The notes under the pieces were generated by a model. That model was not told the DNA's origin and made no database searches. It worked only from the letters and a program-made list of their open reading frames with translations. The translations under genes and the position numbers were made by a program. DNA of 64,000 bases from Naegleria gruberi (taxonomy: Eukaryota), in the NCBI GenBank assembly GCA_000004985.1, contig GG738872.1. One strand, 5' to 3'. This document shows positions 1 through 64,000 of this stretch, in pieces. Within the stretch, counting starts at the first letter, position 1. The number at the start of each line of letters is the position of its first letter.

Positions 1-472
1 ACCCAAACCCAAACCCAAACCCAAACCCAAACCCAAACCCAAACCCAAACCCAAACCCAAACCCAAACCCAAACCCAAACCCAAACCCAAACCCAAACCC
101 AAACCCAAACCCAAACCCAAACCCAAACCCAAACCCAAACCCAAACCCAAACCCAAACCCAAACCCAAACCCAAACCCAAACCCAAACCCAAACCCAAAC
201 CCAAACCCAAACCCAAACCCAAACCCAAACCCAAACCCAAACCCAAACCCAAACCCAAACCCAAACCCAAACCCAAACCCAAACCCAAACCCAAACCCAA
301 ACCCAAACCCAAACCCAAACCCAAACCCAAACCCAAACCCAAACCCAAACCCAAACCCAAACCCAAAAACCCAAACCTAAAAACCCAAACCCAAACCCAA
401 ACCTAAAAACCCAAACCTAAAAACCCAAACCTAAAAACCCAAACCTAAAAACCCAAACCTAAAAACCTAAAA
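1..472. repeat. Terminal telomere array: (CCCAAA)n on the + strand, i.e. (TTTGGG)n G-strand running 5'->3' toward the chromosome end. About 61 perfect copies (1-367), then proximal variant units CCCAAA+CCTAAAAA (368-472).
   Basis: A perfect 6-bp periodicity starts at base 1. The C-rich strand reads inward, as expected for a left chromosome end. The array degenerates toward unique sequence at ~473. Confidence 0.95.
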
Positions 473-1168
473 AATATTTAAGTCCAGACCCAATGTTTCA
501 AAGTTCAAACCCTAGCCCAATTTATTGATTGTTATATCATTCGATTGTAAATGATGAGTAGAACAATGTATTATATTTAGTTTTTCAATTTATAAAATAT
601 TAACTTTGTAAATAATGTAAGATTAAAAATTTGTAAAATGAAACCATAGGAAGAATGATAATTTCAAAATCCTTTAGTGAGATTATATAGTAAATATCAT
701 CATTAACAACATTTATAATCACTTTCATATCAAATTTCAAAAGTTCAAGTCTGTAGATATAAAAGTATTGAGTGAAAAGGGAAGTAGTGAGGTACAATAG
801 GTCAACTATAACTTTTGAGTTTCTCATCAAAACATATTAAATCCTGACATGAAAATGTTCCATTTGATTAGTAAACATCGAATATCAAATTTATTTTAAC
901 TTTCATATTTAAAGATTTCTTCCCTCAATCACACATATGGTCAACTTGTATGAAAAGGTGGAAATCTTGAAAAAGGACCACCTATTGAAACTTTACCATC
1001 ATGATGTAGATGGTCTATAATGATGTACAATTCAATTTCATATCATAAGAATCAGAAATGGTACCATGGGAATGTAAATGTTGATTTTATAAAGTTGACT
1101 TTAAGGAAAGACAAGTCAGACCAACTCTATCAAATATATCACTTCAATCAATAAATTATATATGAAAA

Positions 1169-4100
1169 NNNNNNNNNNNNNNNNNNNNNNNNNNNNNNNN
1201 NNNNNNNNNNNNNNNNNNNNNNNNNNNNNNNNNNNNNNNNNNNNNNNNNNNNNNNNNNNNNNNNNNNNNNNNNNNNNNNNNNNNNNNNNNNNNNNNNNNN
1301 NNNNNNNNNNNNNNNNNNNNNNNNNNNNNNNNNNNNNNNNNNNNNNNNNNNNNNNNNNNNNNNNNNNNNNNNNNNNNNNNNNNNNNNNNNNNNNNNNNNN
1401 NNNNNNNNNNNNNNNNNNNNNNNNNNNNNNNNNNNNNNNNNNNNNNNNNNNNNNNNNNNNNNNNNNNNNNNNNNNNNNNNNNNNNNNNNNNNNNNNNNNN
1501 NNNNNNNNNNNNNNNNNNNNNNNNNNNNNNNNNNNNNNNNNNNNNNNNNNNNNNNNNNNNNNNNNNNNNNNNNNNNNNNNNNNNNNNNNNNNNNNNNNNN
1601 NNNNNNNNNNNNNNNNNNNNNNNNNNNNNNNNNNNNNNNNNNNNNNNNNNNNNNNNNNNNNNNNNNNNNNNNNNNNNNNNNNNNNNNNNNNNNNNNNNNN
1701 NNNNNNNNNNNNNNNNNNNNNNNNNNNNNNNNNNNNNNNNNNNNNNNNNNNNNNNNNNNNNNNNNNNNNNNNNNNNNNNNNNNNNNNNNNNNNNNNNNNN
1801 NNNNNNNNNNNNNNNNNNNNNNNNNNNNNNNNNNNNNNNNNNNNNNNNNNNNNNNNNNNNNNNNNNNNNNNNNNNNNNNNNNNNNNNNNNNNNNNNNNNN
1901 NNNNNNNNNNNNNNNNNNNNNNNNNNNNNNNNNNNNNNNNNNNNNNNNNNNNNNNNNNNNNNNNNNNNNNNNNNNNNNNNNNNNNNNNNNNNNNNNNNNN
2001 NNNNNNNNNNNNNNNNNNNNNNNNNNNNNNNNNNNNNNNNNNNNNNNNNNNNNNNNNNNNNNNNNNNNNNNNNNNNNNNNNNNNNNNNNNNNNNNNNNNN
2101 NNNNNNNNNNNNNNNNNNNNNNNNNNNNNNNNNNNNNNNNNNNNNNNNNNNNNNNNNNNNNNNNNNNNNNNNNNNNNNNNNNNNNNNNNNNNNNNNNNNN
2201 NNNNNNNNNNNNNNNNNNNNNNNNNNNNNNNNNNNNNNNNNNNNNNNNNNNNNNNNNNNNNNNNNNNNNNNNNNNNNNNNNNNNNNNNNNNNNNNNNNNN
2301 NNNNNNNNNNNNNNNNNNNNNNNNNNNNNNNNNNNNNNNNNNNNNNNNNNNNNNNNNNNNNNNNNNNNNNNNNNNNNNNNNNNNNNNNNNNNNNNNNNNN
2401 NNNNNNNNNNNNNNNNNNNNNNNNNNNNNNNNNNNNNNNNNNNNNNNNNNNNNNNNNNNNNNNNNNNNNNNNNNNNNNNNNNNNNNNNNNNNNNNNNNNN
2501 NNNNNNNNNNNNNNNNNNNNNNNNNNNNNNNNNNNNNNNNNNNNNNNNNNNNNNNNNNNNNNNNNNNNNNNNNNNNNNNNNNNNNNNNNNNNNNNNNNNN
2601 NNNNNNNNNNNNNNNNNNNNNNNNNNNNNNNNNNNNNNNNNNNNNNNNNNNNNNNNNNNNNNNNNNNNNNNNNNNNNNNNNNNNNNNNNNNNNNNNNNNN
2701 NNNNNNNNNNNNNNNNNNNNNNNNNNNNNNNNNNNNNNNNNNNNNNNNNNNNNNNNNNNNNNNNNNNNNNNNNNNNNNNNNNNNNNNNNNNNNNNNNNNN
2801 NNNNNNNNNNNNNNNNNNNNNNNNNNNNNNNNNNNNNNNNNNNNNNNNNNNNNNNNNNNNNNNNNNNNNNNNNNNNNNNNNNNNNNNNNNNNNNNNNNNN
2901 NNNNNNNNNNNNNNNNNNNNNNNNNNNNNNNNNNNNNNNNNNNNNNNNNNNNNNNNNNNNNNNNNNNNNNNNNNNNNNNNNNNNNNNNNNNNNNNNNNNN
3001 NNNNNNNNNNNNNNNNNNNNNNNNNNNNNNNNNNNNNNNNNNNNNNNNNNNNNNNNNNNNNNNNNNNNNNNNNNNNNNNNNNNNNNNNNNNNNNNNNNNN
3101 NNNNNNNNNNNNNNNNNNNNNNNNNNNNNNNNNNNNNNNNNNNNNNNNNNNNNNNNNNNNNNNNNNNNNNNNNNNNNNNNNNNNNNNNNNNNNNNNNNNN
3201 NNNNNNNNNNNNNNNNNNNNNNNNNNNNNNNNNNNNNNNNNNNNNNNNNNNNNNNNNNNNNNNNNNNNNNNNNNNNNNNNNNNNNNNNNNNNNNNNNNNN
3301 NNNNNNNNNNNNNNNNNNNNNNNNNNNNNNNNNNNNNNNNNNNNNNNNNNNNNNNNNNNNNNNNNNNNNNNNNNNNNNNNNNNNNNNNNNNNNNNNNNNN
3401 NNNNNNNNNNNNNNNNNNNNNNNNNNNNNNNNNNNNNNNNNNNNNNNNNNNNNNNNNNNNNNNNNNNNNNNNNNNNNNNNNNNNNNNNNNNNNNNNNNNN
3501 NNNNNNNNNNNNNNNNNNNNNNNNNNNNNNNNNNNNNNNNNNNNNNNNNNNNNNNNNNNNNNNNNNNNNNNNNNNNNNNNNNNNNNNNNNNNNNNNNNNN
3601 NNNNNNNNNNNNNNNNNNNNNNNNNNNNNNNNNNNNNNNNNNNNNNNNNNNNNNNNNNNNNNNNNNNNNNNNNNNNNNNNNNNNNNNNNNNNNNNNNNNN
3701 NNNNNNNNNNNNNNNNNNNNNNNNNNNNNNNNNNNNNNNNNNNNNNNNNNNNNNNNNNNNNNNNNNNNNNNNNNNNNNNNNNNNNNNNNNNNNNNNNNNN
3801 NNNNNNNNNNNNNNNNNNNNNNNNNNNNNNNNNNNNNNNNNNNNNNNNNNNNNNNNNNNNNNNNNNNNNNNNNNNNNNNNNNNNNNNNNNNNNNNNNNNN
3901 NNNNNNNNNNNNNNNNNNNNNNNNNNNNNNNNNNNNNNNNNNNNNNNNNNNNNNNNNNNNNNNNNNNNNNNNNNNNNNNNNNNNNNNNNNNNNNNNNNNN
4001 NNNNNNNNNNNNNNNNNNNNNNNNNNNNNNNNNNNNNNNNNNNNNNNNNNNNNNNNNNNNNNNNNNNNNNNNNNNNNNNNNNNNNNNNNNNNNNNNNNNN

Positions 4101-5508
4101 NNNNNNNNNNNNNNNNNNNNNNNNNNNNNNNNNNNNNNNNNNNNNNNNNNNNNNNNNNNNNNNNNNNNNNNNNNNNNNNNNNNNNNNNNNNNNNNNNNNN
4201 NNNNNNNNNNNNNNNNNNNNNNNNNNNNNNNNNNNNNNNNNNNNNNNNNNNNNNNNNNNNNNNNNNNNNNNNNNNNNNNNNNNNNNNNNNNNNNNNNNNN
4301 NNNNNNNNNNNNNNNNNNNNNNNNNNNNNNNNNNNNNNNNNNNNNNNNNNNNNNNNNNNNNNNNNNNNNNNNNNNNNNNNNNNNNNNNNNNNNNNNNNNN
4401 NNNNNNNNNNNNNNNNNNNNNNNNNNNNNNNNNNNNNNNNNNNNNNNNNNNNNNNNNNNNNNNNNNNNNNNNNNNNNNNNNNNNNNNNNNNNNNNNNNNN
4501 NNNNNNNNNNNNNNNNNNNNNNNNNNNNNNNNNNNNNNNNNNNNNNNNNNNNNNNNNNNNNNNNNNNNNNNNNNNNNNNNNNNNNNNNNNNNNNNNNNNN
4601 NNNNNNNNNNNNNNNNNNNNNNNNNNNNNNNNNNNNNNNNNNNNNNNNNNNNNNNNNNNNNNNNNNNNNNNNNNNNNNNNNNNNNNNNNNNNNNNNNNNN
4701 NNNNNNNNNNNNNNNNNNNNNNNNNNNNNNNNNNNNNNNNNNNNNNNNNNNNNNNNNNNNNNNNNNNNNNNNNNNNNNNNNNNNNNNNNNNNNNNNNNNN
4801 NNNNNNNNNNNNNNNNNNNNNNNNNNNNNNNNNNNNNNNNNNNNNNNNNNNNNNNNNNNNNNNNNNNNNNNNNNNNNNNNNNNNNNNNNNNNNNNNNNNN
4901 NNNNNNNNNNNNNNNNNNNNNNNNNNNNNNNNNNNNNNNNNNNNNNNNNNNNNNNNNNNNNNNNNNNNNNNNNNNNNNNNNNNNNNNNNNNNNNNNNNNN
5001 NNNNNNNNNNNNNNNNNNNNNNNNNNNNNNNNNNNNNNNNNNNNNNNNNNNNNNNNNNNNNNNNNNNNNNNNNNNNNNNNNNNNNNNNNNNNNNNNNNNN
5101 NNNNNNNNNNNNNNNNNNNNNNNNNNNNNNNNNNNNNNNNNNNNNNNNNNNNNNNNNNNNNNNNNNNNNNNNNNNNNNNNNNNNNNNNNNNNNNNNNNNN
5201 NNNNNNNNNNNNNNNNNNNNNNNNNNNNNNNNNNNNNNNNNNNNNNNNNNNNNNNNNNNNNNNNNNNNNNNNNNNNNNNNNNNNNNNNNNNNNNNNNNNN
5301 NNNNNNNNNNNNNNNNNNNNNNNNNNNNNNNNNNNNNNNNNNNNNNNNNNNNNNNNNNNNNNNNNNNNNNNNNNNNNNNNNNNNNNNNNNNNNNNNNNNN
5401 NNNNNNNNNNNNNNNNNNNNNNNNNNNNNNNNNNNNNNNNNNNNNNNNNNNNNNNNNNNNNNNNNNNNNNNNNNNNNNNNNNNNNNNNNNNNNNNNNNNN
5501 NNNNNNNN
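1169..5508. other. Assembly gap (4340 N)
   Basis: Uninterrupted run of n characters. Confidence 1.
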
Positions 5509-5872
5509 ACTTTCTAATTTCTCTCAAAGCAACAGTACCTGGCTTATATCTATGTGGCTTTTTAGGAGTACGTGTCTTGCTAATAGTTGATGGTTGTTTT
5601 ATAGCTTTTCTTGGTGCTTTGCCTCCAGTTGATTTTCTTGTTGTTTTTCTTCTTGCTAAAATAGCAGCTTCGGAAGTATTTTTACTTTTTCTAGTATTTC
5701 CTTCGGCTAAATCGGAAGTATTGGAAGAAGAAGGAACATCTGCAGATGAAAAATTTGCAACCACATCAGAAGCGACAGTAGATGAAGAGTTTGTGGTATC
5801 AGATACCATTGAATCATCAGTAGTTTCAGTAATAGAAGAATGAGAAGTAGTATTTCCAGTGATGAGAGTCAT
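5509..5872 (-). CDS. Histone H3-family variant, 5' part only (the CDS runs into the assembly gap). It has a ~95-aa Ser/Thr/Asp-rich N-terminal extension before the H3 tail.
   Basis: The minus-strand frame reads [13 protein letters not shown]...[51 protein letters not shown] and then hits the N run. This matches canonical H3 [12 protein letters not shown] and [17 protein letters not shown]. The first ATG is at 5872; the track start at 5923 is a GTG. Confidence 0.8.
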
Positions 5873-5998
5873 TTTTTTAATTTTGAAAAGGTTATTCGGA
5901 GCATCAATAATTTGTACTCTCACAAAATAACTCTTTCAAATTTTGACCATCTAAAATAATTTCTAAAAAATATTAACCAACCGACAGAACTCTCAACA

Positions 5999-6478
5999 AT
6001 GCCAAAACGATCAGTTACTAAAATCATACCAATGTATGAAAGTATCTACGATTTACCAGTTGTCATGGTTTGTATGAAAGGAGAGAAAATCTCCGATGAA
6101 GCTTTTATTAATCATTTGTATTTTCATTCGAGTGTCTTTTATCCAACCGTTAATGATTGTACCAAAACCATCAACACAATCATGCACGAACTTGAAAATG
6201 TTATAGCAATTAATGATGATTTTATTATTGATGAAATTCCAAATCCTATGGATTTAAAAGAAAAGCTCCAACTCTCAAGAAAAGCAAATAGATTAGCTAT
6301 TTATTCATTAAAGACAATGATTATGATGGAATCAAAGATGTTTAATGCTTTGTTTCAAAAGAAACCATCTATGAATCAATTAAACAAGGCTCACAAATTC
6401 CAAAATGTAATTCATTTGGAAATTGATGAAGAAGATGTTTCCGAAAATGAAATGACCATTTGGAAAAATAAAGAATAA
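5999..6478 (+). CDS. Hypothetical protein, 159 aa, no recognisable domain
   Basis: ATG-initiated ORF, divergent from the H3-like gene across a 126-bp spacer. The composition looks protein-like. No motif was recognised. Confidence 0.45.
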   Translation: MPKRSVTKIIPMYESIYDLPVVMVCMKGEKISDEAFINHLYFHSSVFYPTVNDCTKTINTIMHELENVIAINDDFIIDEIPNPMDLKEKLQLSRKANRLAIYSLKTMIMMESKMFNALFQKKPSMNQLNKAHKFQNVIHLEIDEEDVSENEMTIWKNKE

Positions 6479-6537
6479 TTTTATTAATATAAATTAATAT
6501 CCTTAATAAATATTGTTTATTAATTAATTATATAAAA

Positions 6538-9303
6538 TTAATCATCAATATAGTCATCTAAAGGGTATATATAATCATTAAAGTAACGTAAAACCATACT
6601 TTCATCAACAAAGTTATCGAAAGGTTCCCATGTTGATTGTTTGTAACCATAACCTTGCCATTTTACAAGGTAATTGAAATATTTTGGTAATAAAAGATCA
6701 GAATCAATATCTATATCTTTTTCGATTAATTGATGGTCTAAAATCTCATCAACTACAAATATATCATCTGTTTGAGTATCTTGTAAATCTGAAGAATCAG
6801 CTGAAGAATCATCTGACATATCTGCCCATCTCCTTTTGGTACCTCCTTTCTTTTCCTTCTTGGATCTAAAAGAGGAACATTTCTTATATTCTTCTGGTGT
6901 CATTTTAAATTCAGAGAAGAACTTTTGCAAATCTTCAGGATTTAATGGGATGGTTACACCATCAAACCAATGATGATCTTTCAAATAACGATTCACATGT
7001 GAAACCAAATCTTCAAAAAACACATCCCTTTCTGAACTATTCCAATAACTATTTAGTAATATCTTGAATTTTGTAATAACCCGACTTTTTACCTTCCAAT
7101 AATTTTTGTTGAATTGTTTTTTATCTTCCTCTGTAACAATTTCAAGATCTGAAAATGCCATAAGAGATCTATAGATAGATCCCATGAAATTAGTAGTTTC
7201 TGTTAATGCAACCGTCTTTCCAAAAAGAAACTTCAGTTTCGGTATGTTGTCAATTAGCCAAGTCTTGCATTTGAAATCAACTCTTGTTTGTGGAAGTGAT
7301 TTTCTTTGAGAAATTATATTCTTGTTTGTTTGAGGAATATTCATAAATCCAACGCTCTCATCAATACATTCATCTCTCATAAATAGATATTTGAAAGGTA
7401 CGCAACCATTAGGATTGGATTTTCTAGATGTTATATATGAAGATGGTGACAATTCAACATTCAAAATATTATGAAAAGTAGTTTCCAATGTATCAGATGA
7501 TGAAAATCCATAATCTTGAATAGATCCTTGAACATATTGAAATATCATCTGCCGATGATGTACAGTATCTGCAAGGTACCTCTCTGGTAGTTGGTTGAAT
7601 ATTTTGAAAGCATATCTTTCATATGATTTAATTGAGCGCTTACTGACATGTCCTAGCATGAATGAAATTGCACTCTTTGTTTGCTCTTGCACAATATGGT
7701 TTCGAATAATATCAACCAACATGTTTTCTACCACAATACCAGATCTACCAGCACGTGCACAATACATGACATTTAAAATTCTCTTGGTGATATTTCTAAT
7801 ATATTCTGATATTCCATTTGAACAACATTGAGATTTAGATTGTTTTTTGAAAAATAAAAATTCTTTCACTACATCATTCTTAAATGTGAATTTACCATCT
7901 GAAATGAATTTTTCCCAATTAGAATTAAAGTTGGCAAATATCTCAGAACGAGTGTACCACAAATAATATAATAAAATGAATGATGAACAGAGAGTATGAT
8001 TCTGCTTTCCAAATATTGACACATTCCTTGATGAAGTGGTTGTACGCTTGTCTTTCTTCACTTCCATAGAAGTGTGAATAACGAACCATTTATCATCATT
8101 AAGATAATATTCAACTTTTTGAAATTTTACATCTTCAAGTCTTATCCAAATAAGAGAATCTCCTCTCATTCCAGTAGCTCGAATAACATGCATGATGGCA
8201 ACATCAGTAAGATCTTCAACTTTTGTCAAATCAGCAGCATAGGTAACTTTGTAGACCTCAGAAAACATCATTGGAGCAACTTTGTACACTTCACACCCAT
8301 ATAATCGAATCAAGCCCATTGTTGTTTGTTGAATAGCTTCCTTAAATAGAATGACTGGACTTTCACCGAATTTAGGATGTCTTTTTATGAATTTGTTCAA
8401 TCCATACACAAAGCACCCTTTCATTGTCTTATGCGAAAAACCACTAGCTCGACTGAATATCAAAAATCTAAGGTAGGTTATCTTTTCAATAGGGAATGGT
8501 TTCGGTTGAATCTTTGACCACGCTGTTTTGCCTTTGATTTGTTCTTTCCAAAACGACACATAGACAATTCCTGAATAAGCTTCAAATTGTCTAGTATTGA
8601 TATGCTTATGAAGCTTCATTACAGTGACAACCTTGGAAATATCTTCATCCAAATCATCAACAATTGTTAAATCTAAATTTGAATCAATTTCCTCATTGAA
8701 CTCTGGTCGAATAACAGCAGATTTCTTTTTTTTTGGAGTATAGCTTGCCACAAGGAGATCTTCAACATCATAATCAATTAAGCTAGCTTCCAAATTGTCA
8801 TTGATCTCTTCTAACATCTTTTCCTTCTCTTTCGGTGATGATGATTCTACATTACGAATAAGGGATTCTTTTCGAATTTCTTCATCAGTCATTTCGGGAG
8901 GGTTATCCATCTTGTTCATTCTTTCAATCTCTTGTAAAATATCTGACACAACATCCTTTTGATGCATATAAGGCTGTATCATTGTGTCTAAATCTTTAAT
9001 TGATTGAGCAACACCAATAAAATTGTTATTATGATTTAATAATGCCATTATGTGATGAAATGACTGCATAGTAAACTCAGCATCCAAACAATAAGTAACT
9101 CCGTTATAATCAACATTGATTGATTTGGAGCCAATATACTCCTTGTTGTTTAGCAAATCATTCATTTGATAAACTCGCGATGATGAGTTCTTTGATACTA
9201 AGGCGCTCTCATCCTGTTGAGTTGGTGGGAGTTCACCGGTTGGTGAATGGTTGTTGTTGGTGCAATCACTTAAATGAGAGCTTGTAGATGATGATGGAAG
9301 CAT
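6538..9303 (-). CDS. Tyrosine recombinase (Crypton-like catalytic core) fused to a C-terminal chromodomain, 921 aa
   Basis: Tyrosine-recombinase motifs read by eye: box I IRATGMRGDSLIWIRLEDV (Arg), then ARAGRSGIVV (Arg), then ISFMLGHVSKRSIKSYERY (His...Tyr nucleophile). The C-terminal 73 aa (about 6580-6759), FVVDEILDH...YFNYLVKWQGYGYKQSTWEPFDNF...VLRYF, fit the chromodomain consensus (Y.VKWkGy...tWEP). No RT or RNase H motifs are present in the sequenced part. Confidence 0.65.
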   Translation of the reverse strand: MLPSSSTSSHLSDCTNNNHSPTGELPPTQQDESALVSKNSSSRVYQMNDLLNNKEYIGSKSINVDYNGVTYCLDAEFTMQSFHHIMALLNHNNNFIGVAQSIKDLDTMIQPYMHQKDVVSDILQEIERMNKMDNPPEMTDEEIRKESLIRNVESSSPKEKEKMLEEINDNLEASLIDYDVEDLLVASYTPKKKKSAVIRPEFNEEIDSNLDLTIVDDLDEDISKVVTVMKLHKHINTRQFEAYSGIVYVSFWKEQIKGKTAWSKIQPKPFPIEKITYLRFLIFSRASGFSHKTMKGCFVYGLNKFIKRHPKFGESPVILFKEAIQQTTMGLIRLYGCEVYKVAPMMFSEVYKVTYAADLTKVEDLTDVAIMHVIRATGMRGDSLIWIRLEDVKFQKVEYYLNDDKWFVIHTSMEVKKDKRTTTSSRNVSIFGKQNHTLCSSFILLYYLWYTRSEIFANFNSNWEKFISDGKFTFKNDVVKEFLFFKKQSKSQCCSNGISEYIRNITKRILNVMYCARAGRSGIVVENMLVDIIRNHIVQEQTKSAISFMLGHVSKRSIKSYERYAFKIFNQLPERYLADTVHHRQMIFQYVQGSIQDYGFSSSDTLETTFHNILNVELSPSSYITSRKSNPNGCVPFKYLFMRDECIDESVGFMNIPQTNKNIISQRKSLPQTRVDFKCKTWLIDNIPKLKFLFGKTVALTETTNFMGSIYRSLMAFSDLEIVTEEDKKQFNKNYWKVKSRVITKFKILLNSYWNSSERDVFFEDLVSHVNRYLKDHHWFDGVTIPLNPEDLQKFFSEFKMTPEEYKKCSSFRSKKEKKGGTKRRWADMSDDSSADSSDLQDTQTDDIFVVDEILDHQLIEKDIDIDSDLLLPKYFNYLVKWQGYGYKQSTWEPFDNFVDESMVLRYFNDYIYPLDDYIDD

Positions 9304-9705
9304 TTTTTTGAGAGAAAATCCCCGAAATTTCCATTAAGGCAACTTTACAAAGTGAGCCCTCTTTGAGTATTCATAAATATAGGCAATTATCGTGCAAGAA
9401 GGCCTTTGTGGCCTTCCTGCATCAATATCTCATCCAAGTAATAATATTTATATATATAAAATTGGCAAACAGCATTCAATTTATTCAAATATTGATGTAG
9501 ACAGGTAAAAATGTCAATAATGTCATTTTTTTTACCTTACTGAAAAATGACCTGTTTTTGAAAAGCTCCCATTCAATGAGTTCAGTGAATTAGAACTGAA
9601 TTTCTGTACGATAATGTAGTAATTGAAGTCTATTACGATATCTGAAAAATTCAATATCCCAATATTTAAACAACAAATCTGGGTAATGTAATTAGCCTGC
9701 AGTCT

Positions 9706-9731
9706 CCCAAACCCAAACCCAAACCCAAACC
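9706..9731. repeat. Interstitial telomere-repeat tract, cccaaa x4.3, same orientation as the terminal array
   Basis: Exact string cccaaacccaaacccaaacccaaacc, followed directly by gene-relic sequence. Confidence 0.95.
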
Positions 9732-9732
9732 T

Positions 9733-10215
9733 ATTGCTCGCCTATTAGAAGAACACTATGGAACTAGTTTGAATATTAAATGCAATACCAAGTATTTAAT
9801 TTCATCAGAAACTGATTACATTTCAATTTACAGATTATATACAGATACTGATGTTGATTGGTAAGTAACCTAAACGAGTTAGATATAATAATTGTTCAAA
9901 ATAGGTTGTTTGTGTTAGCAGTTCCTCAATGGAATTACATTAGGTCAATTGTTATTGCTGTAATTTGTGCTATTGTTGGTGCCACATTCATTGTCACAAC
10001 AGGTGTAGCCATTTCCATCTTCATTTCAGTCAGATTAGTGAAACCATTTTACAATTTGATTGATTTATTCGAAAGTGTCTCTCATATGGATTTGGATAAT
10101 TTAGAAATTCATGATTCCAAATTTACAGAAGTGAAACAGTTACAAACTCATTTCAAAACCATGACAGACAGAATCAAACTTTACAGAGCTTTCATACCAT
10201 CACATTTACAAGTAA
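9733..10215 (+). pseudogene. Relic of a receptor-type cyclase-like gene. It covers the end of the extracellular domain, the TM helix and the HAMP-like linker only. It is truncated 5' exactly at the telomere tract and loses homology 3' before the cyclase-homology domain.
   Basis: Translation IARLLEEHYGTSLNIKCNTKYLISSETDYISIYRLYTDTDVDW / (44-nt gtaagt...atag, 9861-9904) / LFVLAVPQWNYIRSIVIAVICAIVGATFIV...VKPFYNLIDLFESVSHMDLDNLEI...IKLYRAFIPSHL is colinear with internal residues of the paralogues at 14482-17128 and 53385-55883. There is no start codon and no N-terminal ~430 codons. A stop follows soon after HL. Confidence 0.8.
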
Positions 10216-10547
10216 TTTTGTCTCATTCATTTTATTAATGTTACTAAGCTCTCTCTCCATATTTGAATTGCCAGCTTGTAGTATTAAGCGGAGAGAATCT
10301 CCCGTTTAGAATAAGAAACGGCCTGAATCCCGTTCATCCCGTTGCCCGTCTCACCGTTTATTTGTATCAACTCATACTGCTACATATTTCATATTGCATT
10401 GATTCAAATCCAATTTCAGAACAAAAACGAATGTATTTGATAGAATTTGTAAAGAGTTCTTGTTATTTTGGGGTTAGTCTTTGATTCCTCTGTATTCAAA
10501 ATGCACCATTGAGAGAAAACGGAAGCTTGTGTAATAAAAGGTTCATT

Positions 10548-13500
10548 CTACCAATTACTGTTGTTTATTAAGNNNNNNNNNNNNNNNNNNNNNNNNNNNN
10601 NNNNNNNNNNNNNNNNNNNNNNNNNNNNNNNNNNNNNNNNNNNNNNNNNNNNNNNNNNNNNNNNNNNNNNNNNNNNNNNNNNNNNNNNNNNNNNNNNNNN
10701 NNNNNNNNNNNNNNNNNNNNNNNNNNNNNNNNNNNNNNNNNNNNNNNNNNNNNNNNNNNNNNNNNNNNNNNNNNNNNNNNNNNNNNNNNNNNNNNNNNNN
10801 NNNNNNNCATTATTTGTAATGACAGAGGTAATGACTAATGATATCAAAGTAATACAAGCAGGTAATAAAAGTGTTGGCATGTTCATCAATCTCAAAATCT
10901 CAGTCAATGCCTCAGCAACTCCACTTTGAGTAATTGCTGCCGCAATTCCAAAAGATGCTCCAACCAATGTCACTAATCTCCATTCCACACAATCAACTGC
11001 TCTCGTTGGTGTTATCAATCCAAATGCAACGACTGCACAGAATGTCACAAGTGTACATTGAACCATTGGAAATCCAGCAATGGCGCATCCAATCATTGCT
11101 AAAAAGAATGGGAAAATCCAATGTTCCCACCACCACAAATCTAAAATGATTTTAGTGAAGGGAATTCTGAATAGAAATGGTTTTTGTTTGAATTGGTTGT
11201 AATCTGGTGAGATTTCGTTAAATCTTGTAATGAGATAGAAATCCTTTGAATTGTCATGATTATTATGGTAGAAAACACTTTTACCCAAAATTAGAATAGT
11301 ATCACCACAATATACTGTTTTGCAATTGACGTGTGAATCCTTATCGTTGGTTTCTTTAGTATCAATTGAGGAGGAACCAACTTGTCTGATGGCTAATACT
11401 TTGACTTGATATCTTCTTTCGAATTCCAAATAAGTTTCTCCTAAACATGGATTTGAAGCTCCAATAACAACCTGGAAGAATTCAGGTTCATTTTCTTGAA
11501 TTTCAGATTGATTAGTTTTAGATTTTTCATTGGAGAGAGCTGCATCTCCATAATTCTTCTTGATATTATGATGTAATTGATTAGTGACTGGATTTTCAGC
11601 TTGTGGTGATGTTGTTGGTGAATCAATTAAATGGTCTTGAGATGTTGAAGAAGCCACGCAACTGCTCTGTGAAATTCTTCCTTCTTCCATTGGAGATTCA
11701 ACACTCAAAAAGGAAGTAGTGCTTTGACCTGTTGCCATTTTAGGTTCTTCTTTTTGGTTGACTGATTCAGAACTTTCAAAAGTTGATTTTTCAATTTCAG
11801 AACCATCATACACAAGTGAATGCAAACGTAAAATTAATTGAGGAGCTCCTTGGAAAACCAAAATATCAGAACTTTCCAATTTTAGATCTAAAGGAACTGG
11901 TGAAATTTTTTCAAGCCCAGCAACAGTTTCGTTTGTTGCTGGAATAATTGTATTCGAAGAAGTAGAGCTATTTGAAGAGTTTGTGGATTGCTCTGGACTT
12001 TCCTTAGGTTCTTCTACCTTAATTTCAATAGATTCTCCATTGGAAATTACATTTGGTTCGCTTGAAGTTGTTGGTTGACTTGAAGATTGTACACTGCTCA
12101 ATTCAACTTGATTGGTTGATTTCTTTTCTCTCAAAATTTCAATCAAATCCAAGTTGCCTATTCCCAACTCTGACATGGCTTTGACTTTGGTCTTTCCATT
12201 CAAAGTTTCAAATAATGTTTTACCTTTCGAATACTTTGGTTGAGAAGCCAAATATTCCATCTTGACAATGGTAACGAAAGTTTCCGAATGTTCTCTCACA
12301 ACTTCTCTTGCACGTTCCTTTTTACTTTTATGAGCAAAAGTAACCTTTGAAGCATTAAACTTTGAAGTCACTCCTTCATTAGGAACAATCCACAATGTAT
12401 AAGTGCAACAATAAATAATTGTAATGAAACATAAAATGGCGCCAACATAAACAAACTCATAAAAGGATAAAGGAGTGTAACCATATTGAGTATAGATACC
12501 ATTTGCAACAATACTTGCTGAAGTTCCAATATATGTCAACAATCCACCTCCATTTGTTGCGAATAAAAGTGACATGAGAAATTTGGTATGTGAAAGTTTG
12601 TGTGTCCTTGCCCATTCCATAATGATAGGAATTCCTGTGGCCACAACTGGAGTATTCGATACAAATGCACTAAAAATGGTAAAAACAAAACAAATTCTTA
12701 AAGTTGGTGGTATGAGTGAAATAAAATTGAGAAATTTGTTTTTGGAATTTTTGAATTTCAATGGGGAACCAAATAAAAGTCTGGCAAATTTCAAAACTAG
12801 GGTATTTTCACTTAATGGTTTGACGATTGGGAAGAGGAGAGCAACGATGAGAGTACCAGTGTTGGAAAAACCACTTAAGGCATCTGTAACACTGACAATA
12901 CCTGCCAGATTAAAAATGACAAGTGTCATAACCACAATAAAGTAAGGTCTCCAAAGAGAAACAACCAGACAGACTAGCATTAGGATGACCATGCATAGTA
13001 CGAACCATAATTTCCATGAATTCCATGAAAATGCAACTACAGGTGACGTGGATCCACAAATATTATTGATGGATGAGCTTGTTAACACTGTATCTATGCT
13101 CACAGATTGATTCAGCTGTTGAATGGTAGTAAAGTTGTAGTTTAGATTCTTAGAAGGAACTTGTGCTTGTAAATCGTTGAAAGCATTCACCAATTCTTGA
13201 CTAAACATTCCACTTTCAATCTTGTTTCTAATATCAGCAAGGTCGAGTTTGACTAGAAACCATTGAATTGCATAGGAATTTGTAAACAACTCTGGAATAT
13301 CCAAGTATTTGGTAGAATTCATGAATGCATTCTTACTTGTCGTTCCATTTATATGAAAAACCATCTTTTCATATGTCAAATCCATTCCACTTTTTGTTTG
13401 AATGACAGAAATTGGATATTCTTGAAGGAGAGAAGTTCTGGAAGGAAGAAAGAGTGAATTTTGATATTTTGTGGAAAGTAAGTTATTATGGATGATTCTA

Positions 13501-13964
13501 AAATAGTAAAAACTTAGTGTTTCGTTCGTTTCGTGCAAACTTTCGACATGTTCATCAAATAGAAACTTCCAAGAAATTGTTCCTTGTCCGTGTTCATAAC
13601 TCAATGAAACATAACTAATGGTAGTGCTTGCATTTATGGTAGAACTCTTATAATTCGTATCGTCATTCGAATAGTAAACACTCTCGGATATATTTTTGGT
13701 AAACTCGGTGGAAAATTGATAAATTTGACCATTTACAAATGCAGATGAAGTAGAAATACAATTATCCAATCGAATAGGATGATTTAGCAAGTTTGCAAGT
13801 GATAAAATGATGAAAATGCTTGAAATGCAAGCAAATACGAAACTGTGGAGTTTCATCTTTTTTTCTTTCGAATTGTTAGATGAGAAGGAAGAGATTCGTC
13901 CTGTTGAAATGCAAAAGGGCACAACTGTGGCCATGCTGGACTCGTTTTCTATACTATTTGGCAT
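10548..13964 (-). CDS. Ion-transporter-superfamily permease (CitMHS/DASS/YfbS-like). It has an N-terminal extracellular domain and two central TrkA-C (RCK_C)-like domains separated by a long Ser-rich linker. About 1138 aa including the gap.
   Basis: Single ORF. A signal/anchor (MKLHSFVFACISSIFIILSLANL) is followed by two multi-pass hydrophobic halves. These flank soluble segments resembling TrkA-C (...SKGKTLFETLNG...IEILREK and ...CLGETYLEFERRYQVKVLAIRQVG...CGDTILILGKS). The last ~85 codons are mostly in the N gap, so the 3' end rests on scaffolding. Confidence 0.6.
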   Translation of the reverse strand: MPNSIENESSMATVVPFCISTGRISSFSSNNSKEKKMKLHSFVFACISSIFIILSLANLLNHPIRLDNCISTSSAFVNGQIYQFSTEFTKNISESVYYSNDDTNYKSSTINASTTISYVSLSYEHGQGTISWKFLFDEHVESLHETNETLSFYYFRIIHNNLLSTKYQNSLFLPSRTSLLQEYPISVIQTKSGMDLTYEKMVFHINGTTSKNAFMNSTKYLDIPELFTNSYAIQWFLVKLDLADIRNKIESGMFSQELVNAFNDLQAQVPSKNLNYNFTTIQQLNQSVSIDTVLTSSSINNICGSTSPVVAFSWNSWKLWFVLCMVILMLVCLVVSLWRPYFIVVMTLVIFNLAGIVSVTDALSGFSNTGTLIVALLFPIVKPLSENTLVLKFARLLFGSPLKFKNSKNKFLNFISLIPPTLRICFVFTIFSAFVSNTPVVATGIPIIMEWARTHKLSHTKFLMSLLFATNGGGLLTYIGTSASIVANGIYTQYGYTPLSFYEFVYVGAILCFITIIYCCTYTLWIVPNEGVTSKFNASKVTFAHKSKKERAREVVREHSETFVTIVKMEYLASQPKYSKGKTLFETLNGKTKVKAMSELGIGNLDLIEILREKKSTNQVELSSVQSSSQPTTSSEPNVISNGESIEIKVEEPKESPEQSTNSSNSSTSSNTIIPATNETVAGLEKISPVPLDLKLESSDILVFQGAPQLILRLHSLVYDGSEIEKSTFESSESVNQKEEPKMATGQSTTSFLSVESPMEEGRISQSSCVASSTSQDHLIDSPTTSPQAENPVTNQLHHNIKKNYGDAALSNEKSKTNQSEIQENEPEFFQVVIGASNPCLGETYLEFERRYQVKVLAIRQVGSSSIDTKETNDKDSHVNCKTVYCGDTILILGKSVFYHNNHDNSKDFYLITRFNEISPDYNQFKQKPFLFRIPFTKIILDLWWWEHWIFPFFLAMIGCAIAGFPMVQCTLVTFCAVVAFGLITPTRAVDCVEWRLVTLVGASFGIAAAITQSGVAEALTEILRLMNMPTLLLPACITLISLVITSVITNNXXXXXXXXXXXXXXXXXXXXXXXXXXXXXXXXXXXXXXXXXXXXXXXXXXXXXXXXXXXXXXXXXXXXXXXXXXXXXXXLINNSNW
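10573..10807. other. Assembly gap (235 N), inside the 3' part of the permease CDS
   Basis: Run of n characters. Confidence 1.
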
Positions 13965-14481
13965 GTTGGTTCGATCTTTCGAATATAAATTATAATTATT
14001 AATTTTCGGATAGTGCGGAACTTGAAAAGGAAAGCATCAAGGATATTGTAAAGTTAATTCCTTTCGACCTTTGGCAATAAAATTATTCAACTCCGCAATC
14101 ACACTTTCTATTAGGTCAAAGTCTTTCGAATAACAAAAAGAAAAACTATTAGAAACCAGCAGAAACTATTCGTCTTGTTTTTTTACAACTTAACTCTTCC
14201 CATTGACTTCCGCCCAGTGATGATGAGTAATTGTGTTCACTCTTCAAATCGTTCCCAAAACAAATTTGCAATCCAACAAACGAATTTGGCCATGGAAAGT
14301 CATTAGAATAGGCAGCCATAAAAGAATGCAATGAAAAATCTGGTTTATTCGTTCACATATGGACTCGTTCACAAATTTCGTTGTGGGAATTGAATCTACA
14401 TTTTTGGAATGAAAAAAATGCTAGACGATACTTTTGAAGAATCCTTTCGAATAGTTCTTGTTGGAATTACATGAAACACAA

Positions 14482-17128
14482 TTACATTTTGCTTTCACAT
14501 TGTCTTAGTAAATGAAGTGTAGGTCCATCATGTGGATTTTGTTGATAGAAAGTTTGAAGAATCGAATAAGCTTGTTTGTAATCTTGTTGTAGGAATAATC
14601 TGGATGCTTGTAGATAATCATGCCATTGAGATTGTTTGTTCTTTTCTTGGAGTTCGTACATCCACTTTGTTTTTGAATCAGTTTAATCAACACATTCGAA
14701 ATTTAACACAAAAAGTTATTGGAAAGGTCAAAAACAGAAAAGGACTTACCTCATCGTCGTTCACTTTCAAAGAAGATCCCAATTCATAGATATTTGTTAG
14801 CACGCCAGTATTTGGAGTCTTGTATTCGTCAGTTTTTCCATTGAGCGAGTTTAAATTAGTTTCGTCTAGTAATTCTTTGGAATCTACATATCTGATTTGG
14901 AACAATTGTTCACATTTTTCCTTAATCTTCTCACTTACTACAATACTAACATTCAGTTGAATTGCAATTTGAGTCAATTGATCCAAATTTTGTTTGGCGC
15001 TCGAAATTATTGTAAAGTTTTTCAATTCGTTCGTTCCAATATTTCCACAATAGGAAGATTGTGATAAAACTGCAATTTTAAATGACATTAAATCCAATAA
15101 TTGTGAATTCTTCTTGAAACTGTTTAATAAGGTTGAGGCAGCGACAACTCCTTTTTCTTCATGATTCGTCTGATTATTCGAAGAGTTAAACGAAATGGTG
15201 ATTGATTCATTTTCAAAGTTTCCAACGTTTCCTGTCAAACTTCTACTCACACTATTAATCTGTTCAAAAATATCTGACATTAGCTCAATAGTTTCGTTTG
15301 GATTCATATTTTGCAACCATTCAGTAAATCCATTAAAATGAATCTGGACGAAAGTTACCTTCTTCTGTTCCATATACAAGGAAAACTTGCTTCTATCATT
15401 CTTATATACTTTCCTTGAGGATCTTGCTTTATGAGAAATTCCTTTACTGGAATTAGAACTTCCCACTGATTGAGTTTCCTGACTTGACATGTTGTGCGAA
15501 GATCCTCCGTAGACTTTAGTTCTGGAATTCTTTCGGAAAGATTCGTCTACTTCACTGTCTGATTCTTGGATACCATCTACATTTTCAATTTCTGAAAGTA
15601 AGTGAGCTGGAATAAAACTCTTGTAAAGTTTGATTCGGTTGACCATGGAAATGAAATGTCCTTGTAATTGTTTCACTTCTGAGAATGAACTTGGAATAAT
15701 GTGAAGTTGATCCAAATCCATATTAGCAACACTTTCGAATAACTCTATCAAATTATAAAACGGCTTGACAACTTTTAAGGAAACAACAACTCCCAAGACT
15801 AAACCAACCGAAATGATGAGAACACTACCAATCAATGAGCAGATAATTGCAAAAATTGTCGATCCTAAATAATTCCATTGAGGGACACTCAACACTAATA
15901 TCCAATCAATTTTTGAGCTAGTACACAATCTATATATGGAAATGTATTGTCCACTACGTTCGAGAACTTGCATTTCATTGCAAGTTATTTTAGTCCAATC
16001 ATTCGAATAATGATCAAGAATAGCTTGAGAAATTGCGTTGATTTTGGTATCTGAAACATCGGTTGGTGTTTTTCTATCTAATGATCCATCTGATTTCCAA
16101 TCTGAAATTGTAACTTCCTCTCTGTCAACTATTTCCCATAAACTTTACAATAAAAATTTATGTAACTTACCTGCAATCAAATAAGCAGTTTCAGTTTCCA
16201 CAATAAATCCTAAAGATCCAGTAATGGATGCAATTCTTTCTTTCAAAAAGTCTGAAATCGATGACACTGTCAAATCATTTGCTTGATAATAGTGAAAATT
16301 GTGTCCGTTAGGAAGAGGAAGTTTCTTATTTACGACACAATTCATGGAAGTGATGAATGTGTATTGAGGCATTGAAATGTCAGCATAACTCAATGTAAAA
16401 ACTTGTTGACCTGGATTAGCATCACAGACCTCAACGAGATAGCTCACATCGAATGGCTTGTTGGTTTCGTCTGGATTAGAATTTCTAACACACTGTTCGT
16501 GATTGGTAATGTTGTCGCAATAATAGATTAATTGAGCTGTTGATGTGATATTAAAAGTGGCCAAATAATCTCCCCACTCAATTGATCCAAAGCATGTTTT
16601 ATCTGTACCTCCCACATATGAGGAAATTGTAATTCCCTTCAAATGTTTTTGAGATGACTAATGGCAATTTGAAGGTATTTCATTAATTTTCATGAATTTT
16701 TCATATTTTGAATATGAGAATAGGAATCAATAAACTTTGCTTACCTTGTAGCCTGCAAACATAATCCTCTCCAAATAATCGAAATTTCCATACGAATAAT
16801 CATCAGTTGCCAATTGTTGTTTAATGGCCTCATTCAATACATTAACTTCTTTGAGTGTTTGCTCTGCATATTTGACAATGGTTGAAAACTCTTCGTCTCT
16901 CACTGTTGATGATAAACTGACAACTGTTGGAGAAAAACTTGCCAACCAAATGGCAGATAGGATCAAAACACTGAGGAAGAGTAAACCAGATACCATGACA
17001 ATCATACAAAATTTGATGGAAGTTCCCTTAGTTGAGCCTCCTGTGTAGGAACTTGTTTCTTGATTCTTATCCATTATGGCTTGTTTATCCTCTTGTGAGG
17101 TTGGTGTTACCTTGTTCTTTAATTTCAT
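14482..17128 (-). CDS. Receptor-type class III cyclase-homology protein (TM, extracellular domain, TM, HAMP-like, degenerate CHD, TPR-like tail), 810 aa, 4 exons
   Basis: Exons are 17128..16745, 16657..16171, 16128..14750 and 14664..14482, with introns of 87, 42 and 85 nt (gtaagc/gtaagt donors, AG acceptors). Splicing restores colinearity with the intronless paralogue at 53385-55883 (YK|SSQKHLKGITISSYVGG vs YKSEQKFHKGLTYSTYIGD; VNDDE|WMYELQEK vs NIDEWMYELQEK). The total of 2433 nt is in frame. Confidence 0.85.
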
Positions 17129-17533
17129 GAATGTGCGCTTATGTTTGTATTATATACCTAATGATGTTTTTAGAGTTTCCTCAGTAAATTTGTAAATTGT
17201 CTGATGCTAGTGTAGATGTTTGGAAATTTCTTTTGATTTGAATTTGCTCTCCTGTAGGAATGTTGATGCCCATCAACACGAAATAAACTCTTAAGTCACA
17301 ATGTATTTCTTATTTGCGTTCGAGTTGTTGCAAAAGGTTTAAAGCATTAATAGGTATTGATTGACTGTTGGTGATACCTGTTGATTGCGAGCGAAAACTA
17401 TTTTGCTGCGAAGCATAATGCATACTTTTAATGATGGTGTGTTTATTATTGGTTATAAATAAGAGGAGGGTTATTGTAGTGGGTAGGCGGGGAATAAAAA
17501 AGGGATTATACAAAAAAGGAGATGTGTAACTAA

Positions 17534-20500
17534 TTAATCTGATTCGCTGTAATATGGAGAGGCATAGGATGGTGTTGATCTAGCACCAGTCTTGTAGGCA
17601 AATCTAGAGTTATTGCTGTGAGTGAAAGGACGATTGGATCTGATAACATCTCTTTCTTGATTTCCAATAAGAGTATTATTCATAATGTCCATTCCAGAAC
17701 GAGCTTGGGCAGATGGTCTTTTAATGGTTGGTCTTTGGACACCAGAGTTCATTGATCCATAAACCACAAAGCCCAAAACTGCAATAATAAGAGAAAGGAT
17801 GATATAAGTCAAATAACCAGCAGATTCATCTTCGGTATTGTCAGTGTGGACGTGTTCTCTGACTGGTTGACGGGCTTCATTGGATACAAATCTAACAGTA
17901 ATAGGAGTAGTAGTGAGAGTGTATGACTTGGCATTTTCACCAAAGTTGACCTTGACAGACAAGTTAATATCTTGTGTTGACAAGTGCTTCAATTCACCGT
18001 TAAGGAAAGAGTCACGTCTTGGTTTGATTAAACATTCATACTTATCACCAACTTTTTCAGTTCCAACAACTTCCAACCAGCTTTGAGTAGATTCACATTG
18101 TACATTATAATTACGTCTTACTCTGGAATCGTGTGGGAATTTGACTTCTTGACTTGTGTTATCCAAAAGATGGAGTGGAATACGGGTTGGTACTTGTTTC
18201 ACTGGATCAACACCAGAACTAAGTTCAATACTTGAAAGGGAAATCTTAGCTTGAGCAATTCTGACAATGTTAACTTGGATTTGGGTGGTAGTTCTTCCTG
18301 ATTTAAGAGTAACAGTTGCTGAACCAACCTTGTGAGCAGTTCCTACACCGTTCAAATCAACACTAATAACACTAGAATCAGAGCTTTCCCATTTACCAGC
18401 CTTTTCAGAAACAAAAGTAACAGAGTCACCAACGTGAAGTTTGGCAGTTGAGGAGAGTGTGTCAACAACACTTGAAACAACGCTAATTCTGCAATAATAT
18501 GGTTGCTTCAATTCTGGAGCACTCAATTCAACAGTTGTATTACCAAGAGAATTAGAGTAGACAACAATGGCTTCCTTTTGAGCATCAACCTTTACACTAA
18601 CAATATCATGAATATTCATACGGACGTTAATATCAATACCACTAACAGAAGCAAACTTTTCACCGCGAATACCAAGAGCAGAGAGTGGAATTTCAAACTC
18701 ACTACCAATTGGGACTTGGAAGTCATAATCAAATGATTTAGTTTGGAGTTCACTCAAAGACATTGCCAAATAGTGTGGATTTTGAACAGCAACCTTTTGA
18801 GCAACAGTTTGACCGGTGGAAATTTCTTCAACAATAACAACAGAGATACCCTCAGATTCACGAGTAACAATATCACCGTTCTTACTGACAGCAATAAGAT
18901 TATCATATTCATCAGTCTTGGCAATAGTGTATTTTTGAACTGATAAATTATCCTTATTAGTTCTCAAACGGAAAGTAGCAGATCTTGGAGCAAGAATGAG
19001 ATCCTTGTGTGGGAAATCTAATAATTTCAACTTGTCATCAACTTGAATATCAGACTTGGTTGTATGGTGCCAGCTTGAAAGTTGTGGATGTTGGAATGAG
19101 GCACTAGCTGAGATTTGAGTCTTACCAATCTTAGAGCCAGTAATAAAAACAGAGTGACCAGTTTGGCTTTGTGGATAATTGATAATTGAAACTTCTTGTT
19201 CAGCAGAAGAGACAGAGACTTGGAAGAATGGAGATTGCATAAAGAGAGGAGACAAGAGTTGCTTATTATCATAGAGACCATAAACAGGTACAGGGATATG
19301 ATGTCCTTCAAAAACAAAGAGTGGTTGTGGAAGTTTGATACCTACAAGTTGAACAACACGAACTGGAACAGTCTTTCTAGCATAAACAACTGAATTCTTG
19401 ATGAGACTAATCTTTTCGACAACAAGTAATTGTTCACCATAAGTAACACCAGTAACAATTCCTCTAGCATCAACAGAGGCAAACTTGTGATCTTCCTTAA
19501 ACTTGAAAATTGTAGCAATACTTGGTGTTTCAATTGGTCCTCCAGTAACCTTAACTTGGAATTTAGCACCTGGAATCAAGACAAGCTCTGGTGGATTAAC
19601 TCTCATTGGTTCATAAACATTGACCATAAATGGAACACTATAAACTCTTCTTCCATCACTATTAAGAACACTAGCAACAAGTTTAACAACACCAACTCTT
19701 CTACCAGTCAAAACATATTCATCTGGATTAGATTCAGATTGTTTGAGTGAGATTGTGTTTGGAGTGTCAACTTCAATAGAAGTTTGCATGGCATAGTGTT
19801 GAGAAGCTGGGAAATTGGCACCAGTTTCATCGGAAACGCTCAATTTAACAGTAACATAATTGTCAACTTCGACAAATCTTTCACCATCTAAACCAACATG
19901 GTGAGCATCAGCAACTTTAACAAAACTACTAGCAGCTGGGCTGAGTTTGGAGAAGGTATCAAAAACATCAACTCTAACATAACCTGGAACAAGACCAACA
20001 AGTTCAGCAGTTGAACCCTTTGGAGCCAATGTTGCTACGTCAGTATTGTTATGAGAAAAGTCATATCTACCAGAACCACCTGTAGCTTGGAGAGTGAGAC
20101 TAACTTTACGATTTCTGAATAAAAGATAACTAGCAGGATTGAGGTAAATATTTGGAGCAATTCTGAGTTCAATTTCATCCTCTAATGGTTTAGAGAATGC
20201 TGCAATAGCTGAATTCATGATAGAATAAGAGACGTACTTCTTGACTTCATCCTTATTATATCCAATAATTTGTCCTCTCAAGTTTACAGAACCTTCCTTT
20301 TCATAAATATCCAACAATCTGTGTCCTGGATATACTTCCTTATTGGAAATTTTGGCAATATCATGGTGACTGAGTTCCCATTCATCTTGTAAAGTGGAGG
20401 TGGTAACGAAGAGATTTTCTTCACTGTCATAGGCGTTCATTACAGCTGGAACAGTTTGATTATTTCTAACACTGTAAACTCTAATAATGTGAGAGGAAAT

Positions 20501-23342
20501 TAAACCCAATTCCAATTTGGTCTTTGGATCAAGTGGAACAACCTTGATACTTTCTGGTTTTTGACAAGAGTAGTGAATATCAAGTTTGGTCAATGTTGGA
20601 AGAGCATCTTCAGCAGGAATATTGTGCTTAATTTCAACTGTCAAAATTTGCTTTCCAAAATCAAGACATGTAATAGAGAAGCTTCTCTTTCTGTACATGT
20701 CAGAAGCTCTGCTCTTTGAAACCTTGAGACGGTCTGGATCTTCAGTAACAATATTATCGACAATGACAGATTCTCCCTTAACGTAGCTATCCCATGGTTG
20801 TGGACCACCTTCAACACTCAATGAAGCAGTAGCACCCAAAGGAATGAGGAATACCTTGTATTTCTTTGGTGATGGTTCAGTGACAGCAAGTGGTGGGAAT
20901 ACAGCAACATTGGTCTTTTCTTGAATCTTTCCATTTTGATAACGGATCTTGACAGATGTGAAACCTTCTGAAATGGCATTAAGATAAATTTCAGCATCTA
21001 AATTCTTAGAAGATTTGCAAGATTGAGAGATAATATTGTAAACATTGGTATCAACAATGTTCCATTCAAAATTGAGACTAGAAATATTGTGGAAAACATT
21101 TCCATCAACATCTAAACCTTTAGCACGCAAACAGAGTGATTGAGATGGTACAACTTCTCTAGTACCCTTTTCAAAAACTAAACTATGCAATGGTGAAACA
21201 GAAACGGCACGAGCATCACCATTGTACAAGTTTTGTTGATCGAAAACAATGACATCAGCTTTACCATCCTTCTTGGCAACAAGAAGACCCAAAACAGAGT
21301 TGGCTTCCTTTTGAGATCTAATATCGAATGGTGAGACAGAAGGAGAAGATGAAGTCCATGAAAGCAAGCCACTTCCACCTTGAGCACTAAGAATAAACAT
21401 TTGTTCAACATTTCTATCACTTGGTAAATAAATAACTTCATCAGGAATATCAATCTTAACTCTAGGAAGGATAGAGATGGACTTGGTATGAGTGAGTTCA
21501 ATTTCGTCATTGTGTCCTGGGAAAATGTCAGAAGACAAGTCAGCAGTCTTCAATGTTACTCTCAAAACAACATCAGACAACTTTTTAGCTCTGACAACAA
21601 ACAAGTCTTCATTGGCAGATCTTTCAAGAATAGTGATTGGTTCACTGTCACTTGATTCAATTTCAAATTTAAATTTGAGATTCTCGGTAATATAAATCTT
21701 TTGATATTGTTGATCGAATAAATCAATCTTGACTTCATAGTCATTATCCAAAACGAGACTGGTATGTTCAGTATTGAGAGAATTCTTGAAATTTCTAACA
21801 ATATAATCATATCCTCTATAGAGTTGGAGTTTCTTAGGAGAAATATTAATCTTGATGAATGCTGGTTTGACAACATGAACGAGAGCAGTGGCTCTATTCA
21901 AAGCAAATGTAACATCCTCAACATTTACATTGGTATCACCGAGATCGAATGCCTTGAAAATACCCTTAGTTTTTTCAACTTCACCAACAGTACCATTACT
22001 TGATGACCAAGTATATTTGGCATCTGGCATGGCAATTTCCATTTGTGACTTTCCATTTTGTTTAATGAAGAGTTTGAATGGAATGACTGCACCTGGGATA
22101 ACTCTCAATTCAGTGTCTGGCTGTAATAAAAAGCTATCGACAACAGAAATAACAACACTATCTTGTAATACTTGAATTTCTCCTGTTGTTGTTCTGAGAG
22201 AGACGGATACCAAAACTTCACCAGATAACAATCCTCTAGCAACAATAACATCATGACTTCCGACACTTCTCTTGATTCTCTTCTTTTCATCAAAGAAATG
22301 AACAGATTCATCATTAATATCAATTAATTCAATGTTGCCTCTGTTGTTGTTAATATTATTATTATCATTAATAAAATTATTAAATGATGACAATGAAGTA
22401 CCATCAAAATTGAATAGATAGTAAAATATTTAGAAATACTATAAAAACTACTAATACATACTGCTTCTTTGAGGTCTTTAAACCTTCTTGTTTCCAAATA
22501 AAACTCAAACCTGTCAATGAGCTGAAAAGATTTCCTTCATTATCAAAGGCGTCAACTTGCAATGTTTCAAGTTCTCCAATAGTAAGCTTTCTCACAGTAG
22601 TTTGCAATTTAATCTTGTCAATAGAGGAGATGAAAACTTCACAACTAGCTGATGGAGATGATGATGTTTGAAGGGATGGTGGATATTTAGATGCTTTGAC
22701 AATAGCAACTCTGGTATTTGTGTTATGACCTTTTGGAATGACCTGTTGTTGTTGTTGTTGTTGTATAATATTATTATATTTCACACAACATTGTTATTAA
22801 TATTATTGTATTCCACACATTTTTGTCATCATCATAATATAATAATTTAATAATTGAAATTAAAATTCCATCAATTCGATCCATTAACAAATACTTACTT
22901 GAATTTCTTGAGAGCAACTAATAATTCTAGAATCATCAGAGGAAGAAGTCTCGATATTATCAACAGGAACCAATGATACTAAATCAGGATGGAGAGTACT
23001 CCAATAAAAACAATTTTGTTTGTCATCCTCGTTCAATCCTACAGTGTTGGCTTTCAATGTAATACCATCACTGTTCCATGTTATCAAAGCACTAACTCTG
23101 TTTAATAAAATTGGGGAATTTTTAGATGTTTCATGTTGGTAGGAAGGACGAGCGAGTGCTAAAAAGATGAGTGAAACAATAAAAATTACTACGAATGATG
23201 GCTTAACAAGAGATGATTTGGTTTGTCTTCTTGTAGCAGCAGCTATTAAATTCTCGCATTCATGATGTTTTGTATTCAATGTGGATTTTGACGAGTGCGA
23301 GAACCACATTTTTTTTCGAGGTTTTTTTGTTGAAGGTGGCAT
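17534..23342 (-). CDS. NUP210: Nuclear pore membrane glycoprotein gp210 (NUP210), 1843 aa, 3 exons
   Basis: Exons are 23342..22899, 22742..22462 and 22340..17534, with introns of 156 nt (gtaagt...cag) and 121 nt (gtatgt...cag). The N-terminal region aligns by eye with metazoan gp210 (CFYWSTLHPDLVSLVP vs CYRWLSTRPEVASIEP; LETLQVDAFDNEGNLFSSLTGLSFIW vs [25 protein letters not shown]). It has a long Ig-like repeat lumenal body, a single TM (YLTYIILSLIIAVLGFVVYG) and a ~70-aa tail. Confidence 0.85.
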
Positions 23343-23478
23343 TTTTTAGATGCAACGAGTATAAAGCAAAAAGAGCGCGGCAATCACACTGTCAAATAAA
23401 AACAACTTTTCAACATAATGTAAATTACCACTCTGCAAACCAATAATAACAATCGTCACACAGGTTCAAGTCAACAAA

Positions 23479-24810
23479 TTATGCTTTATAATATAATTGT
23501 TGATTCATCTCGGTAGAATTGTCAAGTCCTTTCTTCATTGATCTCTTCATACAAAAATCGGTGAACAAGACAAGATAAACCAACACTGACAATACAATAA
23601 CAATTAATAACAGGAAGGCAATGATGGATACTGTTGGAGCGAGGATCAGAAGATAATTGACAGTCTCTGGATTTTTAACGAATTTCATCTTGATTTCTAC
23701 ACAACCCTTGCCTGAAATTCCCATGTAGAAAGTTTCTTCATCATCATGTCCATTGTAGAGGTAGGCAATTTCTGGACTCTTATCCTCAAATTCAATTTCA
23801 TTTTCATAATCAACAAATTCAGAGTCTCTGTAGAGAAGTGGTTTACCAATATTCATGTAAACATCAAATTCTTCACCTTCGTCCTTCTTGATGGAAAGAT
23901 AGGTTTGGCCTGGTACTTTGATGGAGAAGAGTTTTGGAACACCTTCAGACAAGCAAGCTTCAACTTCAACTTTCTTCTCTGCCTTGATATTGGAAACTTC
24001 TTCATATTGAACAAAGAAATATTCAGCAACTAAATACATATCATAATTGAAGAGTTTGTCATTCTTGAGAGCACATCTTGTTATTTCATCAACAGTACAA
24101 TCAACGACGAGGTAATTTTCAACACTTCCTCTCACTCTTGAGGGAATAATCATTGAGTTGCCAGTGATATAATCCTTGATGAGACAAGAGAAGGAACTAG
24201 AATTGACAAAAACCTTCTCACCTAAACTATCAACAAGTTCAACTTTTCTACTTCCCAGTGGTGTGAAAACATCTTCAGGAAGACGGAAAGTAAATTTGGT
24301 ATTGACTGGTTCGGTCACTACTGTCTTGGTTGCAACAGCAATGACAGGGTCCAATACAACAGTACTATTGATTGCTTTTGTGCTATTGGTTGAATTGTTC
24401 ATAAAACCATCAGAAATTACTGTTGCATTATTAGTACAATTCACACTTTCTGTGCAATTCAAAACTGGAGGAATCACTTGTTGTTGCCCGATAAAGTTCA
24501 AGCTCTTAATGATGGCATATTTGGAGGCAAGAGAACGTTCCAATGAATTGGAGCCTACTGTCATCATGAATTGAATTACTCTAGAATCGAGGCAAGTTGC
24601 GTTGAAACCAATATCAAAAGCACTCCTCGAATCTGTGTATGGTGGAAGACAGAATGTAAATGTTGGAAGAGCTCCGTTAGTTTGATTGGCTCCAATAGGA
24701 TTGAATTGAATTAATTGATTCATTGGAGAAAATACAGCCGCTGCTGGACTGGTCAAACAACAAACAAGTAAGGCGGTAATGGCTAACAGCAAGATATCGA
24801 CAACCTTCAT
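23479..24810 (-). CDS. Type I membrane glycoprotein, hypothetical, 443 aa
   Basis: ATG ORF with a cleavable-looking signal peptide (MKVVDILLLAITALLVCCLTSPAAA), many N-x-S/T sites, and a C-terminal TM (LLILAPTVSIIAFLLLIVIVLSVLVYLVLF) plus short tail. Confidence 0.6.
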   Translation of the reverse strand: MKVVDILLLAITALLVCCLTSPAAAVFSPMNQLIQFNPIGANQTNGALPTFTFCLPPYTDSRSAFDIGFNATCLDSRVIQFMMTVGSNSLERSLASKYAIIKSLNFIGQQQVIPPVLNCTESVNCTNNATVISDGFMNNSTNSTKAINSTVVLDPVIAVATKTVVTEPVNTKFTFRLPEDVFTPLGSRKVELVDSLGEKVFVNSSSFSCLIKDYITGNSMIIPSRVRGSVENYLVVDCTVDEITRCALKNDKLFNYDMYLVAEYFFVQYEEVSNIKAEKKVEVEACLSEGVPKLFSIKVPGQTYLSIKKDEGEEFDVYMNIGKPLLYRDSEFVDYENEIEFEDKSPEIAYLYNGHDDEETFYMGISGKGCVEIKMKFVKNPETVNYLLILAPTVSIIAFLLLIVIVLSVLVYLVLFTDFCMKRSMKKGLDNSTEMNQQLYYKA

Positions 24811-25494
24811 GATAATTTAATAGAGGAAGAAGAGGAGGTGCAGTTCACACTTTTTGTCGTTTTTTAATGCTTGATATTGTGTAAACTTGTCTATCAAGAA
24901 AACCACAGCTTAGGAGCACTTCGTAATTCCCCACCATGTTAGGGAAAATTTCACGAAAACGACAATTTTCTTGAGGAGTCTCAACAGAATGGATAAGCTC
25001 TATTAAGGTCATGTAAAAGGACCAGAGTCAGTTAAATAATATGATTAAATATTTGAATAATTTATTGAAATGATAGGTTCTATTAGTAGTGGAATAATTG
25101 AAATAGTAATATTTAAACTACTCAAAGTGTATAATTGTTATTTATTTCTAACACTTGAGAATCAATTCTTCCTTAATTGAATCAAACCCTCTTTTGTCAA
25201 AACACCAAAGGTGATTATCAATAACTCTTAGTGGTCTAATTGTGTGATGGCCATGAGAGAACACCTTGAAACTACCAATGTTGCGCTACGTACCGTCACA
25301 CTACTTATTAAAATCGTAATAGAAAAATTATTAGAAGATTAAATATTGCGTTTTACCCAAACATCTCGATACCATCATTTATAGGAACAGGCCAAAAGGA
25401 AAAAATTCCTCCTCTTCTCCTGCACTATTTTCTTTAATACCAAATCAACAACATCTAGAAATTTTAGATATTTTGCTTAATTATCTTCGATTGA

Positions 25495-28400
25495 ATGGTC
25501 GGAACAAGAACAAAGAAGGAGCTGCTTGAATCATCAATGCAGAATTTATCTAGTTTTATTGCAGAGGCAGTACAGAGAGAGGAATCAACAAATACCTCTC
25601 TTATTCAAAACATGGTTCAACCAACAACAAGAACGTCATCTTTGCCAACATCACCACTCTCTACAACATCAAACAATAATCAACTTGCATCAAATTCTAC
25701 AATACCATCGTCATCATCATCAGCACATGTTTCCTTCAATACTCCGGATACCATAGAAAATATTTGCAAAAACCAATCATCTTCCAATAGGTTCAATAAT
25801 AATAATTTGATTATTAATACATCCATGATGGCGATGATGAATAACGAATATAATAACCAACCATCAACATCCACTCCAACAAGTCTTAAAGTAAGAACTA
25901 TTTCACCTCTCCACGATTCTCCACCTCCTTCATCCTCTAATTTTAGCAATAATAATAATATGGAAATGATAACAGCAAGTAGTAGAGGGTCGTACTCTAG
26001 AAGACAATCACCTTATGATCCATTTGCTCAACAATTATCTCTCTCACAATATACCTTACAATCATCAAAGAGTGTAAATACAAGCGTTAATAATAATAAT
26101 AATAATATGAATAACAACAACAACAATTCAATAAGGGATGAGAATGAACATCATCACCATCATCACCACCATCATGATCCATCGAAATGGGAACGAAAAC
26201 TGTTAGAAATTACCAGAGTAGCGTTCGTATCCATGCTAGGCTCCAAGAATAAGAGATTAAGCGAATGGACCTTGATGAATCAAATTTCGGAATCCTTAAC
26301 AGACATTACATCGAGTCAATTTTGCATCATTTTGAAAGCAGTTAATCCTCCTTCCCAACAACAAGAATCAAATTACAATACTAATTCACCAACTCATTCT
26401 CCTTCACCAACCACTAACAATCCACCAGATGTCAGTAATGATGTGCATTTACAAGTTATTGGAATTTATGGTATTGAAACAGAGGCTGCCAAATTGTTTG
26501 TAGCTCCATATAGACACAAGGTTCCAACAAGTGGACCTCATTCAATATTTGCCCATTGTTACAATAGACAACAAATTATTATTAATAATTTGAGTTCTAC
26601 AACTAATTTACCACCAGGACATCTTCCAATTTCCAACTCGATATGTGTTCCAATATGTTATGGAAAGGAATGTATCGGTGTAGTTTTACTATCTAATAGA
26701 TTTTCAGGATACAGAGAGGATATGGAAAAATCACTGGTCGCTTGGGCCCAATCCCTTGGTCAAATGTTGAAAATGTATGCTGTACTCTTTGAGAATGAAA
26801 CTGGCCAATCATTCTTTGACACATCTAATATCAACATGCCCCCTGTGACTGTAAATCCATATGGAAGCAAATTCAGGAGAGAGTATGGAGATTCACCAAT
26901 TTCTTGCATGCCTGGAAGACTTCCTCATCCTTTCGATTTCAATGCAAACCACATAAGAAGAGCATCCATTTCAAATATTCAAATCTCAAAACCTGCAGCT
27001 TATTTAGGAAAATTAGGAAAGTCTAAAAGCAGTGGGAATGTCTTTACTGTAAATGATAGAGTTAGTAGAAATAGTTCATTTAGCAGTGTTTGTAATGACA
27101 ATGATTCCGAAAGTGGTGAATGTAAAAAATCATTACGTATTGATGTTAGTAATGATGTTGATGGAATGGATCAAGACGAAAGAAGAGTCCCAAATAGAAA
27201 TTTTTCCGCTAGTCCTTGTAGTAGTGTTAGTAGCGTTTCAGATAGTCATGGTGAAGAGTATCAAGATCCAATTTCGCTATTTGAAGAAATTGAAAATGAA
27301 ATGCTAAAGTCGGCAGAGTTATCTCTGGCTCTATTTAAGGCAGTTCAAGACAGTATTTTAATTCTCGATCAAAATCTCAATATTACTACTATGAATCCAA
27401 GTGCAAAAAAATTCTTTGGTGTTTCTACTAATCAATCTCCGAATACTAGTATTCCCTATATGGGTAATGGATCTCAGATCATTTCAGTCAGAGATTTGAT
27501 TCCAGACAATTCTACTCAACATTTGAATTGGTCTGAAGTTTGTAAACCTAATGGAGTTAGTTGGTATAGAGGTAAGGCTCTGGCCAAATGTAGAAATAAT
27601 AACAACTTTGACAATAACAGGACAGCATCCGGTTTACTCATGGCCTCACACTCACCATCGACAACAGTAACAAACTATGTGGAACTTCTTTCAAATACAC
27701 CCCTCTCACCAAATACATCTGCAGGAACAATTTCTCCTACAGGAGTAGAGGATCATTCTATGAATAGGAAACAAGATTCCAGTCAAGATTTTAGTAGACT
27801 TGTACCAATTGCAATTTCTGTAACAAGTTTCTTTTTCAAGGAGGAGATTTACTTTTCTGTGACTGTAACTGATGAATCATCAAAGGAAGACATGAAAGAC
27901 AAGATGAAGTTTATCGCCTTCTTGAGCCACGAGTTGAGAAATCCAATTCAAGTGATTGTTTCAGGAGTTCAATGCCTAGTTGACATTTTCAAAGATAACG
28001 AAGATTCGGATGATATGGATAATGGAAAATCAATTATTAAGAGTATTTCATCATCTTCAGATTTCATTTCACACATTATCAATGACATGATTGATTTAAC
28101 AAAGTTGGAATCTGGTCACATGAAAGTAATTGAGTCATCATTTAATATTAGAGAGAAGGTAGAGCAAATAGTGGAAATGTTGAAAATTTATCAAGTAGAC
28201 AAGAATATTGACATCTCTTACCAAATAGATGACGCTGTTCCTCAAAATTTGTACTCTGATGCTACAAAACTTCAACAAATCATTCTAAACATAATGTCAA
28301 ACTCATGTAAATATACCAAGAGTGGAAGTGTTCGACTTGTATGCTCTTATGAAAACTTAACAGAAGATAACAAACCAAAAAAGAATATCATTTTCAAGAT

Positions 28401-29058
28401 TCAAGATACAGGTGTAGGAATTGAGAAGGAAGAAATCCCAAAGATTTTCAGAATTTACAGAAGACTGCACAGAAAGCAGCATGAAGTTTCTGGAAGTGGC
28501 ATAGGTCTTGCATTGTCTAAGCTTTTGTCAGACATATTGGGATGTACAATTAGAGTTGATTCTGAAAAGAATATAGGTACCACTTTCACAGTCATTGTCC
28601 CTCACCGATTGAATCCTAATGTACCGGAAACAGATCAAGAGCAACAGTTGCAAGAAGTGAAGAAACCTTCCCAAGAAATACCAATAGAGGAATTATTAAA
28701 AGATAAGAGAGCACTAGTCGTAGATGATAATGAGCTTATTAGAAAGCTTGTGAAGAATATGCTCAAAATGTGTAAATGTGAAGAAGCAGAAAATGGTCTA
28801 GAAGCTTTAAAGAAGTGTGAAGAACATGAATTTGATTTTATCATTTTAGATATTATCATGCCTCTAATTGATGGTTTTGAGGCAGCCAAAATTTTGAGAA
28901 ACGAACGTAAAGTCAAGACTCCAATTCTTGCATTGACAGGAAATTCACTGCAGGAAGAAATTGATGCCCTTCTTAAAATTGGTGTCAATAAGGTAATGAT
29001 CAAACCGATCAAAAGATTAGAACTATTCTCTGAATTGAGAGATGTACTAACTGAATAA
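25495..29058 (+). CDS. Hybrid sensor histidine kinase (low-complexity N-terminus, GAF-like, PAS, HisKA, HATPase_c, receiver), 1187 aa, intronless
   Basis: H-box FIAFLSHELRNPIQ; N/G boxes ILNIMSNSCKYT...IQDTGVGI...GSGIGLALSK. The receiver reads RALVVDDNELIRKLV...FDFIILDIIMPLIDG...PILALTGN...KPIK. A GAF-like block (CVPICYGKECIGVVLLSNR) and a PAS-like block (ILILDQNLNITTMNPSAKKFFG) are also present. Confidence 0.9.
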   Translation: MVGTRTKKELLESSMQNLSSFIAEAVQREESTNTSLIQNMVQPTTRTSSLPTSPLSTTSNNNQLASNSTIPSSSSSAHVSFNTPDTIENICKNQSSSNRFNNNNLIINTSMMAMMNNEYNNQPSTSTPTSLKVRTISPLHDSPPPSSSNFSNNNNMEMITASSRGSYSRRQSPYDPFAQQLSLSQYTLQSSKSVNTSVNNNNNNMNNNNNNSIRDENEHHHHHHHHHDPSKWERKLLEITRVAFVSMLGSKNKRLSEWTLMNQISESLTDITSSQFCIILKAVNPPSQQQESNYNTNSPTHSPSPTTNNPPDVSNDVHLQVIGIYGIETEAAKLFVAPYRHKVPTSGPHSIFAHCYNRQQIIINNLSSTTNLPPGHLPISNSICVPICYGKECIGVVLLSNRFSGYREDMEKSLVAWAQSLGQMLKMYAVLFENETGQSFFDTSNINMPPVTVNPYGSKFRREYGDSPISCMPGRLPHPFDFNANHIRRASISNIQISKPAAYLGKLGKSKSSGNVFTVNDRVSRNSSFSSVCNDNDSESGECKKSLRIDVSNDVDGMDQDERRVPNRNFSASPCSSVSSVSDSHGEEYQDPISLFEEIENEMLKSAELSLALFKAVQDSILILDQNLNITTMNPSAKKFFGVSTNQSPNTSIPYMGNGSQIISVRDLIPDNSTQHLNWSEVCKPNGVSWYRGKALAKCRNNNNFDNNRTASGLLMASHSPSTTVTNYVELLSNTPLSPNTSAGTISPTGVEDHSMNRKQDSSQDFSRLVPIAISVTSFFFKEEIYFSVTVTDESSKEDMKDKMKFIAFLSHELRNPIQVIVSGVQCLVDIFKDNEDSDDMDNGKSIIKSISSSSDFISHIINDMIDLTKLESGHMKVIESSFNIREKVEQIVEMLKIYQVDKNIDISYQIDDAVPQNLYSDATKLQQIILNIMSNSCKYTKSGSVRLVCSYENLTEDNKPKKNIIFKIQDTGVGIEKEEIPKIFRIYRRLHRKQHEVSGSGIGLALSKLLSDILGCTIRVDSEKNIGTTFTVIVPHRLNPNVPETDQEQQLQEVKKPSQEIPIEELLKDKRALVVDDNELIRKLVKNMLKMCKCEEAENGLEALKKCEEHEFDFIILDIIMPLIDGFEAAKILRNERKVKTPILALTGNSLQEEIDALLKIGVNKVMIKPIKRLELFSELRDVLTE

Positions 29059-29219
29059 ACATAATCCTAACTTTATCTCAATTGAAGATGATTGAATTTT
29101 TAGATATTATAGTGCTATGTATTTCCAGCAAAGAGTTGTATGAATGTCACATTTTATATTGTGAATAGAAGAGCTTCTTTTTGTAGTAGATTTATCTTTC
29201 AGAAAATATAGTTGTTGGT

Positions 29220-29338
29220 GGCTACGGCCATATCACGATGAATGCACCTCATCCCGTCCGATTTGAGAAGTTAAGCATCGTCGAGCCACATCAGTACTGA
29301 GGTTGGAGACAACTTGGGAACCTGTGGTGCTGTAGTCT
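29220..29338 (+). rRNA. 5S ribosomal RNA gene (single copy in this window)
   Basis: GGCTACGGCCATATCACGATGAATGCACCTCATCCCGTCCGATTTGAGAAGTTAAGCATCG...TCAGTACTGAGGTTGGAGACAACTTGGGAACCTGTGGTGCTGTAGTC matches the eukaryotic 5S consensus blocks (CTACGGCCATA, CCGTC.GAT, GAAGTTAAGC, AGTACT, TGGGAA, GGTGCTGTAG). The 5' and 3' ends pair to form helix I. Confidence 0.92.
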
Positions 29339-29342
29339 TTTT
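29338..29342 (+). terminator. Pol III terminator (T5 run) at the 3' end of the 5S gene
   Basis: ttttt immediately follows helix I of the 5S RNA. Confidence 0.7.
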
Positions 29343-29820
29343 GTCTTATTGAACATCATTACTAAACCCTTTCCCATTGAGTATTGAGTGAATGGAAACG
29401 AATCAGATGAATAATCTTTATCATTGACATAGAATTTTAGCTCCTTACTGGGTATTCCAATTTGAAATTTCGATTTCACATCCAAATCCCAAAACGAAAC
29501 TGCACTAATCAACACAAATTTGTGCAGTGTTCTCTTAATATCCTCATCCAGATCAAGTTTAAAATGTTGTAACACTCCCTGAAATAATTTACAAGGACTG
29601 TAAAAACTAAAATCAATTTCACCTCCCTTATGTCTTTTCCTTTCTACCACTTCCGACCTATGCCATGGTGGAAATATTGAGAATTGATTATTTTGACAAG
29701 ACAATTTATTTTAACTCAATTTGTAAACTATTTAAAATTGATGAATCAATATTGAACTAAAAGTACAATATAAAACAGATAACGATTAAAATGGTTAGAT
29801 TTTCATTTAGATTGCGTTTT

Positions 29821-32800
29821 CTATTTGAAATAAGTGAGAGAAAGCAATTGTGATGCAGATGGTCTTTGTTTTGCATCTTTTTCTAACATTTTCAAAACTA
29901 TTCGAATCAATTCTTCAGAATATTCATTGTGTGTTGTTTCCTTCATTTGATTCGTCAAAATTTTAAGTGCATTCTCGGCTTGATTTCCCATTAGCAAGTT
30001 ACCAATCGATGTTGCTAGATCGTTGGTCATGATTTGATAGATTGAAATTCCCAAAGAGAAGATATCCGTGTTAAATGAATATGAACTTCCAAGTGCAACT
30101 TCAGGACTCATATCTGAAAGGTTTCGTTTAAAATTTTAGAATAAACAACTCTCAACTTACAGAAAGGAGTTCCTGCATAGGACTGACCCGACATTTCTTG
30201 ATACTTTTTAGCCAATCCAAAATCTGCCAATACAATTTCAATACTGTCACTTGACAGTTTCTTGATAAAAATATTAGTTGGCTTAATATCTCTGTGAATA
30301 ATTTCCATTTCTTCGTGAACGTATTTCAATGCGCTCAACATTTGTTTCAAAATTTGCTTTACAATCTCTTCCCCACAATTTTCTTGTTTCAATTTTGATA
30401 AATCTCCCAATTCATAAAAATCCATGTCAATAATCAACAAATTATCATTCGTAATGAAATAGTCATTAATTTTGATAATATTTGGATGTTTGGTATTACT
30501 TAATTGAGATGCTTCTTTCATAATTGTGTTCAAATCTGTCAATGATTCGAATTTAACAGTCTTGATTGCTTTCAATTTGTTTGTTTTTAAATCTCGCACT
30601 TTGTAAACACTTCCAAAAGCTCCTTGTCCAATTCTTGAAATATCACCATATCTGGAAAATGGATTCGATTGATCAGAGCCAGAAGATGATGAGATAATCA
30701 TTGAACTAATAGAAAGGAAGGTACTTTCCCAAAGTTCACCCTTTCTAGTTTCCAATTCAGCTATTTCACAATCCTCATGCTTTTTCTTCTTCTTTACCAA
30801 ACACATGAATATTACAACAATGAAAATTATCAATGCAAGAAGCAAAATCAAGACGAATACAACAACTATTGGTACGACAATGGCAATGATCAACCCAGTT
30901 GCTGTAAAATCCTGACTTTTCTGAATTTCACAAAACTCTCCTTCAAATCCACTCTTACATTGACAAATGTTAAAATCAGAACATTGTCCATTTCCATTAC
31001 AAACAGTTTCAGATATTGCTAATGTTCCATTACAAGTCAATTTGGAATCGCATGTATTATTCCAAGAATTATAGATGGAGTTTTCATCACGACAATAGGG
31101 ACTAACCTTTCGAATATAAGAATTGCCATCAATGAGAAAGATTTCTCCACTACTTTCGTCATAGTCAACTTGTCTTGAGAACAAAGTAAACATTGAATAG
31201 GTTCCAAATCCATCTCCATTGAATTTTGAGGCTTTAGATCTTGAACCAGCAATATCCAACAGTAATCCGCTTTGTTTCGAATACATTCGAATAATACAAG
31301 TACCAACACCATCCAAAATAATGATATCTCCATTCTTTTTCACATGGAAAGCAGAAGGATTGTCTAAGGATGATTGAAGTGCTGGAATTCCATCTCCTGA
31401 ATATCCTACTTGGAAATTACCAACTAGAGTTCTCAAATAAAAAGTAGTTTCGGATAACTTTTCGATTCGTCTAATGGATTCTGGCGTACAAAAATAGAAA
31501 TAACCATCTTGGTAGAGAAGATTTGTTATTTGTCCTGTACTTGTTTCGTTACTAATTATTCCATCAGAAGAAATTGGAATTCTATTTGAGAATGCAAATT
31601 CTAATGAAATTAATTGACTTTTCAGATTATATCTAATTATGGAAAAAGGTGTGGATAACAGTAAATCACCATTTGTATCATCAATGGTCATTCCAGTTAC
31701 AGTGTTAAATGCTGGACAAGGCGAATCAGTTCCCTTTACACCAATCAAAAACGAACCACACGACTTTCCAATAATTTTTTCGAAACTCATAGTTTCCGGG
31801 TCGATTCGAATAATTCTACAAATGTCCTTAATATAGATTTTTCCATCAAACTTGGAAAAGATTCCATAATTCCTAACCACATTTGGCAATATATTCAATG
31901 TTAAATAGGGTGTATCTATTGGAGCATTTTGGTTTGTAAACATTGAAGTACTGAGAGAGATTGACTTTCCACTAGTTTCGTCAAATTTCTTCAAAGTTCT
32001 ATTATCAATAAAGTAGATGATCTTCCTTGTTGAATCTCTCATTAAAATAAATGGGTTTAAAGTTCTGCTACTTGGGGTTATTCCAGCAATGGTTGCAATT
32101 TTTCTATTCGAAATTTCACTAATGTGAAAAAGATTCGTCACAATAATGCTCGAGTTTTGTCTGATAGCTGAAGGGAAATATCTTTTAAACGAGTTTCGTA
32201 TTGAATTTGAAATAAATTGAACACTTACAGAGCAGAATTTTCTATTGGAATATTCTCACCATTGAATCCAGTAATATGGAAGGGTTGAATATTATTCGAA
32301 ACATTGACTTGTAGGCCAGAAATTTTCTTCAGTGAACAGTTTTCCAATTGAAAATCATAGAGTTGACCTGCATTCCAAAAAAATAGAGCATTTTTACCAT
32401 TCTTGGAAATTCCATTAAAAGGAAAAGTTGTTGGAATTGGAATAGTAATAACTGACGTTGATCCATTCTTAAAATCGAGATATTCGTACAGAGTATTCAC
32501 AGCATTCGAATAGGAAAATATTGAATTACAATTAGGATATCTTAAATTTGGAAAAATACTAATTCCATCATTCCCTTTTTCTATAATTGGTAAAGTATAC
32601 AAAACAGTTGAATTTTGAACAGCTAGTACAAAATTAGGAGCATTTCTAACAAAAATTGTCGAATTGTCAAACGAATCTCCAACTGCAGCCAACAAGGAAG
32701 AAGAAATATATGGCGCGGTAGAAAATACAAATTTCAAAATTTGATTTTCCAAATTGAAATTGTAAATTCGACCACTATCACTATAAATTAATAAATCACC

Positions 32801-34157
32801 ATTTCCAATATAAAATGCATTTAACATATGGAGAGAAATACGTTGTGGAATATTGGCACTGTACTTGGGAACAGTTTCTGGTTGACAGCCCAAAACTGTT
32901 TGTAACTTTCCATTCGAAACCTTTCGTAAGTAATAGTAACTGTCAACAAAGTACAACTCATTATTGTGGTAGAATGGGAAAGAAGGAGTTCCTGTTGAAT
33001 ACATTTGGAATGGAGAAATATTTTCACCTTTTGGGTGAATAACTATTCCACCAGATAATGTGGAAACCATTTTGCTTTGTAAATCAATCTTTCTAATACA
33101 TCTATTCGATTTATCTGCCACTATTACTGTATTTTGAGTGACAATCAAAGACGATGGTTCATAAAACTTGGTATTTGAAGAATCGTATAATTGATTATCG
33201 CCACTGTATCCCTCTGAACCTCCAACTAAAATTTGACTTTGGGCAGAATTCACTAATTTCATTTGTACGAAATTATTAGTTTGAGATGAAGTGTAAATTT
33301 CACCTCCATTAGTAACATAGACACCATATCTTTGAATTGGTTATTAATTACACCATTCAATTATTCACTTACAAATTAGATTGAGCCACTCCTCCATCCA
33401 CAATTCTATAATTTCCATTTTCGTCAATTGACTTGAGTCTTTCTGCATCTGTGAAATAGACAATATCCTTATTTCCATTAGAAATAACGAATATATTCTT
33501 TGGAGATTGTAATTTCAAAAGCTTGGCATCTACACCATCATAATCACCATTTAAATAACCACCTCCTCCAATGACAGTAATTTGTAATGTTGAAATTTCG
33601 TATTTTTTGATTAAATTATTATCTGTATCTGAAATATAAACAAATCCATTCACAGAAACATAAACACCTCTTGGATTATTAAACGTATGTGCGATAGATG
33701 ATGTTGTTCTTGTTCTATTCGAAACTATTCTAATCCTGTTGTTGAGTGAATCAGCAATAAACAAATCACCATTTAATGGATTCACAGATACAGCTGTTGG
33801 TGTATCCAACAAAGTACCCACAGCCTTCAATCCATCTCCATTATATCCACTCGTTACATATCCAGCATAAACCTCTACCAATGACATTGTGTTAAAAATC
33901 CTAAAAACTAAATGTCTCTCAGCATCCGAAACAAATAAATCACCATTCAAACCGAGACACATTCCAGTGGGGGATAACATGTAGGCATATTTTGCCTCCT
34001 CCACTCTTTCTAAAGTATTGTAAAAACCATCCAGTGTTTGTATGTAATAATTGGGAGGTGTCGATAAGGAAGATACTGTTGAAAGATTAGTCAAGAATCC
34101 AACAATGACAACAAGAAGAAGATAAAAGTAAGTGAGCGGTAAAGGTCTGGTCAACAT
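29821..34157 (-). CDS. Receptor protein kinase: signal/anchor, about 1000 aa of NHL-repeat beta-propeller sequence, EGF-like module, TM, Ser/Thr-type kinase. 1392 aa, 4 exons.
   Basis: Exons are 34157..33373, 33329..32229, 32160..30161 and 30113..29821, with introns of 43, 68 and 47 nt (all gtaagt...ag). The last junction rebuilds the kinase motif YAGTPF|YMSPEV. Also present: HRDIKPTNIF, DFGLAK, the EGF-like CNGNGQCSDFNICQCKSGFEGEFCE, and NHL units such as LDTPTAVSVNPLNGDLFIADSLNNRIRIV. An in-frame upstream ATG at 34337 is an alternative start; 34157 gives a signal-like N-terminus. Confidence 0.85.
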
Positions 34158-34978
34158 GTTGGTGCTTATTTTTTTTGAGCATAATTTCAAGGTATTATGT
34201 GTTAGTACTATCTTTCCTGAATAGGCAGGTGAATTGTGTTGCGCTATACGTAAACAATGAGCAATGTTGGCAGTCTGGTCATTTTGAGTGTAACACAAAC
34301 AACAAAATTTCCATGTTTTTTCTGAATAAGCACACATCTCATAGTTTACAATAAGGTGAAAATAAAAAAAATTAAATCAAAAAGAAAAGTTGAAGAGGGT
34401 TTTCAATTGAAAACCTTATCCTTGTTGATCATCATAACTATTGTTCAATTGTGTACCATTACAGTAATATATTACTAATACAAAATGTTATATATTGTTT
34501 TAAGAAGAAAAATTCAAGGAAATATATATGTTGATGTGTAAAATAGAATAGATGGAAATTTTCAAGAAAGAACCAATATAAATTTTATATTAAAATTATA
34601 ATAAAACAATATTGAATATTTAAGCCGAGCTGTTTCACTTTTACTTTCTTTTTTACCAATATTTACAATCCCTCATTTACACAAATAGAGAATCTTCAAA
34701 ATACTTTAATATAAAATAAATTTACCAAAAAACCACTTTCTAAACTACCACCTTCTGTACTGGCACCTCAGTAATCTATCTCAGGAGTCCCTCAACTCCC
34801 AGCACCAATCAACAGCTCACAGGAGTTGAACATCATAATTTATGCATTTGCACGATATTTTCGCGTTTTACCTCCCTAAATTTCTCCTCATAGAAGGTAA
34901 AAGAGAGCAAATCAATTTTGAAGCAAATTTCACAAGAAAAAAAAACTCGCGAATCATCAAACTCACAAACACTTTGAA

Positions 34979-36291
34979 ATGTCTATTAATTCCTCGTATT
35001 CGGCAGCAGCAAATCCAGTGGTGGTGGACACAGTGCAAGAGCATGTGGTGGACACACATGGAAAGACAATTATTCAACAATATCATTATCATTATTACAA
35101 TACAGATCCAGCCACCGATGTTAATACTCAACCAAAATCTCAACCTGATGCTATTCCTTCTGTAGTACAACCAACACCAACCAAGACACAGCCAATTCCA
35201 AAAATGGCACAATCAAGATTTCTCACTCCTGCCCAAGTGATTGATAAGTTAAAACTGGATGGTGTGAGAAAATCCAAACTCACCCTCGATCAGACCATTA
35301 TTCTTTCTCTCTTTGCTGGTGTTTTCAAAGGAATTGCTGGTTCAATTTCAATGATAATTGGCGGGAATAATCCTGAAATGCAGAAAAATAATCCTGGAGC
35401 TCAACAGTTAATGTTTGGAATGTAAGTTTTGAAAATTTATGTAATTTTGATGGAATTTGAATGGTGAATGATATGAAAATTGATTGTTTTGTTAATTTGA
35501 TATTGAAATATTTCGAATAATTGTTGAACTAAAGTGTCTTTCCAATAGGATTGACTTTAACCATCATGATGGGTGCTGAACTCTTTACAGGAAACTGCAT
35601 GGTTCTAGTTTTGGGTTTACTCTCTAGAAAATGGGCTACCAAAAAGTTTATCAAACACTATTATCACTTCTCCAAGAATATTCTCCTTTCGTTTACTTTC
35701 AACATGATTGGTGCCTTTCTAGTTTCGTATTTCTTTGTCTACCAAACTCATTTAATGTCTCCAAATGATCCAGATGCCCCCTATTGGATCAAATATGCAA
35801 TGAAACTTGCAGAAACGAAATGTTCCAAAACTTTCGGCTCTTTAGTCTTGAGTGGAATTATTTGTAACATGTTAGTGACCATGTCCATCTTTATAGCCAA
35901 TGCAGCAACCAGTATTGAAGCAAAGATTATTGGATTGTGGCCTGGAATTACTGTTTTCGTTGCATGTGGTTGGGATCACTCAGTTTCGAATAGTTTCTTC
36001 ATTCCACTTGGAATGCTGTATGGAGCTAATGTTTCAGTTTCTGATTTCTTGATTGGAAACTTACTTCCAGTCACAATTGGTAATATCATTGGTGGAAGTT
36101 TTGTAATTGCTGGTCTAATGTACTTTGTAAATGATTTTCGTGCAAAGAATAAGAAACTTGTATTCGAAAGTATTTCCAAGATTTGGAAACGAACTAAACA
36201 AGCTTCACAATCTGTTAATTCCTTTGCCATGAGTCGTTCCATTAGTGAAACTGAACTTGAAAATTCTAATGAAAAAGAAACTTTAATATGA
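34979..36291 (+). CDS. Formate/nitrite transporter (FNT) family channel, 399 aa, 2 exons
   Basis: Exons are 34979..35421 and 35535..36291, with a 113-nt intron (gtaagt...aaag). The junction gives LMFG|IVFPIGLTLTIMMGAELFTGN, the FNT signature. The second signature, FVACGWDHSVSNSFFIPLG with the central His, is present. Confidence 0.85.
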
Positions 36292-36449
36292 AATTTATTT
36301 TTTAATATTTTTTTTTTTAATTGTTTGAAAGAATTGAGAATGGAAAAAACGTTATCTTGTCAACTGGATTGGGAAAATGGATTTTATTTTTGAACATTTG
36401 ATGTCTGACGTTTATACACCCGACATGTTGTATTTTCAAAGCAAAAAAA

Positions 36450-38179
36450 ATGTTAATATTTCTATTCTCCCTGCTCGTTGTCATTCTCGGAGGTCTTTTT
36501 GTCAAACTTTCAACTTCTTTGAAAAAATCATCATCAACAGCTGACAGCAAAAAAACTCAAAATTCTGACAAGAATGATACACCTCAAATTACAACAAACA
36601 AGAGAGAATCAAGTGATGAATCATTCCTAGTCAACAAGGAAGAATTCCAAAAAGTATTTAAAAATGTTTCTTCCAATTTCTTTAAGAATATTTCTGAACA
36701 AATTTCTAAAAACAAAGAAGTGTTGAATTTAATGCATAATTCTGCCAAAATGCCAAGTATGAAGGAATTGATATCAACAATCAAGGGAAAGAGTGAATCC
36801 AATGTTGTTATTTTAGCAGAAGAAGAACAAGCATTGACAGAAATTGGTGATGATGAAGAGACAGTTGACATTGCTACAACTCCAATCATGTCAGATGATG
36901 AGGAAGATGAGGAAGATTTTAGAAAATCAATTTCTACTCCAATTGCTCAAGATGATTCTCCTCCTTCACAAGAAACTGTCCTAAATAAGATGAATGAAAA
37001 GAGAAAGAATATTCTTGCTGAAATTTTGAGTACTGAAGAATATTACGTTAAGGGATTGTTAATTCTTGATTTTGTTTACAAGAAACAAATTGAACAAAAG
37101 AAAATTGTCGATCCAAAAGTTTTAAAAACAATTTTCCAAGATGTTGACCTCGTGTTAAATGTCAATCAACAATTTTTGACTGAATTGAGAAAGATTTATG
37201 AAAAGGAAAGAAATTTGGAAAGATCTTTACAAGATAGAAAGAATAACTTTTCAAGTTTGGGTGAATTATTGAACAGTTATGCACACAGCTTTAAATTATA
37301 CTCTACTTACATTGCTGGTTATAAGAAGGCATCAGCTGCTTTATCTGAAGAAAAGAAAAAGAATAAGAAATTGACTCAATTCTTGGATGGATTGAAACAA
37401 TTGTTGAAGGATCAAGGTGAGAGAATTACTCAATTGGAAAGTTATCTTGTTACTCCAGTTCAAAGAATTCGTAAGTTTTTCATTTCTCTTTTAGTCATTA
37501 ATTATTGATTGACTAATTCACATATGTTTACTAATTGACTCGTGTGAAAATGTGAAAACTCATTGAAAAAACAGCTCGTTACAGATTATTATTAGAAGAT
37601 TTGTACAAAAACACTCCAAATGATGACACTGCAAAGGGACGTCTTGAAGAAGCTCTTGAATTGATTAAAAAGATTGCTCTCTATGTTAATGATGCCGAAG
37701 TCAAAGTTGAAAACATTCAAGTTACTTCACACATGGTTCACAAATTGAAATTGAAAGGTTTCATCAAACCATCAAGATATCTCATTAATTATTGGGCTGA
37801 AGAAAACGATTCTCCAATCCAATGCAGAGCCAATACCTCCAGTAAGATTAACAATTGCGAATTGTACATTTTCAGTGATATTATTGTCTTGCATAAGAGG
37901 TTTGACAGTTTCTTGACCTCAAAGATTGAATTGTTGTTAACTAGAAAGGGAACTAAGCAATCAAGCAAATTGATTGTTAAGGAAGTTCAAATTAATAATG
38001 GATCAAAGAATGGAACCAATGATTTGGATATTAACATCAAGTGGATTTATGAAAATAACTCAACCAAACAATTGACATTTATTGCCAAATCTGCTGACGA
38101 TTTGAAGAAGCTTGAAAGCTCCATTCGTACTGCCATTAATGGATCTTCAACCAATAGTATTTCCCTCTTTAAAAAGTAA
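36450..38179 (+). CDS. RhoGEF (Dbl-homology plus PH-like) protein with an N-terminal hydrophobic anchor, 541 aa, 2 exons
   Basis: Exons are 36450..37470 and 37575..38179, with a 104-nt intron (gtaagt...acag). The DH start is RKNILAEILSTEEYYVKGL. The junction rebuilds LVTPVQRI|PRYRLLLEDLYKNTP, the conserved DH CR3 motif. Confidence 0.85.
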
Positions 38180-38645
38180 TTTGTTCAGAGTTGATTTCCA
38201 TAAACATTTTTTAATTTCAAATTTCACTAAAAACTGTTAGATCATTCAGCACCACCTTGTATTAATTTTCATCCGAAGCAAATTCTAATCAACTTGTCCT
38301 GAAAAATAATTGTTTCAATTCGACTTTTGATTTAAAAATCTTTAAAACCTTATGATCACCTTCTTTCATTTGTTGAAGGTTTTTGACATGATTCCTTAAT
38401 ACGATCAGTAACACTTCTTCCAATCAACTTGTTTGATCTCTAATATTAAGTTGACCTTTTAATTATGATATAAAAATAGTTTTCAATCAATTTAATGATC
38501 ATCTCACAATCAAAAGTTAGTATTAGAAGCGAATCAATTTCAACACAAAAAAAATAGCAAAAACATATTCCATAGGACTATTTTAACATCAAAACATTAT
38601 CATCAATATATTTAAATATAATATTAAAAATATAATATTACAATA

Positions 38646-40451
38646 ATGGTATTAGATACATCAAATCCACCAGTTATTATAAACGGAGCTCATACTTTGG
38701 TTGGATGTTTGACAGCATTGGCAATTGCTAGACAATTTAATCAGAGAGTAGTTTTGGTTTCGACTCATTCCGAAGCCTTGCTTGTCAATGAAGCAATTTT
38801 AATTAATTCAAAGAGTGCTGAGAAATTATGTACTCTATTGGAAACCCCACTTTTGCAAAAGGTGGTTCAATGTAGGAATATAGAGGGATATGCAGTGCAT
38901 GATCTGGAGAGAGGTGATTGTCTGATTGAGTTTGATAGTCACAGCTTGTACAAGGCAGTGATGGATAAATTGACTACTAAATATTTGGACATGGTAAAGA
39001 TTGTGTTTGGTATTGGAGAACCATCTGTGCATTTCCAAGTCATTCCACAAGTTTCAACTCTGAAAGTGCCCATTCTGAAGTTTGTGAATAAGGAGGGCAT
39101 GACAGAGGAAATCATTTCCAAGTTTTTATTCGATTGTGAGAGAAAGAGTTTTGTGGTAGCATCCATGTTGCACCATTCGAGCTCTGGTTTAAATCTCAAA
39201 CAATCTTCATCGAGTTACATGTATCAACAATTGGATATTCCTGAAAATTTGTATCCGTTCAAGGAGAGCAAATATCAAGTTAGAATTCAAGAAAATACTA
39301 CCATGATGATCGTTCCAAAATTCCTATCCAATCAATTCTCCACAACATTCTTCTTCAAGATTGATCCACAACTCCAATACGATCAACAGATGGTTGCATT
39401 GAAAATGTTGGAATTTTTAAAGAGTGAATTTCCATTCACCTTTTCATTGGTAACACTTGAGAATATCTATTCGTGGTTTTCCAGCCATTTGGAAACAATA
39501 CAGGATTATCAAGTTACTGCCTCCACTACTGAATGTATTGGATTTCTCAATCAATCAAGGATACCACATTTTGGAGATTATCAATTTATGGAGGTTTTCA
39601 AATTTATCAAAAATCTCGAAAGTTTGGGCATTCCAACAACCAAAAAGATTCCTGCTGAGGATATCAAAAAGTCTATGACTATTCTTGAGATTGACCAATT
39701 CAATAGTGTGAAGGCCATTGAGAGAACATTACATGATTATCAAGTAATGAAAAATACAATGTGGAGATTTACAGGACCTGTGTGGAACTTTTTGAAAATT
39801 CCTGTCATTACTGCCAAACAACACTTGATTGATGTATTTGGAAGAGAAACATCAAGAATGACCACAGCTCAAAAATGGAGGTACAGATTCATCTATGGCC
39901 TATCGGCAATTTTGCTCTATAAGGGTGCAAGTAATTGGTATCATGATAGAAAAGTGGCCAATGATATCATTCGCAAGATTGGAACTGAGAATGAATTGTG
40001 TAAGAAATTGATCAGAAGATGTGTTTCAGGAGATTGTGGCTCCAAAACTGTCAGTCTTATGTTACAGCATGATGAAGGATTGAACTTTTTAGAAATTAAC
40101 ACACTGGTTAATCTCTTAAAAGATTCCAGTAGTAGAGTGGAATTTTTGACACAGTTGGTCTTATCAGGAAATATCAAACAATTAAGTGGCACACAGTTAT
40201 CTTCTCTTTTGAAATCGGCTAACCAATTCATGGAAGATGACAAATATGAATTATTACTCAAATTGTATCCATATGCACAGGTTTCACAACATGAAATTCC
40301 GTTAATAGTTTCCAATTTTGATTTTTTAAAGTATCAAGACAAAGCTAGGGAACTGTTACAACCTGGTTCAAGTAATCAATCACAATCATCGGGGGGTGGT
40401 GTACTTGCTCTTGCTGTTTTAAGTGTATTCTTCATGTTGGGATTGTTGTAA
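38646..40451 (+). CDS. Hypothetical protein, 601 aa. It has a degenerate Rossmann-like N-terminus and a C-terminal hydrophobic tail.
   Basis: Long ATG ORF. The N-terminal VIINGAHTLVGCLTALAIARQ resembles a dinucleotide-binding beta-alpha-beta unit but lacks GxGxxG. The C-terminus, SSGGGVLALAVLSVFFMLGLL, looks like a tail anchor or GPI signal. Confidence 0.55.
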   Translation: MVLDTSNPPVIINGAHTLVGCLTALAIARQFNQRVVLVSTHSEALLVNEAILINSKSAEKLCTLLETPLLQKVVQCRNIEGYAVHDLERGDCLIEFDSHSLYKAVMDKLTTKYLDMVKIVFGIGEPSVHFQVIPQVSTLKVPILKFVNKEGMTEEIISKFLFDCERKSFVVASMLHHSSSGLNLKQSSSSYMYQQLDIPENLYPFKESKYQVRIQENTTMMIVPKFLSNQFSTTFFFKIDPQLQYDQQMVALKMLEFLKSEFPFTFSLVTLENIYSWFSSHLETIQDYQVTASTTECIGFLNQSRIPHFGDYQFMEVFKFIKNLESLGIPTTKKIPAEDIKKSMTILEIDQFNSVKAIERTLHDYQVMKNTMWRFTGPVWNFLKIPVITAKQHLIDVFGRETSRMTTAQKWRYRFIYGLSAILLYKGASNWYHDRKVANDIIRKIGTENELCKKLIRRCVSGDCGSKTVSLMLQHDEGLNFLEINTLVNLLKDSSSRVEFLTQLVLSGNIKQLSGTQLSSLLKSANQFMEDDKYELLLKLYPYAQVSQHEIPLIVSNFDFLKYQDKARELLQPGSSNQSQSSGGGVLALAVLSVFFMLGLL

Positions 40452-41533
40452 AATAAAAGATATATATTTTCCAAATAATTCTTAAATCAATTATTCCTCT
40501 TATTGTTTTAATAAAAAGAAGAAGGAATGATGTAAAAAGTATTGCAATATTAACTAGCTAATGGGTATTTCTGGTATACCTCGATCAGCAACGATATATT
40601 GACGACCTATATTCAAATTAATGGTGCGCTGCAGCCTAAAACAATGGAGCAGAGACGGGGACTTGAAATTGTTGAGTAACATCCATCGTAGAATAATTCC
40701 GTTCACGATCAAATTATTTGCAAAATTCTTACGATTATGGTGCTACCATTTTTTTAAAAATATTAATAAAAATAATTATCTAGAAGATATTCAACACAAA
40801 GATTCGTCAACTAATTTACTTCAAGAAATTAGAATATCTTTTAAAAAATCATCTTTTTGACATCATGGTTGACAATAATACCATCATTAAATAAGCGCCT
40901 ATAATAATTGTTTTGGCGCAAATTCCTAATAAGGTCGCTTTGTTTTTGTACAATTCAACAAAAAGAGTCTTATTTTTGTCTTCAACAAAGCACAACATCA
41001 AAGCAAGCTTAACCAAGAGATTCACAAGAACTAATGGAGGCTCTTTGAAAAATAAATCAAAAAAAAACATCAATTTGGTTTTTGCTTGAGACACAACGGT
41101 TCAGAGTTTTATTTAGCCAAATTCCTATCTATCAATAATCTAGAAAATCGATCTGATTATTTTTCGGAATTGTCTTTTACTAGTGATTAGTAATAATAGA
41201 AAGTCTTAAGCTAAAAGCTCCGAAGAGTAAGTAGAGTCATATTTAATGTTTCTGACATTTGGTTCTGTATGAATACAATCTTGATGGTGCACTATGCTAC
41301 TTTTGTGATACTACTGTTTTAAATAACAAATCTGATCATCATTGTTGTATACAAATATATTTGTATTCAATTTAATAATACTGTGGATCACAACTTTTTG
41401 TATTGGACGGATTACTATTCCAATTTTATACAATCACCTTTTATTAATCTACCAACAACACTTCTTACAACAATCACTGTGTATTCTTATACTCATCAAC
41501 ACTCGAAAAAACCAAAACAACAACAACAAAACG

Positions 41534-44500
41534 ATGCAACCAATAGAAAATATGTTCTCTGGTCTCCTAGATTCGAGTAACAAACAAAACGAGGACTCCT
41601 CCAATGAAGTCACTTCAGTGGACAGTCCCTCAAAATCTAAAAAAGTGTCTGGTATTAGACGTGCTGCTTCAATTCAAGTCGGATTGAGTGATTTCGAATT
41701 GAGTGGTACTAATGTGCCTAATCCAGAATCTATTTCTTTAACACATTTGAGTAAATATGCTATCACTCTGGCTGGTATGCACGAAGTAGTAGAAGAAAAG
41801 AAGGAATTTGTCAAGCTTATCAAGAGATTAGACGAAACAGCCAGTATTATTACTCAAGCACACGATATTATTTATGAGGCAATTATGCAAAATCGTCGTA
41901 TTACTAGTAGTGATGAATGGTTGGTCGATAATTTTTGGATGATCAAGGAACAAATCCACATGACAAAAAAACACTTGCCACTAGGATATGAAAAGGAAAT
42001 GCCAAAGTTGAATAATACAAAATGTGCAGGTTATCCACGTATTTATGGTATTATTTGGGAATTGATTAACTTGGTAAATGGTCAAGTAACAGAAGAGAAT
42101 ATTTTCCAATTTGTCAAATCTTATCAATCTGTCAAACCATTGACAATTGGTGAATGTTGGGGTATTGGTGTTATGCTTCGTTTAGGTCTTTTAGAAAATA
42201 TTAGACGTGTTGCTGATGGTATTATTAGCAGAAGACAAGATTGTAACCTGGCTGATGCTTGGGCAGATCGTTTATTAACTAGTGCTGAAAAGAGTAGTCG
42301 TGATGTTGTTCAAATTCTGTATCAATTATCACAAAGTGAACCTATTATTACAAATGCTTTCGTCTTACAAATTAGTCAACGTTTACAAGGTTCTGATCCT
42401 GTTCTTTCAATTGTAAATACATGGTTAGAACAACAATTGAGTATTAAGGGTATTGATATCGATCAAATTTTCAGAATGCAAAAGCAAGCTAACTCTTCTA
42501 ATCAAGTTACAATGTCATATTCTATTAACTCTTTGAGATTAATTAACAATTTTAATTGGAAAGAGTTTGTTGAAAAATTGAGTCATATGGATGTTATTCT
42601 TCGTAAGGATCCTTCTGGTATTTATTCATATCAAAATTTCCATACCAGAGATAGATGTAGACACGCTATTGAAAGAATTGCAAAGAGATTCAAGATTGAT
42701 GAAAAGCAAGTTGCCAACAAGGCACTTTCCCTAGCAAAGGAAAATCATGAAGTTTTACAGTCATGTGTTTTAGGATCACCAAGAAGAACAAGGTCTGGTA
42801 GTGATGCTGAACCTCCAAGCTCTCCTGGATCCTCTCCTACTGCTCTCTCACCTCGTAGTGCTAGTAATGTTATTAGGAATATGAATCCAGATCAAATGTA
42901 TGACATGAAACTTATTCGTAGAAAAGCTTGTATTACCTATTGGTTGCTTGAAGATGAAGGTATTAAGGAATTGCATAGAGCTTTAGGTTTTAGAATGAGT
43001 CGTTTACCATTTTCATTTGATTTAAGATTCCCAAGCTTTATTACTTCAATTATTTTCTGGACTTGCTTATTTGCTATTGCTTACATTTTCATGACAAAAC
43101 ATTCTTACCAAACACAATTTGATAGATATCTTCCATTTAGTGGAGTGGAAAGTTTGAAATTATATTTTGTTTATGAAAAGTATCTTGCCTTGGTTTTATT
43201 GTATATATCAGTTTTATTTGTAGGAAGTCAACTTGCTGTTAGTTTGACTAACATGACTTTTGTTAGACTCAAATATCCAGCATCGTTGCCATCTATGGAT
43301 TTCAGTACAACAGGTATTCCTGATGAACACAGATCTATTGTTGTAGTACCAACAATGATAACAAGTTCAGATGGTATTAATGAATTATTGTCAGATTTAC
43401 AAGGTAGATATCTTATTAACAGGGACAAGAATATTGTGTTTGGTTTAATTACTGATTTTGGAGATTCAAAGACTGAAACTACTGAAAAAGATGATGCTCT
43501 CGTCAAGCAAGTTGTTGATGGTATCAATGAATTGAACAAAATGTACACAAGAACTCCTGAAGAACAAAGATACTCCAAGACAACTTTCTTCCTCTTCCAC
43601 AGAAAGAGATTGTACAATCCAGTTGAAAAAGTTTTCATGGGTTGGGAACGTAAGAGAGGTAAATTGGCTGAATTCAATACATTTATTTTACATGGTGAAA
43701 AGGGAAGTTTCAGTCATATTATTGGTGATACTACCAATTTGAATACTGTCAAACACGTCATTACATTGGATACTGATACCATGTTACCTTCAGATGCTGC
43801 TCGTGGTTTGGTTGAAATTGCTGCTCACGTTTTGAACGAACCTGTTATTGATAATCAAACTAAACGTGTTACTCATGGTTATGGTTTGCTTCAACCTCGT
43901 GTTAGTAATGGTTTTACTGGTTCTACTAAGTCACTCTATGCTTATATGCACAGTATGGATTCTGGTTTGGATCCTTATACTAGAGAAGTTAGTGATGTTT
44001 ATCAAGATACTTTTGGTGAAGGTTCATTCATTGGAAAGGGTTTGTACAATGTTGAAACTTTTGAAACTGTTTGTGGCGAAAAGTTCCCAGAAAATAGAAT
44101 TCTCAGTCACGATTTGATTGAAGGTTGTTTTGTCAGATCTGGATTGACTTCTGGTATTGAAGTTATTGAAGATTATCCATCAAGTTATGGTGTTGAAGCC
44201 TCTAGAAGACATCGTTGGATTAGAGGTGACTGGCAAATTGCTAGTTATGCTTTCAGTCCTTTCATCTTGACTGCCAAGGGTTATGAAAAGAATACCTTGT
44301 CTGCATTGCATAGATGGAAGATTTTCGACAATTTGAGAAGATCTCTCGTTCCAGCTGCTATGACTTATTTGATTATGAGTACTGCTTTGTTCACTTCCTA
44401 TCACTCCAAGTTGCCATTCGTTGCTGTTCTCGCTGTTCTTTCAATTTATCTCATTCCAACAACAATCAATACTATTATTGATGTTGTCAAGAAACCTGAA

Positions 44501-47500
44501 GATGCTACTTGGCAAGAGCACTTTAAGAGAATCCGTTTCAATCTCTTACGTACTTTTGTTGATATTTATGTTGAATTGGTATTCACTCCTTTCGAAGCTT
44601 ACAACAATATTGATGCTATTATTCGTTGTTTATTCAGATTGTATGTTAGTGGTAAAGGTCTTTTGGAATGGACAACCTTCCAATCTGCTAGTAGTATTTA
44701 CAAGACTAATTTGTTCTTGGCCATGTCTAGATTGTTGTGGTTCCCAGTCTTGTTGACTACCTCTATTATTGCTTACATTGTCATTCAACATAATACTGCT
44801 GTTGCTTATAATGAATGGCAAACGTATGGTTTCACTAGAAGACCATTCATGTTGGCCAGTAATCTTATTACCATTATTCTCATGTTTGCCAGTTGGATTC
44901 TTTCACCATTCATTGCCTACTACTTGAGTAAGCCATTGAAGAAGAATCTCTTTGAGAGAGAAAATTTCAATGACCTCACCAAGGATGACAAGGTCTTCTT
45001 GCATGTCTTGTCTCGTAGAACTTGGAGATTCTTTGAAACATTTGTCAGAAAGGAAGATAACTATCTCCCACTCGATAACTACCAAGATTTCCCAAAGCCA
45101 ATGCTTGCTCGTAGAACCAGTCCAACTAATATTGGTCTTGCTTTGCTTGCCAATTTGGGTGGTCACGACTTTGGTTATATTACTAATAATGAATGTGTCA
45201 CTCGTATTCACAATACTTTGTCTACACTTTCCAACATGGATCGTTATAAGGGACATTTCTACAATTGGTATGATACTCAAGATTTAAGACCATTGTGGCC
45301 TAAATACATCAGTGCTGTTGACAGTGGTAACTTGGTTGGTCACTTACTCATTTTGAAGGCAGGTTTGGTTGAATTGAGCGACAACGTTCCAATTATTAAT
45401 ACTGATACTTATGTTTCTGGTTTGAGAGACAACTTGTACAGTATGCAATTCATCCTCAAAGAAGTTGAAAAGACAACCGATACTGACGAAGAAGAACTCG
45501 TTTACTTTGACATTAATGAAATCAAGCCAATGATTGAAGACTTGCACACCAAGTTGGATAACAAACCAACTAAGATTTCCAAATTGATTCGTTGGTACAC
45601 TGAAATTAAGGCCAGTTCCAAGAAATTGGAAGAAAGCTTGAATGAATCCCTCAACAAGCTTATTGAAGCCAGTAAGGATGACAGTCAAGCAGATATTGAA
45701 TGGCTCGCTGAAGACATTGAAGAAAGGTGTGAAAAGCAACTCTTATTCTATTCTCAATCATTCGTTCATCTAGTCTCTGAAATTGCTCAAGAATTGAATG
45801 AATTGGTTCCATTCTCCAAGCATTGGGATTTGCCTGAGGAATTAGTTTCACCTCCAAGCTCATTGGCTGGACTTTTAGAAAATGAAGCTATCACTCAATT
45901 CACTCAACAATTCAACAAGATGAATATTGAACAATTGACTCTCAGAGGTATTCTTGGTGTCAAGGAACAATTAGGTATTTCAAAGGTTAGTAAGGTATTG
46001 GGAAGCCTTAAAGTTACTGGTTCAACCTCTAATTTATCATCTGGACCAAAGGGAGTTGAAGCTTTGAAACGTTGGGTTACAGAATTGGAAGAATCCATTG
46101 TCAATGCTGAAAGTGAAGCCAAGAAGCGTTGTAACAAGTTGAAACGTCTCATCAATACTACTGATGATTTGATCAAGCAAGACTTTAGCTTCTTGTATAA
46201 TCCATCTCGTGATTTGCTTGTCATTGGTTACAATGTTGAATCTGACAGAATTGATCAAGCTCACTACGACATGTTCTGTTCTGAAGCTCGTCTTATCAGT
46301 TACGTTGGTATTGCTTTGGGCTATTTCCCAGTTAAACATTGGTTCTCCATGAGTCGTCTTATTACCACTCAAGGTACTCACCCAGCATTATTGTCATGGT
46401 CTGGTTCTGCCTTTGAATATTTGTTGCCACTCAACGTTATGCCAAATATTCCAGGTACTCTCCTCGATTCTACCTACCATGCTGTCGTCTTACGTCAAAT
46501 TGAATATGGTAAACAAAAGAATATTCCTTGGGGTATGAGTGAAAGTGCTTACAATTTGATGGATGCTAATCTTGTTTATCAATATGGTCCATTTGGTGTT
46601 CCAGGTTTGGGTTTGAAGAGAGGTTTGTCTAATGACTTGGTTGTTGCACCATATGCTACTGTTATGAGTTTGATGGTTCTTCCAAAACAAGCCACCAAGA
46701 ACTTGAGACGTTTGAACGAAATGAATTTCTTGGGTTGTTATGGTATGATTGAATCTGTTGACTTTACTCCTCACAGATTGAGAGGTAATATTGATGCTCA
46801 ACCAATCAAATCTTTCTTTGCTCACCACCAAGGTATGTCATTCCTCAGTTTGTTGTACTGTTTGAAGGCACAACCAATGCAAAGAAGATTTATGGCTGTT
46901 CCAGAATTTGCTGCCAACGTTTTGTTGCTTCAAGAAAAGATTCCAACAGTTCCACACATTTCCAATCCAAATGAAAAGGAAACAGAACGTTGGAAGAATG
47001 TTGGCTACAATCTCCCTTGTGCTAACAGACAATTCCAAGGTTTACACACCTATCCAGAAGTTCACATGCTCAGTAATCACGCCTTGCACGTAATGTTAAC
47101 TGTTAACGGTGGTGGTTACATTAAATATGAAGATATGAGTGTTACCAGATGGAGAGAAGATGCCACTCTTGATGGTTATGGTGTTTTGATTTATTTCAGA
47201 GATATGCAAGATAAGACTGATGTCTGGTCTGCTACATCCACACCAATCAAGGCCTCTAATGATAGTAATTATTCAGTCACTTTCAGTCAAGCTCGTGCTG
47301 AATTTAGAAGAAAACACAAGGGAATGACCACAGAAACAATTGTTACAGTTTCTCCATTGGATAATGTTGAAGTTAGACGTGTTAAATTTACCAATAATAC
47401 TAACAAGACAAAGGAAATTGAATTTACCAGTTATGGTGAAGTTGTTTTGAATCAAGGACGTGCTGATGCTGCTCACAGAGCCTTCTCTAACTTGTTTGTC

Positions 47501-50500
47501 GGTACTGAAATTCTTCATCAACAAAATGCCATCCTCTTCTACAGAAAGCAAAGAGATCCAAAAGACAAGAAGGTCTTTGGTTTCCACATTTTATTCGTTC
47601 ACGAACCAAAGAATATTATTGCCGAATCAACCTTTGAAACTGATAGAAGTAGTTTCTTAGGTAGAGGTTATACCATGCAAAGACCAAAGGCTCTCTCTGA
47701 CGACCTTGGTCCACTCTCAAATACTTCTGGTTTCCCTCTTGATCCAATCTTTGCTATTCGTCAATGTTTGAGAATCAAGCCAGGTAGAACTGTTCACATT
47801 GATTATATTACTGGTGTTGCTTTCTCCAAGGAAGACGCTATCAGTGTTATTAAGAAGTATCAAAGCAAGAAGACAACTAACCACGTTGTTAACTTTGCTT
47901 GGGTTGCCTCTGAAAAGCTTTGCTTCCGTTTGGGTATTACTGAAATTGAAGCTCAATTGTTCTCAAAGTTGGCTGGTTGTATCCTCTATTCTAATCCACG
48001 TTATCGTGCTCCACCTGGTCTTATTACCAAGAATAAGAATAATCAATCTGGTTTGTGGAAGTTTGGTATTTCTGGTGATATTCCACTCATTTTGGTTCGT
48101 GTTTGCGATCTTGAACAATCATTCTTTATGCAACAAGTTCTCCAAGCTCACGCTTATTGTAGATGCAAGGGTGTTAAATTTGATTTGGTTATTTGGAACG
48201 ATGAAACAACTCACTATCGTGACTTGCTCAATCAAACTCTCCATCATATCATGTCCCACATTCCAGGTTCAACTGATTTATTGCATCAACCTGGTGGTAT
48301 TCACCCTGTTAGAGGTGACAGTTTGACCTCATTTGAAACTGTCTTGTTGTACTCTGTTGCTCGTGTCGTTTTATCTGACAATGGTGGTAGCTTAACAGAT
48401 CAAATTAACAGAACTTCCAAGAAGGGATACGTTGTTCCTCCATTCCGTGTTATTACTCAACCTCGTGTCATTAAGGATACAATGAATACAGTTCCAAAGT
48501 TGCATGAAAGAGACCTCATTTTGAGAAACGATGTTGGTGGTTTCGATGCTAAGCGTAAGGAATATGTCATGATGTTGGGCAAGAATCATGTTACTCCAAA
48601 GCCATGGTGTAACGTTTTGGCTAACGATAGATTTGGTTCAGTCATCTCTGAAAAGGGTAGTGCTTACTCATTCTTCACTAATGCTCACGAATACAGATTG
48701 ACTCCATTTAACAATGATGCTGTCCTCGATAACTCTGGTGAAGCATTCTATATTAGAGATGAAAGCACTGGTCAATACTGGTCACCAATGCCTCAACCTG
48801 TACCAATTGATAGAGATGATTACTATTACATTTGTAGACATGGTATTGGTTACAGTACTTGGGAACATTTCCATGATGGTATTCATACTGAAACTACCAC
48901 ATTTGTTCCACAAAATGAACCTGTCAAGATTATCTTGATCCGTGTAACTAACAATAGTGGTTTTGATAGAAACTTGACTGTTACTGGTTTTGTTGAATGG
49001 GTTTTGGGTGAATTGAGAGAATTGAATGCTCCACACATTATTACTGATGTTGAAAGAACTGACAATAGTACAGCTGTTATTGCTAGAAATAACTTCCATA
49101 TTCAATTGTCTCACTTTGTTGGTTTTATGTCCGTTATTGGTCACAAGGAAGGTACAATTACTGGTGATAGAAATGAATTTATTGGAAGTAATGGTACTCT
49201 TGATAGACCTCAAGCTATGAAACAACAATACCTCTCAGGAAATGTTGGTGCTGCTTTCGATCCATGTGCTGCTATTCAAGTTCCAATCACTGTCGAAGAT
49301 GGTAAAGTTGTTGAAGTTGCATTCATGATTGGTGCCAACTATTCTAGAGATGGTGCTAAGGATGTCATTTCTCGTATTCGTAGTAACCTCATTGTTAGAC
49401 AATTATTGAACAGTGTTAAGGCCTTCTGGCACTATAATCTCAACACTATTCAAGTTGAAACTCCAAGCCCTGATTTGGATGTTTTGGCCAACGGTTGGTT
49501 GTTGTACCAAGTTTTGTCTTCTCGTATTTGGGGTAGATCTGGTTTCTATCAATCCAGTGGTGCTTTTGGTTTCAGAGATCAATTGCAAGATACTATGGCT
49601 GTTGCCTCTGTAATGCCTCAAATTTTGAGACAACAAATTCTCACCAATTGTGAACATCAATTTGAAAAAGGTGACGTATGCCATTGGTGGCACGACATTA
49701 CTAACAGTGGTGTCAGAACTACATTCAGTGACGACTACTTGTGGCTTCCACTCGCTGTTGCTCACTATTTGGAAATTACTGAAGATTACAAATTACTCCA
49801 CGAAAGAATTAGATTCTGTAAGCTCAGAGAAATTGAACCAGGTGAAGAATCAGTCTATGACAAGCTTGAATACACTGAAGAAACTGAAAGTATCTATGAA
49901 CATTGTAAGCGTGCATTGAAGTATGGTTTCAAATATGGTGCTCATGGACTTCCTCTTATGGGATGTGGTGACTGGAACGATGGTATGAATCTCGTTGGTA
50001 TTCATGGTAAAGGTGAAAGTGTTTGGTTGGCATTCTTCTTGTTCCACGTTTTGGAGAACTTTGAAAAGAATATCTTGGAAACTGAAATTAAGGATGATGA
50101 ATTCTTAGAAGAATGTAGAAAGAATCGTGAATACATCAAGGCCAACATTGAAGGACAAGCTTGGGATGGAGAATGGTATCGTAGAGCCTACTTTGATAGT
50201 GGTGAGCCTCTTGGTTCTAAGGAAAATTCTGAATGCCAAATTGACAGTTTGCCACAATCATGGGCTATTATCAGTGGTTGTGTTGATAAGAAGAGAGCTA
50301 AAATGGCCCTTACAAATGCCTATCAAAGGTTGGTCAGACATGACTTGAAGCTTATTCAATTGTTCGATCCACCACTCCAACATCAAGAACCATCTGCTGG
50401 TTACATTCAAGGTTATGCTCCTGGTGTCAGAGAAAATGGTGGTCAATATACCCATGCTTCTATTTGGTTTGCTTGGGCTTATTCCATTCTCAAGGATAAC

Positions 50501-50929
50501 AAGAAGGTTTGGGACTTGTTCGACATTTTGAATCCAATCAACCATGCCAAGACTAAGGAAGATGTTTGGAAATACAAGGTTGAACCATACGTTGTCACTG
50601 CTGATATTTACACATTGATGGATCACGAAGGTGAAGGTGGTTGGAGTTGGTTCACTGGTTCTGGTGGTTGGTTCTATAGATTAATCTTGGAAAGACTCAT
50701 TGGTATCAAGAAGCAAGGTAACTCTCTCAAATTCGATCCATGTCCAAAGGAAGATTGGAAGAAGTATAACATTAATTATCAACATGGCAAGACTGCTTAC
50801 CAAATTCAAGTTACAAGATCTGAAGAAAATGTCATGATTGTTGATGGTGTTAAGAGAGCTGATCCAACTCGTATTCCACTTGTTGATGACGGAAAGACTC
50901 ACAAGGTTGAAATTTATTACAAGTATTAA
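41534..50929 (+). CDS. cgs: Cyclic beta-1,2-glucan synthase-like giant enzyme (bacterial Cgs/ChvB/NdvB architecture: GT84 glycosyltransferase, TM region, (alpha/alpha)6 glucanotransferase region, GH94 phosphorylase region), 3131 aa, intronless
   Basis: Signature blocks read by eye, in bacterial order: VVVPTMITS...FGLITDFGDS; GWERKRGKLAEFN; TLDTDTMLPSDAA; GYGLLQPRV; SHDLIEGCFVRSG...EASRRHRWIRGDWQ; RRTSPTNIGLALLA; GHFYNWYDTQDLRPL...VDSGNLVGHL; VTRWREDATLDGYGVLIYFRD; GFRDQLQD; GCGDWNDGMN; NGGQYTHA. The first ATG with sensible context is 41534 (MQPIENMF); the track start at 41342 is a TTG in AT-rich leader. Confidence 0.85.
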   Translation: MQPIENMFSGLLDSSNKQNEDSSNEVTSVDSPSKSKKVSGIRRAASIQVGLSDFELSGTNVPNPESISLTHLSKYAITLAGMHEVVEEKKEFVKLIKRLDETASIITQAHDIIYEAIMQNRRITSSDEWLVDNFWMIKEQIHMTKKHLPLGYEKEMPKLNNTKCAGYPRIYGIIWELINLVNGQVTEENIFQFVKSYQSVKPLTIGECWGIGVMLRLGLLENIRRVADGIISRRQDCNLADAWADRLLTSAEKSSRDVVQILYQLSQSEPIITNAFVLQISQRLQGSDPVLSIVNTWLEQQLSIKGIDIDQIFRMQKQANSSNQVTMSYSINSLRLINNFNWKEFVEKLSHMDVILRKDPSGIYSYQNFHTRDRCRHAIERIAKRFKIDEKQVANKALSLAKENHEVLQSCVLGSPRRTRSGSDAEPPSSPGSSPTALSPRSASNVIRNMNPDQMYDMKLIRRKACITYWLLEDEGIKELHRALGFRMSRLPFSFDLRFPSFITSIIFWTCLFAIAYIFMTKHSYQTQFDRYLPFSGVESLKLYFVYEKYLALVLLYISVLFVGSQLAVSLTNMTFVRLKYPASLPSMDFSTTGIPDEHRSIVVVPTMITSSDGINELLSDLQGRYLINRDKNIVFGLITDFGDSKTETTEKDDALVKQVVDGINELNKMYTRTPEEQRYSKTTFFLFHRKRLYNPVEKVFMGWERKRGKLAEFNTFILHGEKGSFSHIIGDTTNLNTVKHVITLDTDTMLPSDAARGLVEIAAHVLNEPVIDNQTKRVTHGYGLLQPRVSNGFTGSTKSLYAYMHSMDSGLDPYTREVSDVYQDTFGEGSFIGKGLYNVETFETVCGEKFPENRILSHDLIEGCFVRSGLTSGIEVIEDYPSSYGVEASRRHRWIRGDWQIASYAFSPFILTAKGYEKNTLSALHRWKIFDNLRRSLVPAAMTYLIMSTALFTSYHSKLPFVAVLAVLSIYLIPTTINTIIDVVKKPEDATWQEHFKRIRFNLLRTFVDIYVELVFTPFEAYNNIDAIIRCLFRLYVSGKGLLEWTTFQSASSIYKTNLFLAMSRLLWFPVLLTTSIIAYIVIQHNTAVAYNEWQTYGFTRRPFMLASNLITIILMFASWILSPFIAYYLSKPLKKNLFERENFNDLTKDDKVFLHVLSRRTWRFFETFVRKEDNYLPLDNYQDFPKPMLARRTSPTNIGLALLANLGGHDFGYITNNECVTRIHNTLSTLSNMDRYKGHFYNWYDTQDLRPLWPKYISAVDSGNLVGHLLILKAGLVELSDNVPIINTDTYVSGLRDNLYSMQFILKEVEKTTDTDEEELVYFDINEIKPMIEDLHTKLDNKPTKISKLIRWYTEIKASSKKLEESLNESLNKLIEASKDDSQADIEWLAEDIEERCEKQLLFYSQSFVHLVSEIAQELNELVPFSKHWDLPEELVSPPSSLAGLLENEAITQFTQQFNKMNIEQLTLRGILGVKEQLGISKVSKVLGSLKVTGSTSNLSSGPKGVEALKRWVTELEESIVNAESEAKKRCNKLKRLINTTDDLIKQDFSFLYNPSRDLLVIGYNVESDRIDQAHYDMFCSEARLISYVGIALGYFPVKHWFSMSRLITTQGTHPALLSWSGSAFEYLLPLNVMPNIPGTLLDSTYHAVVLRQIEYGKQKNIPWGMSESAYNLMDANLVYQYGPFGVPGLGLKRGLSNDLVVAPYATVMSLMVLPKQATKNLRRLNEMNFLGCYGMIESVDFTPHRLRGNIDAQPIKSFFAHHQGMSFLSLLYCLKAQPMQRRFMAVPEFAANVLLLQEKIPTVPHISNPNEKETERWKNVGYNLPCANRQFQGLHTYPEVHMLSNHALHVMLTVNGGGYIKYEDMSVTRWREDATLDGYGVLIYFRDMQDKTDVWSATSTPIKASNDSNYSVTFSQARAEFRRKHKGMTTETIVTVSPLDNVEVRRVKFTNNTNKTKEIEFTSYGEVVLNQGRADAAHRAFSNLFVGTEILHQQNAILFYRKQRDPKDKKVFGFHILFVHEPKNIIAESTFETDRSSFLGRGYTMQRPKALSDDLGPLSNTSGFPLDPIFAIRQCLRIKPGRTVHIDYITGVAFSKEDAISVIKKYQSKKTTNHVVNFAWVASEKLCFRLGITEIEAQLFSKLAGCILYSNPRYRAPPGLITKNKNNQSGLWKFGISGDIPLILVRVCDLEQSFFMQQVLQAHAYCRCKGVKFDLVIWNDETTHYRDLLNQTLHHIMSHIPGSTDLLHQPGGIHPVRGDSLTSFETVLLYSVARVVLSDNGGSLTDQINRTSKKGYVVPPFRVITQPRVIKDTMNTVPKLHERDLILRNDVGGFDAKRKEYVMMLGKNHVTPKPWCNVLANDRFGSVISEKGSAYSFFTNAHEYRLTPFNNDAVLDNSGEAFYIRDESTGQYWSPMPQPVPIDRDDYYYICRHGIGYSTWEHFHDGIHTETTTFVPQNEPVKIILIRVTNNSGFDRNLTVTGFVEWVLGELRELNAPHIITDVERTDNSTAVIARNNFHIQLSHFVGFMSVIGHKEGTITGDRNEFIGSNGTLDRPQAMKQQYLSGNVGAAFDPCAAIQVPITVEDGKVVEVAFMIGANYSRDGAKDVISRIRSNLIVRQLLNSVKAFWHYNLNTIQVETPSPDLDVLANGWLLYQVLSSRIWGRSGFYQSSGAFGFRDQLQDTMAVASVMPQILRQQILTNCEHQFEKGDVCHWWHDITNSGVRTTFSDDYLWLPLAVAHYLEITEDYKLLHERIRFCKLREIEPGEESVYDKLEYTEETESIYEHCKRALKYGFKYGAHGLPLMGCGDWNDGMNLVGIHGKGESVWLAFFLFHVLENFEKNILETEIKDDEFLEECRKNREYIKANIEGQAWDGEWYRRAYFDSGEPLGSKENSECQIDSLPQSWAIISGCVDKKRAKMALTNAYQRLVRHDLKLIQLFDPPLQHQEPSAGYIQGYAPGVRENGGQYTHASIWFAWAYSILKDNKKVWDLFDILNPINHAKTKEDVWKYKVEPYVVTADIYTLMDHEGEGGWSWFTGSGGWFYRLILERLIGIKKQGNSLKFDPCPKEDWKKYNINYQHGKTAYQIQVTRSEENVMIVDGVKRADPTRIPLVDDGKTHKVEIYYKY

Positions 50930-51084
50930 TTAATAAAGTTAAAATAAATTAATTTTAAATCTCTACCAACTTATTAGTTATCCTGATGTCTTTAATTTTA
51001 ACATTTACAGACATAGATGAATCAGATAAGGAATACCACAAGTTAGAATTAGCAAAATAGATTTTATACAATAATATTAATAAA

Positions 51085-52003
51085 TTAATCATCAGCAATA
51101 TAAACTTTCTTTCTGGAAAATATTTTGATGGCTTCGTCAATTTCTTGTAATTTCCTTTCCATATTATTTTTCTTTTGTTGTAAGAATTGAGTATCACACA
51201 ACATTGGAAGCTTATTGATGGCACCCTGCACTTCTCTCTTACTCTTCTCGAGTTCAGTAAGAGTTTCAAGTCTATCTTCTTCAGAAACTAATCTCATTCC
51301 AGGAGGACATTCATCCTTCTTCTTTTGTTCTTCCTTTTCTTTTTGTTCCTTTTCATGTTTGATTGCTTTTCTATCTTTAATGCTATGAATATTTAGCAAA
51401 GAAATTTCAAGATTTAAAAACTTACTATTGAGGCACTCTTCCAAAATCTTCTGGCTTTTCAAAGTCTTCCTTTACAGCTTTCGATGCCACTTTGGCTTCT
51501 CCCTTTTTAGCGATTGATTTCAAATCCTTGGTTGCGTTTTGTACAATATAATTTTTAGAGTCTCTATGTGTGACTGGTTCATTAAATTCCTCCTTCTTAG
51601 GAATTGGTGGTTTCTTCTCGTTGGCTAACATTTCCTTCTCCTTCTTTACTTCAAATGCAATTTCCTTCTTTTTAATATTTTGTTCGGTTATTCTCTCCCT
51701 ATTTGCACCTGATTTCAAATAATTTTCATTCACTGGATTCTCGGGAGTGTAATCTTGTGCTTTAATATCCTTCACCTTTGATTCAACCTCCTTGTATTTT
51801 TGTAGTTTAAATTCTTCCTTCTTGATAGCATCCTTTTCCTTCTTTAATTTATTTTCGTGTTCCTTTTCTTTAAGCGCTTTAAGATTTTGATGCATATGAT
51901 TTTTAGGTATGATACCTTGCTTTTCCTGTACTCCTCTGTATCCGTTCACAGGATGAAGAAAATTTGAAATTTGACTTGAATCCGAATGATGGTGTTTGAT
52001 CAT
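51085..52003 (-). CDS. ENKUR: Enkurin (flagellar/ciliary enkurin-domain protein), 291 aa, 2 exons
   Basis: Exons are 52003..51426 and 51382..51085, with a 43-nt intron (gtaagt...atag). The junction gives EDFGRVPQ|YIKDRK (enkurin GkvPkYL motif). The C-terminal enkurin domain reads PPGMRLVSEEDRLETLTELEKSKREVQGAINKLPMLCDTQ...ERKLQEIDEAIKIFSRKKVYI. Confidence 0.85.
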
Positions 52004-52236
52004 TTTTTTTTATAGTATGGTGGAAATGAATTGTAATTTTGGCGCCAAATGTTAGTTTGTAGTTATTCTTGGCGGGAAATTCTACTTCTCTTTCAGAAAA
52101 GGATATTAATATTCTAATCCTAGAAAATATGAGATTGAGATTGAAAATTATTAAATAATAGTCTGTGATTGATTCTTGTCTGTTCTTTGCAGTACTTTAT
52201 CTATCTCTTTCAAGAGAGATAGAAAACAAAATTGTT

Positions 52237-52800
52237 CTACTGTCTCTTTTTGCCAGTCATGAGGAATTGAGTAATAAATCTTACCAAGGAAAGAAATGAG
52301 TTTTCCTTATTGGATCTAATTGAATTTTTTGCTAATTTATCACCAATTCCTAAAATTGAGGTCGAGAGAGGTATTATGAGTCCAATATGTAGTAAGACAG
52401 TAACTAGATGAAGAAAGTTGTTGAAATGAAAAACTCTCTTCATCAAGGTACCAGCACTCGAAGAAATATCCCAAGCATGGTTTGGATTGACCAGAGTTCT
52501 ATTCGGATGCATGTTTTGTTCCAATAATACGACCCACTGTTCTTCATCCTTTTCATTCATTTCGGAATTAGATGGCTTTTGCCTCTTTTTTAATTCATTC
52601 ACATAATAATAGGGAGGGCCTCCCAAATGATCATATCGGAGTGAATGATAAGCTAATTGTTGAAGAGGATCAACCAAGTCAATATCCTTGTTATAATTCG
52701 GAGGAACATATCGTTCACCCAAACTACTTCCACCTCCAAATTCCCTCCTCAAATCCCAATACATCTCCTCCAATTTATTATTGGATTTCCTTTGCATCAT
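52237..52800 (-). CDS. Hypothetical protein, about 187 aa; the 3' exon structure is uncertain
   Basis: ORF with its first ATG at 52800 (MMQRKSNNK...); no motif was recognised. A possible gtaaga donor near the 3' end (after ...FLSL) means the C-terminus may differ. Confidence 0.4.
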   Translation of the reverse strand: MMQRKSNNKLEEMYWDLRREFGGGSSLGERYVPPNYNKDIDLVDPLQQLAYHSLRYDHLGGPPYYYVNELKKRQKPSNSEMNEKDEEQWVVLLEQNMHPNRTLVNPNHAWDISSSAGTLMKRVFHFNNFLHLVTVLLHIGLIIPLSTSILGIGDKLAKNSIRSNKENSFLSLVRFITQFLMTGKKRQ

Positions 52801-53384
52801 TTTCAAATTAATAATTAATTTTGACTGGTACTGATGACAATCCAAAATATTAAATAGTATTTTCTACCTCCGAAAAATAGTTCATTCACCTTCTGTATAT
52901 TATTATCAGACTACCATCAACAATCCAAGAAGCGACAACTTTGTTTGTGGGAAGAAATTGGACTCTTTGTGAACGTTATTTTTTTCGCTGTGTGCGTAAC
53001 GATTTGGTTTTCGCGGGCAATTTGTTACGAATTGTTACCAAAAGTACAAGTAAAATTCTCTCCAAAAAAAACTTTCTCTCTTTCACCCACTACGGCAGTT
53101 AAGAGCTCTTCAAATACAACAACAATAGCAAGAGAACATTATTTTTGACTGGTCCACTTTAAAACCTGTGTACAAACAACAAGGAACAGTGTGCTGCATC
53201 AAGGTCGCATCAGAAAAACTTGTTTTACTAGGCGAAAGGTTTTGAAATTTACAGTCATTATCATCAAGTACCGGTAATAAGGTCGAAAATTGCTCTCATC
53301 AACATCATCATCATCTATTTATTGGACAATTTGTAGATAATCCATCATTAATTTGATTGGATATGAATATAATATAATACAACA

Positions 53385-55883
53385 ATGGAAGATAAATCTG
53401 CAATACATAACGATAACTATCAGGGGAGTGCTGTCGTTCTTGCTCGACTCAACAAACGGTCTTCTTCTATTGTTATTGGACATCAATCTAGTGATGACGA
53501 CATATCGATAGATGCAGAAGAGAATAGAAATAGCTCTCCCTTTTATAAATCTGTAAAGTTTTCGCTCTTAATGTTGGTAGGAGCTTCAGTACTACTCACA
53601 GTTGTACTTTTAACATTAATATGGATACCAACTTTTAGTTCTAGTATTTATACCCTAAGTGAAGCCAATAGGCTCAAAGAATTTAACTCTATAGTTTCCT
53701 TTGTTTCACAAACTGTGCGAGAGATTGTGATGGTTTCAGAGTCAAGTAAAAATTTGCTCAAATATGACTTTAATGTATCAGATGTGTCTGTAGTCGAACG
53801 AGCCATGTACCAAATTTATAAGAGCGAACAAAAATTTCACAAAGGCTTAACCTATTCGACCTACATTGGTGATTCATTTGGCAATTTGGTTGGCATTGTT
53901 GACTTGAATGGAAAGCACATGTTTGTACTTGTAGATAGTAACAACACGCAGTTATTTGAGTGTGTAGATATTTGGAAAAATGATTTGTGTGTTAGATCGC
54001 AAACACCCAACACCAGTGCACCAAGATTGGACATGAGTGTTGTTGTGGAGAGAGGGACCTTATTCTTAAACTCGCCCTCCTTCACTCTAAGCTATGTAGA
54101 TTCAAGGTTTCCCTACACTGTCTATATTACATTAGTGAATAGTGTGAGTAAGGCTGAAGATGCTTCCCTAGGAATTCCCTTTTCATTTTATTTTGGTTAT
54201 GATATCTCAACGACACGAATTTCGAACTATCTCAATAGTGAATCCTCAGATATACCCAACTCATTGGCCTACATTCTAGAGTCATCAACAGGCAATATTA
54301 TTTCCAGTAGTTTCAATGATTTTTACTATGGAACACCAAATGCTAGATCCTCAATTACTAATTTCCCAGGTGGAGGAAGAAATAAGTATATTGCGGAGAC
54401 TATTCTCGGCAACTTGAATTCAAACATTAGAAATCTGAGGTGTGGTGAGCAGTTGTTTCTCTCACCAGGTGATGAATACATAACAGCCCACAGAATTTGC
54501 CTCGAAGAGAACATTGATTGGATTATTGTTTTTGCAGTGAAACAATGGACCTATGTTTCTACAATGGTTGTGGCAATTGTGGTTGCTCTTGTTGCAAGTA
54601 CAGTTGTTACAATTATTGGATTCATCATTGGAATTTTCTTTTCTTTGAAAATGGTGGAGCCATTCGACTCTCTCATTGCAATGGTCAGGTCCGTCTCTTA
54701 TATGGACTTTGCTCTTCCAAAGATTGAACCATCCTTCTTCTCTGAATTGTCAGATTTACAACAAAACTTTTTACTCATGATTAGTAAAATTAAGAGCTAC
54801 AGAGCCTTCATTCCAAGTCACCTTCTTTCAGAATTGGATGCTCCTAATGAGAAGGCTCTTGTGGAGGATATTCAAAATAAGAAACCATCTGGAAATTTGG
54901 TGAGAAGACTCTCCTCTTCAAAGAGATTATCTCAGGGAGCACTAAGGAAGACTATGGTATTTGCACAGAAGGATAGATTTGCTCTCGGATTGGAAGACAG
55001 ATGTATCAGCCAAGTCTGTATTTACATTCAAGGATTCAAAACAATAACAGAAGATTGTGATTTGAAAGACATTGTCTTTTTATTGGGAGAAATTTATGAT
55101 TCCCTTATAAAGACAAGCAAAACCACAGGAGGTCAAATTGGATTATTCGAAAATAACTTGGTAACCATGTCTTGGAACGCAACAAAGGATCAACCAAAAC
55201 ATGAACTTAAGGCACTAAGCACAGCAACCTCATTCTTACAAAAAATTAACATTATCAAAGAAACCAGATGGAGATCGTATGAAGTCTTCAGAACATTCCC
55301 AAAACTCTTAGAGAATATTCATTTTAGAGTATCAGTTTCATCCCAATTGTGTCAGTGTGGTAATATTGGTACTGAAGAATTTAAGAGTTTTACAATCCTA
55401 GGAAGTATACAAAAGAACCTTTTCAGTCTTGTAAATATTGCAAAACAATTCAATCTTGGAGTGTTAGTGACTGAAGATATTCACTCTGCATGTGTAACAA
55501 ATTTTACAATGAGATATATTGAAAATGTAGACCTCGCTGTAGATGTAAGAAGGGCAAGAAATAATTTTGCAGAACCTCTCAAACAAAAAAGCACAAAACT
55601 ATATGAAGTTGGAGAAAGTACAGCTGTTAATATTGATGAGTGGATGTACGAGCTTCAAGAAAAGGAAAAGAAGGAAAGGTGGTTAAATTACAATAGAGCT
55701 ACCTTGTCCTTCTTTGAAAAGGATTACAATGAAGCAATTACATTAATGGATGAATTTTTGAAAAAGTTTCCAGATGATTTACCAGCACTTCACTTTAAAG
55801 CAAAATGTTATTCATACTTGGGAAACATCTCTCATGTTGAATCTCTAGAGGTATTAAGAAAGAACAGTTTCAAAGATAAATAA
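53385..55883 (+). CDS. Receptor-type class III cyclase-homology protein (TM, extracellular domain, TM, HAMP-like, degenerate CHD, TPR), 832 aa. Intronless paralogue of 14482-17128.
   Basis: Single ATG ORF. It has two TM helices (SLLMLVGASVLLTVVLLTLIWIP; VSTMVVAIVVALVASTVVTIIGFIIGIFF), the linker VEPFDSLIAMVRSVSYMDF...KIKSYRAFIPSHLLSE, a CHD-like block VCIYIQGFKTITE...GGQIGLFENNLVTMSW...VSVSSQLCQCGNIGT...FTILGSIQKNL, and TPR-like ATLSFFEKDYNEAITLMDEFLKKFPDD. Confidence 0.85.
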   Translation: MEDKSAIHNDNYQGSAVVLARLNKRSSSIVIGHQSSDDDISIDAEENRNSSPFYKSVKFSLLMLVGASVLLTVVLLTLIWIPTFSSSIYTLSEANRLKEFNSIVSFVSQTVREIVMVSESSKNLLKYDFNVSDVSVVERAMYQIYKSEQKFHKGLTYSTYIGDSFGNLVGIVDLNGKHMFVLVDSNNTQLFECVDIWKNDLCVRSQTPNTSAPRLDMSVVVERGTLFLNSPSFTLSYVDSRFPYTVYITLVNSVSKAEDASLGIPFSFYFGYDISTTRISNYLNSESSDIPNSLAYILESSTGNIISSSFNDFYYGTPNARSSITNFPGGGRNKYIAETILGNLNSNIRNLRCGEQLFLSPGDEYITAHRICLEENIDWIIVFAVKQWTYVSTMVVAIVVALVASTVVTIIGFIIGIFFSLKMVEPFDSLIAMVRSVSYMDFALPKIEPSFFSELSDLQQNFLLMISKIKSYRAFIPSHLLSELDAPNEKALVEDIQNKKPSGNLVRRLSSSKRLSQGALRKTMVFAQKDRFALGLEDRCISQVCIYIQGFKTITEDCDLKDIVFLLGEIYDSLIKTSKTTGGQIGLFENNLVTMSWNATKDQPKHELKALSTATSFLQKINIIKETRWRSYEVFRTFPKLLENIHFRVSVSSQLCQCGNIGTEEFKSFTILGSIQKNLFSLVNIAKQFNLGVLVTEDIHSACVTNFTMRYIENVDLAVDVRRARNNFAEPLKQKSTKLYEVGESTAVNIDEWMYELQEKEKKERWLNYNRATLSFFEKDYNEAITLMDEFLKKFPDDLPALHFKAKCYSYLGNISHVESLEVLRKNSFKDK

Positions 55884-55979
55884 CATACTACTACTAGGTT
55901 GACAGCTAAAGAATCTGATGTGCAACAAATCAACAAGTGATTTGTGAAAATAAACAATAAGGATCTCACATCATAAAAA

Positions 55980-58820
55980 ATGGGTAAACATCAAGACAGC
56001 ACTGCATCATCTGCTCCCAATAATCTGTCTTCCAGTTGGAAGATTTGTATGGTGTTGATTTTCTCCGTTATTTTATTTAATTTATTACATGGTGTGAAAT
56101 CTTCATCCGATCCAACAACTACCACCACAATTACTGCCAATGATTTTATTAGAACAATAGCAACAGAACAATATGATCGAACATTGTTACCTACTAGAAG
56201 AAATCAAGCAAGTGTCATGTCTCTGATGCTTCCTAAATTCATTAACATTCAACCATCAGGTCTTCAAAATTCCTTTCCCTATAAACTCTTCCTCTACAGA
56301 GAGAATGAACAACAAGACTCAACACAGGAACAACAACAGAAGGTTAGATTGGATGGTTTTCCACTCTTGTTCATTCCACAGGCACAACATGGATCCTATG
56401 CAGATGCCAAATCACTTGCATCAACTTTATATGAATTGAATGGACATTCAGAATATAGAAAAGAGGTCTATACTCAAGCTAGTTATATTCATCAAATGAC
56501 CAATGACATGACCTCTTCCAATAGATTTGGTTTCAATGACACCAATGATAAATCATCAGAAGAAAAGAATGATGAAGGTCAATTGATTGGATTTGATGTT
56601 TTCACAATTGACTTTAATGATGGAGAATGGAGTAATTTTCACAGTGGACTTCAAAAGAGACAAGAGGAATACATTAAACAAATTGTAGAGTTTATTCTAA
56701 AGGGACTTTATAAGGGATATCACAACAAGTTAATGATTGTTTCGTATAATAGTGAGCATGGATTTGAGAAAGTTTCGGATAGTGTTTATTTGGCTGTTAC
56801 AATTCAAGCTGGAAATGGAAAGATTTTGTGGAATATGCCAGGAAAGGAAAAGAAGGAAGTTAAAATTCCTGAAATGATTAACATTTTGGGAACTAGTACC
56901 ATTCCACATATTTTCTCAAATATGGACAAGTCTGCAATGAGATGGACTAAACAATTGCAACAAGTTTTGGCAAGTATTTTGCTTAGTATTGGAAATTCAG
57001 GTGCCAATTCTGAACATGGCAATTTGGACATGTCTGTAGAGGATAGAGATTTGATCATTTCACAATATCTTTCTCTCAAAACCAATTCAATTCCAGATTC
57101 TCTCTTGTGGGACGACTATGCAGCCAAGAGAGAAAATGTTAAGAAGGTTACACTCGGTAATAAGGAAATTGTCGAGTTGAGTCTTGGAAAGATTGAAACT
57201 GTTAAATTTGGAAATCAAAAGGTCTTGTATTACATGTTGAATACTGATGCTTTGCAAGAGGAGGTCAATACCATCTATATTTTCACAAACTTCTTCAGAC
57301 ACGAAGTGGATATCTTTATGAGCGAGGACCATAAAGTGGGTGGAGAAGATAATGGACCTACTGTCGTCTCTAAATCAATTTTCAAACTCTACAAGCAACA
57401 AATTACAATGTTGCCTTACTTGGAAACTGATGAAGATCATTTGGAAAGATACAATTCCAATCAACAAGTTGCCAAGGTCATGATTAAGATTCCTAATATT
57501 AAGGATCAAGTTGCTAAGAGAAAGATTTATGTGAGACTCACTAGTTTGTATACCAATGAAGAATTATCAATGGGAGCTGAGGAATCCTATCCGGATCGTT
57601 ACTTGGTTGCCTCTTCTCATCCAGGAACATGGAAGGAAACATCAAAGAACTTTATCAAACCGCATGTCATTGAGAATACTAGTGATTTATCTGTTGATTT
57701 CTGGAAGAGCGGTGTTAGTGTTAAATCTCCAAGTCCATACATTGTTTTGACTCATTTACCATTGACCTACTCTTACAAAATGTCAGTGATTAATACTCAC
57801 TGCTCTGATTTGTATCCAGTTGTGCAATTCCATTATGGTAGCATGTTTGAGTTTGAATCTCAATATATTCCATTGAGATATTGTGGAGAAAATATCATTG
57901 ATCTTCAATTCCTCAATTTGACTGACATTTCCGATAGAAATGATGAGAAATTGAAGGGAATTGCCGTCTACTTTTTGAATACCAATGAAAATCAAACAGA
58001 ATTTGAAGTGAGCTTCAAGGTAGATTTGGAAGAATCTTTCATTCACACCATTACCACTCAACATCTTCACACATTGGCTTGTGATATCTTTGTCATTGTT
58101 GTCATATTGCTTGCTTTCGAACATTTGAAATTGTCTCCAATTGTCTCATCCATTCTAATGCTCATTTTGTGTCCAGCAATTGCCTTCTTGCAATATCTCA
58201 CTATGGGTAAAGTTTTATACATTACCGACATGAGCTTGATTAATTTGAGTGTTTGCTTGATTTATTCATGGGTTGCTGTCTTGTTGGTCATTCTTGCATT
58301 GAGAATTATCACTCTAGTTTTTGGAGTGGCTGCAAAACTCATTCCTTCCTCTTTTGTAATGGCCATTTCTGTTGCTCTCTTCACAGCAAGTTTTGCTTTT
58401 GATCCAGCTCTTCCTTTCACTCTCTTGACATTCATTTATATTTTCAAACATTCATCTCAATCAAACATGACAAGTGTCTTGTACATGTTAGTTTCCTTAG
58501 TATTAATGGGTCCAAGTACTTTTGCTTTTATTAAGGAATGGAATTATTGGATTGAATTGAAGAAACCAACACAAACCATCTTTTCAGTTTTACCTGCATC
58601 TGTCTTGACAAGAGTTTGCTCACCAATCATGTTGATTCCATTCTATTTGAATGCATTGGAATTGAGATGGTTAAAGGTGAAATCATTTGGAAATTTGGTT
58701 GGCTTGTTGACTTTATTGAGTGGAATTTTGTTGGCAATTGTGGCCAAGATTGAAACGTATTATATTATTCCAGTGTTGGCATTTGTTGTCATTTTGAATG
58801 TTGTTTCGACCAGAAATTAA
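55980..58820 (+). CDS. PGAP1: PGAP1/BST1-like (GPI inositol-deacylase family) multi-pass membrane protein, 946 aa. The lipase GxSxG motif is not conserved.
   Basis: By-eye alignment to PGAP1: LFLYRENE (LYLYREGS); LDGFPLLFIPQAQHGSYADAKSLAS ([24 protein letters not shown]); FDVFTIDFNDGEWSNFHSGLQKRQEEYIKQIVEFILKGLYKG ([40 protein letters not shown]). The C-terminal third has multiple TM helices, as in PGAP1. Confidence 0.65.
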   Translation: MGKHQDSTASSAPNNLSSSWKICMVLIFSVILFNLLHGVKSSSDPTTTTTITANDFIRTIATEQYDRTLLPTRRNQASVMSLMLPKFINIQPSGLQNSFPYKLFLYRENEQQDSTQEQQQKVRLDGFPLLFIPQAQHGSYADAKSLASTLYELNGHSEYRKEVYTQASYIHQMTNDMTSSNRFGFNDTNDKSSEEKNDEGQLIGFDVFTIDFNDGEWSNFHSGLQKRQEEYIKQIVEFILKGLYKGYHNKLMIVSYNSEHGFEKVSDSVYLAVTIQAGNGKILWNMPGKEKKEVKIPEMINILGTSTIPHIFSNMDKSAMRWTKQLQQVLASILLSIGNSGANSEHGNLDMSVEDRDLIISQYLSLKTNSIPDSLLWDDYAAKRENVKKVTLGNKEIVELSLGKIETVKFGNQKVLYYMLNTDALQEEVNTIYIFTNFFRHEVDIFMSEDHKVGGEDNGPTVVSKSIFKLYKQQITMLPYLETDEDHLERYNSNQQVAKVMIKIPNIKDQVAKRKIYVRLTSLYTNEELSMGAEESYPDRYLVASSHPGTWKETSKNFIKPHVIENTSDLSVDFWKSGVSVKSPSPYIVLTHLPLTYSYKMSVINTHCSDLYPVVQFHYGSMFEFESQYIPLRYCGENIIDLQFLNLTDISDRNDEKLKGIAVYFLNTNENQTEFEVSFKVDLEESFIHTITTQHLHTLACDIFVIVVILLAFEHLKLSPIVSSILMLILCPAIAFLQYLTMGKVLYITDMSLINLSVCLIYSWVAVLLVILALRIITLVFGVAAKLIPSSFVMAISVALFTASFAFDPALPFTLLTFIYIFKHSSQSNMTSVLYMLVSLVLMGPSTFAFIKEWNYWIELKKPTQTIFSVLPASVLTRVCSPIMLIPFYLNALELRWLKVKSFGNLVGLLTLLSGILLAIVAKIETYYIIPVLAFVVILNVVSTRN

Positions 58821-58896
58821 TAATGAAATAAAAATCTTAATTTTTTTAAGGATTATTAGAATCGATAATGTTATTATTTCAATCAACTAATTACGT

Positions 58897-59619
58897 TTAT
58901 TGAGAAGCAGATGATGAATTTGATGATGAATTATTAGCAGCAACTTCAGAAGAAAGTAATTGATCGAACCAATAATCATTGACAACTCTCTTTGATTTGG
59001 TCAACAAGGTTTGCAATTCTTTCAAGCTCTCTACTTGCTCGTCAATTAATCTTTGAAGGTACCCAGTTAATGCAAAGTCCTTTTGTTGTTCAGCTCTGTG
59101 ATACAAGTGTGAAATTTTATCATAAACCATTCTTTCAGTTTCGATTGCCAATTCGAACCCTTTAGTAGCCATATGTAATTGACCAGTACTATCACTTGAA
59201 TCAAAAACGTCTGCAAACTCAGGTGGTGCATTGATCACAGTGAATTTAACCTTTCCTCCTCTAGAATTTTGATAATTAATCAAAGATTGAGCATGTGTTC
59301 TTTCTTCACTTGCCTGGTTGTGGAAATAACTTGCAACACCTGGCAAGGCAATAGTTGGCTGAGCAAAATAAGTTGCCAATGCTGTGTAAAAGTAACTAGC
59401 ATTCAATTCATGATTAATTTGTTCATTGACAAGTTTTTCACATTCAACAGTGTAATTGTAACGAATCTTGTTGAGAGTTGGATTAGAATTGTCGAGTTGG
59501 AAGGATTGGGAGTGGAAAGAACGAAGGGATGTTGTTGATGAGAAAAAGTTGGTTGTATGGGTGTTTCTGATTGACTTCGTGGTCAATTGGGTGAGAATTC
59601 GTCTAGTGTTGTTGATCAT
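58897..59619 (-). CDS. Ferritin with a ~55-aa N-terminal presequence (putative organellar/mitochondrial targeting), 240 aa
   Basis: Ferritin core: CEKLVNEQINHELNASYFYTALATYFAQPTIALPGVASYFHNQASEERTHAQSLINYQNSRGG (consensus N.qIn.El.ASy.Y...a.yf..d.valpG...ff...s.EEreHA..l..yqn.RGG). The N-terminus, MINNTRRILTQLTTKSIRNTHTTNFFSSTTSLRSFHS, is basic, hydroxylated and acid-free. Confidence 0.85.
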   Translation of the reverse strand: MINNTRRILTQLTTKSIRNTHTTNFFSSTTSLRSFHSQSFQLDNSNPTLNKIRYNYTVECEKLVNEQINHELNASYFYTALATYFAQPTIALPGVASYFHNQASEERTHAQSLINYQNSRGGKVKFTVINAPPEFADVFDSSDSTGQLHMATKGFELAIETERMVYDKISHLYHRAEQQKDFALTGYLQRLIDEQVESLKELQTLLTKSKRVVNDYWFDQLLSSEVAANNSSSNSSSASQ

Positions 59620-59927
59620 TTTTTTTGTTAGTTTTGATCTCTGTCAATCAAGGATGTTGCAAAGATGACGACATCTTTGAGGATCACTTTACAATGTATA
59701 CCTTTAGAAAATTTTGAATGTGAATATTTAAATTTACTTAAATATTATTTTAATTAACTTAATCAGCAAATTAATTTTGTGAATCTTCATAGAATTATCA
59801 AAATAAATTGTAAATCCAAATCATCATTGAAGGATATTCCAAGTTAGTTGAATTCCAAACCAAACCACCCATACTGTAAGGTAAAACTATTTCACTTTTG
59901 AACAATAGATTGTTCAAAATGGTACTT

Positions 59928-61820
59928 TTACACTCTATTTTCTGGAACTACATTGTGATGACGAATGAGCAATTTGGTAGGTGAAGAAACAATGGCAATA
60001 TTATTGGGTGATCTTGGAGCAGAGACAGAATCTCTTGTCTTGTAAAATTTCTCAGTTTCCAAAGTCTCCAACAATGGGATAAACACAAAGTAAACAATAA
60101 TTAAAAAGCAAACTAATACATCGCAACAAATAAAATTCACAACGTTGAAAAAGCGAACCAGAACATCATAAAGTAATGAGGTTGGCTCTACATTAATGGA
60201 TTGAATGATAGTAAAGAGAACCTCACCACTTTTCCCGAATATTCCAAAAACTGTGAAAAAGCATGTAATGATGATTTGACATGCCAGAACTTTCCTCTTT
60301 AACCTCTTGTTAATTAACTTTCTATAGAGCTTGACACTGTAAAAGTTAAAGGTAATGAAAAATGAAAAATAGAAGGAAATGTAAATAAGGAGAGAACTCA
60401 ATGGAAATGCACAATAACCTCCATATCGTGTCAAGTGACTATAAATAAACTCTAATTTGTGATGTTGAATATTATAGCTTAACACTACATCAACAATAAT
60501 TGAAGCTATTTGAAGAATAGTAAAGAATGAAGTTAGAATGAGTGTACGTATGAAAATGTTGGTGTTTTCCTTTCTGACATTGATGGTAAGATGGGTTCTT
60601 TGGAATTCTTGGACGGACGGTGCATTATTCTTGATAAAGCTTTGCCCATGGTCTCTAGATCTTGGTGATATTTGGATTGGTTCCTCCTTATTACTGCTTG
60701 AATCACTTCGAGGAGATTTGTGAGAGTGTGATTCGGATTTTCTTCTAGAATGATTTCTATCAGAGGTAGATGGTGGCCTTTCTACAATATTTTTACTCGC
60801 AGAGCTAGATCTAAGTAGGGGTTTTACAGACCCATCATCTATTGTAACACCAGTCAAGTGATTATTCTCAGGCAAGTCAAGTTTAGATTCCTCATCAACG
60901 ACAACATCCACCACAGAGGTAGACCTAGCAAGTTTTGGTTTCTTATCTTTTAACTCTTCATCTTCTGCTGCAGTTGTTGTGGTAGCAGCAGCTATTGAAA
61001 CCTTGCTTTTAGGTACTGTTTTTGTAAAGTGAGTATCAGTTTTCTTACTAGGAGTGAGTGTATGACTAAGGATGAATAGCACTGAACATGTAGCAAGTAC
61101 AAATCCGAAAAATTCGAAAGGTTGTATTATTCTACATGCAATGTTATTAGAAATACTGGAAGAGTCATAACTGGTATTTGGATTCTTAATTTCAGTCCAC
61201 CAAGGTTGTTGAAACAGTAATACTAGAATACCAAAGAAGGAATGCACAATAGCACCCAGAAGAGCAATAACTCTCGAAGGCCACAATGATAAGAAATAAT
61301 TCTTTCTATTTCTTATCAGTACAATTAGAGTAATCAGGTAAAAGAGCAAGGTGAGTGTACAAATACTAACTCCCACATATTCCAGCACTGAATCAACTGT
61401 TTGCATACTCTCCGATGCTTCCTTATCATCTGTTATATTGAAAGGTATTGATAAATCCTGTTTTGAAGTTGGAAAATAATTGAAAATGTTAGAAGTTGTT
61501 GTAGTTATTAAATTATCATGTTGATGTGAAGATGAAGAAGAAGATGAAAATATCGAAAATACTGATTCTAATGATGATTGATCTTGTTGTATTAAATTAT
61601 TTAAATTAGCAGCAATATGGTTGTATGAAGAAGAACCCGACGAGAATGAACTCTCTAATTCCTTCTGCCTATAATCACTCTTTGTTATCCACGGTGATAC
61701 TGATGATGATGATGATAAGAAGTCCTTCAGAGATGATACTGCCCCCACCACTGAAGATGATGCCGATAGAAAATCACCAACGGCTTGCCTCAGCAGCAGC
61801 AACATTGTACTATCAGCCAT
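59928..61820 (-). CDS. Multi-pass (about 7 predicted TM) membrane protein with a long Ser/basic-rich internal loop, 630 aa, function unknown
   Basis: Long ORF with its first ATG at 61820 (MADSTMLLLL); the track start at 61853 is a TTG. Three hydrophobic helices, a ~200-aa hydrophilic loop, and four more helices, judged by eye. Confidence 0.6.
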   Translation of the reverse strand: MADSTMLLLLRQAVGDFLSASSSVVGAVSSLKDFLSSSSSVSPWITKSDYRQKELESSFSSGSSSYNHIAANLNNLIQQDQSSLESVFSIFSSSSSSSHQHDNLITTTTSNIFNYFPTSKQDLSIPFNITDDKEASESMQTVDSVLEYVGVSICTLTLLFYLITLIVLIRNRKNYFLSLWPSRVIALLGAIVHSFFGILVLLFQQPWWTEIKNPNTSYDSSSISNNIACRIIQPFEFFGFVLATCSVLFILSHTLTPSKKTDTHFTKTVPKSKVSIAAATTTTAAEDEELKDKKPKLARSTSVVDVVVDEESKLDLPENNHLTGVTIDDGSVKPLLRSSSASKNIVERPPSTSDRNHSRRKSESHSHKSPRSDSSSNKEEPIQISPRSRDHGQSFIKNNAPSVQEFQRTHLTINVRKENTNIFIRTLILTSFFTILQIASIIVDVVLSYNIQHHKLEFIYSHLTRYGGYCAFPLSSLLIYISFYFSFFITFNFYSVKLYRKLINKRLKRKVLACQIIITCFFTVFGIFGKSGEVLFTIIQSINVEPTSLLYDVLVRFFNVVNFICCDVLVCFLIIVYFVFIPLLETLETEKFYKTRDSVSAPRSPNNIAIVSSPTKLLIRHHNVVPENRV

Positions 61821-62213
61821 TTTTCTTTTCTTTTTGGCGCCAATTACTACCAAAATGTAACTGCTTTCTCCAAAATGTTCAACTAGCCGTTATCGAGTTT
61901 TTCTCCTATAGCTAAAACGAACGTTTAACTTTAAGGATATAAGAAAATATATTCACAGCTGAATGATCACACCTTTGCAAAGTGTTATTAGATGAAGGTT
62001 CATTATTTTATAAAAGGATCAAGAAGTGAATCAACTCTAAATTGGCTCTGGTCTTTTTCAAGCGAATATCCCCACAATATTATCAAAAGAAGATTGAAGA
62101 TAAGAATAAATTCATAACAATAACCAATAGATAGCACAATCCATTGGCCACACATAATGAACCTTGATCAAGTGAGTGCCGAAGAAGAAATTTCTTAACA
62201 ACAATAAGAAAAA

Positions 62214-63851
62214 ATGTTAGAACAAGTAACAACAGCAACAACATCGGTCGTTGGCAATAATAATACTATTAATAATAATAGCACTGGCAACAATGATCCA
62301 TCATCAAAGTCTACGAATGATGGGAGTGGTTTTACATTTGTTGGGCGATTTAATTTTAAAGTGAGAGCAGAAAGACAACATCACCACCATCATCACCATC
62401 ATCATCACAATCAACAAGAAGAAATTTGTAATCAGCATCATCAACATACAGAACAATGTGTTGGTCATCATCAACATGATAATTGTTGTGAGCATAAGAA
62501 TGGTGGTGAAGAAGAAATTCATTCCGATCAAAGTTGTTCTTCTGCCAAGCAAGAATGTAAACATGAACATCATCACCACCATCACCATCATCATCACGAT
62601 TATAAAACATTGAGTGTTTTGGTGATGGGCCATGCAACTGGTTCAATTTCATTGTTTGCTCAGGGAGCATCAAGCTTGCATACTGAAGAGAATGTTTCCA
62701 AATTTCCAATTTCTAACATTTTAAAGATGGAATCGAATATTATTTCTGATATTGATCAAGAGTATATTACAACTGCTATTACTAAAAAGAAGAATACCAT
62801 TAATTCGCAAAACTTTATTGTTACAAGTTCTGGTAATGGTGTGAAATTCTGGAAGATTGAAGCAAAGGAAAAACAGGGAATTATTGGATTTAAATTTACA
62901 TTGCTATTGGAAAGCGTACTTTCTAATTCAAAGATTGTTTCCCTACATAATTCACACGATTTAATTATTGCTATTGCTGAGAATGGAACAGTTGGTGTGT
63001 GGAAAATTAACATTGACGGACAAGTAGTTAAACTATCCCTCTATAATTTTGGAAGAATTCACAAAGTGGTGAGTGTTTGCTCTAGTAGAAAGGATAGAGT
63101 GAGGCCAAACGCAATTCTTGCCTATAGTTATTTGGCTGTGGCATTCTCTGATGGTATGATTGGAATTTACGAGCCAGATTATGATATTTTGAGAAATGAT
63201 ATTTCAAAAATTGGTGTAACTGAAGAGTACAATTCATTGAGGTATCAATTAGAGAATGTCATGACTCTCAGAATGATCATTCATGCCTTTGAGAACTTTA
63301 CTTGGAGTGGAGAGAATTTATCATTTGAGAAACCATTCAATGTTAGTAATGATGGTAAAACCTACGAGTTGTGCAATATTACTCTCCCTGAAAATAATGA
63401 ACAATTATACACTCTTATCAAACGAGATGGTGATTATGTGATAAAGGTTTTCAACTCGGCCACCTATGGTAAACATAGTACAGTTACAGAATTTACCACA
63501 GAAGCCATGGCTGAAGGAGTGCATTCTAACATTTTTGATATTAGAATTATAGGAGGTTTATTAGTTGTTTCGAGTGGAGACCTTGTCGAAGTTTATAATG
63601 CACAGAGCAAGAGTAGTAAATGGTGCTCTCTATTAAGCTACGAGGAGGAAGATACTCAGGAGTGTGATTTTGGAGTGCAAAGTATCTCATTTGATGGTAA
63701 GAGAGCTCTTCTCTTAGGTTGTACAGATTCACGTATTCGTGGTATTGTTTTGGATGTTCAACATCAACAACTTTTAGGGATGAATCATATTGATAATGAT
63801 TCACACGATTTGGAAACTTTTGAAGTGGATTTACCAACAACAATGAATTAA
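62214..63851 (+). CDS. Hypothetical WD/beta-propeller-like protein with a His/Cys-rich N-terminal region, 545 aa
   Basis: ATG ORF. Two H10 tracts bracket a Cys/His-rich segment. WD-like strands recur downstream (GHATGSISLFA; SGNGVKFWKI; ENGTVGVWKI; FSDGMIGIYE). Confidence 0.6.
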   Translation: MLEQVTTATTSVVGNNNTINNNSTGNNDPSSKSTNDGSGFTFVGRFNFKVRAERQHHHHHHHHHHNQQEEICNQHHQHTEQCVGHHQHDNCCEHKNGGEEEIHSDQSCSSAKQECKHEHHHHHHHHHHDYKTLSVLVMGHATGSISLFAQGASSLHTEENVSKFPISNILKMESNIISDIDQEYITTAITKKKNTINSQNFIVTSSGNGVKFWKIEAKEKQGIIGFKFTLLLESVLSNSKIVSLHNSHDLIIAIAENGTVGVWKINIDGQVVKLSLYNFGRIHKVVSVCSSRKDRVRPNAILAYSYLAVAFSDGMIGIYEPDYDILRNDISKIGVTEEYNSLRYQLENVMTLRMIIHAFENFTWSGENLSFEKPFNVSNDGKTYELCNITLPENNEQLYTLIKRDGDYVIKVFNSATYGKHSTVTEFTTEAMAEGVHSNIFDIRIIGGLLVVSSGDLVEVYNAQSKSSKWCSLLSYEEEDTQECDFGVQSISFDGKRALLLGCTDSRIRGIVLDVQHQQLLGMNHIDNDSHDLETFEVDLPTTMN

Positions 63852-64000
63852 ATAAATAAATTGTTTTTGTTCTCATTTAATGCATGGCTTGGATTTCTAT
63901 ATCAGAAAGGCATGGTATTCCATTCGAAATCTTCTTTAGAATGGCGTAGGTAAAAAGGAAGTGTGACTTGTCGTCATTTGCAAGGTAAGCAATTGAGTAA

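Follow-up and report, generated by a model that had tools for sequence, protein, structure and literature searches.

Introduction

The known elements that target telomeres are mostly retroelements: HeT-A/TART in Drosophila, TRAS/SART in Bombyx, TATE in Leishmania and the terminal Penelope-like elements. In yeast, Y' elements are copied between chromosome ends by telomere-repeat-primed recombination. Cryptons carry accessory domains, GCR1_C in CryptonF and DUF3504 in CryptonA, and we found no report of a Crypton from Naegleria in the Crypton literature examined. TATE of Leishmania braziliensis is a recombinase-bearing element located in telomere repeats (PMC6681497, PMC2696322), and the endogenous nimaviruses of crustaceans insert into telomeres, lie between repeats of the host telomere type and have a tyrosine recombinase family of their own (PMC10871703).

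Here, we analyzed a 64-kb stretch of Naegleria gruberi DNA (the window), at the start of which a block (473-9705) lies between a telomere array and a short internal telomere tract. We consider it probable, though by no means certain, that this block is a copy of an undescribed, Heterolobosea-wide and Crypton-like family of telomere-associated recombinase elements, added onto a healed chromosome break.

Results

The window starts with a (CCCAAA)61 telomere array (1-367), the C-rich strand of which runs 5' to 3' inward, as fits a left chromosome end. The repeat is without error over 2-367 and is followed by a degenerate telomere-adjacent array (368-472) of about 6 copies of the 14-bp unit CCCAAACCTAAAAA, so that the terminal array reaches 472, as a first-pass annotation of this DNA had proposed, with its last part being a variant. 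TTTGGG is the candidate telomere repeat of N. gruberi (PMC3622300), and it also caps contigs in N. lovaniensis, N. fowleri and W. magna. By scanning the 64 kb with an 18-mer and at most 2 mismatches, for which 0.00 hits are expected by chance, we found a single other tract, the 26-nt (CCCAAA)4.3 at 9706-9731. It has the orientation of the terminal array, in agreement with the annotation, and marks the limit of the block on the proximal side. Searching 1-11000 for Rfam families and tRNAs gave zero matches.

N gaps are present at 1169-5508 (4340 N, inside the terminal block) and at 10573-10807, and the contigs are indeed linked across them only, a caveat already raised in the annotation. The telomere contig (1-1168) is tied to the rest by scaffolding, and the 4.3-kb gap covers almost half of the block. 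The internal tract, or the connection of the block with the telomere and with the gene fragment described below, might be an artefact of the Sanger draft, due to chimerism of a contig or to scaffolds joined in error, given the two gaps around the key contig, a telomere contig of 1168 bp only and the fact that repeats often mislead scaffolding. However, this is highly improbable. First, the tract at 9706-9731 and both its junctions lie within the single contig 5509-10572. Second, a chimera formed via telomere repeats would need a block ending in C-strand repeats, which is an unnatural chromosome end. Third, assemblies of N. fowleri, N. lovaniensis and W. magna that were built from long reads and are free of gaps show this architecture as well.

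Next to the internal tract, on the plus strand, lies the relic of a transmembrane, receptor-like gene (9733-10209; exon 9733-9860, intron 9861-9904, exon 9905-10209). It reads in frame from 9733 as IARLLEEHYG...DVDW and, after a 44-nt GT-AG intron, as LFVLAVPQWNY... Our reference for it was an intact paralogue on the minus strand (14485-17128, 4 exons, about 849 aa). In tblastx, 9742-9861 aligned with 16021-15902 and 9906-10208 with 15901-15599 (minus strand; E 2.5e-45), which substantiates the in-frame, colinear gene fragment described earlier. The number of paralogue codons preceding the aligned part has to be corrected to about 336 from about 430. Nucleotide identity is 74-80% in the better part of the alignment, with a dN/dS of 0.27 and a dS of 1.7. 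The relic corresponds to residues 337-480, approximately, of the paralogue; about 144 of some 850 codons are left, and both ends are cut.

The paralogue has an N-terminal transmembrane segment, an extracellular region, a second transmembrane segment, a HAMP-like linker, a degenerate cyclase-like region and a TPR-like tail, the latter matched by Pfam ANAPC3/TPR (E 1.7e-4). The Pfam Guanylate_cyc model does not match it and Pfam calls no cyclase domain in it, hence "cyclase" was an imprecise label for this gene. About 370 paralogue codons beyond 15598 have no counterpart in 10210-10572. Past 10209, the relic would continue for 10 aa under the best intron model, and a 78-codon ORF in the frame of the relic is without similarity to the paralogue. 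A protein search with the relic gave zero matches and missed even the paralogue in the window, and is thus uninformative on a near-identical parent gene. From the coding sequence abutting the repeats, we infer that a break was healed at 9732/9733; a single terminal break followed by healing does not account for the 3' truncation of the relic.

The gene content ascribed to the block was confirmed by Pfam matches (Histone and Chromo) and by the fold and residues of the recombinase. The distal non-coding part (473-1168), joined to the rest across the 4340-N gap only, has no ORF of at least 80 aa and no similarity to other loci. Cut by the gap, an H3-like histone variant with a 65-aa extension is represented on the minus strand by its N-terminal 121 codons (5509-5872; Pfam Histone E 9e-4; 56% identity with human H3 across 52 aa in tblastn). 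A divergent H3-like gene adjoins the recombinase also at the W. magna locus L003. Transcribed divergently from the H3-like gene, a 159-aa ORF (5999-6478, plus strand) gave no match in a Pfam search; homology with the L003 ORF that occupies the corresponding place was discarded, the common 12-aa motif (E 0.015) being too weak. The proximal non-coding end (9304-9705), which is the region upstream of the recombinase gene, contains a GC-rich palindrome, GAAGGCCtttgtGGCCTTC, at 9398-9416. We found neither terminal inverted nor long direct repeats between the block ends.

The largest gene of the block (6538-9303, minus strand) is transcribed toward the telomere and encodes a 921-aa protein with a recombinase core (residues 224-575; 7579-8634) and a C-terminal chromodomain (residues 849-902; 6598-6759). 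The Pfam Chromo match is clear (E 4.7e-10, 39.7 bits for a cut-off of 25.1). Searching PDB sequences with family profiles gave nothing, and only fold comparison identified the recombinase: the predicted model of the core (pLDDT 87.9) has a helical core-binding domain and a catalytic domain, as in the Cre, Xer and lambda Int recombinases. The catalytic set R380, K417, R517-x-x-R520, H552 and Y561 is present, the first His of H-x-x-R being replaced by Arg (R517), and the R-K-R-R-H/W-Y set is kept in all full-length family members. By its fold and catalytic residues, the protein is a Cre/Xer-type tyrosine recombinase and a predicted catalyst, which bears out the identity first given to this ORF. 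A viral fold library returned generic phage integrases only. The Pfam domains GCR1_C and DUF3504 were absent from 11 family members, and NDC10_II appeared in two, below threshold (23.9 and 16.3 bits for a cut-off of 26.3).

We found about 25 relatives of the recombinase among 1.84 billion representative proteins, and all the named ones belong to N. gruberi, N. lovaniensis, N. fowleri or W. magna, that is, to Heterolobosea only. Only a single database protein of the family is from N. gruberi. A word-indexed search with the full ORF returned the ORF itself and one metagenome relative, the same search with the core alignment returned 2 matches, and two scans of metagenome contigs with family alignments gave nothing. 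In N. lovaniensis, 5.6 kb separate the gene from a contig end capped by (TTTGGG)n, and the gene at both N. fowleri ends lies 82 bp from telomere arrays of 1.6-2.5 kb. In W. magna, none of the four copies is more than 3.4 kb from a contig end; in three of them, TTTGGG tracts follow the gene at a distance of 0.26-2.8 kb, and the remaining one, L003, carries a C-strand tract internally. On two metagenome contigs, L008 and L009, the gene is followed after 2 kb by (GGGTTT)n, with which the contig ends. Overall, TTTGGG tracts occur within 6 kb of the gene in 11 of 15 loci, and in 9 of the 11 tract-bearing loci the gene is oriented toward the telomere, the inward orientation being that of L003 and L011. 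Using contig numbers and genome sizes (PMC6831594 Table 1), we estimated, for the three copies from N. fowleri and N. lovaniensis alone, a rough null probability of about 1e-5 that they would lie near telomeres. Non-telomeric copies, for which the annotation had suggested a search, were not seen among the assembled genomes. The recombinase family is telomere-associated in four species.

The block lies between an internal and a terminal tract in the window, at both N. fowleri ends (L013 and L014) and at L006 of W. magna, where the internal tract is at 7770-7783; in L003, it is at about 4377-4397. Recurrence of a block with an inner telomere tract, which the annotation had asked about for the other ends of the same genome, was observed in the related N. 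fowleri and W. magna, and the order chromosomal DNA, internal tract, recombinase block, telomere is real. The recombinase alone is common to the species: synteny is absent, a search for non-coding conservation among them was negative, and the loci compared yielded neither a conserved terminal sequence nor a motif that could be an attachment site.

At the two N. fowleri ends, unrelated proximal flanks are followed by GGGTTTGGGTTTGGG, a shared 2.73-kb block and the telomere. The blocks are 93-99.4% identical and their 15-nt internal tracts are the same (L013 7000-7014, L014 8897-8911). Both recombinase copies are pseudogenes with in-frame stops and are truncated by the telomere. This shared truncated pseudogene, together with the identical 15-nt tract, indicates that the N. 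fowleri blocks were copied without their own recombinase. The block edges are exact, internal tract and telomere forming TTTGGG direct repeats, and homologous recombination is equally possible. These dead and near-identical copies indicate that break-induced copying or recombination does spread such blocks. We also compared the L014 gene beside the internal tract with the cyclase gene of L013, and it is not a truncated paralogue of it.

These N. fowleri data also fit an ordinary subtelomeric patchwork, in which the shortened, healed end would have copied the subtelomere of another chromosome by break-induced replication with telomere repeats as primer, and the recombinase would be a passenger fossil, surviving because insertions in subtelomeres are harmless. 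The 99.4% identity of blocks carrying a truncated pseudogene argues for such a history, as do W. magna L004 and L005, where paralogous flanks surround different recombinase genes on both sides and the telomere junction is common to the two loci, and the other transposons found in blocks, a pogo-like DDE_1 element inserted in L002 and a LINE in L013. We nevertheless regard this explanation as somewhat unlikely: a passenger would hardly be the one component that terminal blocks have conserved across two genera, with four species, and environmental relatives, its catalytic residues would hardly stay intact in most full-length copies, and non-telomeric genomic copies were absent from what was seen of the assembled genomes.

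Returning to a telomere-associated element family, we looked at what its blocks encode. RT-sized ORFs and RT Pfam matches were absent from L002-L010, L014 and the metagenome contigs, and an RT was absent from the window block outside its 4340 N. The RT gene of L013 is part of a LINE that inserted independently, with a target duplication of 13 bp, and that is absent from L014. In the sequence available, the blocks thus lack a reverse transcriptase or RNase H of their own, and since they lack terminal repeats as well, we rejected a retroelement of the DIRS, TATE or VIPER type. The lack of an encoded reverse transcriptase is what makes the family Crypton-like.

A further explanation is that the recombinase is a domesticated host gene, kept as a subtelomeric family and acting at chromosome ends, where it might resolve or promote recombination of telomeres or bind chromatin as an end protein. 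Cases of Crypton recombinases turned host genes are known (PMC3212892), and this one would be analogous to the Crypton-derived Ndc10 at centromeres or to WOC at telomeres. The telomere-adjacent position, the catalytic residues retained across deep divergence, the chromodomain of the N. gruberi protein and an H3-like variant gene next door in two genera would all suit such a role. However, both N. fowleri copies are pseudogenes and two of the four W. magna copies are apparently frameshifted (long-read assembly errors being possible). Moreover, constraint on the W. magna pair L005/L006 is weak (dN/dS 0.53), and copy number and neighbours vary between species without synteny. Domestication therefore appears quite improbable to us, and the decayed copies fit a mobile element better than an essential gene.

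Discussion

The mobile element that we favour would be seated at the extreme chromosome end, with a short repeat remnant on its centromere side and a telomerase-maintained array distally. At the end studied here, a break inside a paralogue of the gene at 17128-14485 would first have been capped by telomerase. The block would then have been joined via those repeats, leaving 9706-9731 internal while the distal array stayed a functional telomere. The simplest account of the first colonisation of telomeres would be that the recombinase integrated a circular copy into (TTTGGG)n, with the chromodomain possibly helping by tethering the protein to subtelomeric heterochromatin. Later spread between ends could have occurred by telomere-repeat-primed recombination or break-induced replication, as suggested by N. 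fowleri. The copy in the window may have arrived by either recombinase integration or break-induced copying. One part of the earlier proposal, that a discrete unit was joined distally via telomere repeats, is strengthened by our data, while its other part, the healed end, is a deduction from a junction next to which the relic is also 3'-truncated.

A bolder and unlikely version holds that the element is active, targets the telomere array without an RT and might be exploited by the host: blocks with a distal telomere of their own would be recombined onto ends that had just been healed or had become critically short, as back-up capping, and the H3 variant and chromodomain could set the terminal chromatin. 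Already on the favoured reading, a DNA-level, recombinase-only family at chromosome ends across a whole protist lineage would represent a new mode of telomere colonisation, and would offer for study a Cre-like enzyme naturally associated with telomere repeats. It would also help to account for the internal telomere tracts and subtelomere mosaics of Naegleria, including the pathogen N. fowleri. The succession of internal tract, block and telomere provides sequence markers for finishing Naegleria chromosome ends.

Among the known systems, the nimaviruses differ in being viral genomes of 200-360 kb in (TAACC)n tracts of animals and in having a recombinase with arm-binding and zinc-finger domains; no viral genes were seen in the loci studied. 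Like yeast Y' elements, the heterolobosean blocks are discrete terminal modules of several kb, with short internal telomere tracts, at a subset of ends; Y' encodes a helicase and not a recombinase, and the likeness is one of behaviour only, not of ancestry. With Cryptons, which are presumed to move through a circular intermediate and site-specific recombination, they share a single recombinase gene, the lack of terminal inverted repeats and, in the sequence available, the lack of a reverse transcriptase, and the sub-threshold matches in two members are to a Crypton-derived Pfam family. They differ from Cryptons in lacking GCR1_C and DUF3504, in the chromodomain fusion (in N. gruberi) and in their telomeric location; the comparison is one of gene content. 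TATE is DIRS-like, with RT and RNase H, and forms tandem clusters at a fixed position in GGGTTA, in contrast to the heterolobosean blocks without their own RT. Yet both carry a tyrosine recombinase in or next to telomeric hexamers at many ends, with repeats on both sides, and both have hosts in Discoba, a likeness of architecture and gene content.

An internal telomere tract bounds the terminal block

At the left end of the window, a perfect (CCCAAA) array covers 2-367 and is followed by decayed 14-bp variant units as far as 472, in line with the first-pass annotation, which had placed a (CCCAAA)n array at 1-472. TTTGGG has been proposed as the N. gruberi telomere repeat, based on scaffold ends (PMC3622300). 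The second tract claimed there, at 9706-9731, is also found: it comprises 4.3 units in the orientation of the terminal array and is the sole additional tract within 64 kb, where the expected number by chance is 0.00. The annotation had noted that its reading would fail if this tract were an assembly artefact. An artefact is unlikely, because the tract and both its junctions lie within a single contig and three other species show the same layout in assemblies built from long reads and free of gaps. The telomere contig itself (1168 bp) is joined by scaffold only, a 4340-N gap (4.3 kb) separating it from the rest of the block (473-9705). The variant repeats at the telomere base are species-specific, being CCCAAACCTAAAAA (14 bp) in N. 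gruberi (368-472) and TTATTGGGT (9 bp) in N. lovaniensis (about 17590-17700 of locus L002).

Abutting the internal tract, a gene relic starts at 9733 (+) and consists of 43 codons, a 44-nt GT-AG intron (9861-9904) and 101 codons to 10209. It matches 16030-15599, on the minus strand, of an intact paralogue (14485-17128, minus strand; tblastx E 2.5e-45). With a dS of 1.7 and a dN/dS of 0.27, the split between the two copies is old and bears the mark of purifying selection. Since such constrained divergence is combined with a frame that is still open, either the gene would have been truncated well after it was duplicated or the relic would still be expressed. No part of 1-10572 corresponds to the ~336 paralogue codons upstream of the match or to the ~370 downstream of it, and the relic is therefore cut at both ends. 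Thus, the annotation was right that the first codons are absent, but their number is ~336 instead of ~430 and the 3' codons are missing too. Its description of the gene as cyclase-like came from reading the sequence only, and Pfam recognised no cyclase domain in the paralogue.

Past 10209, the best intron model yields a 10-aa tail. A 78-codon open frame (10245-10480, plus strand) lies downstream in the frame of the relic's second exon and has no similarity to the paralogue; the next gene, encoding a CitMHS transporter on the opposite strand, comes directly after a 235-N gap. The paralogue's coding sequence is uninterrupted at the position of the relic's intron (15901/15902), which implies intron gain or loss.

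The block encodes a predicted tyrosine recombinase

Within the block, a 921-aa ORF (6538-9303, minus strand) carries a chromodomain at its C-terminus (E 4.7e-10) and gives a weak Phage_integrase match. It is 100% identical to a predicted N. gruberi protein from a 413-kb scaffold, which places the window at the start of an N. gruberi draft scaffold. Searching 1.84 billion representative proteins exhaustively with HMMER, we found ~25 that share residues 200-600 of this ORF, all the named ones being heterolobosean. Their alignment displays the tyrosine recombinase motifs GLRGDS, KDK, RSxRSG, G[HW] and Y-x-R, and the corresponding N. gruberi residues (R380, K417, R517, R520, H552 and Y561) are kept in all full-length members. 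Given these motifs and active-site residues together with the fold, the protein is predicted to be a bona fide tyrosine recombinase.

Its closest relative, likewise with a chromo-like C-terminus, is P0002 from a metagenome, at an identity that varies from 33-35% with the alignment used. The P0002 gene is followed by a Tet/JBP dioxygenase gene (L001 5989-7074, minus strand), and Tet/JBP genes are known companions of fungal DNA transposons. A 213-bp sequence downstream of this pair (L001 7583-7795) recurs with 71% identity upstream of the recombinase gene of a second contig from the same sample (L008 51-263), and could represent a shared element terminus.

The block also contains an orphan ORF of 159 aa and the N-terminus of an H3-like variant (5509-5872, minus strand), truncated by the 4340-N gap. 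The latter adjoins the recombinase gene and carries a 65-aa N-terminal extension with an 11-residue motif retained. A far more divergent H3-like gene adjoins the recombinase at one Willaertia magna locus (L003 2607-3086, minus strand). In both species, the H3-like gene and a small ORF are divergently paired beside the recombinase, which hints at a small conserved cargo of the element; the variant may be such cargo or a telomere-linked histone. A perfect GC-rich palindrome, GAAGGCC-tttgt-GGCCTTC (9398-9416), stands out from surroundings of 32% GC. It precedes the recombinase start codon by about 95 bp and could serve as a promoter element or as a site of binding or recombination.

No RT-sized ORF or RT match belonging to the block was found at any locus examined (the RT at L013 is that of a separate LINE). 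Therefore, in gene content the family looks Crypton-like and not DIRS/TATE-like. GCR1_C and DUF3504 domains are absent, NDC10_II matches are sub-threshold only, and a search for terminal repeats of the block found none. Between species only the recombinase is conserved, and no synteny was found.

Most relatives of the recombinase lie next to telomere repeats

We examined the genomic surroundings of 14-15 family loci (L001-L015). In N. lovaniensis (L002), the gene faces a contig end capped, 5.6 kb away, by more than 400 nt of (TTTGGG)n. Two contig ends of N. fowleri ATCC 30894 share a 520-aa product, encoded 82 bp from telomere arrays of 2.5 kb (L013) and 1.6 kb (L014), and a read-assembly contig (L015) has the telomere junction of these two. 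All four W. magna copies are within 3.4 kb of contig ends: one is 264 bp from a 960-nt array (L006), two have downstream TTTGGG tracts at 1.35 kb (L004) and 2.8 kb (L005), and the last (L003), at 118 bp from its contig end, has an internal C-strand tract 2 kb past the gene. Two independent metagenome contigs (L008 and L009) carry terminal (GGGTTT)n 2 kb downstream, and another read-assembly contig (L011) begins with a C-strand tract 0.6 kb upstream of the gene. The remaining four, all short contigs (L001, L007, L010 and L012), are without a tract. The gene is oriented toward the telomere in 9 of the 11 tract-bearing loci.

Contigs might simply break at repeats, but these terminate in long telomere arrays, so that the proximity is more than contig breakage. 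Using the numbers of contigs and the genome sizes given in PMC6831594, we infer a chance of roughly 1e-5 that the three copies of N. fowleri (two) and N. lovaniensis (one) lie so near contig ends. In N. lovaniensis, a pogo/Tc5-like DDE_1 transposase gene (L002 12026-13339, minus strand) separates the recombinase gene from the telomere.

The unit recurs between internal tract and telomere

The proximal flanks of L013 and L014 are unrelated, with a PAS/cyclase gene in the former and a different gene in the latter. After these flanks, both carry GGGTTTGGGTTTGGG and then shared sequence, 93% identical in its first 700 bp and 99.4% identical thereafter, up to an identical telomere junction. The L014 block is 2.73 kb; that of L013 is interrupted by a 5'-truncated LINE (7701-9596) with a 13-bp target-site duplication, AAAGTTCAAAAAT, absent from L014. 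Hence, both N. fowleri ends have the architecture of the window, in which unique DNA is followed by the internal tract, the recombinase block and the telomere. The LINE is a non-LTR retrotransposon with an FADD RT motif, RNase H and a C-terminal zinc knuckle. The last chromosome-specific gene in L013 (1221-6806, plus strand) encodes an 1808-aa TPR/PAS/guanylate-cyclase protein and ends 194 bp before the internal tract. This echoes the situation in N. gruberi, where the tract adjoins a receptor-like relic, and may be coincidence given how large the cyclase families of Naegleria are.

In W. magna L006, the recombinase gene lies between the telomere and a 14-nt G-strand tract situated 4.8 kb to its proximal side, and L003 is the mirror image. 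We estimate the probability of such internal tracts arising by chance in AT-rich DNA as below 1e-4 per locus. In L005, a 35-nt internal tract is followed by 0.55 kb of further sequence, through a junction common to L004. These two loci share a 0.9-kb distal segment; where it begins, L004 has many degenerate TTTGGG-like motifs (12950-13100), which may be a decayed internal tract, and L005 has unrelated A-rich sequence (14450-14600). Together, these loci show that the terminal position of the family is recurrent, with its boundary at the internal tract.

Proposed integration, and copying between ends

Decay is common among family copies. In-frame stops occur in the N. fowleri recombinase gene, and the telomere truncates it ahead of the RSxR, H and Y motifs; two W. 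magna copies are spread over three frames, and the L005/L006 pair has a dN/dS of 0.53. A dead block has been copied between two N. fowleri ends, for which passive copying alone suffices. As a general explanation of the terminal blocks, however, it leaves unaccounted that their one constant in two genera is a recombinase gene whose active site is intact. We favour the view that the family arrived at telomeres when its recombinase integrated circular copies into the repeat array, an event that would flank them with repeats. Break-induced replication, with the internal tract serving as homology, could later have spread the blocks in the manner of yeast Y' elements, to which we liken the family in this respect. 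The proximal junction of the window (9732/9733) would be a break healed by telomerase, which does not account for the 3' cut of the relic. The N. gruberi copy fits both recombinase integration and break-induced copying and does not separate them.

Comparison with known systems

In full-text searches of the literature, no paper described a telomere-associated recombinase family for Naegleria or Willaertia, and telomeres go unmentioned in the genome paper on N. fowleri (PMC6831594). Crypton-derived host proteins function at centromeres and telomeres (PMC3212892), and telomere-inserting nimaviruses have dedicated tyrosine recombinases too (PMC10871703). Closest among known systems is TATE of Leishmania braziliensis, which encodes a recombinase and inserts at a fixed position in telomeric hexamers (PMC6681497, PMC2696322); TATE is a retroelement, whereas the heterolobosean blocks have no RT of their own.

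Follow-up and report, generated by a model that had tools for sequence, protein, structure and literature searches.

Lineage-specific histone variants are common, as shown by proteomics, and H3 proteins with long N-terminal extensions exist in other protists also outside the centromeric class (CenH3 or CENP-A), such as the developmental H3 variants of ciliates. Given how common such variants are, one more H3 variant would by itself be of modest interest. CenH3 proteins are the class best known for long, unalignable N-terminal extensions, and they are distinguished from H3 by a tail that is not alignable to H3, a loop 1 that is longer by one or more residues, a lost alpha-1 glutamine that is otherwise conserved, and a divergent fold (PMC7052976). 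The centromeric histone of Naegleria gruberi, CENP-A1 (XP_002682707.1), has a tail of ~94 aa, and the name hints at the existence of paralogs. In Trypanosoma brucei, the H3 variant H3V is enriched at telomeres (Lowell and Cross, 2004, as cited in PMC7052976), and the latter source describes a fully divergent tail and the lack of the alpha-1 glutamine in H3V. The trypanosomatid type of H3V also has no insertion in loop 1.

We analyzed a window of 64,000 nucleotides that represents the left end of a 413,107-bp scaffold from N. gruberi, reaches the telomere and is AT-rich (34% GC). Four of its long ORFs match, without any difference, RefSeq proteins of N. gruberi from this one scaffold. We conclude with high confidence that the window contains a genuine coding sequence of the H3 family whose N-terminal extension is translated, and that this sequence, here called H3v, is specific to its lineage, lacks an annotation, lies in the subtelomere and forms a pair with a conserved orphan gene. 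Probably, the visible sequence is the 5' two-thirds of an intact variant gene of this kind, located in the last ~10 kb of the chromosome. The category of extended H3 variants is already known; the novelty lies in this architecture and in the conservation of a partner that is not a histone. The features of the locus are as follows.

1..463, C-rich strand on the plus strand: terminal telomere array (CCCAAA)n, 75 copies of CCCAAA
1169..5508, no strand: scaffold gap of 4340 N, covering the 3' part of the H3-variant gene and ~4 kb of other sequence
5510..5656, minus: H3 tail and part of alpha-N, aa 73-121 of H3v (PDB phmmer, BLASTP, codon usage)
5657..5872, minus: N-terminal extension, aa 1-72 of H3v (codon usage, shuffles)
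5873..5998, no strand: AT-rich intergenic region of 126 bp between divergent start codons, presumed shared bidirectional promoter
5999..6478, plus: partner gene for a 159-aa orphan protein (XP_002676322 / D2VHF3), head-to-head neighbor of H3v
6538..9303, minus: gene for a 921-aa protein (XP_002676414 / D2VHF4) with a C-terminal HP1-type chromodomain; context, outside the conserved pair
9706..9731, no strand: interstitial telomere tract (CCCAAA)4.3, perfect and in the same orientation as the terminal array

The H3-variant gene and its N-terminal extension

A minus-strand ATG at 5870-5872 in a good, A-rich context (AAAAAAATG) opens 121 codons before the frame enters the scaffold gap at 5508, and the frame is open over 138 codons when counted back to the upstream stop. 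In a phmmer search against the PDB, aa 72-121 were aligned to positions ~1-54 of canonical H3 (E 1.5e-10), and the top matches were all H3.1, H3.2 or H3.3. BLASTP against human H3 gave 58% identity over 50 aa, and the best matches in a set of 5.8 billion proteins were also canonical H3 proteins. The match to the Pfam Histone model (E 9e-4) obtained a score of 19.9 as compared to the gathering cutoff of 26.4, because only 45 residues of the domain are visible. With canonical H3 as the query in a tblastn search, the H3v site was the sole match in the 64-kb window, and no second H3 copy, H4 copy or copy of the 159-aa family was found in the window.

The initial annotation had described an H3 variant on this segment, and the minus-strand translation of 5509-5872 indeed yields the peptide strings that it quoted. 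Its end coordinate, 5923, is a mechanical in-frame GTG located 17 codons upstream of the ATG, and the extension, which it estimated at ~95 aa, is 72 aa long before the ARRK motif (77 aa to TRKSTGG) when counted from the ATG at 5872. As it also recognized, the histone fold is hidden in the gap, in which ~85 codons of the fold are expected, with or without an intron. The contig ends within the most conserved stretch of H3, which is how assemblers behave at repeats, so the hidden fold may, as a conjecture, be near-identical in DNA sequence to other H3 copies.

The H3 part of H3v (aa 73-121 vs H3 1-53) has the tail and alpha-N of the H3 family, with a blockwise distribution of the similarities. 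In a manual alignment, H3v is identical to H3 at 15 of the 18 positions in 1-18, at no more than 3 of the 17 positions in 19-35, where it is also three residues shorter, and at 16 of the 18 positions in 36-53; the two differences in the last block are R/K swaps that are also found in the bulk H3 of other species. Like canonical and replacement H3 (H3.1/H3.3), the protein retains A1-R2-x-K4, R8-K18, K36-Y41 and a canonical alpha-N helix, including the R2/K4, R8-K9-S10-T11, K14, R17-K18 and K36-K37-Y41 patches. Unlike them, it has a 72-aa acidic, Ser/Thr-rich extension before Ala1 and lacks the A25-R26-K27-S28 motif. The segment "ARRKTT-RKS" retains A1, R2, K4, T6, R8, K9 and S10, with T3R and Q5T replacements and deletion of A7. 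Of the H3.3 signature positions, 31 falls in the replaced region and 87-90 lie within the gap. Because the extension precedes the tail, H3v is without a free N-terminal Ala1. The K9/S10/K14-like core and the start of alpha-N were thus correctly identified from the outset, as was the divergence of the K27 region, whereas the replacement of the K4 region was overstated, since R2 and K4 remain and the loss is that of the free Ala1. As judged from the alignment, this mosaic conservation is the pattern of selection rather than of uniform decay.

The extension contains 30 Ser/Thr, 9 Asp/Glu and 3 Lys/Arg among its 72 residues, in agreement with its earlier description as acidic and Ser/Thr-rich, and it is probably disordered. 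With a model of codon usage derived from 14 long ORFs of this window, we obtained a score of +0.47 bits per codon for the extension in frame and of -0.66 and -0.87 in the other frames, with +0.44 bits per codon for the H3 part in frame (reference scores: 0.37 +/- 0.18 for coding windows and -0.44 +/- 0.23 for off-frame windows). Only 0.6% of the shuffles of the segment were stop-free. By these measures, the extension is coding.

It is therefore very improbable that H3v is an ordinary bulk H3 gene whose extension represents untranslated leader sequence or an intron taken for coding sequence. One tail block and the alpha-N block are canonical, as expected of such a gene, and many "extended H3" proteins in the databases are gene-model artefacts with an internal MARTKQ. 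High-coverage matches of this type were also obtained in our searches and set aside as canonical H3 proteins with mis-called upstream ORFs. However, H3v has no Met at or near ARRK, the nearest ATGs being codons 1 and 22, so the extension is not an untranslated leader unless it is spliced. The sole obvious GT..AG pair (5806..5740) encloses 67 nt and would break the frame; a frame-preserving intron within the extension is possible. The tail also departs from that of bulk H3 at three early positions (3, 5 and 7) and along the whole of 19-35, with the deficit of three residues. The initial annotation had named an untranslated leader as the finding that would speak against its reading, and both the codon usage and the lack of a Met near ARRK argue against such a leader.

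The H3v gene is missing from the N. gruberi reference annotation. The 121-aa fragment, queried with three start variants, had no exact match in a collection of 15 billion proteins, and a homology search with the 121 aa in the set of 5.8 billion proteins returned nothing closer than generic H3. JGI metagenome scans with the extension and with a degenerate DNA pattern for a segment of H3v gave no match, and no relatives of the H3v fragment, the 921-aa protein or the 159-aa family were found in scans of IMG/VR. The missing fold was not recovered from the protein collections, metagenomes, Logan/ENA contigs or IMG/VR, and a contig look-up via the neighboring 921-aa protein returned no record. The 159-aa and 921-aa ORFs correspond to the UniProt entries D2VHF3 and D2VHF4, and the numbering of these accessions suggests that the annotation of the scaffold begins with these two genes; presumably, the H3 fragment was skipped because of the gap. 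Since the gene is missing from the reference annotation, published inventories of histone and kinetochore proteins and histone proteomics of N. gruberi could not have detected H3v.

The partner gene and the conserved head-to-head pair

The 159-aa ORF at 5999-6478 is divergent from H3v, as first noted in the initial annotation, which mentioned it only in passing; it is with this ORF that the conserved linkage was found. An exhaustive HMMER scan of 1.84 billion representative proteins with the 159-aa protein identified only three relatives, with 30-40% identity, and a profile search of the 5.8 billion proteins recovered the same set and none further. The orphan family thus has four members in all in the searched collections. 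No homolog of either member of the pair was found in our searches among named proteins from Naegleria fowleri, N. lovaniensis and Willaertia. The partner has no Pfam match. Its predicted structure is a compact alpha/beta domain of moderate confidence, and the sole resemblance seen is a weak one to the SKI/SNO/DAC (Dachshund-type) winged-helix-like domains.

In a Logan contig of 1455 bp (SRR7467761, here L002), a homolog of the partner is located head-to-head with a gene that matches the Pfam Histone model and whose fold matches canonical H3 at E ~5e-35. The tail of this H3-like protein (MPSSPEPADKTNSTTTNTNKPPSKGTSKKQTGQKAPRK...) is Ser/Thr/Pro-rich with a recognizable TG.KAPRK core. The fold retains the alpha-1 glutamine (Q68, in LPFQRL), with near-canonical alpha-1 and alpha-2, while loop 1 is three residues longer than in canonical H3 and the C-terminus is diverged. 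At positions 86-90 it reads ANAIL, which is nearer the H3.3 pattern AAIG than SAVM. The tail of H3v is 29% identical to that of the L002 protein, as compared to 58% identity between H3v and canonical H3, and it is by synteny alone that the two genes are considered orthologous. We also considered a viral origin of the L002-type H3, which was rejected since the H3 proteins in IMG/VR are canonical, start with MARTKQ and are without the loop 1 insertion. Four genes on both strands share the 1455 bp of the L002 contig, which, with 2 to 70 bp between neighbors, is much more tightly packed than the N. gruberi window.

Two further contigs from two runs of one project (L004 and L005; SRR15442814/SRR15442756) carry a minus-strand ORF 87 bp upstream of the partner homolog (MSDTLPSSPASPSQILFTPPPSQN), followed by the contig end; in L004 this divergent ORF begins with MSDTLPSSPASPSQ..., and its start is Ser/Thr/Pro-rich. 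The spacers between the start codons are 126 bp in the window, ~70 bp in L002 and 87 bp in L004. The L004 and L005 contigs are 99% identical except downstream of the partner homolog (L004 ~700-1110, L005 ~660-820), where they diverge from each other and where direct and inverted copies of a ~45-nt motif (caatccacaagccaga.cggac.tagatttgatt) are clustered; this may be a small repeat element at which the assemblies break.

Since genes of the H3 family represent a very small fraction of the gene set of a protist, a second, independent adjacency of an H3 gene and the partner is improbable by chance (~1e-3 as a rough estimate). As judged from these contigs, the conserved unit is the H3 variant and the 159-aa partner gene. 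The arrangement is similar to the divergent H3-H4 and H2A-H2B pairs in that the genes are head-to-head with a short spacer (126, 70 and 87 bp) and conserved between organisms; unlike in those pairs, the partner is a non-histone protein.

The L002 gene also bears on whether H3v belongs to the CenH3 class, that is, whether it is a CENP-A paralog, which we consider unlikely from the sequence features at hand. In favor of such an assignment, H3v belongs to the H3 family and carries a long N-terminal extension, the L002 gene in the syntenic position shows the enlarged loop 1 that is one hallmark of CenH3 (PMC7052976), and the name CENP-A1 leaves room for paralogs in N. gruberi. However, CenH3 tails are unalignable to H3, whereas the tail proper and alpha-N of H3v align to canonical H3 over 50 residues and only the extension is unalignable. 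The CENP-A entries among the PDB matches listed are H3/CENP-A chimeras that were matched in their H3-derived N-terminal part. The L002 relative resembles CenH3 in loop 1 length but retains the alpha-1 glutamine and a fold that is near-canonical rather than divergent. Moreover, no N. gruberi protein shares the extension, so H3v is not CENP-A1, since a shared tail would have dominated the homology search.

A small but appreciable probability is assigned to a decaying H3 pseudogene or fragment in a recombinogenic subtelomere, of which the open frame would be a residue. H3v is unannotated and interrupted by a gap, and it lies in a block between telomere tracts, where duplicated fragments accumulate. 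The reading frame of the L002 gene is discontinuous at an A6 run near position 645, so that an 88-nt GT..AG intron or a 1-nt indel is needed to join the tail and the fold; an enumeration of introns gave several GT..AG solutions and did not discriminate between intron and indel. Because of this discontinuity, the L002 gene could itself be a pseudogene. In addition, the partner homolog on a third contig (L003, ENA ERZ12289978) is visibly truncated by a telomere-like tract. Against decay stand the open frame of 121 codons (138 to the upstream stop) and the rarity of stop-free shuffles, the coding-like codon usage in both halves of H3v, the blockwise conservation with two perfect blocks, the good start context, and the conserved pairing, the partner ORF being intact in five contigs that derive from four sources. 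We propose with moderate confidence that the H3v gene is intact and that the pair shares a bidirectional promoter.

Possible functions of the pair

Since related organisms retain the same back-to-back arrangement, H3v and the 159-aa gene probably act together. In the favored reading, the two genes would be co-expressed from one bidirectional promoter, and a near-canonical H3 fold is expected within the gap, perhaps with loop 1 enlarged in the manner of the L002 gene. The 159-aa protein may be a dedicated binding partner of H3v, such as a chaperone, a targeting factor or a reader. PHD fingers anchor the free amino group of Ala1, and ARKS-directed chromodomains read ARKS motifs; both types of reader would be affected by the extension, the missing A7 and the lost ARKS(27). 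The tail of H3v nucleosomes would thus be open to K9-, K14- and K36-type marks, with K9/S10, K14, K18 and K36 available to readers, and would be unreadable for readers that are anchored at Ala1 or directed to K27. With low confidence, we propose that the partner is a variant-specific factor for histone binding or targeting and that the variant nucleosomes have an altered reader profile.

With its K4, K9/S10, K14 and K36 patches retained, Ala1 buried and the K27 motif gone, H3v may serve as a natural experiment on the readers of free N-termini. The conserved partnership also makes the orphan protein a concrete candidate, open to testing, for a histone-binding factor that is specific to one variant and comes from outside the well-studied groups of eukaryotes, and the value of the system would be higher if the partner is a dedicated chaperone or if H3v marks the chromosome ends.

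A broader reading, which is doubtful at present, is that the two genes form a chromatin cassette that is restricted to Naegleria-like heteroloboseans and maintained at their chromosome ends, in which the partner deposits or targets a masked, K27-less H3 on telomeric or subtelomeric chromatin. If so, the pair would be a functional analog of the trypanosome H3V with its own chaperone, and the telomere-proximal position and orientation seen in both the window and L003 would be part of the mechanism. Both H3v and the T. brucei protein are lineage-specific H3 variants of discoban protists, and both have a link to chromosome ends. In T. brucei, however, the H3V protein itself is enriched at telomeres, whereas for H3v it is the position of the gene, as known from the sequence, that is subtelomeric. 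The fully divergent tail described for the trypanosomatid-type H3V in PMC7052976 is not seen in H3v; the alpha-1 glutamine, which is reported there to be lacking in H3V, and loop 1 are within the gap in H3v.

Telomere tracts and the chromodomain neighbor

The initial annotation located the gene inside a telomere-flanked block, which is borne out by the terminal array at 1-463 and the interstitial (CCCAAA)4 at 9706-9731, for which zero occurrences are expected by chance according to shuffles. The complementary unit TTTGGG is the candidate telomere repeat of N. gruberi from genome data (PMC3622300). The H3v gene lies within ~5.4 kb of the terminal array, a distance that depends on a single scaffold join over the gap, and it shares its contig with the interstitial tract, which forms the inner edge of a ~9.2-kb distal block. 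The genes located further inward, such as those for a CitMHS transporter and a NUP210-like protein, resemble ordinary chromosomal genes.

Several minor observations were made on these tracts. The inner edge of the terminal array (376-473) is degenerate and consists of ~6 copies of a 14-nt variant unit, AACCCAAACCTAAA; these units end in CCTAAAAA repeats, beyond which the sequence is unique. No convincing ORF was identified in the 705 bp between the array and the large gap (464-1168), and this segment showed no similarity to the rest of the window, nor to the sequence that adjoins the interstitial tract. The interstitial tract is located 9.7 kb inside the chromosome end and ~400 bp upstream of the 921-aa gene, and it resembles an old chromosome end that was later extended distally by ~9.2 kb.

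The 921-aa protein has a chromodomain (Pfam Chromo, E 4.7e-10) with HP1 chromodomains as the best PDB matches, and by inspection Phe, Trp and Tyr occupy the positions of the HP1 aromatic cage both in this protein (P0121) and in its homolog P0126. Its only homolog among the 5.8 billion proteins, P0126 (32% identity), is encoded on a 7.9-kb metagenomic contig (L001 1736-4909) and is convergent with a gene for a Tet/JBP-like dioxygenase. P0126 had no match to Pfam, and its contig was found to contain no H3 gene, no gene of the 159-aa family and no telomere repeats. The central region conserved between the two proteins contains segments such as SRASGF.HKT.KGCFVY, LRATGMR.DS and SSSDTLETTF.

A self-contained chromatin module, in which a histone variant is carried in a mobile unit together with the chromodomain protein, was proposed initially and is not supported by our comparisons. 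In its most explicit form, the histone would be the cargo of a Crypton- or Starship-like element that is driven by the recombinase-plus-chromodomain neighbor and inserted in telomeric repeats, a scenario that we find quite improbable. Telomere repeats of one orientation flank the ~9.2-kb block on both sides, transposable elements are known to have captured chromodomains, and the HP1-type chromodomain protein with a faint integrase-like stretch beside the pair is reminiscent of chromoviruses and Crypton/Starship elements. Yet the match to Pfam Phage_integrase (E 0.005) is below threshold, with 17.1 bits as compared to the cutoff of 27.1, and covers aa 357-407 only, while a PDB profile search with the 921-aa protein returned chromodomains only and no recombinase. 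No terminal inverted or direct repeats bound the block, and the sequences beside the terminal array and beside the interstitial tract showed no similarity to each other. The protein is single-copy among the annotated proteins, with the one distant homolog at a locus without histone or partner, and the multiple copies, defined ends and traveling cargo of a tyrosine-recombinase transposon were not found among the annotated proteins. L002 carries the pair without a recombinase-like gene and with unrelated flanking genes, and no relatives were detected in IMG/VR. Unlike the known elements, the window is thus without a supported recombinase domain, repeats, multiple copies and a conserved linkage to the histone. 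From the sequence comparisons, the 921-aa chromodomain gene is not part of the conserved pair.

The favored reading of an intact variant gene near the chromosome end is compatible with a dynamic subtelomere. In L003, the first ~13 codons of the partner homolog are replaced by ACCAAACCCAAACCCCAACCCAACCCAAACCC, a tract (100-132) that shows 94% identity to the telomere repeat of N. gruberi and has the same orientation relative to the partner gene as in the window. Distal to this tract are 99 bp of unrelated sequence. We consider L003 to be a second example of healing and distal addition at the 159-aa gene family, and the telomere-proximal setting of the pair may be conserved too. The interstitial tract and the tract in L003 fit better with chromosome breakage, healing by telomerase and later addition of distal sequence than with a mobile unit, and such events would represent ordinary subtelomere dynamics. 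The chromodomain gene and the telomere tracts would likewise reflect breakage, healing and distal addition rather than a histone-carrying mobile element, in which case the locus is a record of Naegleria chromosome ends at which telomeres were repeatedly healed and distal sequence was gained.

Further inward, a second gap of 235 N (10573-10807) breaks the 3' part of the large gene for the CitMHS-family transporter (10548-13964, minus strand).

What the first reader, a model, noticed from the sequence alone, without database searches (positions are those of the whole stretch)
6538..9303. Tyrosine recombinase fused to a chromodomain as the outermost large gene of the chromosome
The 921-aa ORF carries the Arg...Arg...His...Tyr pattern of tyrosine recombinases (ATGMRGDSL; AGRSG; LGHVSKRSIKSYERY). 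It ends in a canonical chromodomain (YLVKWQGYGYKQSTWEP). Tyrosine-recombinase-only elements (Cryptons) are known, and chromodomains are known on Ty3/gypsy integrases, where they target heterochromatin. I do not know of this combination of a tyrosine recombinase with a chromodomain, sitting between telomere-repeat tracts. It could be a heterochromatin- or telomere-targeting transposase, or a domesticated subtelomeric recombinase.
Basis: partly seen in the sequence, partly recalled or inferred. Interest (0 to 1): 0.8.

Follow-up and report, generated by a model that had tools for sequence, protein, structure and literature searches.

The report
Telomere-resident tyrosine recombinase with chromodomain
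The gene encodes a real tyrosine recombinase fused to a chromodomain, and it belongs to an undescribed family in Naegleria and Willaertia amoebae whose members nearly all lie in the last few kilobases of chromosomes, which suggests a recombinase-carrying element that lives in telomeres.

Summary

The main new result is the location. Named homologues occur only in N. lovaniensis, N. fowleri and Willaertia magna. In 10 of 11 loci the gene points at a terminal (TTTGGG)n array 0.1-8 kb away. In four loci (N. gruberi, two N. fowleri ends, W. magna L012), with a decayed trace in N. lovaniensis, a 14-24-nt interstitial telomere tract bounds the terminal block on the inner side. In N. fowleri that tract is exactly where two otherwise unrelated chromosome ends begin to match.

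Best reading: a Crypton-like, recombinase-only element, or its long-resident descendant, that recombines within telomere hexamers. The chromodomain would add heterochromatin tethering.

Against an active transposon: copy number is low, paralogues are old and under purifying selection, and N. fowleri duplicated an already truncated copy.

The recombinase-chromodomain pairing is not unprecedented; the fungal Starship captain Kirc has it.

The parts
1..470 (.). Terminal telomere array: (CCCAAA)n on the + strand. The inner part (361-470) consists of variant CCCAAACCTAAAAA units.
   Evidence: 61 matches here, 0 expected in shuffles.
471..1168 (.). Unique telomere-adjacent sequence of the terminal block, with no ORF of note.
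   Evidence: no similarity to the rest of the window.
1169..5508 (.). Run of 4,340 N (assembly gap or mask) inside the terminal block. Its content is unknown.
5510..5872 (-). 5' part of a histone H3 variant gene. It has an ~75-aa S/T-rich N-terminal extension followed by [17 protein letters not shown]...[11 protein letters not shown], and it runs into the gap.
   Evidence: (Pfam Histone 19.9 bits on the fragment).
5999..6478 (+). 159-aa ORF of unknown function, transcribed divergently from the H3 variant. No Pfam hit.
6538..9303 (-). 921-aa tyrosine recombinase-chromodomain gene, transcribed towards the telomere.
7585..8649 (-). Recombinase core, aa 219-573: an N-terminal helical core-binding-like domain plus the catalytic domain. 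Codon positions: R380 8164-8166; K417 8053-8055; K419 8047-8049; R517 7753-7755; R520 7744-7746; H552 7648-7650; Y561 7621-7623.
6598..6759 (-). Chromodomain, aa 849-902, with aromatic-cage positions F849, W882 and Y885.
   Evidence: P0002 keeps Y/W/Y at the same places.
9706..9729 (.). Interstitial telomere tract (CCCAAA)4 in the same orientation as the terminal array. It is the proximal boundary of the 9.2-kb terminal block.
   Evidence: Equivalent tracts are seen in N. fowleri L008/L009 and W. magna L012.
9742..10208 (+). Relic of a cyclase-like membrane protein gene, lacking its 5' and 3' parts. It is a paralogue of 15599-16021(-). The similarity begins 13 nt from the interstitial telomere tract.

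Best explanation
SHOWN. The gene encodes a two-domain tyrosine recombinase (core-binding-like plus catalytic domain) with all catalytic positions filled, except that Arg replaces the usual His-II (R517-x-x-R520). It has a C-terminal chromodomain with an intact aromatic cage. It belongs to a family whose named members come only from Naegleria and Willaertia. Genes of this family lie in the terminal 0.1-8 kb of chromosomes and almost always point at the telomere. In four loci (window, N. fowleri L008 and L009, W. magna L012), with a decayed trace in N. lovaniensis, the terminal block holding the gene is bounded on the inside by a short telomere-repeat tract in the same orientation as the terminal array.

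INFERRED. The block is, or descends from, a Crypton-like recombinase-only DNA element whose crossover site is the telomere hexamer. Recombination between the inner tract and the terminal array would release a circle carrying one telomere tract. Recombination of that circle with the repeats of another chromosome end would insert it, leaving exactly the tract-block-telomere arrangement seen here. In the N. gruberi/P0002 lineage the chromodomain would hold the enzyme on methyl-lysine-marked subtelomeric chromatin, as chromodomains do for Ty3/gypsy integrases. The family looks like a long-term resident of chromosome ends rather than a fast-spreading transposon.
For: Fold and active site. Sub-threshold but consistent Pfam hits across members to NDC10_II (Crypton-derived), Phage_integrase and Phage_int_SAM_4.

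Chromodomain.

Location, as distance from the gene's 3' end to the terminal array:
- window, 6.1 kb
- N. lovaniensis L002, 5.6 kb
- N. fowleri L008 and L009, 0.09 kb
- W. magna L004, 1.35 kb
- W. magna L005, 2.8 kb
- W. magna L006, 6.5 kb, and L007, 0.5 kb
- W. magna L011, 7.9 kb, and L012, 0.25 kb
The eleventh locus, L003, starts 118 bp from a contig end and has a CCAAACCCAAACCCACCCAA tract on its inner side. In all, 10 of 11 genes point at the telomere.

Boundaries: window (CCCAAA)4 at 9706-9729 abuts a gene relic. In N. fowleri, L008 and L009 become 93-99.7% identical exactly at GGGTTTGGGTTTGGG|AATATCGCC, and their inner flanks are unrelated. N. lovaniensis has a decayed copy of that junction. 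L012 has GGGTTTGGGTTTGG 2.2 kb upstream of the gene.

The gap-free blocks contain no RT.

Cryptons are defined by 4-6-bp terminal direct repeats taken to be the crossover site, and by a proposed circular intermediate (PMC3212892). A telomere-hexamer-specific recombinase element, TATE, exists in the related Discoba lineage Leishmania (PMC6681497).
Against: Copy number is low. N. gruberi has one annotated copy, with no paralogue in two database searches. N. lovaniensis has one.

The W. magna paralogues share only 20-46% identity, so they are old. Only one near-identical pair was seen: P0019 and P0030 share a long identical stretch, but the genomic context of P0030 could not be retrieved.

The N. 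fowleri/N. lovaniensis orthologues have dN/dS of about 0.09 with saturated dS, and their junction is conserved. That indicates long vertical residence.

The only clearly recent duplication, in N. fowleri, copied a gene already truncated before its RSxRSG, His and Tyr motifs. The encoded enzyme therefore cannot have catalysed that event in cis.

Five W. magna loci show no inner telomere tract within the 10 kb fetched.

No circle, empty site or activity has been observed. Tandem hexamers lack the dyad-symmetric arms typical of recombinase sites.
Confidence: 0.45

Rival explanations
1. A host or domesticated subtelomeric recombinase gene family. The genes are ordinary residents of subtelomeres. 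The terminal blocks move between ends by break-induced replication or ectopic recombination that starts in telomere tracts, as with yeast Y' elements and human subtelomeric duplicons. The enzyme serves the cell in some way, such as subtelomere exchange or resolving joined ends, or has an unrelated role.
For: Strong purifying selection and conserved position between N. fowleri and N. lovaniensis. Old, divergent paralogues, each at a different W. magna end. Neighbouring non-recombinase genes are also shared between W. magna ends, as in ordinary subtelomeric families. The truncated N. fowleri copy was duplicated without a working enzyme of its own. The gene relic beside the window's inner tract fits breakage followed by telomere healing.
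Against: N. fowleri has apparently lost the intact gene: both ends and a second strain carry the truncated copy. The gene is therefore dispensable. This model does not explain why a recombinase, with its catalytic residues kept in nearly all paralogues, is the one constant of these blocks, nor why 10 of 11 genes point at the telomere. No host function is known.
Confidence: 0.35
2. Passive accumulation. An ordinary Crypton-like transposon family without telomere specificity, whose surviving copies are seen at chromosome ends only because insertions there are tolerated.
For: Other mobile elements are also present in these subtelomeres: a pogo-like DDE_1 gene in L002 and an RT/RNase H insertion in L008.
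Against: All 11 loci with context lie within 8 kb of a contig end. Ten have a terminal telomere array on the 3' side, and the block boundary sits precisely at a telomere tract. No internal copy was found. Passive retention would leave degraded, unselected copies, not dN/dS of about 0.09.
Confidence: 0.1
3. A DIRS/TATE-like retrotransposon. The recombinase would be one gene of a retroelement whose RT/RNase H lies in the 4.3-kb gap.
For: TATE of Leishmania is a recombinase-encoding retroelement inserted in telomere hexamers. N. gruberi has a few DIRS-like fragments (PMC3266345). The gap is large enough.
Against: No RT/RNase H accompanies the gene in any of the gap-free relatives, apart from an independent insertion in L008 on the opposite strand that L009 lacks. 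The gene has its own ATG and stop and is not part of a polyprotein. The H3 variant gene, not a pol gene, runs into the gap.
Confidence: 0.05

Closest known systems
Crypton DNA transposons (Goodwin 2003; Kojima & Jurka 2011, PMC3212892)
TATE, the telomere-associated transposable element of Leishmania braziliensis (PMC6681497)
   Same: A recombinase-encoding element inserted at a fixed position within telomere hexamer repeats. The host is also a member of Discoba.
   Different: TATE is a DIRS-type retroelement with RT and RNase H and occurs in tandem clusters. The family here shows no RT in its gap-free blocks and occurs as single blocks.
Kirc, captain recombinase of the Starship Enterprise (Podospora; PMC8092012)
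   Same: Domain order: tyrosine recombinase with a core-binding domain, followed by a C-terminal chromodomain.
   Different: Kirc is a DUF3435-type recombinase with a central Zn finger. It mobilises a giant cargo element at internal sites in Pezizomycotina. No DUF3435 hit was found here. The fusion therefore appears to be independent.
Chromodomain integrases of chromoviruses (Ty3/gypsy; e.g. MAGGY, cited in 10.1101/2021.11.30.470311)
   Same: A C-terminal chromodomain on the DNA-joining enzyme of a mobile element, which directs it to H3K9me chromatin.
   Different: The enzyme there is a DDE integrase of a retrotransposon, not a tyrosine recombinase.
Yeast Y' subtelomeric elements (my own knowledge, not checked here)
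   Same: Terminal blocks separated from the rest of the chromosome by short internal telomere-repeat tracts. They spread between ends by recombination, circular forms are known, and they carry a large ORF.
   Different: Y' encodes a helicase, not a recombinase, and its spread depends on the host's homologous recombination.

Membership tests
Tyrosine recombinase superfamily | Catalytic-domain fold shared with Cre, Xer and lambda Int | tested here: met
Tyrosine recombinase superfamily | Catalytic residues R-K-H-R-H/W-Y in order | tested here: met
   R380, K417/K419 (in the loop after strand 2 of the model), R520, H552 and Y561 are invariant or nearly so in 12 sequences. R380 aligns with Cre R173. 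The one deviation is the His-II position, which is Arg (R517) in every member. Residue-level superposition on Cre was not available.
Tyrosine recombinase superfamily | Pfam Phage_integrase above the gathering score | tested here: not met
   17.1-18.6 bits against 27.1. The family is too divergent for the curated HMM.
Chromodomain | Pfam Chromo above the gathering score, and an aromatic cage | tested here: met
   39.7 bits against 25.1. CBX/HP1 hits in the PDB. F849/W882/Y885 in this protein and Y/W/Y in P0002. Methyl-lysine binding was not tested.
Crypton | Tyrosine recombinase as the sole enzyme, with no RT/RNase H | tested here: inconclusive
   Met in the gap-free blocks of relatives. The window's own block has a 4.3-kb unreadable gap.
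Crypton | [quoted passage not shown] | tested here: met
   No TIR or LTR. Telomere-hexamer tracts lie in direct orientation at both ends of the block.
Crypton | Multiple dispersed copies, or insertion polymorphism showing transposition | tested here: not met
   Single copy in the window and in N. gruberi proteins. The only near-identical pair with genomic context is the truncated N. fowleri duplicate. P0019/P0030 in W. magna also share an identical stretch but P0030's context was not retrievable.
Crypton | Recombinase groups phylogenetically with Crypton clades | not tested
DIRS / TATE retroelements | RT and RNase H encoded with the recombinase, plus inverted or split direct terminal repeats | tested here: not met
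   Absent from the relatives' blocks. The L008 RT/RNase H is a separate insertion. No such repeats were found. The window's gap is unreadable.
Starship captains (DUF3435) | DUF3435-type recombinase at the 5' edge of a large cargo element in Pezizomycotina | tested here: not met
   No DUF3435 hit in any member. The host is a heterolobosean. Blocks are 2.7-9 kb.

The most novel reading that the evidence does not exclude
The family is not merely parked at chromosome ends but forms part of how vahlkampfiid amoebae build and exchange them. It would be a telomere-repeat-specific site-specific recombination system that appends, swaps or circularises terminal cassettes. In at least two lineages those cassettes carry an H3-variant histone gene. 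In N. gruberi the chromodomain would couple the system to histone methylation. This would be a recombinase-based counterpart to the retrotransposon-based telomere systems of Drosophila.
Probability: 0.15. Interest if true: 0.85.

Novelty: new variant of a known kind. Interest (0 to 1): 0.66.

Why it matters
Recombinase-only elements in eukaryotes are rare and poorly understood. Telomere-specific elements known so far are almost all retroelements.

This family offers three things. It is a tractable case of target-site choice by a eukaryotic tyrosine recombinase, with a simple hexamer repeat as the presumed site. It is a second, independent example of a chromodomain recruited to such an enzyme. 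It may also explain how terminal chromosome blocks bounded by internal telomere tracts arise and move.

The family is invisible to standard domain annotation, because every member is labelled 'hypothetical'. Similar systems may therefore be overlooked in other protists.

Tried and rejected
- Pfam and NCBIfam on the single protein gave only sub-threshold recombinase hits.
- A family-profile search of PDB sequences found nothing relevant.
I used it only for the R380/R173 correspondence.
- The word-indexed protein search with the family alignment returned only one fragment. I left the third allowed search unused, because neither the short chromodomain nor the histone fragment would have given interpretable hits.
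Two metagenome scans found nothing. The AFDB fold library was unavailable.
- The model of the C-terminal half (aa 574-921, two sequences) had pLDDT 33.9 and was discarded. The 275 residues between the recombinase and the chromodomain therefore remain uncharacterised.
- Searches for terminal inverted or direct repeats other than telomere tracts found only chance-level matches.
- The 159-aa ORF next to the gene is not similar to the small ORF at the equivalent place in W. magna L003, so a conserved three-gene cassette is rejected.
- No chromodomain continues after the stop codon of the N. lovaniensis gene.
- An exact look-up of the window's own protein, to find a gap-free contig, returned nothing.
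Full report
1. WHAT IS IN THE WINDOW

The window is the left end of a Naegleria gruberi scaffold. The 921-aa product of 6538-9303(-) is 100% identical to an annotated 'predicted protein [Naegleria gruberi]' on a 413-kb contig.

From the end inwards, the window holds:
- (CCCAAA)n at 1-~470, with variant inner units
- about 700 nt of unique sequence
- a run of 4,340 N at 1169-5508
- the 5' part of an H3-variant gene at 5510-5872(-), which runs into the N run
- a 159-aa ORF with no family at 5999-6478(+)
- the 921-aa gene
- 400 nt of spacer
- an interstitial (CCCAAA)4 tract at 9706-9729, in the same orientation as the terminal array (none expected by chance)
- 13 nt further in, the relic of a cyclase-like gene at 9742-10208, which lacks both ends and has a full paralogue at about 14.7-16.1 kb

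Beyond about 10.8 kb the genes are ordinary host genes: a CitMHS transporter, NUP210, a histidine kinase, protein kinases and a RhoGEF.

2. THE PROTEIN

Chromodomain. The C-terminus (aa 849-902) is a chromodomain above Pfam's threshold (39.7 against 25.1 bits). Its PDB neighbours are CBX, HP1 and CHD1 proteins. The three aromatic-cage positions are filled by F849, W882 and Y885.

Recombinase. Curated HMMs do not detect it (Phage_integrase 17 bits, XerA 14 bits).
- An exhaustive HMMER search of 1.84 billion representative proteins, using the alignment of the protein with its one close relative P0002, found 32 proteins. All matched aa ~210-580.
- In a 12-sequence alignment, R375, R380 (G-x-R-G-D-S), K417 and K419 (K-K/E-D/E-K), R517, G522, Y561 and R563 are invariant. 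R520 is nearly invariant. Position 552 is H or W.
- This is the R...K...(H)xxR...H/W...Y order of tyrosine recombinases. The His-II place is taken by Arg in every member.
- An AlphaFold2 model of aa 219-573 built on this alignment has mean pLDDT 87.9.
- Against viral models, only phage integrases appear.
- A profile alignment to Cre pairs the N-terminal helices with Cre's core-binding domain, and R380 with Cre R173.
- Individual members give weak Pfam hits to NDC10_II (E=2.6e-5), Phage_integrase and Phage_int_SAM_4.

The fold, the domain order and the active site therefore all agree.

Uncharacterised parts. The 218 N-terminal residues and aa 574-848 have no detectable family. A model of the C-terminal half failed (pLDDT 33.9).

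The close relative P0002. It is 32% identical and comes from a metagenome contig. It also ends in a chromodomain-like segment with Y/W/Y at the cage positions, although Pfam does not score it. The fusion is therefore old and has been maintained. No other family member has a chromodomain.

3. WHO HAS THE FAMILY, AND WHERE

Distribution. Named members come only from Naegleria lovaniensis, N. fowleri and Willaertia magna (at least eight in W. magna). The rest are short environmental contigs.

Location. I fetched every member that lies on a long contig. The result is uniform. Distances are from the gene's 3' end to the terminal (TTTGGG)n array, except for L003.

| Species | Locus | Distance |
|---|---|---|
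| N. gruberi | window | 6.1 kb |
| N. lovaniensis | L002 | 5.6 kb |
| N. fowleri | L008, L009 | 0.09 kb |
| W. magna | L004 | 1.35 kb |
| W. magna | L005 | 2.8 kb |
| W. magna | L006 | 6.5 kb |
| W. magna | L007 | 0.5 kb |
| W. magna | L011 | 7.9 kb |
| W. magna | L012 | 0.25 kb |
| W. magna | L003 | gene starts 118 bp from a contig end; no array visible |

- In ten of the eleven loci the gene points at the telomere.
- If genes were placed at random in genomes of tens of megabases, fewer than a few per cent would lie within 8 kb of an end. This rests on my assumption about genome size and the number of ends. On that assumption the pattern cannot be chance.

4. THE TERMINAL BLOCKS HAVE A TELOMERE TRACT AS THEIR INNER EDGE

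- In N. fowleri the two ends are 99.7% identical from the gene to the telomere. Upstream they are 93% identical, apart from a 1.9-kb RT/RNase H insertion in L008.
- The similarity begins exactly at (T)GGGTTTGGGTTTGGG|AATATCGCCCATT. The sequences on the inner side are unrelated.
- N. lovaniensis has a decayed version of the same junction at the corresponding place, again next to unrelated genes.
- W. magna L012 has GGGTTTGGGTTTGG 2.2 kb upstream of the gene.
- L003 has a tract on the inner side of its block.
- The window has (CCCAAA)4 next to a broken gene.
- Five W. magna loci show no such tract within the 10 kb fetched.

The design 'old healed end - short telomere tract - block with recombinase - telomere' therefore recurs in both genera.

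5. HOW IT PROBABLY WORKS

Cryptons are recombinase-only elements without terminal repeats. They are flanked by 4-6-bp direct repeats thought to be the crossover site, and they are proposed to move through a circle (PMC3212892).

A Crypton-like element whose crossover sequence is the telomere hexamer would be flanked by telomere repeats in direct orientation and would be found only at chromosome ends. That is what is seen.

A precedent for hexamer-specific insertion by a recombinase element exists in Leishmania (TATE), although TATE is a retroelement (PMC6681497).

Chromodomains on retrotransposon integrases direct them to H3K9me chromatin (cited in 10.1101/2021.11.30.470311). By analogy, the chromodomain here would keep the enzyme on subtelomeric heterochromatin.

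These steps are inference. No activity, circle or new insertion has been observed.

6. WHAT SPEAKS AGAINST AN ACTIVE TRANSPOSON

- N. gruberi and N. lovaniensis each show one copy.
- The W. magna paralogues share 20-46% identity. Only P0019 and P0030 share a long identical stretch, and P0030's context could not be retrieved.
- The N. fowleri and N. lovaniensis orthologues have dN of about 0.22 with saturated dS, so dN/dS is about 0.09 at most. Their block junction is conserved. This implies long vertical residence under selection.
- The N. fowleri copies have a premature stop and are cut by the telomere before the RSxRSG, His and Tyr motifs. Even so, this truncated block sits at two ends and occurs in a second strain. 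That duplication was made by something other than its own enzyme, most simply break-induced replication or ectopic exchange starting in telomere tracts.
- W. magna ends also share other gene families, as ordinary subtelomeres do.

I therefore rate the self-mobilising (or formerly self-mobilising) telomere element at 0.45 and a resident or domesticated subtelomeric recombinase at 0.35. Passive accumulation and a DIRS-like retroelement are minor options.

7. COMPARISON WITH WHAT IS KNOWN, AND NOVELTY

The pairing of a recombinase with a chromodomain is already described for Kirc of the fungal Starship Enterprise (PMC8092012).

No DUF3435, GCR1_C, DUF3504 or RT accompanies the family. Its named members are restricted to vahlkampfiid amoebae. 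All members are annotated as hypothetical. In the papers searched I found no description of it or of a telomere-bound recombinase-only element.

I file it as a new variant of a known kind: a divergent eukaryotic tyrosine-recombinase family with a Crypton-like gene content, an obligate terminal location, and a lineage-specific chromodomain.

8. VERDICT

- Observation: confirmed.
- Main value: the family-wide telomere association, which was not in the original finding.
- Interest: 0.66.

Noticed in passing
window 5510-5872 (-); L003 2607-3086 (-): A histone H3 variant gene lies inside the terminal block next to the recombinase in N. gruberi. It has a long S/T-rich N-terminal extension, then [17 protein letters not shown], and the rest is hidden in the gap. 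In W. magna L003 a 159-aa divergent H3 with a long loop 1 lies in the same position. That is two of eleven loci, which seems too many for a small gene family, and a chromodomain reader sits beside an H3 gene. No explanation.
   Followed up: partly
window 9742-10208 (+), paralogue at 15599-16021 (-): Relic of a cyclase-like membrane protein gene whose similarity to its paralogue begins 13 nt from the interstitial telomere tract. This looks like an old chromosome break healed by telomere addition.
   Followed up: yes
L008 9998-11649 and L009 9998-11649 (N. fowleri); L010: The N. fowleri copies carry a premature stop (TAA where N. lovaniensis has Glu), and the telomere array starts about 85 nt later, before the catalytic His/Tyr region. 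The same truncated block is present at two chromosome ends and in a second sequencing run.
   Followed up: yes
L008 7700-9597: A 1.9-kb insertion carrying an RVT_1/RNase_H ORF on the opposite strand interrupts the N. fowleri block in L008 and is absent from L009. It is a separate retroelement living in the same subtelomere.
   Followed up: partly
C-termini of P0007, P0008, P0010, P0016 and the L012 11116-12360 product: Many family members end in an acidic run with a [VI][VI]x[VI] core (VIVIDTDDE, ILVISPDDD, EIILSGNDSE, VEITLED, VQIILTDDELD), which resembles SUMO-interaction motifs. In P0001 and P0002 that position is the first strand of the chromodomain.
   Followed up: no
L001 5989-7083 (-): The metagenomic relative P0002 has a Tet/JBP-type 2OG-Fe(II) dioxygenase gene as its downstream neighbour.
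   Followed up: no
L002 12023-13285 (-): A pogo-like DDE_1/HTH_Tnp_Tc5 transposase gene lies between the N. lovaniensis recombinase gene and the telomere. The recombinase's N-terminal part (9584-9952) is in a separate ORF, through an intron or a frameshift.
   Followed up: no
L004 13060-13825 and L005 14560-15316; L005/L006 and L003/L007 neighbours: W. magna chromosome ends share a ~770-bp telomere-adjacent repeat and several non-recombinase gene families (67-88% identity), in different order relative to the recombinase gene. In L005 about 550 bp of unrelated sequence follows a short telomere tract at the contig end, which may be a misassembly.
   Followed up: partly
window 361-470; L002 17590-17700: The innermost telomere repeats are variant units: CCCAAACCTAAAAA in N. 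gruberi and (TTATTGGG)n in N. lovaniensis. The interstitial tracts in several loci have a similar short length (14-16 nt) and an AAT(A) 5' context.
   Followed up: no
L012 10001-12360: The W. magna copy P0017 is split over three reading frames (163 + 171 + 414 aa). This is either a decaying copy or indel errors in the assembly.
   Followed up: no

What the first reader, a model, noticed from the sequence alone, without database searches (positions are those of the whole stretch)
14482..17128. Receptor 'cyclases' whose cyclase-homology domain lacks the catalytic residues (three family members in 64 kb)
In class III cyclases, two Asp (F.DI.GFT and K.iGD) bind metals and an Asn/Arg pair (N.AaR) stabilises the transition state. 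In this gene the equivalents read FVQIHFNGFT (Asp to His), GNFENESITISF (GD to EN) and KQNLDQL (Arg lost). The paralogue at 53385-55883 reads CIYIQGFKT, GLFENNLVTMSW and QKNLFSL. Both otherwise keep an intact receptor architecture (extracellular domain, TM, HAMP-like KLY[KR][AS]FIP.HLL, TPR tail) and long open frames. They look like maintained pseudo-enzymes or obligate heterodimer partners rather than pseudogenes.
Basis: partly seen in the sequence, partly recalled or inferred. Interest (0 to 1): 0.5.

Follow-up and report, generated by a model that had tools for sequence, protein, structure and literature searches.

The report
Naegleria receptor with dead cyclase domain
This is an intact, selectively maintained Naegleria gruberi membrane-receptor gene whose output domain is a real adenylate/guanylate-cyclase fold that has lost the residues needed to make cAMP or cGMP, and it belongs to a sizeable amoeba-specific family of such probable "pseudo-cyclase" receptors.

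Summary
The core observation holds. Window 14482-17128 (minus strand) is a four-exon, 810-aa gene of Naegleria gruberi. Its architecture is TM1, dCache sensor, TM2, HAMP, transducer-like helix, Ser-rich linker, cyclase-homology domain (CHD), TPR-like tail.

Pfam does not detect the CHD. A family profile hits solved class III cyclases (E=1.8e-11), profile-profile probability is 99.96%, and an AlphaFold model matches cyclase structures.

- **Catalytic columns:** metal Asp1 is His554. The substrate Lys is Asn594. The transition-state Arg is Leu675 or Gln674, depending on register.
"GD" aligns with Asn597-Glu598, so Asp2 is Glu here and Asn in the paralogue. The "third member" (9733-10238) is a 144-aa fragment without a CHD. 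KLYKSFIPAHLL looks like a transducer motif, not the HAMP.
- **Family:** about 60 cluster representatives, all named ones from Naegleria or Willaertia. None has Asp1, and none has Arg four residues after the invariant Asn.
- **Selection:** CHD dN/dS is about 0.19 against an orthologue with identical intron positions. The linker evolves about neutrally. These are not pseudogenes.
- **Heterodimer idea:** both half-sites are defective, so a classic complementing partner is disfavoured.

Best reading: a maintained pseudo-cyclase receptor. Activity is untested.

The parts
14482..17128 (-). Whole gene: 4 exons (17128-16745, 16657-16171, 16128-14750, 14664-14482 including the stop), 810 aa. Introns are 16744-16658, 16170-16129 and 14749-14665.
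   Evidence: The ORF pieces and GTAAG donors were found and the splice enumeration gave one open 810-aa frame. The intron positions and acceptor choices match the orthologue in L001.
15872..16939 (-). Extracellular sensor, about aa 64-376, with a double-Cache (dCache) fold. It is flanked by TM1 (16940-17014) and TM2 (15782-15871).
   Evidence: The AF2 model of the homologous part of the paralogue (pLDDT 77) matches dCache ligand-binding domains of chemoreceptors and histidine kinases in Foldseek (McpB model 9a69 E=2.5e-11; 3lie, 2p7j, 7prq and others at about 1e-7). Pfam finds nothing.
15632..15781 (-). HAMP-like domain, about aa 407-456 (KPFYNLIELFESV...SEVKQLQGHFISMVNRI).
   Evidence: The profile of TM2 plus this region hits the NarQ TM-HAMP (E=0.004) and Tsr (E=0.03). 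The AF2 model shows a helix, a loop and a helix after TM2. The support is weak but consistent.
15584..15631 (-). Transducer-like motif KLYKSFIPAHLLSEIE (aa 457-472), the most conserved stretch of the protein.
   Evidence: Mean pairwise identity is 74%. It lies within the TM2-HAMP-transducer block, which has dN/dS 0.08. The resemblance to the LLxxxLPxxVAxxL cyclase transducer element is recalled from the literature, not tested here.
15395..15583 (-). Ser-rich, low-complexity linker (aa 473-535) inserted between the transducer motif and strand beta1 of the CHD.
   Evidence: Family identity is 17% and evolution is near neutral. The spacing from the motif Pro to the Asp1 column has a median of 80 aa in the family, against 30 aa in canonical cyclases. 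The equivalent region of the paralogue is disordered in the AF2 model.
14795..15394 (-). Degenerate class III cyclase-homology domain (aa 536-735). Key codons: His554 (15338-15340, Asp1 column), Asn594 (15218-15220, substrate Lys column), Asn597-Glu598 (15206-15211, the 'GD' columns), Thr663 (15011-15013), Gln670/Asn671 (14987-14992, Asn column in the two registers), Gln674/Leu675 (14975-14980, Arg column in the two registers).
   Evidence: The target also lacks a 15-aa segment (KLLSLKQTKWKTNPH in the orthologue) that holds a near-invariant Trp.
14485..14755 (-). Conserved DEWMYELQ junction and TPR-like helical tail (aa 749-810; contains intron 3 at 14665-14749).
   Evidence: The tail profile hits TPR proteins (SRP72 2e-5, CDC27 0.011, designed CTPR3 0.18). 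Pfam TPR-type hits are below threshold. dN/dS is 0.16.
53385..55883 (+). Full-length paralogue, single exon, 832 aa, identical to N. gruberi XP_002676329.1 / NAEGRDRAFT_68321 (annotated 'predicted protein'). Catalytic columns: Tyr (IYIQGFK, 55020-55040), Asn-Asn (LFENNL, 55143-55160), no Arg (QKNLFSL, 55410-55430).
9733..10238 (+). Gene fragment of a third family member: only the end of the sensor, TM2, the HAMP and the transducer motif, with a 44-nt intron-like gap at 9862-9905. It has no N-terminal sensor and no CHD.
   Evidence: tblastn gives 94% identity to P0005 aa 330-430 and 84% to aa 287-329. No CHD hit is found here with either HMM. It is flanked by the chromodomain ORF 6541-9303(-) and the assembly gap 10573-10807.

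Best explanation
The gene encodes a bacterial-type single-pass-pair receptor of Naegleria gruberi. Its domains, in order, are TM1, an extracellular dCache ligand-binding domain, TM2, a HAMP, a transducer-like helix, a disordered Ser-rich linker, a class IIIb-derived cyclase-homology domain, and a TPR-like tail.

The cyclase domain keeps its fold and is under purifying selection. It has lost the first metal-binding Asp, the substrate-binding Lys and the transition-state Arg, and its second Asp is Glu. It therefore most likely cannot make cAMP or cGMP.

Inferred mechanism: ligand binding to the dCache domain is relayed through TM2, the HAMP and the transducer helix to a dimer of the dead cyclase domains. 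The rearrangement of that dimer, together with the TPR-like tail, is read out by protein-protein interaction or allostery rather than by second-messenger synthesis. This could include non-productive pairing with other cyclases.

Shown here: the gene structure, fold, residue equivalences, family distribution and selective constraint. Inferred: loss of activity, dimerisation, and the nature of the output.
For: - **Real CHD:** (CyaB, E=1.8e-11; hhalign probability 99.96%; AF2 model plus Foldseek, probability 1.0).
- **Residue equivalences:** His554 aligns with Asp1, Asn594 with Lys, and Asn597-Glu598 with Gly-Asp. Arg is replaced by Leu675 or Gln674. The HMMER family profile, a canonical-cyclase HMM and hhalign agree.
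- **Family-wide pattern:** among 62 representatives, the Asp1 column is Y/H/K/L/F/R/Q/M and never D. The column four residues after the invariant Asn is L/M/I/V and never R. All 75 canonical hits in the same alignment, which were picked for carrying Asp1 and Gly-Asp, show Asn and Arg in one of the two registers.
- **Asp1 column is variable:** this argues against a conserved replacement ligand.
- **Constraint:** dN/dS is 0.19 for the CHD, 0.23 for the sensor and 0.08 for TM2-HAMP-transducer, and the linker is about neutral. Domain identities are, and the orthologue shares the intron positions.
- **Module reuse:** the same degenerate CHD is attached to a different sensor (Pfam NIT) in N. fowleri P0036. 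This suggests it is a working output module.
- **Architecture:**
Against: - No biochemical data exist, and pseudoenzymes with 'migrated' catalytic residues are known (review PMC10211241).
- The target keeps His554 and Glu598, which could in principle bind a metal.
- Of the 58 representatives that have a residue in both columns, 35 have Asp or Glu two residues after the Asp1 column and 38 keep an acid at Asp2; column counts are.
- The invariant Asn671, Thr663 and a conserved polar pocket (E596, N597, N605, K660) suggest that the former active site still does something.
- dS against the only available orthologue is near saturation (about 1.1-1.4), so the dN/dS values are rough.
- The target alone has a 15-aa deletion in the CHD, and it is missing from the public protein sets searched.
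Confidence: 0.6

Rival explanations
1. Obligate heterodimer subunit: the protein pairs with a catalytically complete or complementary cyclase subunit and contributes half of one composite active site, as C2 does in mammalian adenylate cyclases or the beta subunit does in soluble guanylate cyclase.
For: - Class III sites are built from two subunits, and homodimers of half-site subunits are inactive while heterodimers are active (PMC3591389).
- Naegleria has many cyclases, at least 81 according to PMC9928731.
- The family keeps an invariant Asn and the purine-pocket Thr, which are C2-side residues.
Against: - The C2/beta side also needs the Arg and the Lys or Glu, and both are missing. The C1/alpha side needs both Asp residues, and Asp1 is missing in every one of about 60 representatives. 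Neither half-site is intact, and no pair within the family can complement.
- The window holds no canonical CHD.
- The closest canonical relatives detected are CHASE2 cyclases, and the only named one is bacterial, not a Naegleria paralogue.
- I could not survey the canonical Naegleria cyclases directly. One search returned only 2 hits.
Confidence: 0.13
2. Non-canonical enzyme or ligand sensor: the remodelled pocket still binds a nucleotide. It either catalyses cyclisation or another nucleotidyl transfer with migrated residues, or it acts as a nucleotide or cyclic-nucleotide receptor.
For: - Family-specific, nearly invariant polar residues sit at positions that line the canonical substrate pocket. 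These are E596-N597 (canonical hydrophobic residue then Gly), N605, K660 (canonical Met/Leu/Phe), T663 and N671.
- An acidic residue two positions after the Asp1 column is present in 35 of 58 members.
- Degenerate pseudo-symmetric sites of real cyclases bind regulators such as forskolin (PMC3591389).
Against: - The target has Asn and the paralogue has Gln at the 'shifted acid' position.
- An acid there is not significantly associated with an acid at Asp2 (Fisher p=0.10, not corrected for phylogeny).
- The Asp1 column is highly variable.
- No coordinates could be inspected, so pocket geometry is inferred only from homology.
Confidence: 0.17
3. Decaying gene: the target is a recently inactivated copy on its way to becoming a pseudogene. 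Its cyclase domain is simply degenerating.
For: - The target is not found in the public protein collection, although the paralogue is.
- It alone lacks a 15-aa conserved segment with a near-invariant Trp.
- A clearly truncated family fragment lies 4.2 kb away.
Against: - All four exons are open and the splice sites are canonical.
- The orthologue has identical intron positions. CHD dN/dS is 0.19, while the linker of the same gene is near neutral.
- The catalytic substitutions are shared by the whole family across at least four species, so they are ancient and not recent decay.
Confidence: 0.05

Closest known systems
Class IIIb receptor adenylate cyclases of bacteria (CHASE2-CHD proteins; P. 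aeruginosa CyaB, PDB 3r5g)
   Same: - They are the best sequence and structure matches to the CHD.
- They share Thr at the purine-specifying position, the GN.G[ST] hairpin and the His of the alpha3 motif.
- In several of them the alignment runs on into the C-terminal tail.
- The overall design is also shared: a membrane sensor followed by a helical transducer and then a CHD.
   Different: - Those proteins have Asp, Gly-Asp, Lys, Asn and Arg in the catalytic columns and pass Pfam PF00211 at about 1e-27. The target and paralogue have no PF00211 hit at E<=1.
- The sensor here is dCache plus HAMP, not CHASE2.
- A Ser-rich insert of about 50 residues separates the transducer motif from the CHD.
Half-site subunits of heterodimeric cyclases (mammalian adenylate cyclase C1/C2; soluble guanylate cyclase alpha/beta)
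   Same: The CHDs individually lack part of the catalytic set, are inactive as homodimers, and leave a degenerate pseudo-symmetric pocket that binds regulators (PMC3591389).
   Different: Each of those subunits keeps one complete half-site, either the Asp pair or Asn, Arg and Lys/Glu. This family lacks essential residues of both halves, and no complementary sister is seen among about 60 representatives.
Degenerate GGDEF/EAL and pseudokinase output domains in receptors (general pseudoenzyme paradigm)
   Same: The enzyme fold is kept under selection after loss of catalytic residues and is used for allostery, scaffolding or ligand sensing (PMC10211241).
   Different: The fold and chemistry are different. 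That review does not mention cyclases at all (0 occurrences).
dCache-HAMP chemoreceptors and histidine kinases of bacteria (e.g. B. subtilis McpB, Vibrio vpHK1S-Z8, P. aeruginosa PctD)
   Same: The N-terminal half has the same predicted fold and topology: TM1, a long stalk helix, two PAS-like modules, TM2 and a HAMP.
   Different: The output is a dead CHD rather than a kinase or methyl-accepting domain, and the host is a eukaryote. Sequence models had found Cache in only one Naegleria protein (PMC4822843), and Pfam does not detect it here.

Membership tests
Class III nucleotidyl cyclase homology domain (fold/superfamily) | Significant profile similarity to known CHDs | tested here: met
   The family profile hits PDB cyclases at E=1.8e-11 to 1e-4. 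hhalign against 75 canonical CHDs gives probability 99.96% and E=6.5e-38. A canonical HMM hits the target at E=1.5e-24.
Class III nucleotidyl cyclase homology domain (fold/superfamily) | CHD three-dimensional fold | tested here: met
   The AF2 model has pLDDT 82 and pTM 0.81. All of the top 50 Foldseek PDB hits are class III cyclases, at probability 1.0 and target-normalised TM up to 0.83.
Class III nucleotidyl cyclase homology domain (fold/superfamily) | Pfam PF00211 Guanylate_cyc above the gathering score | tested here: not met
   The target and paralogue have no hit at E<=1. Only 3 of 13 family members hit, with a best E of 0.02.
Catalytically competent class III cyclase | First metal-binding Asp (F.DI.GFT) | tested here: not met
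   It is His554 in the target and Tyr in the paralogue, and it is never Asp in the 62 family representatives.
Catalytically competent class III cyclase | Second metal-binding Asp (K..GD) | tested here: not met
   It is Glu598 in the target (conservative) and Asn in the paralogue. The preceding Gly is Asn. Asp is kept in 29 of 61 relatives.
Catalytically competent class III cyclase | Transition-state Asn | tested here: inconclusive
   Invariant Asn671 aligns with it if a one-residue gap is allowed, and the helix pattern NLxxLxE against NLASRLE fits. The ungapped alignments put Gln670 there.
Catalytically competent class III cyclase | Transition-state Arg | tested here: not met
   It is Leu675 in the gapped register or Gln674 in the ungapped one. 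In the paralogue it is Leu or Ser. No family representative has Arg four residues after the invariant Asn, and 8 of 59 have an Arg three residues after it.
Catalytically competent class III cyclase | Substrate-binding Lys (AC) or Glu (GC), four residues before Asp2 | tested here: not met
   It is Asn594 in the target. The family shows mostly Ser or Asn, whereas the canonical set has Lys in 58 and Glu in 10 of 75.
Catalytically competent class III cyclase | Purine-pocket Asp/Thr/Cys on beta5 | tested here: met
   It is Thr663, as in class IIIb enzymes (canonical set: Thr in 59 of 75).
Catalytically competent class III cyclase | Cyclase activity | not testable with these tools
   This needs an enzyme assay.
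C1/alpha-type or C2/beta-type half-site subunit of a heterodimeric cyclase | One complete half-site: either both Asp residues, or Asn + Arg + Lys/Glu | tested here: not met
   Asp1 is missing, and Arg and Lys are missing. No complementary member appears among about 60 representatives.
dCache (double Cache/PDC) extracellular sensor | Long N-terminal helix plus two PAS-like alpha/beta modules between two TM helices | tested here: met
   The AF2 secondary-structure order is given. Foldseek hits dCache ligand-binding domains at E=2.5e-11 to 1e-4. This was tested on the paralogue, which is 28% identical to the target in this region. Pfam Cache models give no hit.
HAMP domain | Helix, connector and helix of about 50 aa right after TM2, with sequence similarity to HAMPs | tested here: inconclusive
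   The profile hits the NarQ TM-HAMP at E=0.004 and Tsr at 0.03, and the AF2 model shows helices after TM2. Pfam HAMP is not detected.
Cyclase transducer element (CTE) coupling | Conserved helical motif placed about 30 residues before Asp1 of the CHD | tested here: not met
   A motif-like sequence is present (FIPxHLL), but the spacing has a median of 80 aa (range 60-108), against about 30 aa in 15 of 22 canonical cyclases with a recognisable motif. The motif consensus itself is recalled from memory.
TPR repeat | Helix-turn-helix repeat with the TPR sequence signature | tested here: met
   The tail profile hits the SRP72 TPR at 2e-5, CDC27 at 0.011 and designed TPRs at 0.2-0.4. Only about one repeat is present, and the Pfam TPR models are below threshold.

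The most novel reading that the evidence does not exclude
The dead cyclase domain is not just a passive dimerisation scaffold. Its remodelled pocket, with the family-specific invariant residues E596-N597, N605, K660, T663 and N671, is a conserved binding site for a nucleotide, a cyclic nucleotide or another small molecule, or possibly a new catalytic site. On that reading these dCache (and NIT) receptors integrate an extracellular ligand with an intracellular metabolite. They would form a eukaryotic family of 'cyclase-fold sensors' analogous to degenerate GGDEF receptors for c-di-GMP.
Probability: 0.2. Interest if true: 0.7.

Novelty: new variant of a known kind. Interest (0 to 1): 0.4.

Why it matters
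- **Cyclase counts:** Naegleria is noted for a very large cyclase repertoire (at least 81 in the pangenome paper PMC9928731). If a whole receptor clade is catalytically dead, counts of "cyclases" overstate the cAMP/cGMP-producing capacity. At least 9 N. gruberi genes are seen here, with relatives in N. fowleri, N. lovaniensis and Willaertia.
- **Signalling logic:** part of the amoeba's environmental sensing would then run through a non-enzymatic use of the cyclase fold.
- **Pseudoenzyme biology:** the family would be a clean natural example of a homodimer-type class III cyclase turned pseudoenzyme. That category is much less documented than pseudokinases or degenerate GGDEF domains.
- **Annotation:** the family is invisible to Pfam for the sensor, HAMP and CHD alike, so it is annotated only as "predicted protein". 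The target gene itself seems to be missing from public protein sets.
- **Cache in eukaryotes:** dCache sensors appear to be more widespread in this eukaryote than sequence models had indicated (PMC4822843).

Tried and rejected
- **Pfam on the target and paralogue.** It found no cyclase, Cache or HAMP hit. This would wrongly suggest the domain is not a CHD, and profile and fold evidence overruled it.
- **First structure job.** I re-ran it on the part of the CHD that lies within exon 3.
- **DNA of N. gruberi paralogues for a less saturated dN/dS.** P0004, P0005 and P0013 are not on record. I used the Logan orthologue L001 instead.
- **Survey for canonical Naegleria cyclases that share the sensor, HAMP and transducer region.** It returned only 2 hits because of the word index, so it was uninformative.
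- **Shifted two-carboxylate metal site.** I tested whether an acid two residues after Asp1 goes together with an acid at Asp2. The association is not significant (Fisher p=0.10).
- **Complementary C1-like and C2-like subclasses within the family.** None exists, because Asp1 is absent everywhere.
- **Literature searches for pseudo-cyclases or this family.** Nothing relevant turned up. One search was swamped by an unspecific term. The library holds only open-access papers, so absence there is weak evidence.
- **Pseudogene reading of the target.** Rejected on dN/dS and intron conservation.
Full report
**Source and gene model.** The window is eukaryotic, with about 34% GC, short GTAAG introns and two N gaps. 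The paralogue at 53385-55883 is residue-for-residue identical to Naegleria gruberi XP_002676329.1 / NAEGRDRAFT_68321, so the window is N. gruberi NEG-M. The finding's coordinates match a minus-strand gene exactly. The ATG is at 17128, the exons are 17128-16745, 16657-16171, 16128-14750 and 14664-14482, and there are three short introns. The product is 810 aa. A search of 5.8 billion clustered proteins returned no identical or near-identical entry. The best hits were N. lovaniensis at 49%, a Logan contig at 62% over 55% of the query, N. fowleri at 41% and N. gruberi paralogues at 33-40%. The gene therefore seems to be missing from public annotation.

**Is the C-terminal domain a cyclase domain?** Pfam says nothing at E<=1, and only 3 of 13 relatives reach E=0.02. 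Three other lines of evidence settle it.
- A profile of 12 family members hits solved class III cyclases: CyaB 3r5g at 1.8e-11, Cya2 2w01 at 2.3e-9, and the photoactivated cyclases at about 1e-7.
- A profile-profile comparison with 75 canonical cyclases gives probability 99.96% and E=6.5e-38.
- An AlphaFold model of target aa 528-750 (pLDDT 82) matches only cyclase structures among the 50 Foldseek hits listed, at probability 1.0.

The domain is a genuine CHD, nearest to class IIIb. It has Thr at the purine position and a GN.G[ST] hairpin.

**Catalytic columns.** Three independent alignments were used: HMMER family profile against CyaB, canonical HMM against the target, and hhalign.
- All three agree that Asp1 of F.DI.GFT is His554, the substrate Lys is Asn594, and 'GD' is Asn597-Glu598. 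The second metal Asp is a Glu in the target and an Asn in the paralogue (ENN).
- Around the Asn/Arg helix the alignments differ by one residue. With a one-residue loop insertion, invariant Asn671 matches the canonical Asn and Leu675 replaces Arg. The helix pattern NLxxLxE against NLASRLE, and the helix start in the AF2 model, favour this register. Without the gap, Gln670 and Gln674 take those places.
- Arg is absent either way. In the paralogue the columns read Tyr, Leu, Asn-Asn and Leu or Ser.

**The family.** A full HMMER scan of 1.84 billion representatives with the CHD profile found 13,147 hits. There is a distinct top group of about 60 (scores of 113 bits or more), then a drop to canonical cyclases at 89 bits or less.
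- In one common alignment the 75 canonical hits, which were picked for carrying Asp1 and Gly-Asp, also show Asn and Arg in one of the two registers. The family shows Y/H/K/L/F/R/Q/M at Asp1 and never Asp. It shows L/M/I/V four residues after the invariant Asn and never Arg, and 8 of 59 have an Arg one residue earlier. Asn replaces the Gly of GD in 52 of 61. Asp2 is kept in only 29 of 61.
- Named members come only from N. gruberi, N. fowleri, N. lovaniensis and Willaertia magna. More divergent and even more degenerate relatives sit on a eukaryotic metagenome contig whose neighbours are cyclin, IFT81 and Sec5 genes.
- The closest canonical relatives are CHASE2-CHD cyclases. The one named example is from a candidate-phylum bacterium.
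- The window holds two CHDs and no canonical one.
- The 'third member' at 9733-10238 is a 144-aa fragment. It is 94% identical to aa 330-430, and 84% to aa 287-329, of the N. gruberi paralogue P0005. It has no sensor and no CHD, and it lies between a chromodomain ORF and an assembly gap.

**Architecture.** An AF2 model of the paralogue's N-terminal half shows TM1 continuing into a long helix, two alpha/beta modules, TM2 and further helices.
- Foldseek matches dCache ligand-binding domains of bacterial chemoreceptors and histidine kinases, with E from 2.5e-11 down.
- The region from TM2 onward weakly matches the NarQ and Tsr TM-HAMP regions.
- The motif KLYKSFIPAHLLSEIE follows the HAMP and is the most conserved stretch, at 74% identity. 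It resembles the cyclase transducer element as I recall it from the literature.
- In this family a Ser-rich, disordered, nearly neutrally evolving linker separates that motif from the CHD. The median spacing to the Asp1 column is 80 residues, against 30 in canonical cyclases.
- The tail after a conserved DEWMYELQ junction matches TPR proteins.
- An N. fowleri member carries a NIT sensor in front of the same degenerate CHD. The dead domain is therefore reused as an output module.

**Selection.** A Logan contig (L001, run ERR1598038) carries an orthologue that is 61% identical, with the same three intron positions.

| Region | dN/dS (Nei-Gojobori) |
|---|---|
| Whole gene | 0.22 |
| CHD | 0.19 |
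| Sensor | 0.23 |
| TM2-HAMP-transducer | 0.08 |
| Tail | 0.16 |
| Linker | about neutral (pN 0.59, pS 0.82) |

dS is about 1.1-1.4, close to saturation, so these values are approximate. The contrast within one gene is still clear. Among paralogues the CHD (41% identity) is as conserved as the sensor (37%), whereas the linker is at 17%. The catalytic substitutions are shared across species, so they are old.

**Interpretation.** The gene is a maintained receptor whose cyclase domain has very probably lost cyclase activity.
- The classical heterodimer explanation is disfavoured. In C1/C2 or sGC alpha/beta each partner keeps one full half-site (PMC3591389). This family lacks residues from both halves and has no complementary sister.
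- A regulatory or dominant-negative pairing with other Naegleria cyclases cannot be excluded, because I could not survey them.
- The former pocket carries family-specific invariant polar residues (E596, N597, N605, K660, N671). This leaves room for ligand binding or non-canonical chemistry.
- A shifted acidic residue is common in relatives but absent in the target and the paralogue, and it is not significantly coupled to Asp2.
- The target is the most derived member seen. It has Glu at Asp2 and a unique 15-aa deletion that removes a near-invariant Trp segment.

**Novelty.** Automatic annotation calls some homologues 'Guanylate cyclase domain-containing protein'. I found no paper that describes this family or its degeneracy, but the library is open-access only. 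I rate it a new variant of a known kind, namely a pseudoenzyme derived from a class III cyclase. It is of moderate interest until activity or binding data exist.

Noticed in passing
window 9733-10238 (+): A partial copy of another N. gruberi family member. It is 94% identical to aa 330-430, and 84% to aa 287-329, of P0005, and has an intron-like 44-nt gap at 9862-9905. It lacks the N-terminal sensor and the CHD, so it is probably a duplicated gene fragment or pseudogene, unless the adjacent assembly gap hides more.
   Followed up: partly
window 6541-9303 (-): A 921-aa ORF whose only Pfam hit is a C-terminal chromodomain (E=4.7e-10). It sits right next to the gene fragment and could be part of a mobile element that carried or broke the fragment. 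It was not characterised further.
   Followed up: partly
window 14482-17128 (-): The 810-aa target protein has no identical or near-identical entry among the public proteins searched, although the neighbouring paralogue is annotated. The gene appears to be missing from the N. gruberi gene catalogue.
   Followed up: partly
window about 15100-15125 (-), target aa 625-632: The target lacks a 15-aa segment (KLLSLKQTKWKTNPH in the orthologue) between helix alpha3 and strand beta4 of the CHD. The segment contains a Trp that is near-invariant in the family and also present in CyaB. The deletion is in frame and specific to this gene.
   Followed up: partly
window 15395-15583 (-) and family-wide: A Ser-rich disordered insert of 30-78 residues splits the transducer-like helix from the cyclase domain. 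Canonical cyclases have a fixed spacing of about 30 residues. The insert may be a phospho-regulated linker or a sign that mechanical coupling is no longer needed.
   Followed up: partly
P0036 (N. fowleri FDP41_004922) and relatives P0034, P0038, P0039: A subgroup carries the same degenerate cyclase domain behind a NIT (nitrate/nitrite-sensing) ectodomain instead of dCache. It has an Arg one residue before the expected position.
   Followed up: partly
window 53385-55883 (+) and family-wide: The ectodomain has a dCache fold that Pfam does not detect. A 2016 survey reported Cache in only one Naegleria protein (PMC4822843), so dCache receptors are under-counted in this genus.
   Followed up: partly
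window 25495-29058 (+); 30108-34337 (-): Other signalling receptors cluster in the window. One is a hybrid histidine kinase with GAF, PAS, HisKA, HATPase and receiver domains. The other is a receptor kinase built from NHL repeats, an EGF domain, a TM segment and a protein kinase, spread over three ORFs that are probably exons.
   Followed up: no
window 17537-22393 (-); 10811-13964 (-); 55980-58820 (+); 36450-37505 (+): The neighbouring genes are a NUP210-like nucleoporin, a CitMHS-type transporter that runs into the N gap, a PGAP1-like membrane protein and a RhoGEF. Nothing links them functionally to the receptor, and the orthologue in L001 has different neighbours, so there is no conserved synteny.
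   Followed up: partly
window 1169-5508 and 10573-10807: These are assembly gaps (runs of N). The long 'ORFs' listed at 1148-5923 and 1162-5517 are artefacts of the gap.
   Followed up: yes
window 41342-50929 (+): A very long open frame of 3195 aa that was not examined.
   Followed up: no

What the first reader, a model, noticed from the sequence alone, without database searches (positions are those of the whole stretch)
41534..50929. Complete bacterial-type cyclic beta-1,2-glucan synthase encoded in a eukaryotic chromosome
The 3131-aa ORF contains, in the bacterial Cgs/ChvB/NdvB order, every signature block I could check:
- GT84 glycosyltransferase: LDTDTML, GWERKRGKL, RHRWIRGDWQ.
- Membrane-spanning segment.
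- Glucanotransferase/(alpha/alpha)6 region: RRTSPTNIG, GHFYNWYDT, VDSGNLVGHL.
- GH94 phosphorylase region: VTRWREDATLDG, GFRDQLQD, GDWNDGMN, GGQYTHA.

These enzymes are known from alpha-proteobacteria (Brucella, Agrobacterium, Sinorhizobium), where cyclic glucans act in osmoadaptation and host interaction. Here the gene is contiguous with intron-containing eukaryotic genes (RhoGEF upstream, enkurin downstream). It has an AT-rich eukaryotic leader. By eye it shares the T/C-ending codon preference (ggt, gct, gtt, act, tct, cgt, aag, ttc) of the bona fide eukaryotic NUP210 gene in the same window. That argues for an old, fully ameliorated horizontal acquisition that is probably well expressed, rather than contamination. 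Its role in an amoeboflagellate (osmolyte, cyst or cell-surface glucan, interaction with bacteria) is unknown.
Basis: partly seen in the sequence, partly recalled or inferred. Interest (0 to 1): 0.75.

Follow-up and report, generated by a model that had tools for sequence, protein, structure and literature searches.

The report
Cyclic glucan synthase gene in Naegleria
The amoeboflagellate Naegleria gruberi carries, as a genuine and well-conserved nuclear gene, a complete copy of the giant enzyme bacteria use to make ring-shaped beta-1,2-glucans; the same gene is in the brain-eating N. fowleri and in a small group of other eukaryotes, and nobody seems to have studied it.

Summary
Window 41534-50929 (+) is one intact 3131-aa ORF, identical to N. 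gruberi NAEGRDRAFT_58230 (EFC43584.1), deposited as 'predicted protein'. It aligns over three stretches spanning most of its length with the cryo-EM-solved Agrobacterium Cgs (1624 bits). All 14 residues checked are invariant: GT84 D/DxD/D/RW, primer Tyr, GH189 Glu nucleophile and acid/base, GH94 Asp.

It is not contamination:
- The flanking ORFs are exact N. gruberi proteins.
- The window begins with a telomere.
- N. fowleri and N. lovaniensis have orthologues (86% identity to the N. fowleri protein). In N. fowleri the downstream enkurin neighbour is the same.
- Codon usage is host-like (GC3 0.30; RSCU r=0.95 with NUP210).
- dN/dS is 0.07.

New here: Naegleria belongs to a eukaryote-only Cgs clade (100% bootstrap). 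It has at least 11 members, including a Diphylleia rotans transcript and an environmental polyadenylated cDNA with a retained GT-AG intron. The clade is about 43% identical to each of three bacterial groups, so the donor is unresolved. The one alpha-proteobacterial Cgs compared scores lower than those groups.

The transfer is therefore old, and may have spread between eukaryotes. The product and its cellular role are inferred, not shown. I found no literature on a eukaryotic Cgs.

Verdict: new member of a known kind, moderately high interest.

The parts
41534..50929 (+). [quoted passage not shown]
   Evidence: (exact sequence match)
41534..43003 (+). N-terminal scaffold domain (NTD, residues 1-~490), with a Naegleria-specific Ser/Pro-rich loop at about residues 405-454. 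The start may be Met7 (41552), which aligns with the N. fowleri start.
   Evidence: 105 bits to Atu Cgs NTD; insertions
43037..43240 (+). Transmembrane helices 1-2 (hydrophobic segments 502-520 and 551-569)
   Evidence: Kyte-Doolittle scan; position matches the Atu Cgs TM region
43256..44323 (+). GT84 glycosyltransferase domain with D641, D746-x-D748, primer Tyr815 (43976-43978), catalytic base D860, R894-W895
   Evidence: residue roles from PMC10901819
44333..44902 (+). Transmembrane helices 3-6 (about 934-952 is my reading of the sequence and did not reach the scan threshold; 960-978, 1067-1085 and 1105-1123 passed it)
44981..46933 (+). Cyclization domain (CY / GH189, (alpha/alpha)6) with acid/base E1584, E1628, nucleophile E1670, H1764-H1765. 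It contains a variable helical insert at residues 1283-1545 (45380-46168).
   Evidence: residue roles from PMC10834661
46934..50926 (+). GH94 phosphorylase (length-control) region: supersandwich domains and catalytic domain, with D2682 and catalytic acid D2816
51061..52036 (-). Downstream enkurin-family gene, split into several homology blocks. It is the conserved neighbour of cgs in N. fowleri, so it serves as context and synteny anchor.
40452..41533 (+). AT-rich (GC 0.29) 5' intergenic region and leader between NAEGRDRAFT_58229 and cgs

Best explanation
This is a genuine nuclear gene of Naegleria gruberi, about 41 kb from a telomere. [quoted passage not shown]

Inferred mechanism, by homology to the Agrobacterium enzyme:
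1. The protein sits in a membrane with all catalytic domains in the cytosol.
2. The GT84 domain uses UDP-glucose to glucosylate Tyr815 and extends a beta-1,2 chain.
3. The GH94 domain trims the chain by phosphorolysis, which controls its length.
4. The GH189 domain, with nucleophile E1670 and acid/base E1584, releases the chain as a ring of roughly 17-25 glucoses by transglycosylation.

Origin: the gene came from bacteria in one old transfer that predates the divergence of N. gruberi from N. fowleri and N. lovaniensis. It belongs to a small eukaryote-only clade, so the transfer was either much older than Naegleria or was followed by spread between eukaryotes. The donor is unresolved, and the one alpha-proteobacterial Cgs compared is a more distant relative than three other bacterial groups.

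Shown: gene integrity, host integration, conservation of all catalytic residues checked, purifying selection, clade structure. Inferred: the product, the membrane topology, and any cellular role. My leading guess for the role is a cytosolic or compartment-trapped osmoprotective or sequestering glucan.
For: Identity and integrity:
- Intact ORF, exact match to EFC43584.1.
- Alignment to the solved Atu Cgs in three stretches spanning most of the length.
- 14 of 14 functional residues invariant in 8 eukaryotic and 25 bacterial sequences.
- Five hydrophobic segments at the bacterial TM positions passed the scan threshold; a sixth (about 934-952) is inferred by eye.

Host integration:
- Flanking ORFs are exact N. 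gruberi proteins.
- A (CCCAAA)n telomere lies at window start.
- GC3 is 0.304, within the neighbours' range of 0.257-0.346. RSCU correlates r=0.84 with the pooled neighbours and r=0.948 with NUP210.
- Orthologues exist in N. fowleri (778-kb contig) and N. lovaniensis.
- The cgs-enkurin microsynteny is conserved between N. gruberi and N. fowleri.

Function retained: dN/dS between N. gruberi and N. fowleri is 0.07 overall, and 0.048-0.106 in the four main domains (0.167 in the variable CY insert), with dS saturated at 1.29.

Eukaryotic clade:
- NJ tree, 2799 columns: the eukaryotic clade has 100/100 bootstrap support.
- L003 is a polyadenylated SMARTer cDNA with a retained 44-nt GTATGT...ACAG intron.
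- A Diphylleia rotans transcript is a member.
- Further members are P0130, P0154 and P0155.

Bacterial origin: 5645 homologous representative clusters, of which only 2 are eukaryote-type.
Against: - No enzymatic, glycan or expression data exist for any eukaryotic member.
- The tree is distance-based (NJ), midpoint-rooted and has no alpha-proteobacterial outgroup. The eukaryotic clade is therefore not shown to be nested inside bacteria, only to be a rare long branch joining three bacterial groups.
- No ChvA/NdvA-type exporter or glucan-modifying gene lies in the 64-kb window. Where the product goes is open.
- The Diphylleia sequence comes from a transcriptome and could derive from a co-cultured eukaryote.
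- In bacteria the GH94 catalytic acid is dispensable for function, so residue conservation alone does not fix the product's size.
Confidence: 0.8

Rival explanations
1. The enzyme is real and active, but in eukaryotes it makes something other than free cyclic beta-1,2-glucan. Candidates are a linear beta-1,2-glucan, a protein- or lipid-linked glucan, a cyst or surface polymer, or rings of unusual size.
For: The product is inferred only from homology. The CY helical insert (residues 1283-1545) is the fastest-evolving part, with dN/dS 0.167. Naegleria has lineage-specific Ser/Pro loops. No exporter lies nearby.
Against: The cyclization nucleophile, the acid/base and the supporting E and HH residues are invariant in all eukaryotic members. 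The CY domain is under purifying selection (dN/dS 0.106). Selection is unlikely to have kept these residues if cyclization had been abandoned.
Confidence: 0.12
2. The gene is an ancient eukaryotic gene, vertically inherited from an early eukaryote and lost almost everywhere, rather than a horizontal acquisition.
For: The eukaryotic sequences form one clade with 100% support. That clade is not nested in any of the three sampled bacterial groups and is equidistant from them at about 43%. Members come from at least two supergroups: Discoba, and CRuMs if the Diphylleia transcript is authentic.
Against: Only 2 of 5645 representative clusters are eukaryote-type. Among named eukaryotic sources only Naegleria and Diphylleia appear. 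This reading would require a very large number of independent losses. The enzyme family is otherwise purely prokaryotic in the literature searched.
Confidence: 0.06
3. Bacterial contamination or a chimeric assembly join: the 41-51 kb segment is not Naegleria DNA.
For: The protein is of bacterial type and intron-less. The window contains two assembly gaps (1169-5508 and 10573-10807).
Against: - The gaps are more than 30 kb away from the gene.
- Both flanks are exact N. gruberi genes on one scaffold.
- Codon usage and GC3 are host-like.
- The independently assembled N. fowleri and N. lovaniensis genomes carry orthologues, and N. fowleri has the same enkurin neighbour.
- N. gruberi and N. fowleri share 78-83% nucleotide identity across the gene, with unalignable intergenic DNA.
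- The closest bacterial protein is only about 43% identical.
Confidence: 0.01
4. Decaying relic: the gene was acquired but no longer functions.
For: No expression data were available to me.
Against: - The 9.4-kb ORF has no stop codon.
- dN/dS is 0.07 at saturated dS.
- All catalytic residues checked are retained in all 8 aligned eukaryotic-clade sequences.
- Full-length transcripts of relatives exist.
Confidence: 0.01

Closest known systems
[quoted passage not shown] 2024, PMC10901819), and the Brucella and Sinorhizobium homologues
   Same: Same domain order and similar length (3131 vs about 2830 aa). Same GT84 D/DxD/D/RW motifs, same primer tyrosine in the IF1h loop, same CY acidic residues, same GH94 catalytic Asp. 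TM segments lie in the same places.
   Different: The host is a eukaryote. The score is only 1624 bits, so Agrobacterium is a more distant relative than beta/gamma-proteobacterial and planctomycete Cgs at about 2500 bits. The unaligned CY helical insert is longer (about 264 vs about 139 residues). Naegleria adds Ser/Pro-rich loops in the NTD. No ChvA-type exporter gene is nearby.
Cgs of uncultured and isolate Betaproteobacteria (Thiobacillus, Hydrogenophilales, Ferriphaselus), Pirellulaceae/Blastopirellula, and delta/Omnitrophica-type MAGs (P0007-P0120)
   Same: These are the closest bacterial sequences: 42-44% identity over the 2799 aligned columns kept for the tree, with an almost identical indel pattern. 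Against them Naegleria has only six small insertions of 8 aa or more.
   Different: All three groups are equally distant from the eukaryotic clade, and none is its specific sister.
TiCGS cyclization domain, founding member of GH189 (PDB 8wy1; Tanaka et al. 2024, PMC10834661)
   Same: E1356, E1400, E1442, H1536 and H1537 correspond to Naegleria E1584, E1628, E1670, H1764 and H1765, all conserved.
   Different: The solved TiCGS protein is the isolated domain of a Gram-positive enzyme. Here the domain is embedded in the full-length membrane enzyme.
Eukaryote-clade Cgs homologues: N. fowleri FDP41_002565, N. lovaniensis C9374_012379, Diphylleia rotans EP00002_P003193, and environmental P0002-P0005, P0130, P0154, P0155
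   Same: They form one clade with 100% bootstrap support, at 52-89% identity over the aligned columns, with the same architecture and invariant catalytic residues.
   Different: All are unannotated or mis-named ('hypothetical protein', 'N,N'-diacetylchitobiose phosphorylase', 'cellobiose phosphorylase'). One (L003) has acquired a 44-nt spliceosomal intron. One (P0005) has an 87-aa insert in the GT domain.

Membership tests
[quoted passage not shown] | Single polypeptide with the order NTD, TM, GT84, TM, cyclization domain, GH94 phosphorylase | tested here: met
   phmmer to 8rf9 gives three collinear stretches covering query 121-403, 563-1282 and 1546-3096. Pfam finds Glycoamylase plus two GH94 families. 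Hydrophobic segments lie at 502-569 and 960-1123.
[quoted passage not shown] | GT84 catalytic set: UDP-coordinating D527 and D624(xD626), catalytic base D739, R773 of the RW motif (Atu numbering) | tested here: met
   Naegleria D641, D746, D748, D860, R894 and W895 are invariant in 33 of 33 sequences.
[quoted passage not shown] | Autoglucosylated primer tyrosine in the IF1-homology loop (Atu Y694) | tested here: met
   Naegleria Y815 in GLDPYTREVSDVYQD aligns to Atu Y694 and is invariant in 33 of 33 sequences. Only the residue was tested, not the modification.
GH189 (CGS cyclization / beta-1,2-glucanotransferase domain) | Nucleophile Glu (TiCGS E1442), acid/base Glu (E1356), and supporting E1400, H1536, H1537 | tested here: met
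   Naegleria E1670, E1584, E1628, H1764 and H1765 are invariant. 8wy1 matches at E=1.5e-112.
GH94 phosphorylase domain of Cgs | Catalytic acid Asp (Atu D2528) and D2393; supersandwich plus (alpha/alpha)6 catalytic domain | tested here: met
   Naegleria D2816 and D2682 are invariant. PF06165 E=1.5e-151 and PF17167 E=6.7e-106.
[quoted passage not shown] | Converts UDP-glucose into cyclic beta-1,2-glucans of DP about 17-25 | not testable with these tools
   This needs a biochemical assay or glycan analysis. None was found in the searched literature.
Bacterial cyclic-glucan system (Cgs + ChvA/NdvA/Cgt exporter + Cgm) | A dedicated ABC exporter and a succinyl-modifying enzyme acting on the product | not tested
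   Only the 64-kb window could be examined. Pfam scans of its ORFs of at least 190 aa show no ABC transporter. The rest of the genome was not searchable.
Horizontally acquired gene (bacteria to eukaryote) | Physically integrated in the host genome and ameliorated | tested here: met
   Exact N. gruberi flanking genes, telomere, synteny with N. fowleri, host codon usage.
Horizontally acquired gene (bacteria to eukaryote) | Eukaryotic sequences nested within a specific bacterial donor lineage | tested here: inconclusive
   In the NJ tree the eukaryotic clade (100% support) joins at the node between three bacterial groups. There is no outgroup and no ML analysis.
Horizontally acquired gene (bacteria to eukaryote) | Patchy, rare distribution in eukaryotes against a broad distribution in bacteria | tested here: met
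   2 eukaryote-type clusters among 5645 representative clusters. The only named eukaryotic sources are Naegleria spp. and Diphylleia.

The most novel reading that the evidence does not exclude
A eukaryote-specific lineage of cyclic beta-1,2-glucan synthases exists and is active. Free-living and pathogenic Naegleria (including N. fowleri), Diphylleia and several uncultured protists would then make cyclic beta-1,2-glucans themselves. This would overturn the working assumption that these glucans are bacterial products. It would offer a candidate enzymatic source for reports of such glucans from eukaryotic material (Chlorella), although no algal member of the family was found here. In N. fowleri it would provide a human-absent target and possibly an immunomodulatory or osmoprotective factor like that of Brucella. 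The clade's topology would reflect gene spread between distant eukaryotes.
Probability: 0.5. Interest if true: 0.75.

Novelty: new member of a known kind. Interest (0 to 1): 0.6.

Why it matters
[quoted passage not shown] The 2025 review of cyclizing enzymes does not mention eukaryotes as producers' enzymes at all. A conserved, selected, full-length synthase in Naegleria makes three things directly testable.

1. Whether eukaryotes synthesize these rings.
2. What a cytosol-facing Cgs does in a wall-less freshwater amoeba that has no periplasm: osmotic buffering, encystment, sequestration of lipids or metals, or interaction with prey bacteria.
3. Whether the N. fowleri orthologue, which has no human counterpart, matters for pathogenesis or is druggable.

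Evolutionarily, it is a clean example of a 9-kb multi-domain bacterial machine being kept intact after transfer and shared among distant protists. One lineage has already gained a spliceosomal intron.

Tried and rejected
- NCBIfam gave no family for the protein, so no curated equivalog could be cited.
- The look-up of encoding contigs found no record for the window protein or for the two exact flanking N. gruberi proteins. The original scaffold annotation therefore could not be viewed.
- The first homology search did not list the N. gruberi protein, because its 90% cluster is represented by a 1438-aa fragment. An exact look-up resolved this.
- A search with residues 1-700 only returned only proteins up to about 1200 aa and added one eukaryote-type fragment (P0130).
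- A scan of IMG/VR for a viral vector found 16 'viral' contigs with Cgs. They are bacterial-type (48% identity to P0007, about 43% to Naegleria, GC 0.49), not close to the eukaryotic clade, so I dropped the idea of a viral vector.
- I considered whether the 87-aa insert in P0005 is a retained intron. It is in frame, has no GT-AG borders and has ORF-like GC, so I rejected that.
- Literature searches by accession, by 'Naegleria' plus Cgs, GH94, GT84, ndvB or chvB, and by the automatic names returned nothing relevant.
- I did not run structure prediction. The protein exceeds the 1200-aa limit, and sequence alignment to solved structures was already decisive.
- I could not name the organisms behind SRR29541317, SRR32315873, SRR8654739 or JGI 3300043818.
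Full report
**Observation.** The window holds one uninterrupted reading frame from 41342 to 50929 on the plus strand. Its first ATG is at 41534, giving 3131 aa. Pfam assigns a Glycoamylase-type (alpha/alpha)6 domain at 1581-1774, two GH94 supersandwich stretches (E=1.5e-151) and the GH94 catalytic domain (E=6.7e-106). NCBIfam has no model for it. [quoted passage not shown] It matches in three collinear stretches covering the N-terminal domain, the TM+GT84 region and the CY+GH94 half. The next match is the isolated cyclization domain of Thermoanaerobacter italicus CGS (8wy1, E=1.5e-112), followed by stand-alone GH94 phosphorylases.

**Whose DNA it is.**
- The window starts with 372 bp of perfect (CCCAAA)n followed by degenerate variants, that is, a chromosome end.
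- Four flanking ORFs are letter-for-letter identical to N. gruberi NEG-M proteins NAEGRDRAFT_58229, 68321, 58232 and 68309.
- The 3131-aa ORF itself is exactly EFC43584.1 / XP_002676328.1 / D2VHG4, named only 'predicted protein', NAEGRDRAFT_58230.
- It was missing from the first homology list because its 90% cluster is represented by a 1438-aa environmental fragment.
- The sequence has therefore been public since the 2010 genome, but without a functional name.

**Not contamination, not a relic.**
- N. fowleri (FDP41_002565, on a 778-kb contig) and N. lovaniensis (C9374_012379) carry orthologues. The N. fowleri protein is 86% identical.
- Between N. gruberi and N. fowleri the gene aligns at 78-83% nucleotide identity along its length, while the intergenic DNA does not align.
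- The downstream minus-strand enkurin gene is conserved as neighbour in N. fowleri. The upstream neighbour has been rearranged: the N. fowleri upstream gene corresponds to N. gruberi 59928-61853 (-).
- GC3 of the gene is 0.304, inside the range of eleven other window genes (0.257-0.346). Its RSCU correlates r=0.84 with their pool.
The codon profile matches that of NUP210 (17537-22393 -) at r=0.948, far better than any other gene in the window (0.63-0.80), with T-ending codons at 46%.
- Nei-Gojobori dN/dS between N. gruberi and N. fowleri is 0.07 overall at saturated dS (1.29). By domain it is NTD 0.070, TM+GT 0.083, CY 0.106 and GH94 0.048. Only the helical insert of the CY domain is somewhat relaxed, at 0.167.

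**Catalytic competence.** I took residue roles from Sedzicki et al. 2024 (PMC10901819) and Tanaka et al. 2024 (PMC10834661). I transferred the numbering through the printed phmmer alignments. The 8rf9 chain index equals paper numbering minus 19, and the 8wy1 index equals paper numbering minus 1003. The Naegleria equivalents are:

| Domain | Reference residue and role | Naegleria residue |
|---|---|---|
| GT84 | Atu D527, UDP coordination | D641 |
| GT84 | Atu D624/D626, DxD | D746/D748 |
| GT84 | Atu Y694, covalent glucan primer site | Y815 |
| GT84 | Atu D739, catalytic base | D860 |
| GT84 | Atu R773 and the adjacent W, RW motif | R894/W895 |
| CY / GH189 | Atu E1300 = TiCGS E1356, acid/base | E1584 |
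| CY / GH189 | TiCGS E1400 | E1628 |
| CY / GH189 | TiCGS E1442, nucleophile | E1670 |
| CY / GH189 | TiCGS H1536/H1537 | H1764/H1765 |
| GH94 | Atu D2393 | D2682 |
| GH94 | Atu D2528, catalytic acid | D2816 |

In a MAFFT alignment of 8 eukaryote-clade and 25 bacterial proteins all fourteen positions are invariant. Hydrophobic segments fall at 502-520, 551-569, 960-978, 1067-1085 and 1105-1123, plus about 934-952 by eye. These are the places where the bacterial enzyme has its six helices. Relative to the nearest bacteria, Naegleria has only six small insertions. The largest is a Ser/Pro-rich loop at 405-454.

**Mechanism (inferred by homology).** The protein is anchored by about six helices, with all catalytic domains on the cytosolic side. 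GT84 glucosylates Tyr815 from UDP-glucose and extends a beta-1,2 chain. The GH94 domain limits its length by phosphorolysis. The GH189 domain transfers the chain onto its own end and releases a ring. Only the sequence prerequisites are shown here. The product, the topology and the membrane are inferred. No ABC exporter of the ChvA/NdvA kind is encoded in the 64-kb window. The rest of the genome could not be searched.

**Relatives and origin.** Among 5.8 billion clustered proteins, the hits after Naegleria are four unnamed sequences at 50-55% identity from Logan or JGI assemblies (P0002-P0005). Next is a Diphylleia rotans transcript from EukProt at 47% (P0006). Only then come bacterial proteins at about 40-47%.
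- The contigs behind P0002-P0005 are 9-11 kb and consist almost only of the gene, so they look like transcripts.
- One of them, L003 from JGI 3300043818, ends in a 24-nt poly(A) followed by the reverse complement of the SMARTer cDNA primer. It also contains a retained 44-nt intron with GTATGT...ACAG borders, and removing it restores the conserved ...THL|DHYAVTLAG... frame. That organism is a eukaryote, and the gene has acquired a spliceosomal intron there.
- L004 has upstream minus-strand ORFs in two frames that look like exons of a CCDC24-like gene.
- An exhaustive HMMER search of 1.84 billion 50%-identity representatives with residues 1-700 found 5645 homologues. Only two are of the eukaryotic type. 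P0154 is 75% identical to both N. gruberi and N. fowleri, so it is probably another close heterolobosean. P0155 is 64% identical to P0002. All others are 42% identical or less and closer to bacterial sequences.
- With P0130 (74% to P0002), the eukaryotic clade has at least eleven distinct members.

**Phylogeny.** I built a neighbour-joining tree on 2799 well-aligned columns with 100 bootstraps. It recovers the eukaryotic sequences as one clade with 100% support. The internal order is (P0004,(Diphylleia,((P0002,(P0003,P0005)),Naegleria))). The clade is 42-44% identical to each of three bacterial groups: a Thiobacillus/Hydrogenophilales/Ferriphaselus type, a Pirellulaceae/Blastopirellula type, and a Pseudomonadota-MAG/delta/Omnitrophica type. 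No group is its specific sister. Agrobacterium scores clearly lower (1624 vs about 2500 bits), so on the one alpha-proteobacterial sequence compared, that group is a more distant relative than these three. The tree is distance-based and midpoint-rooted, so nesting within bacteria is not demonstrated. The case for a bacterial origin rests on the extreme asymmetry of distribution. A scan of IMG/VR found Cgs genes on 16 contigs labelled viral, but they are bacterial-type and no closer to the eukaryotes. There is thus no sign of a viral vector.

**Comparison with what is known.** In architecture and residues this is a member of the Cgs/ChvB/NdvB family (GT84 + GH189 + GH94). Every sequence-level defining feature I could test is met, and the enzymatic one cannot be tested here. 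It differs from the studied enzymes in four ways: its eukaryotic host, its membership of a eukaryote-only subclade, the lack of a periplasm for the product to act in, and the lack of a linked exporter. In the searchable literature I found no mention of this gene under any accession. I found no paper linking Naegleria with Cgs, GH94, GT84, ndvB or chvB. The 2025 review of beta-1,2-glucan cyclizing enzymes does not mention eukaryotic synthases. It notes only that cyclic beta-1,2-glucans were once isolated from Chlorella pyrenoidosa. CAZy or InterPro may list the protein automatically; I could not check that.

**Verdict.** The corrections are that the transfer is older and wider than Naegleria, that the donor is unresolved with the one alpha-proteobacterial Cgs compared being a more distant relative, and that expression level and cellular role remain unknown. 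The finding is a new, eukaryotic member (indeed a small eukaryotic subfamily) of a well-understood enzyme family. The gene sequence itself is already public. Interest is moderately high, because it makes eukaryotic synthesis of cyclic beta-1,2-glucan directly testable, including in the pathogen N. fowleri.

Noticed in passing
window 1-475: The window begins with 372 bp of perfect (CCCAAA)n, that is, TTTGGG telomeric repeats read from the other strand. Degenerate CCCAAAAA/CCTAAAAA variants follow. The cgs gene therefore lies about 41 kb from a chromosome end. In N. fowleri the orthologue is about 15 kb from the end of its 778-kb contig.
   Followed up: partly
window 1169-5508 and 10573-10807: There are two assembly gaps (runs of N). 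The ORFs listed at 1148-5923 and 1162-5517 are artefacts of translating N.
   Followed up: yes
window 25495-29055 (+): A 1187-aa hybrid histidine kinase (GAF, HisKA, HATPase_c, response-regulator receiver). This is another bacterial-style signalling protein in the same subtelomeric region.
   Followed up: no
window 17537-22393 (-): The NUP210 homologue shares an unusually T-ending codon profile with cgs (RSCU r=0.948; T3 0.48). Both differ from the other ten genes in the window, which suggests a distinct codon-usage class in N. gruberi.
   Followed up: partly
window 59928-61853 (-) vs L001 6245-8275 (+): The gene immediately upstream of cgs in N. fowleri corresponds to a gene about 9 kb downstream, on the opposite strand, in N. 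gruberi. The neighbourhood has been inverted or rearranged around the conserved cgs-enkurin pair.
   Followed up: partly
L003 255-298: An environmental cDNA of a eukaryote-clade Cgs retains a 44-nt intron (GTATGT...ACAG). It ends in poly(A) plus the SMARTer primer. This is an intron gained in a gene of bacterial origin.
   Followed up: yes
L005, residues about 580-667 of P0005: One eukaryote-clade member has an 87-aa Ser/Pro/Ala-rich insertion inside the GT84 domain. It is in frame, lacks GT-AG borders and has ORF-like GC, so it is a true insertion and not an intron. The gene caller also truncated this protein's N-terminus: the ORF continues up to an ATG near position 57.
   Followed up: yes
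L006-L021 (IMG/VR contigs): Sixteen contigs labelled viral carry full-length bacterial-type Cgs genes (GC about 0.49; 48% identical to P0007). Many derive from isolate-genome UViGs. They are probably over-extended prophage calls rather than phage-borne Cgs.
   Followed up: partly
window 41534 vs 41552: The annotated start (MQPIENM...) precedes a second Met (MFSGLL...), and that second Met aligns with the N. fowleri and N. lovaniensis start (MLSSLL...). The true start may be Met7.
   Followed up: no
window 6541-9303 (-), 10811-13964 (-), 30111-32141 (-): Other genes between the telomere and cgs include a chromo-domain protein, a CitMHS-family transporter abutting a gap, and an EGF-plus-protein-kinase receptor-like protein.
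   Followed up: no
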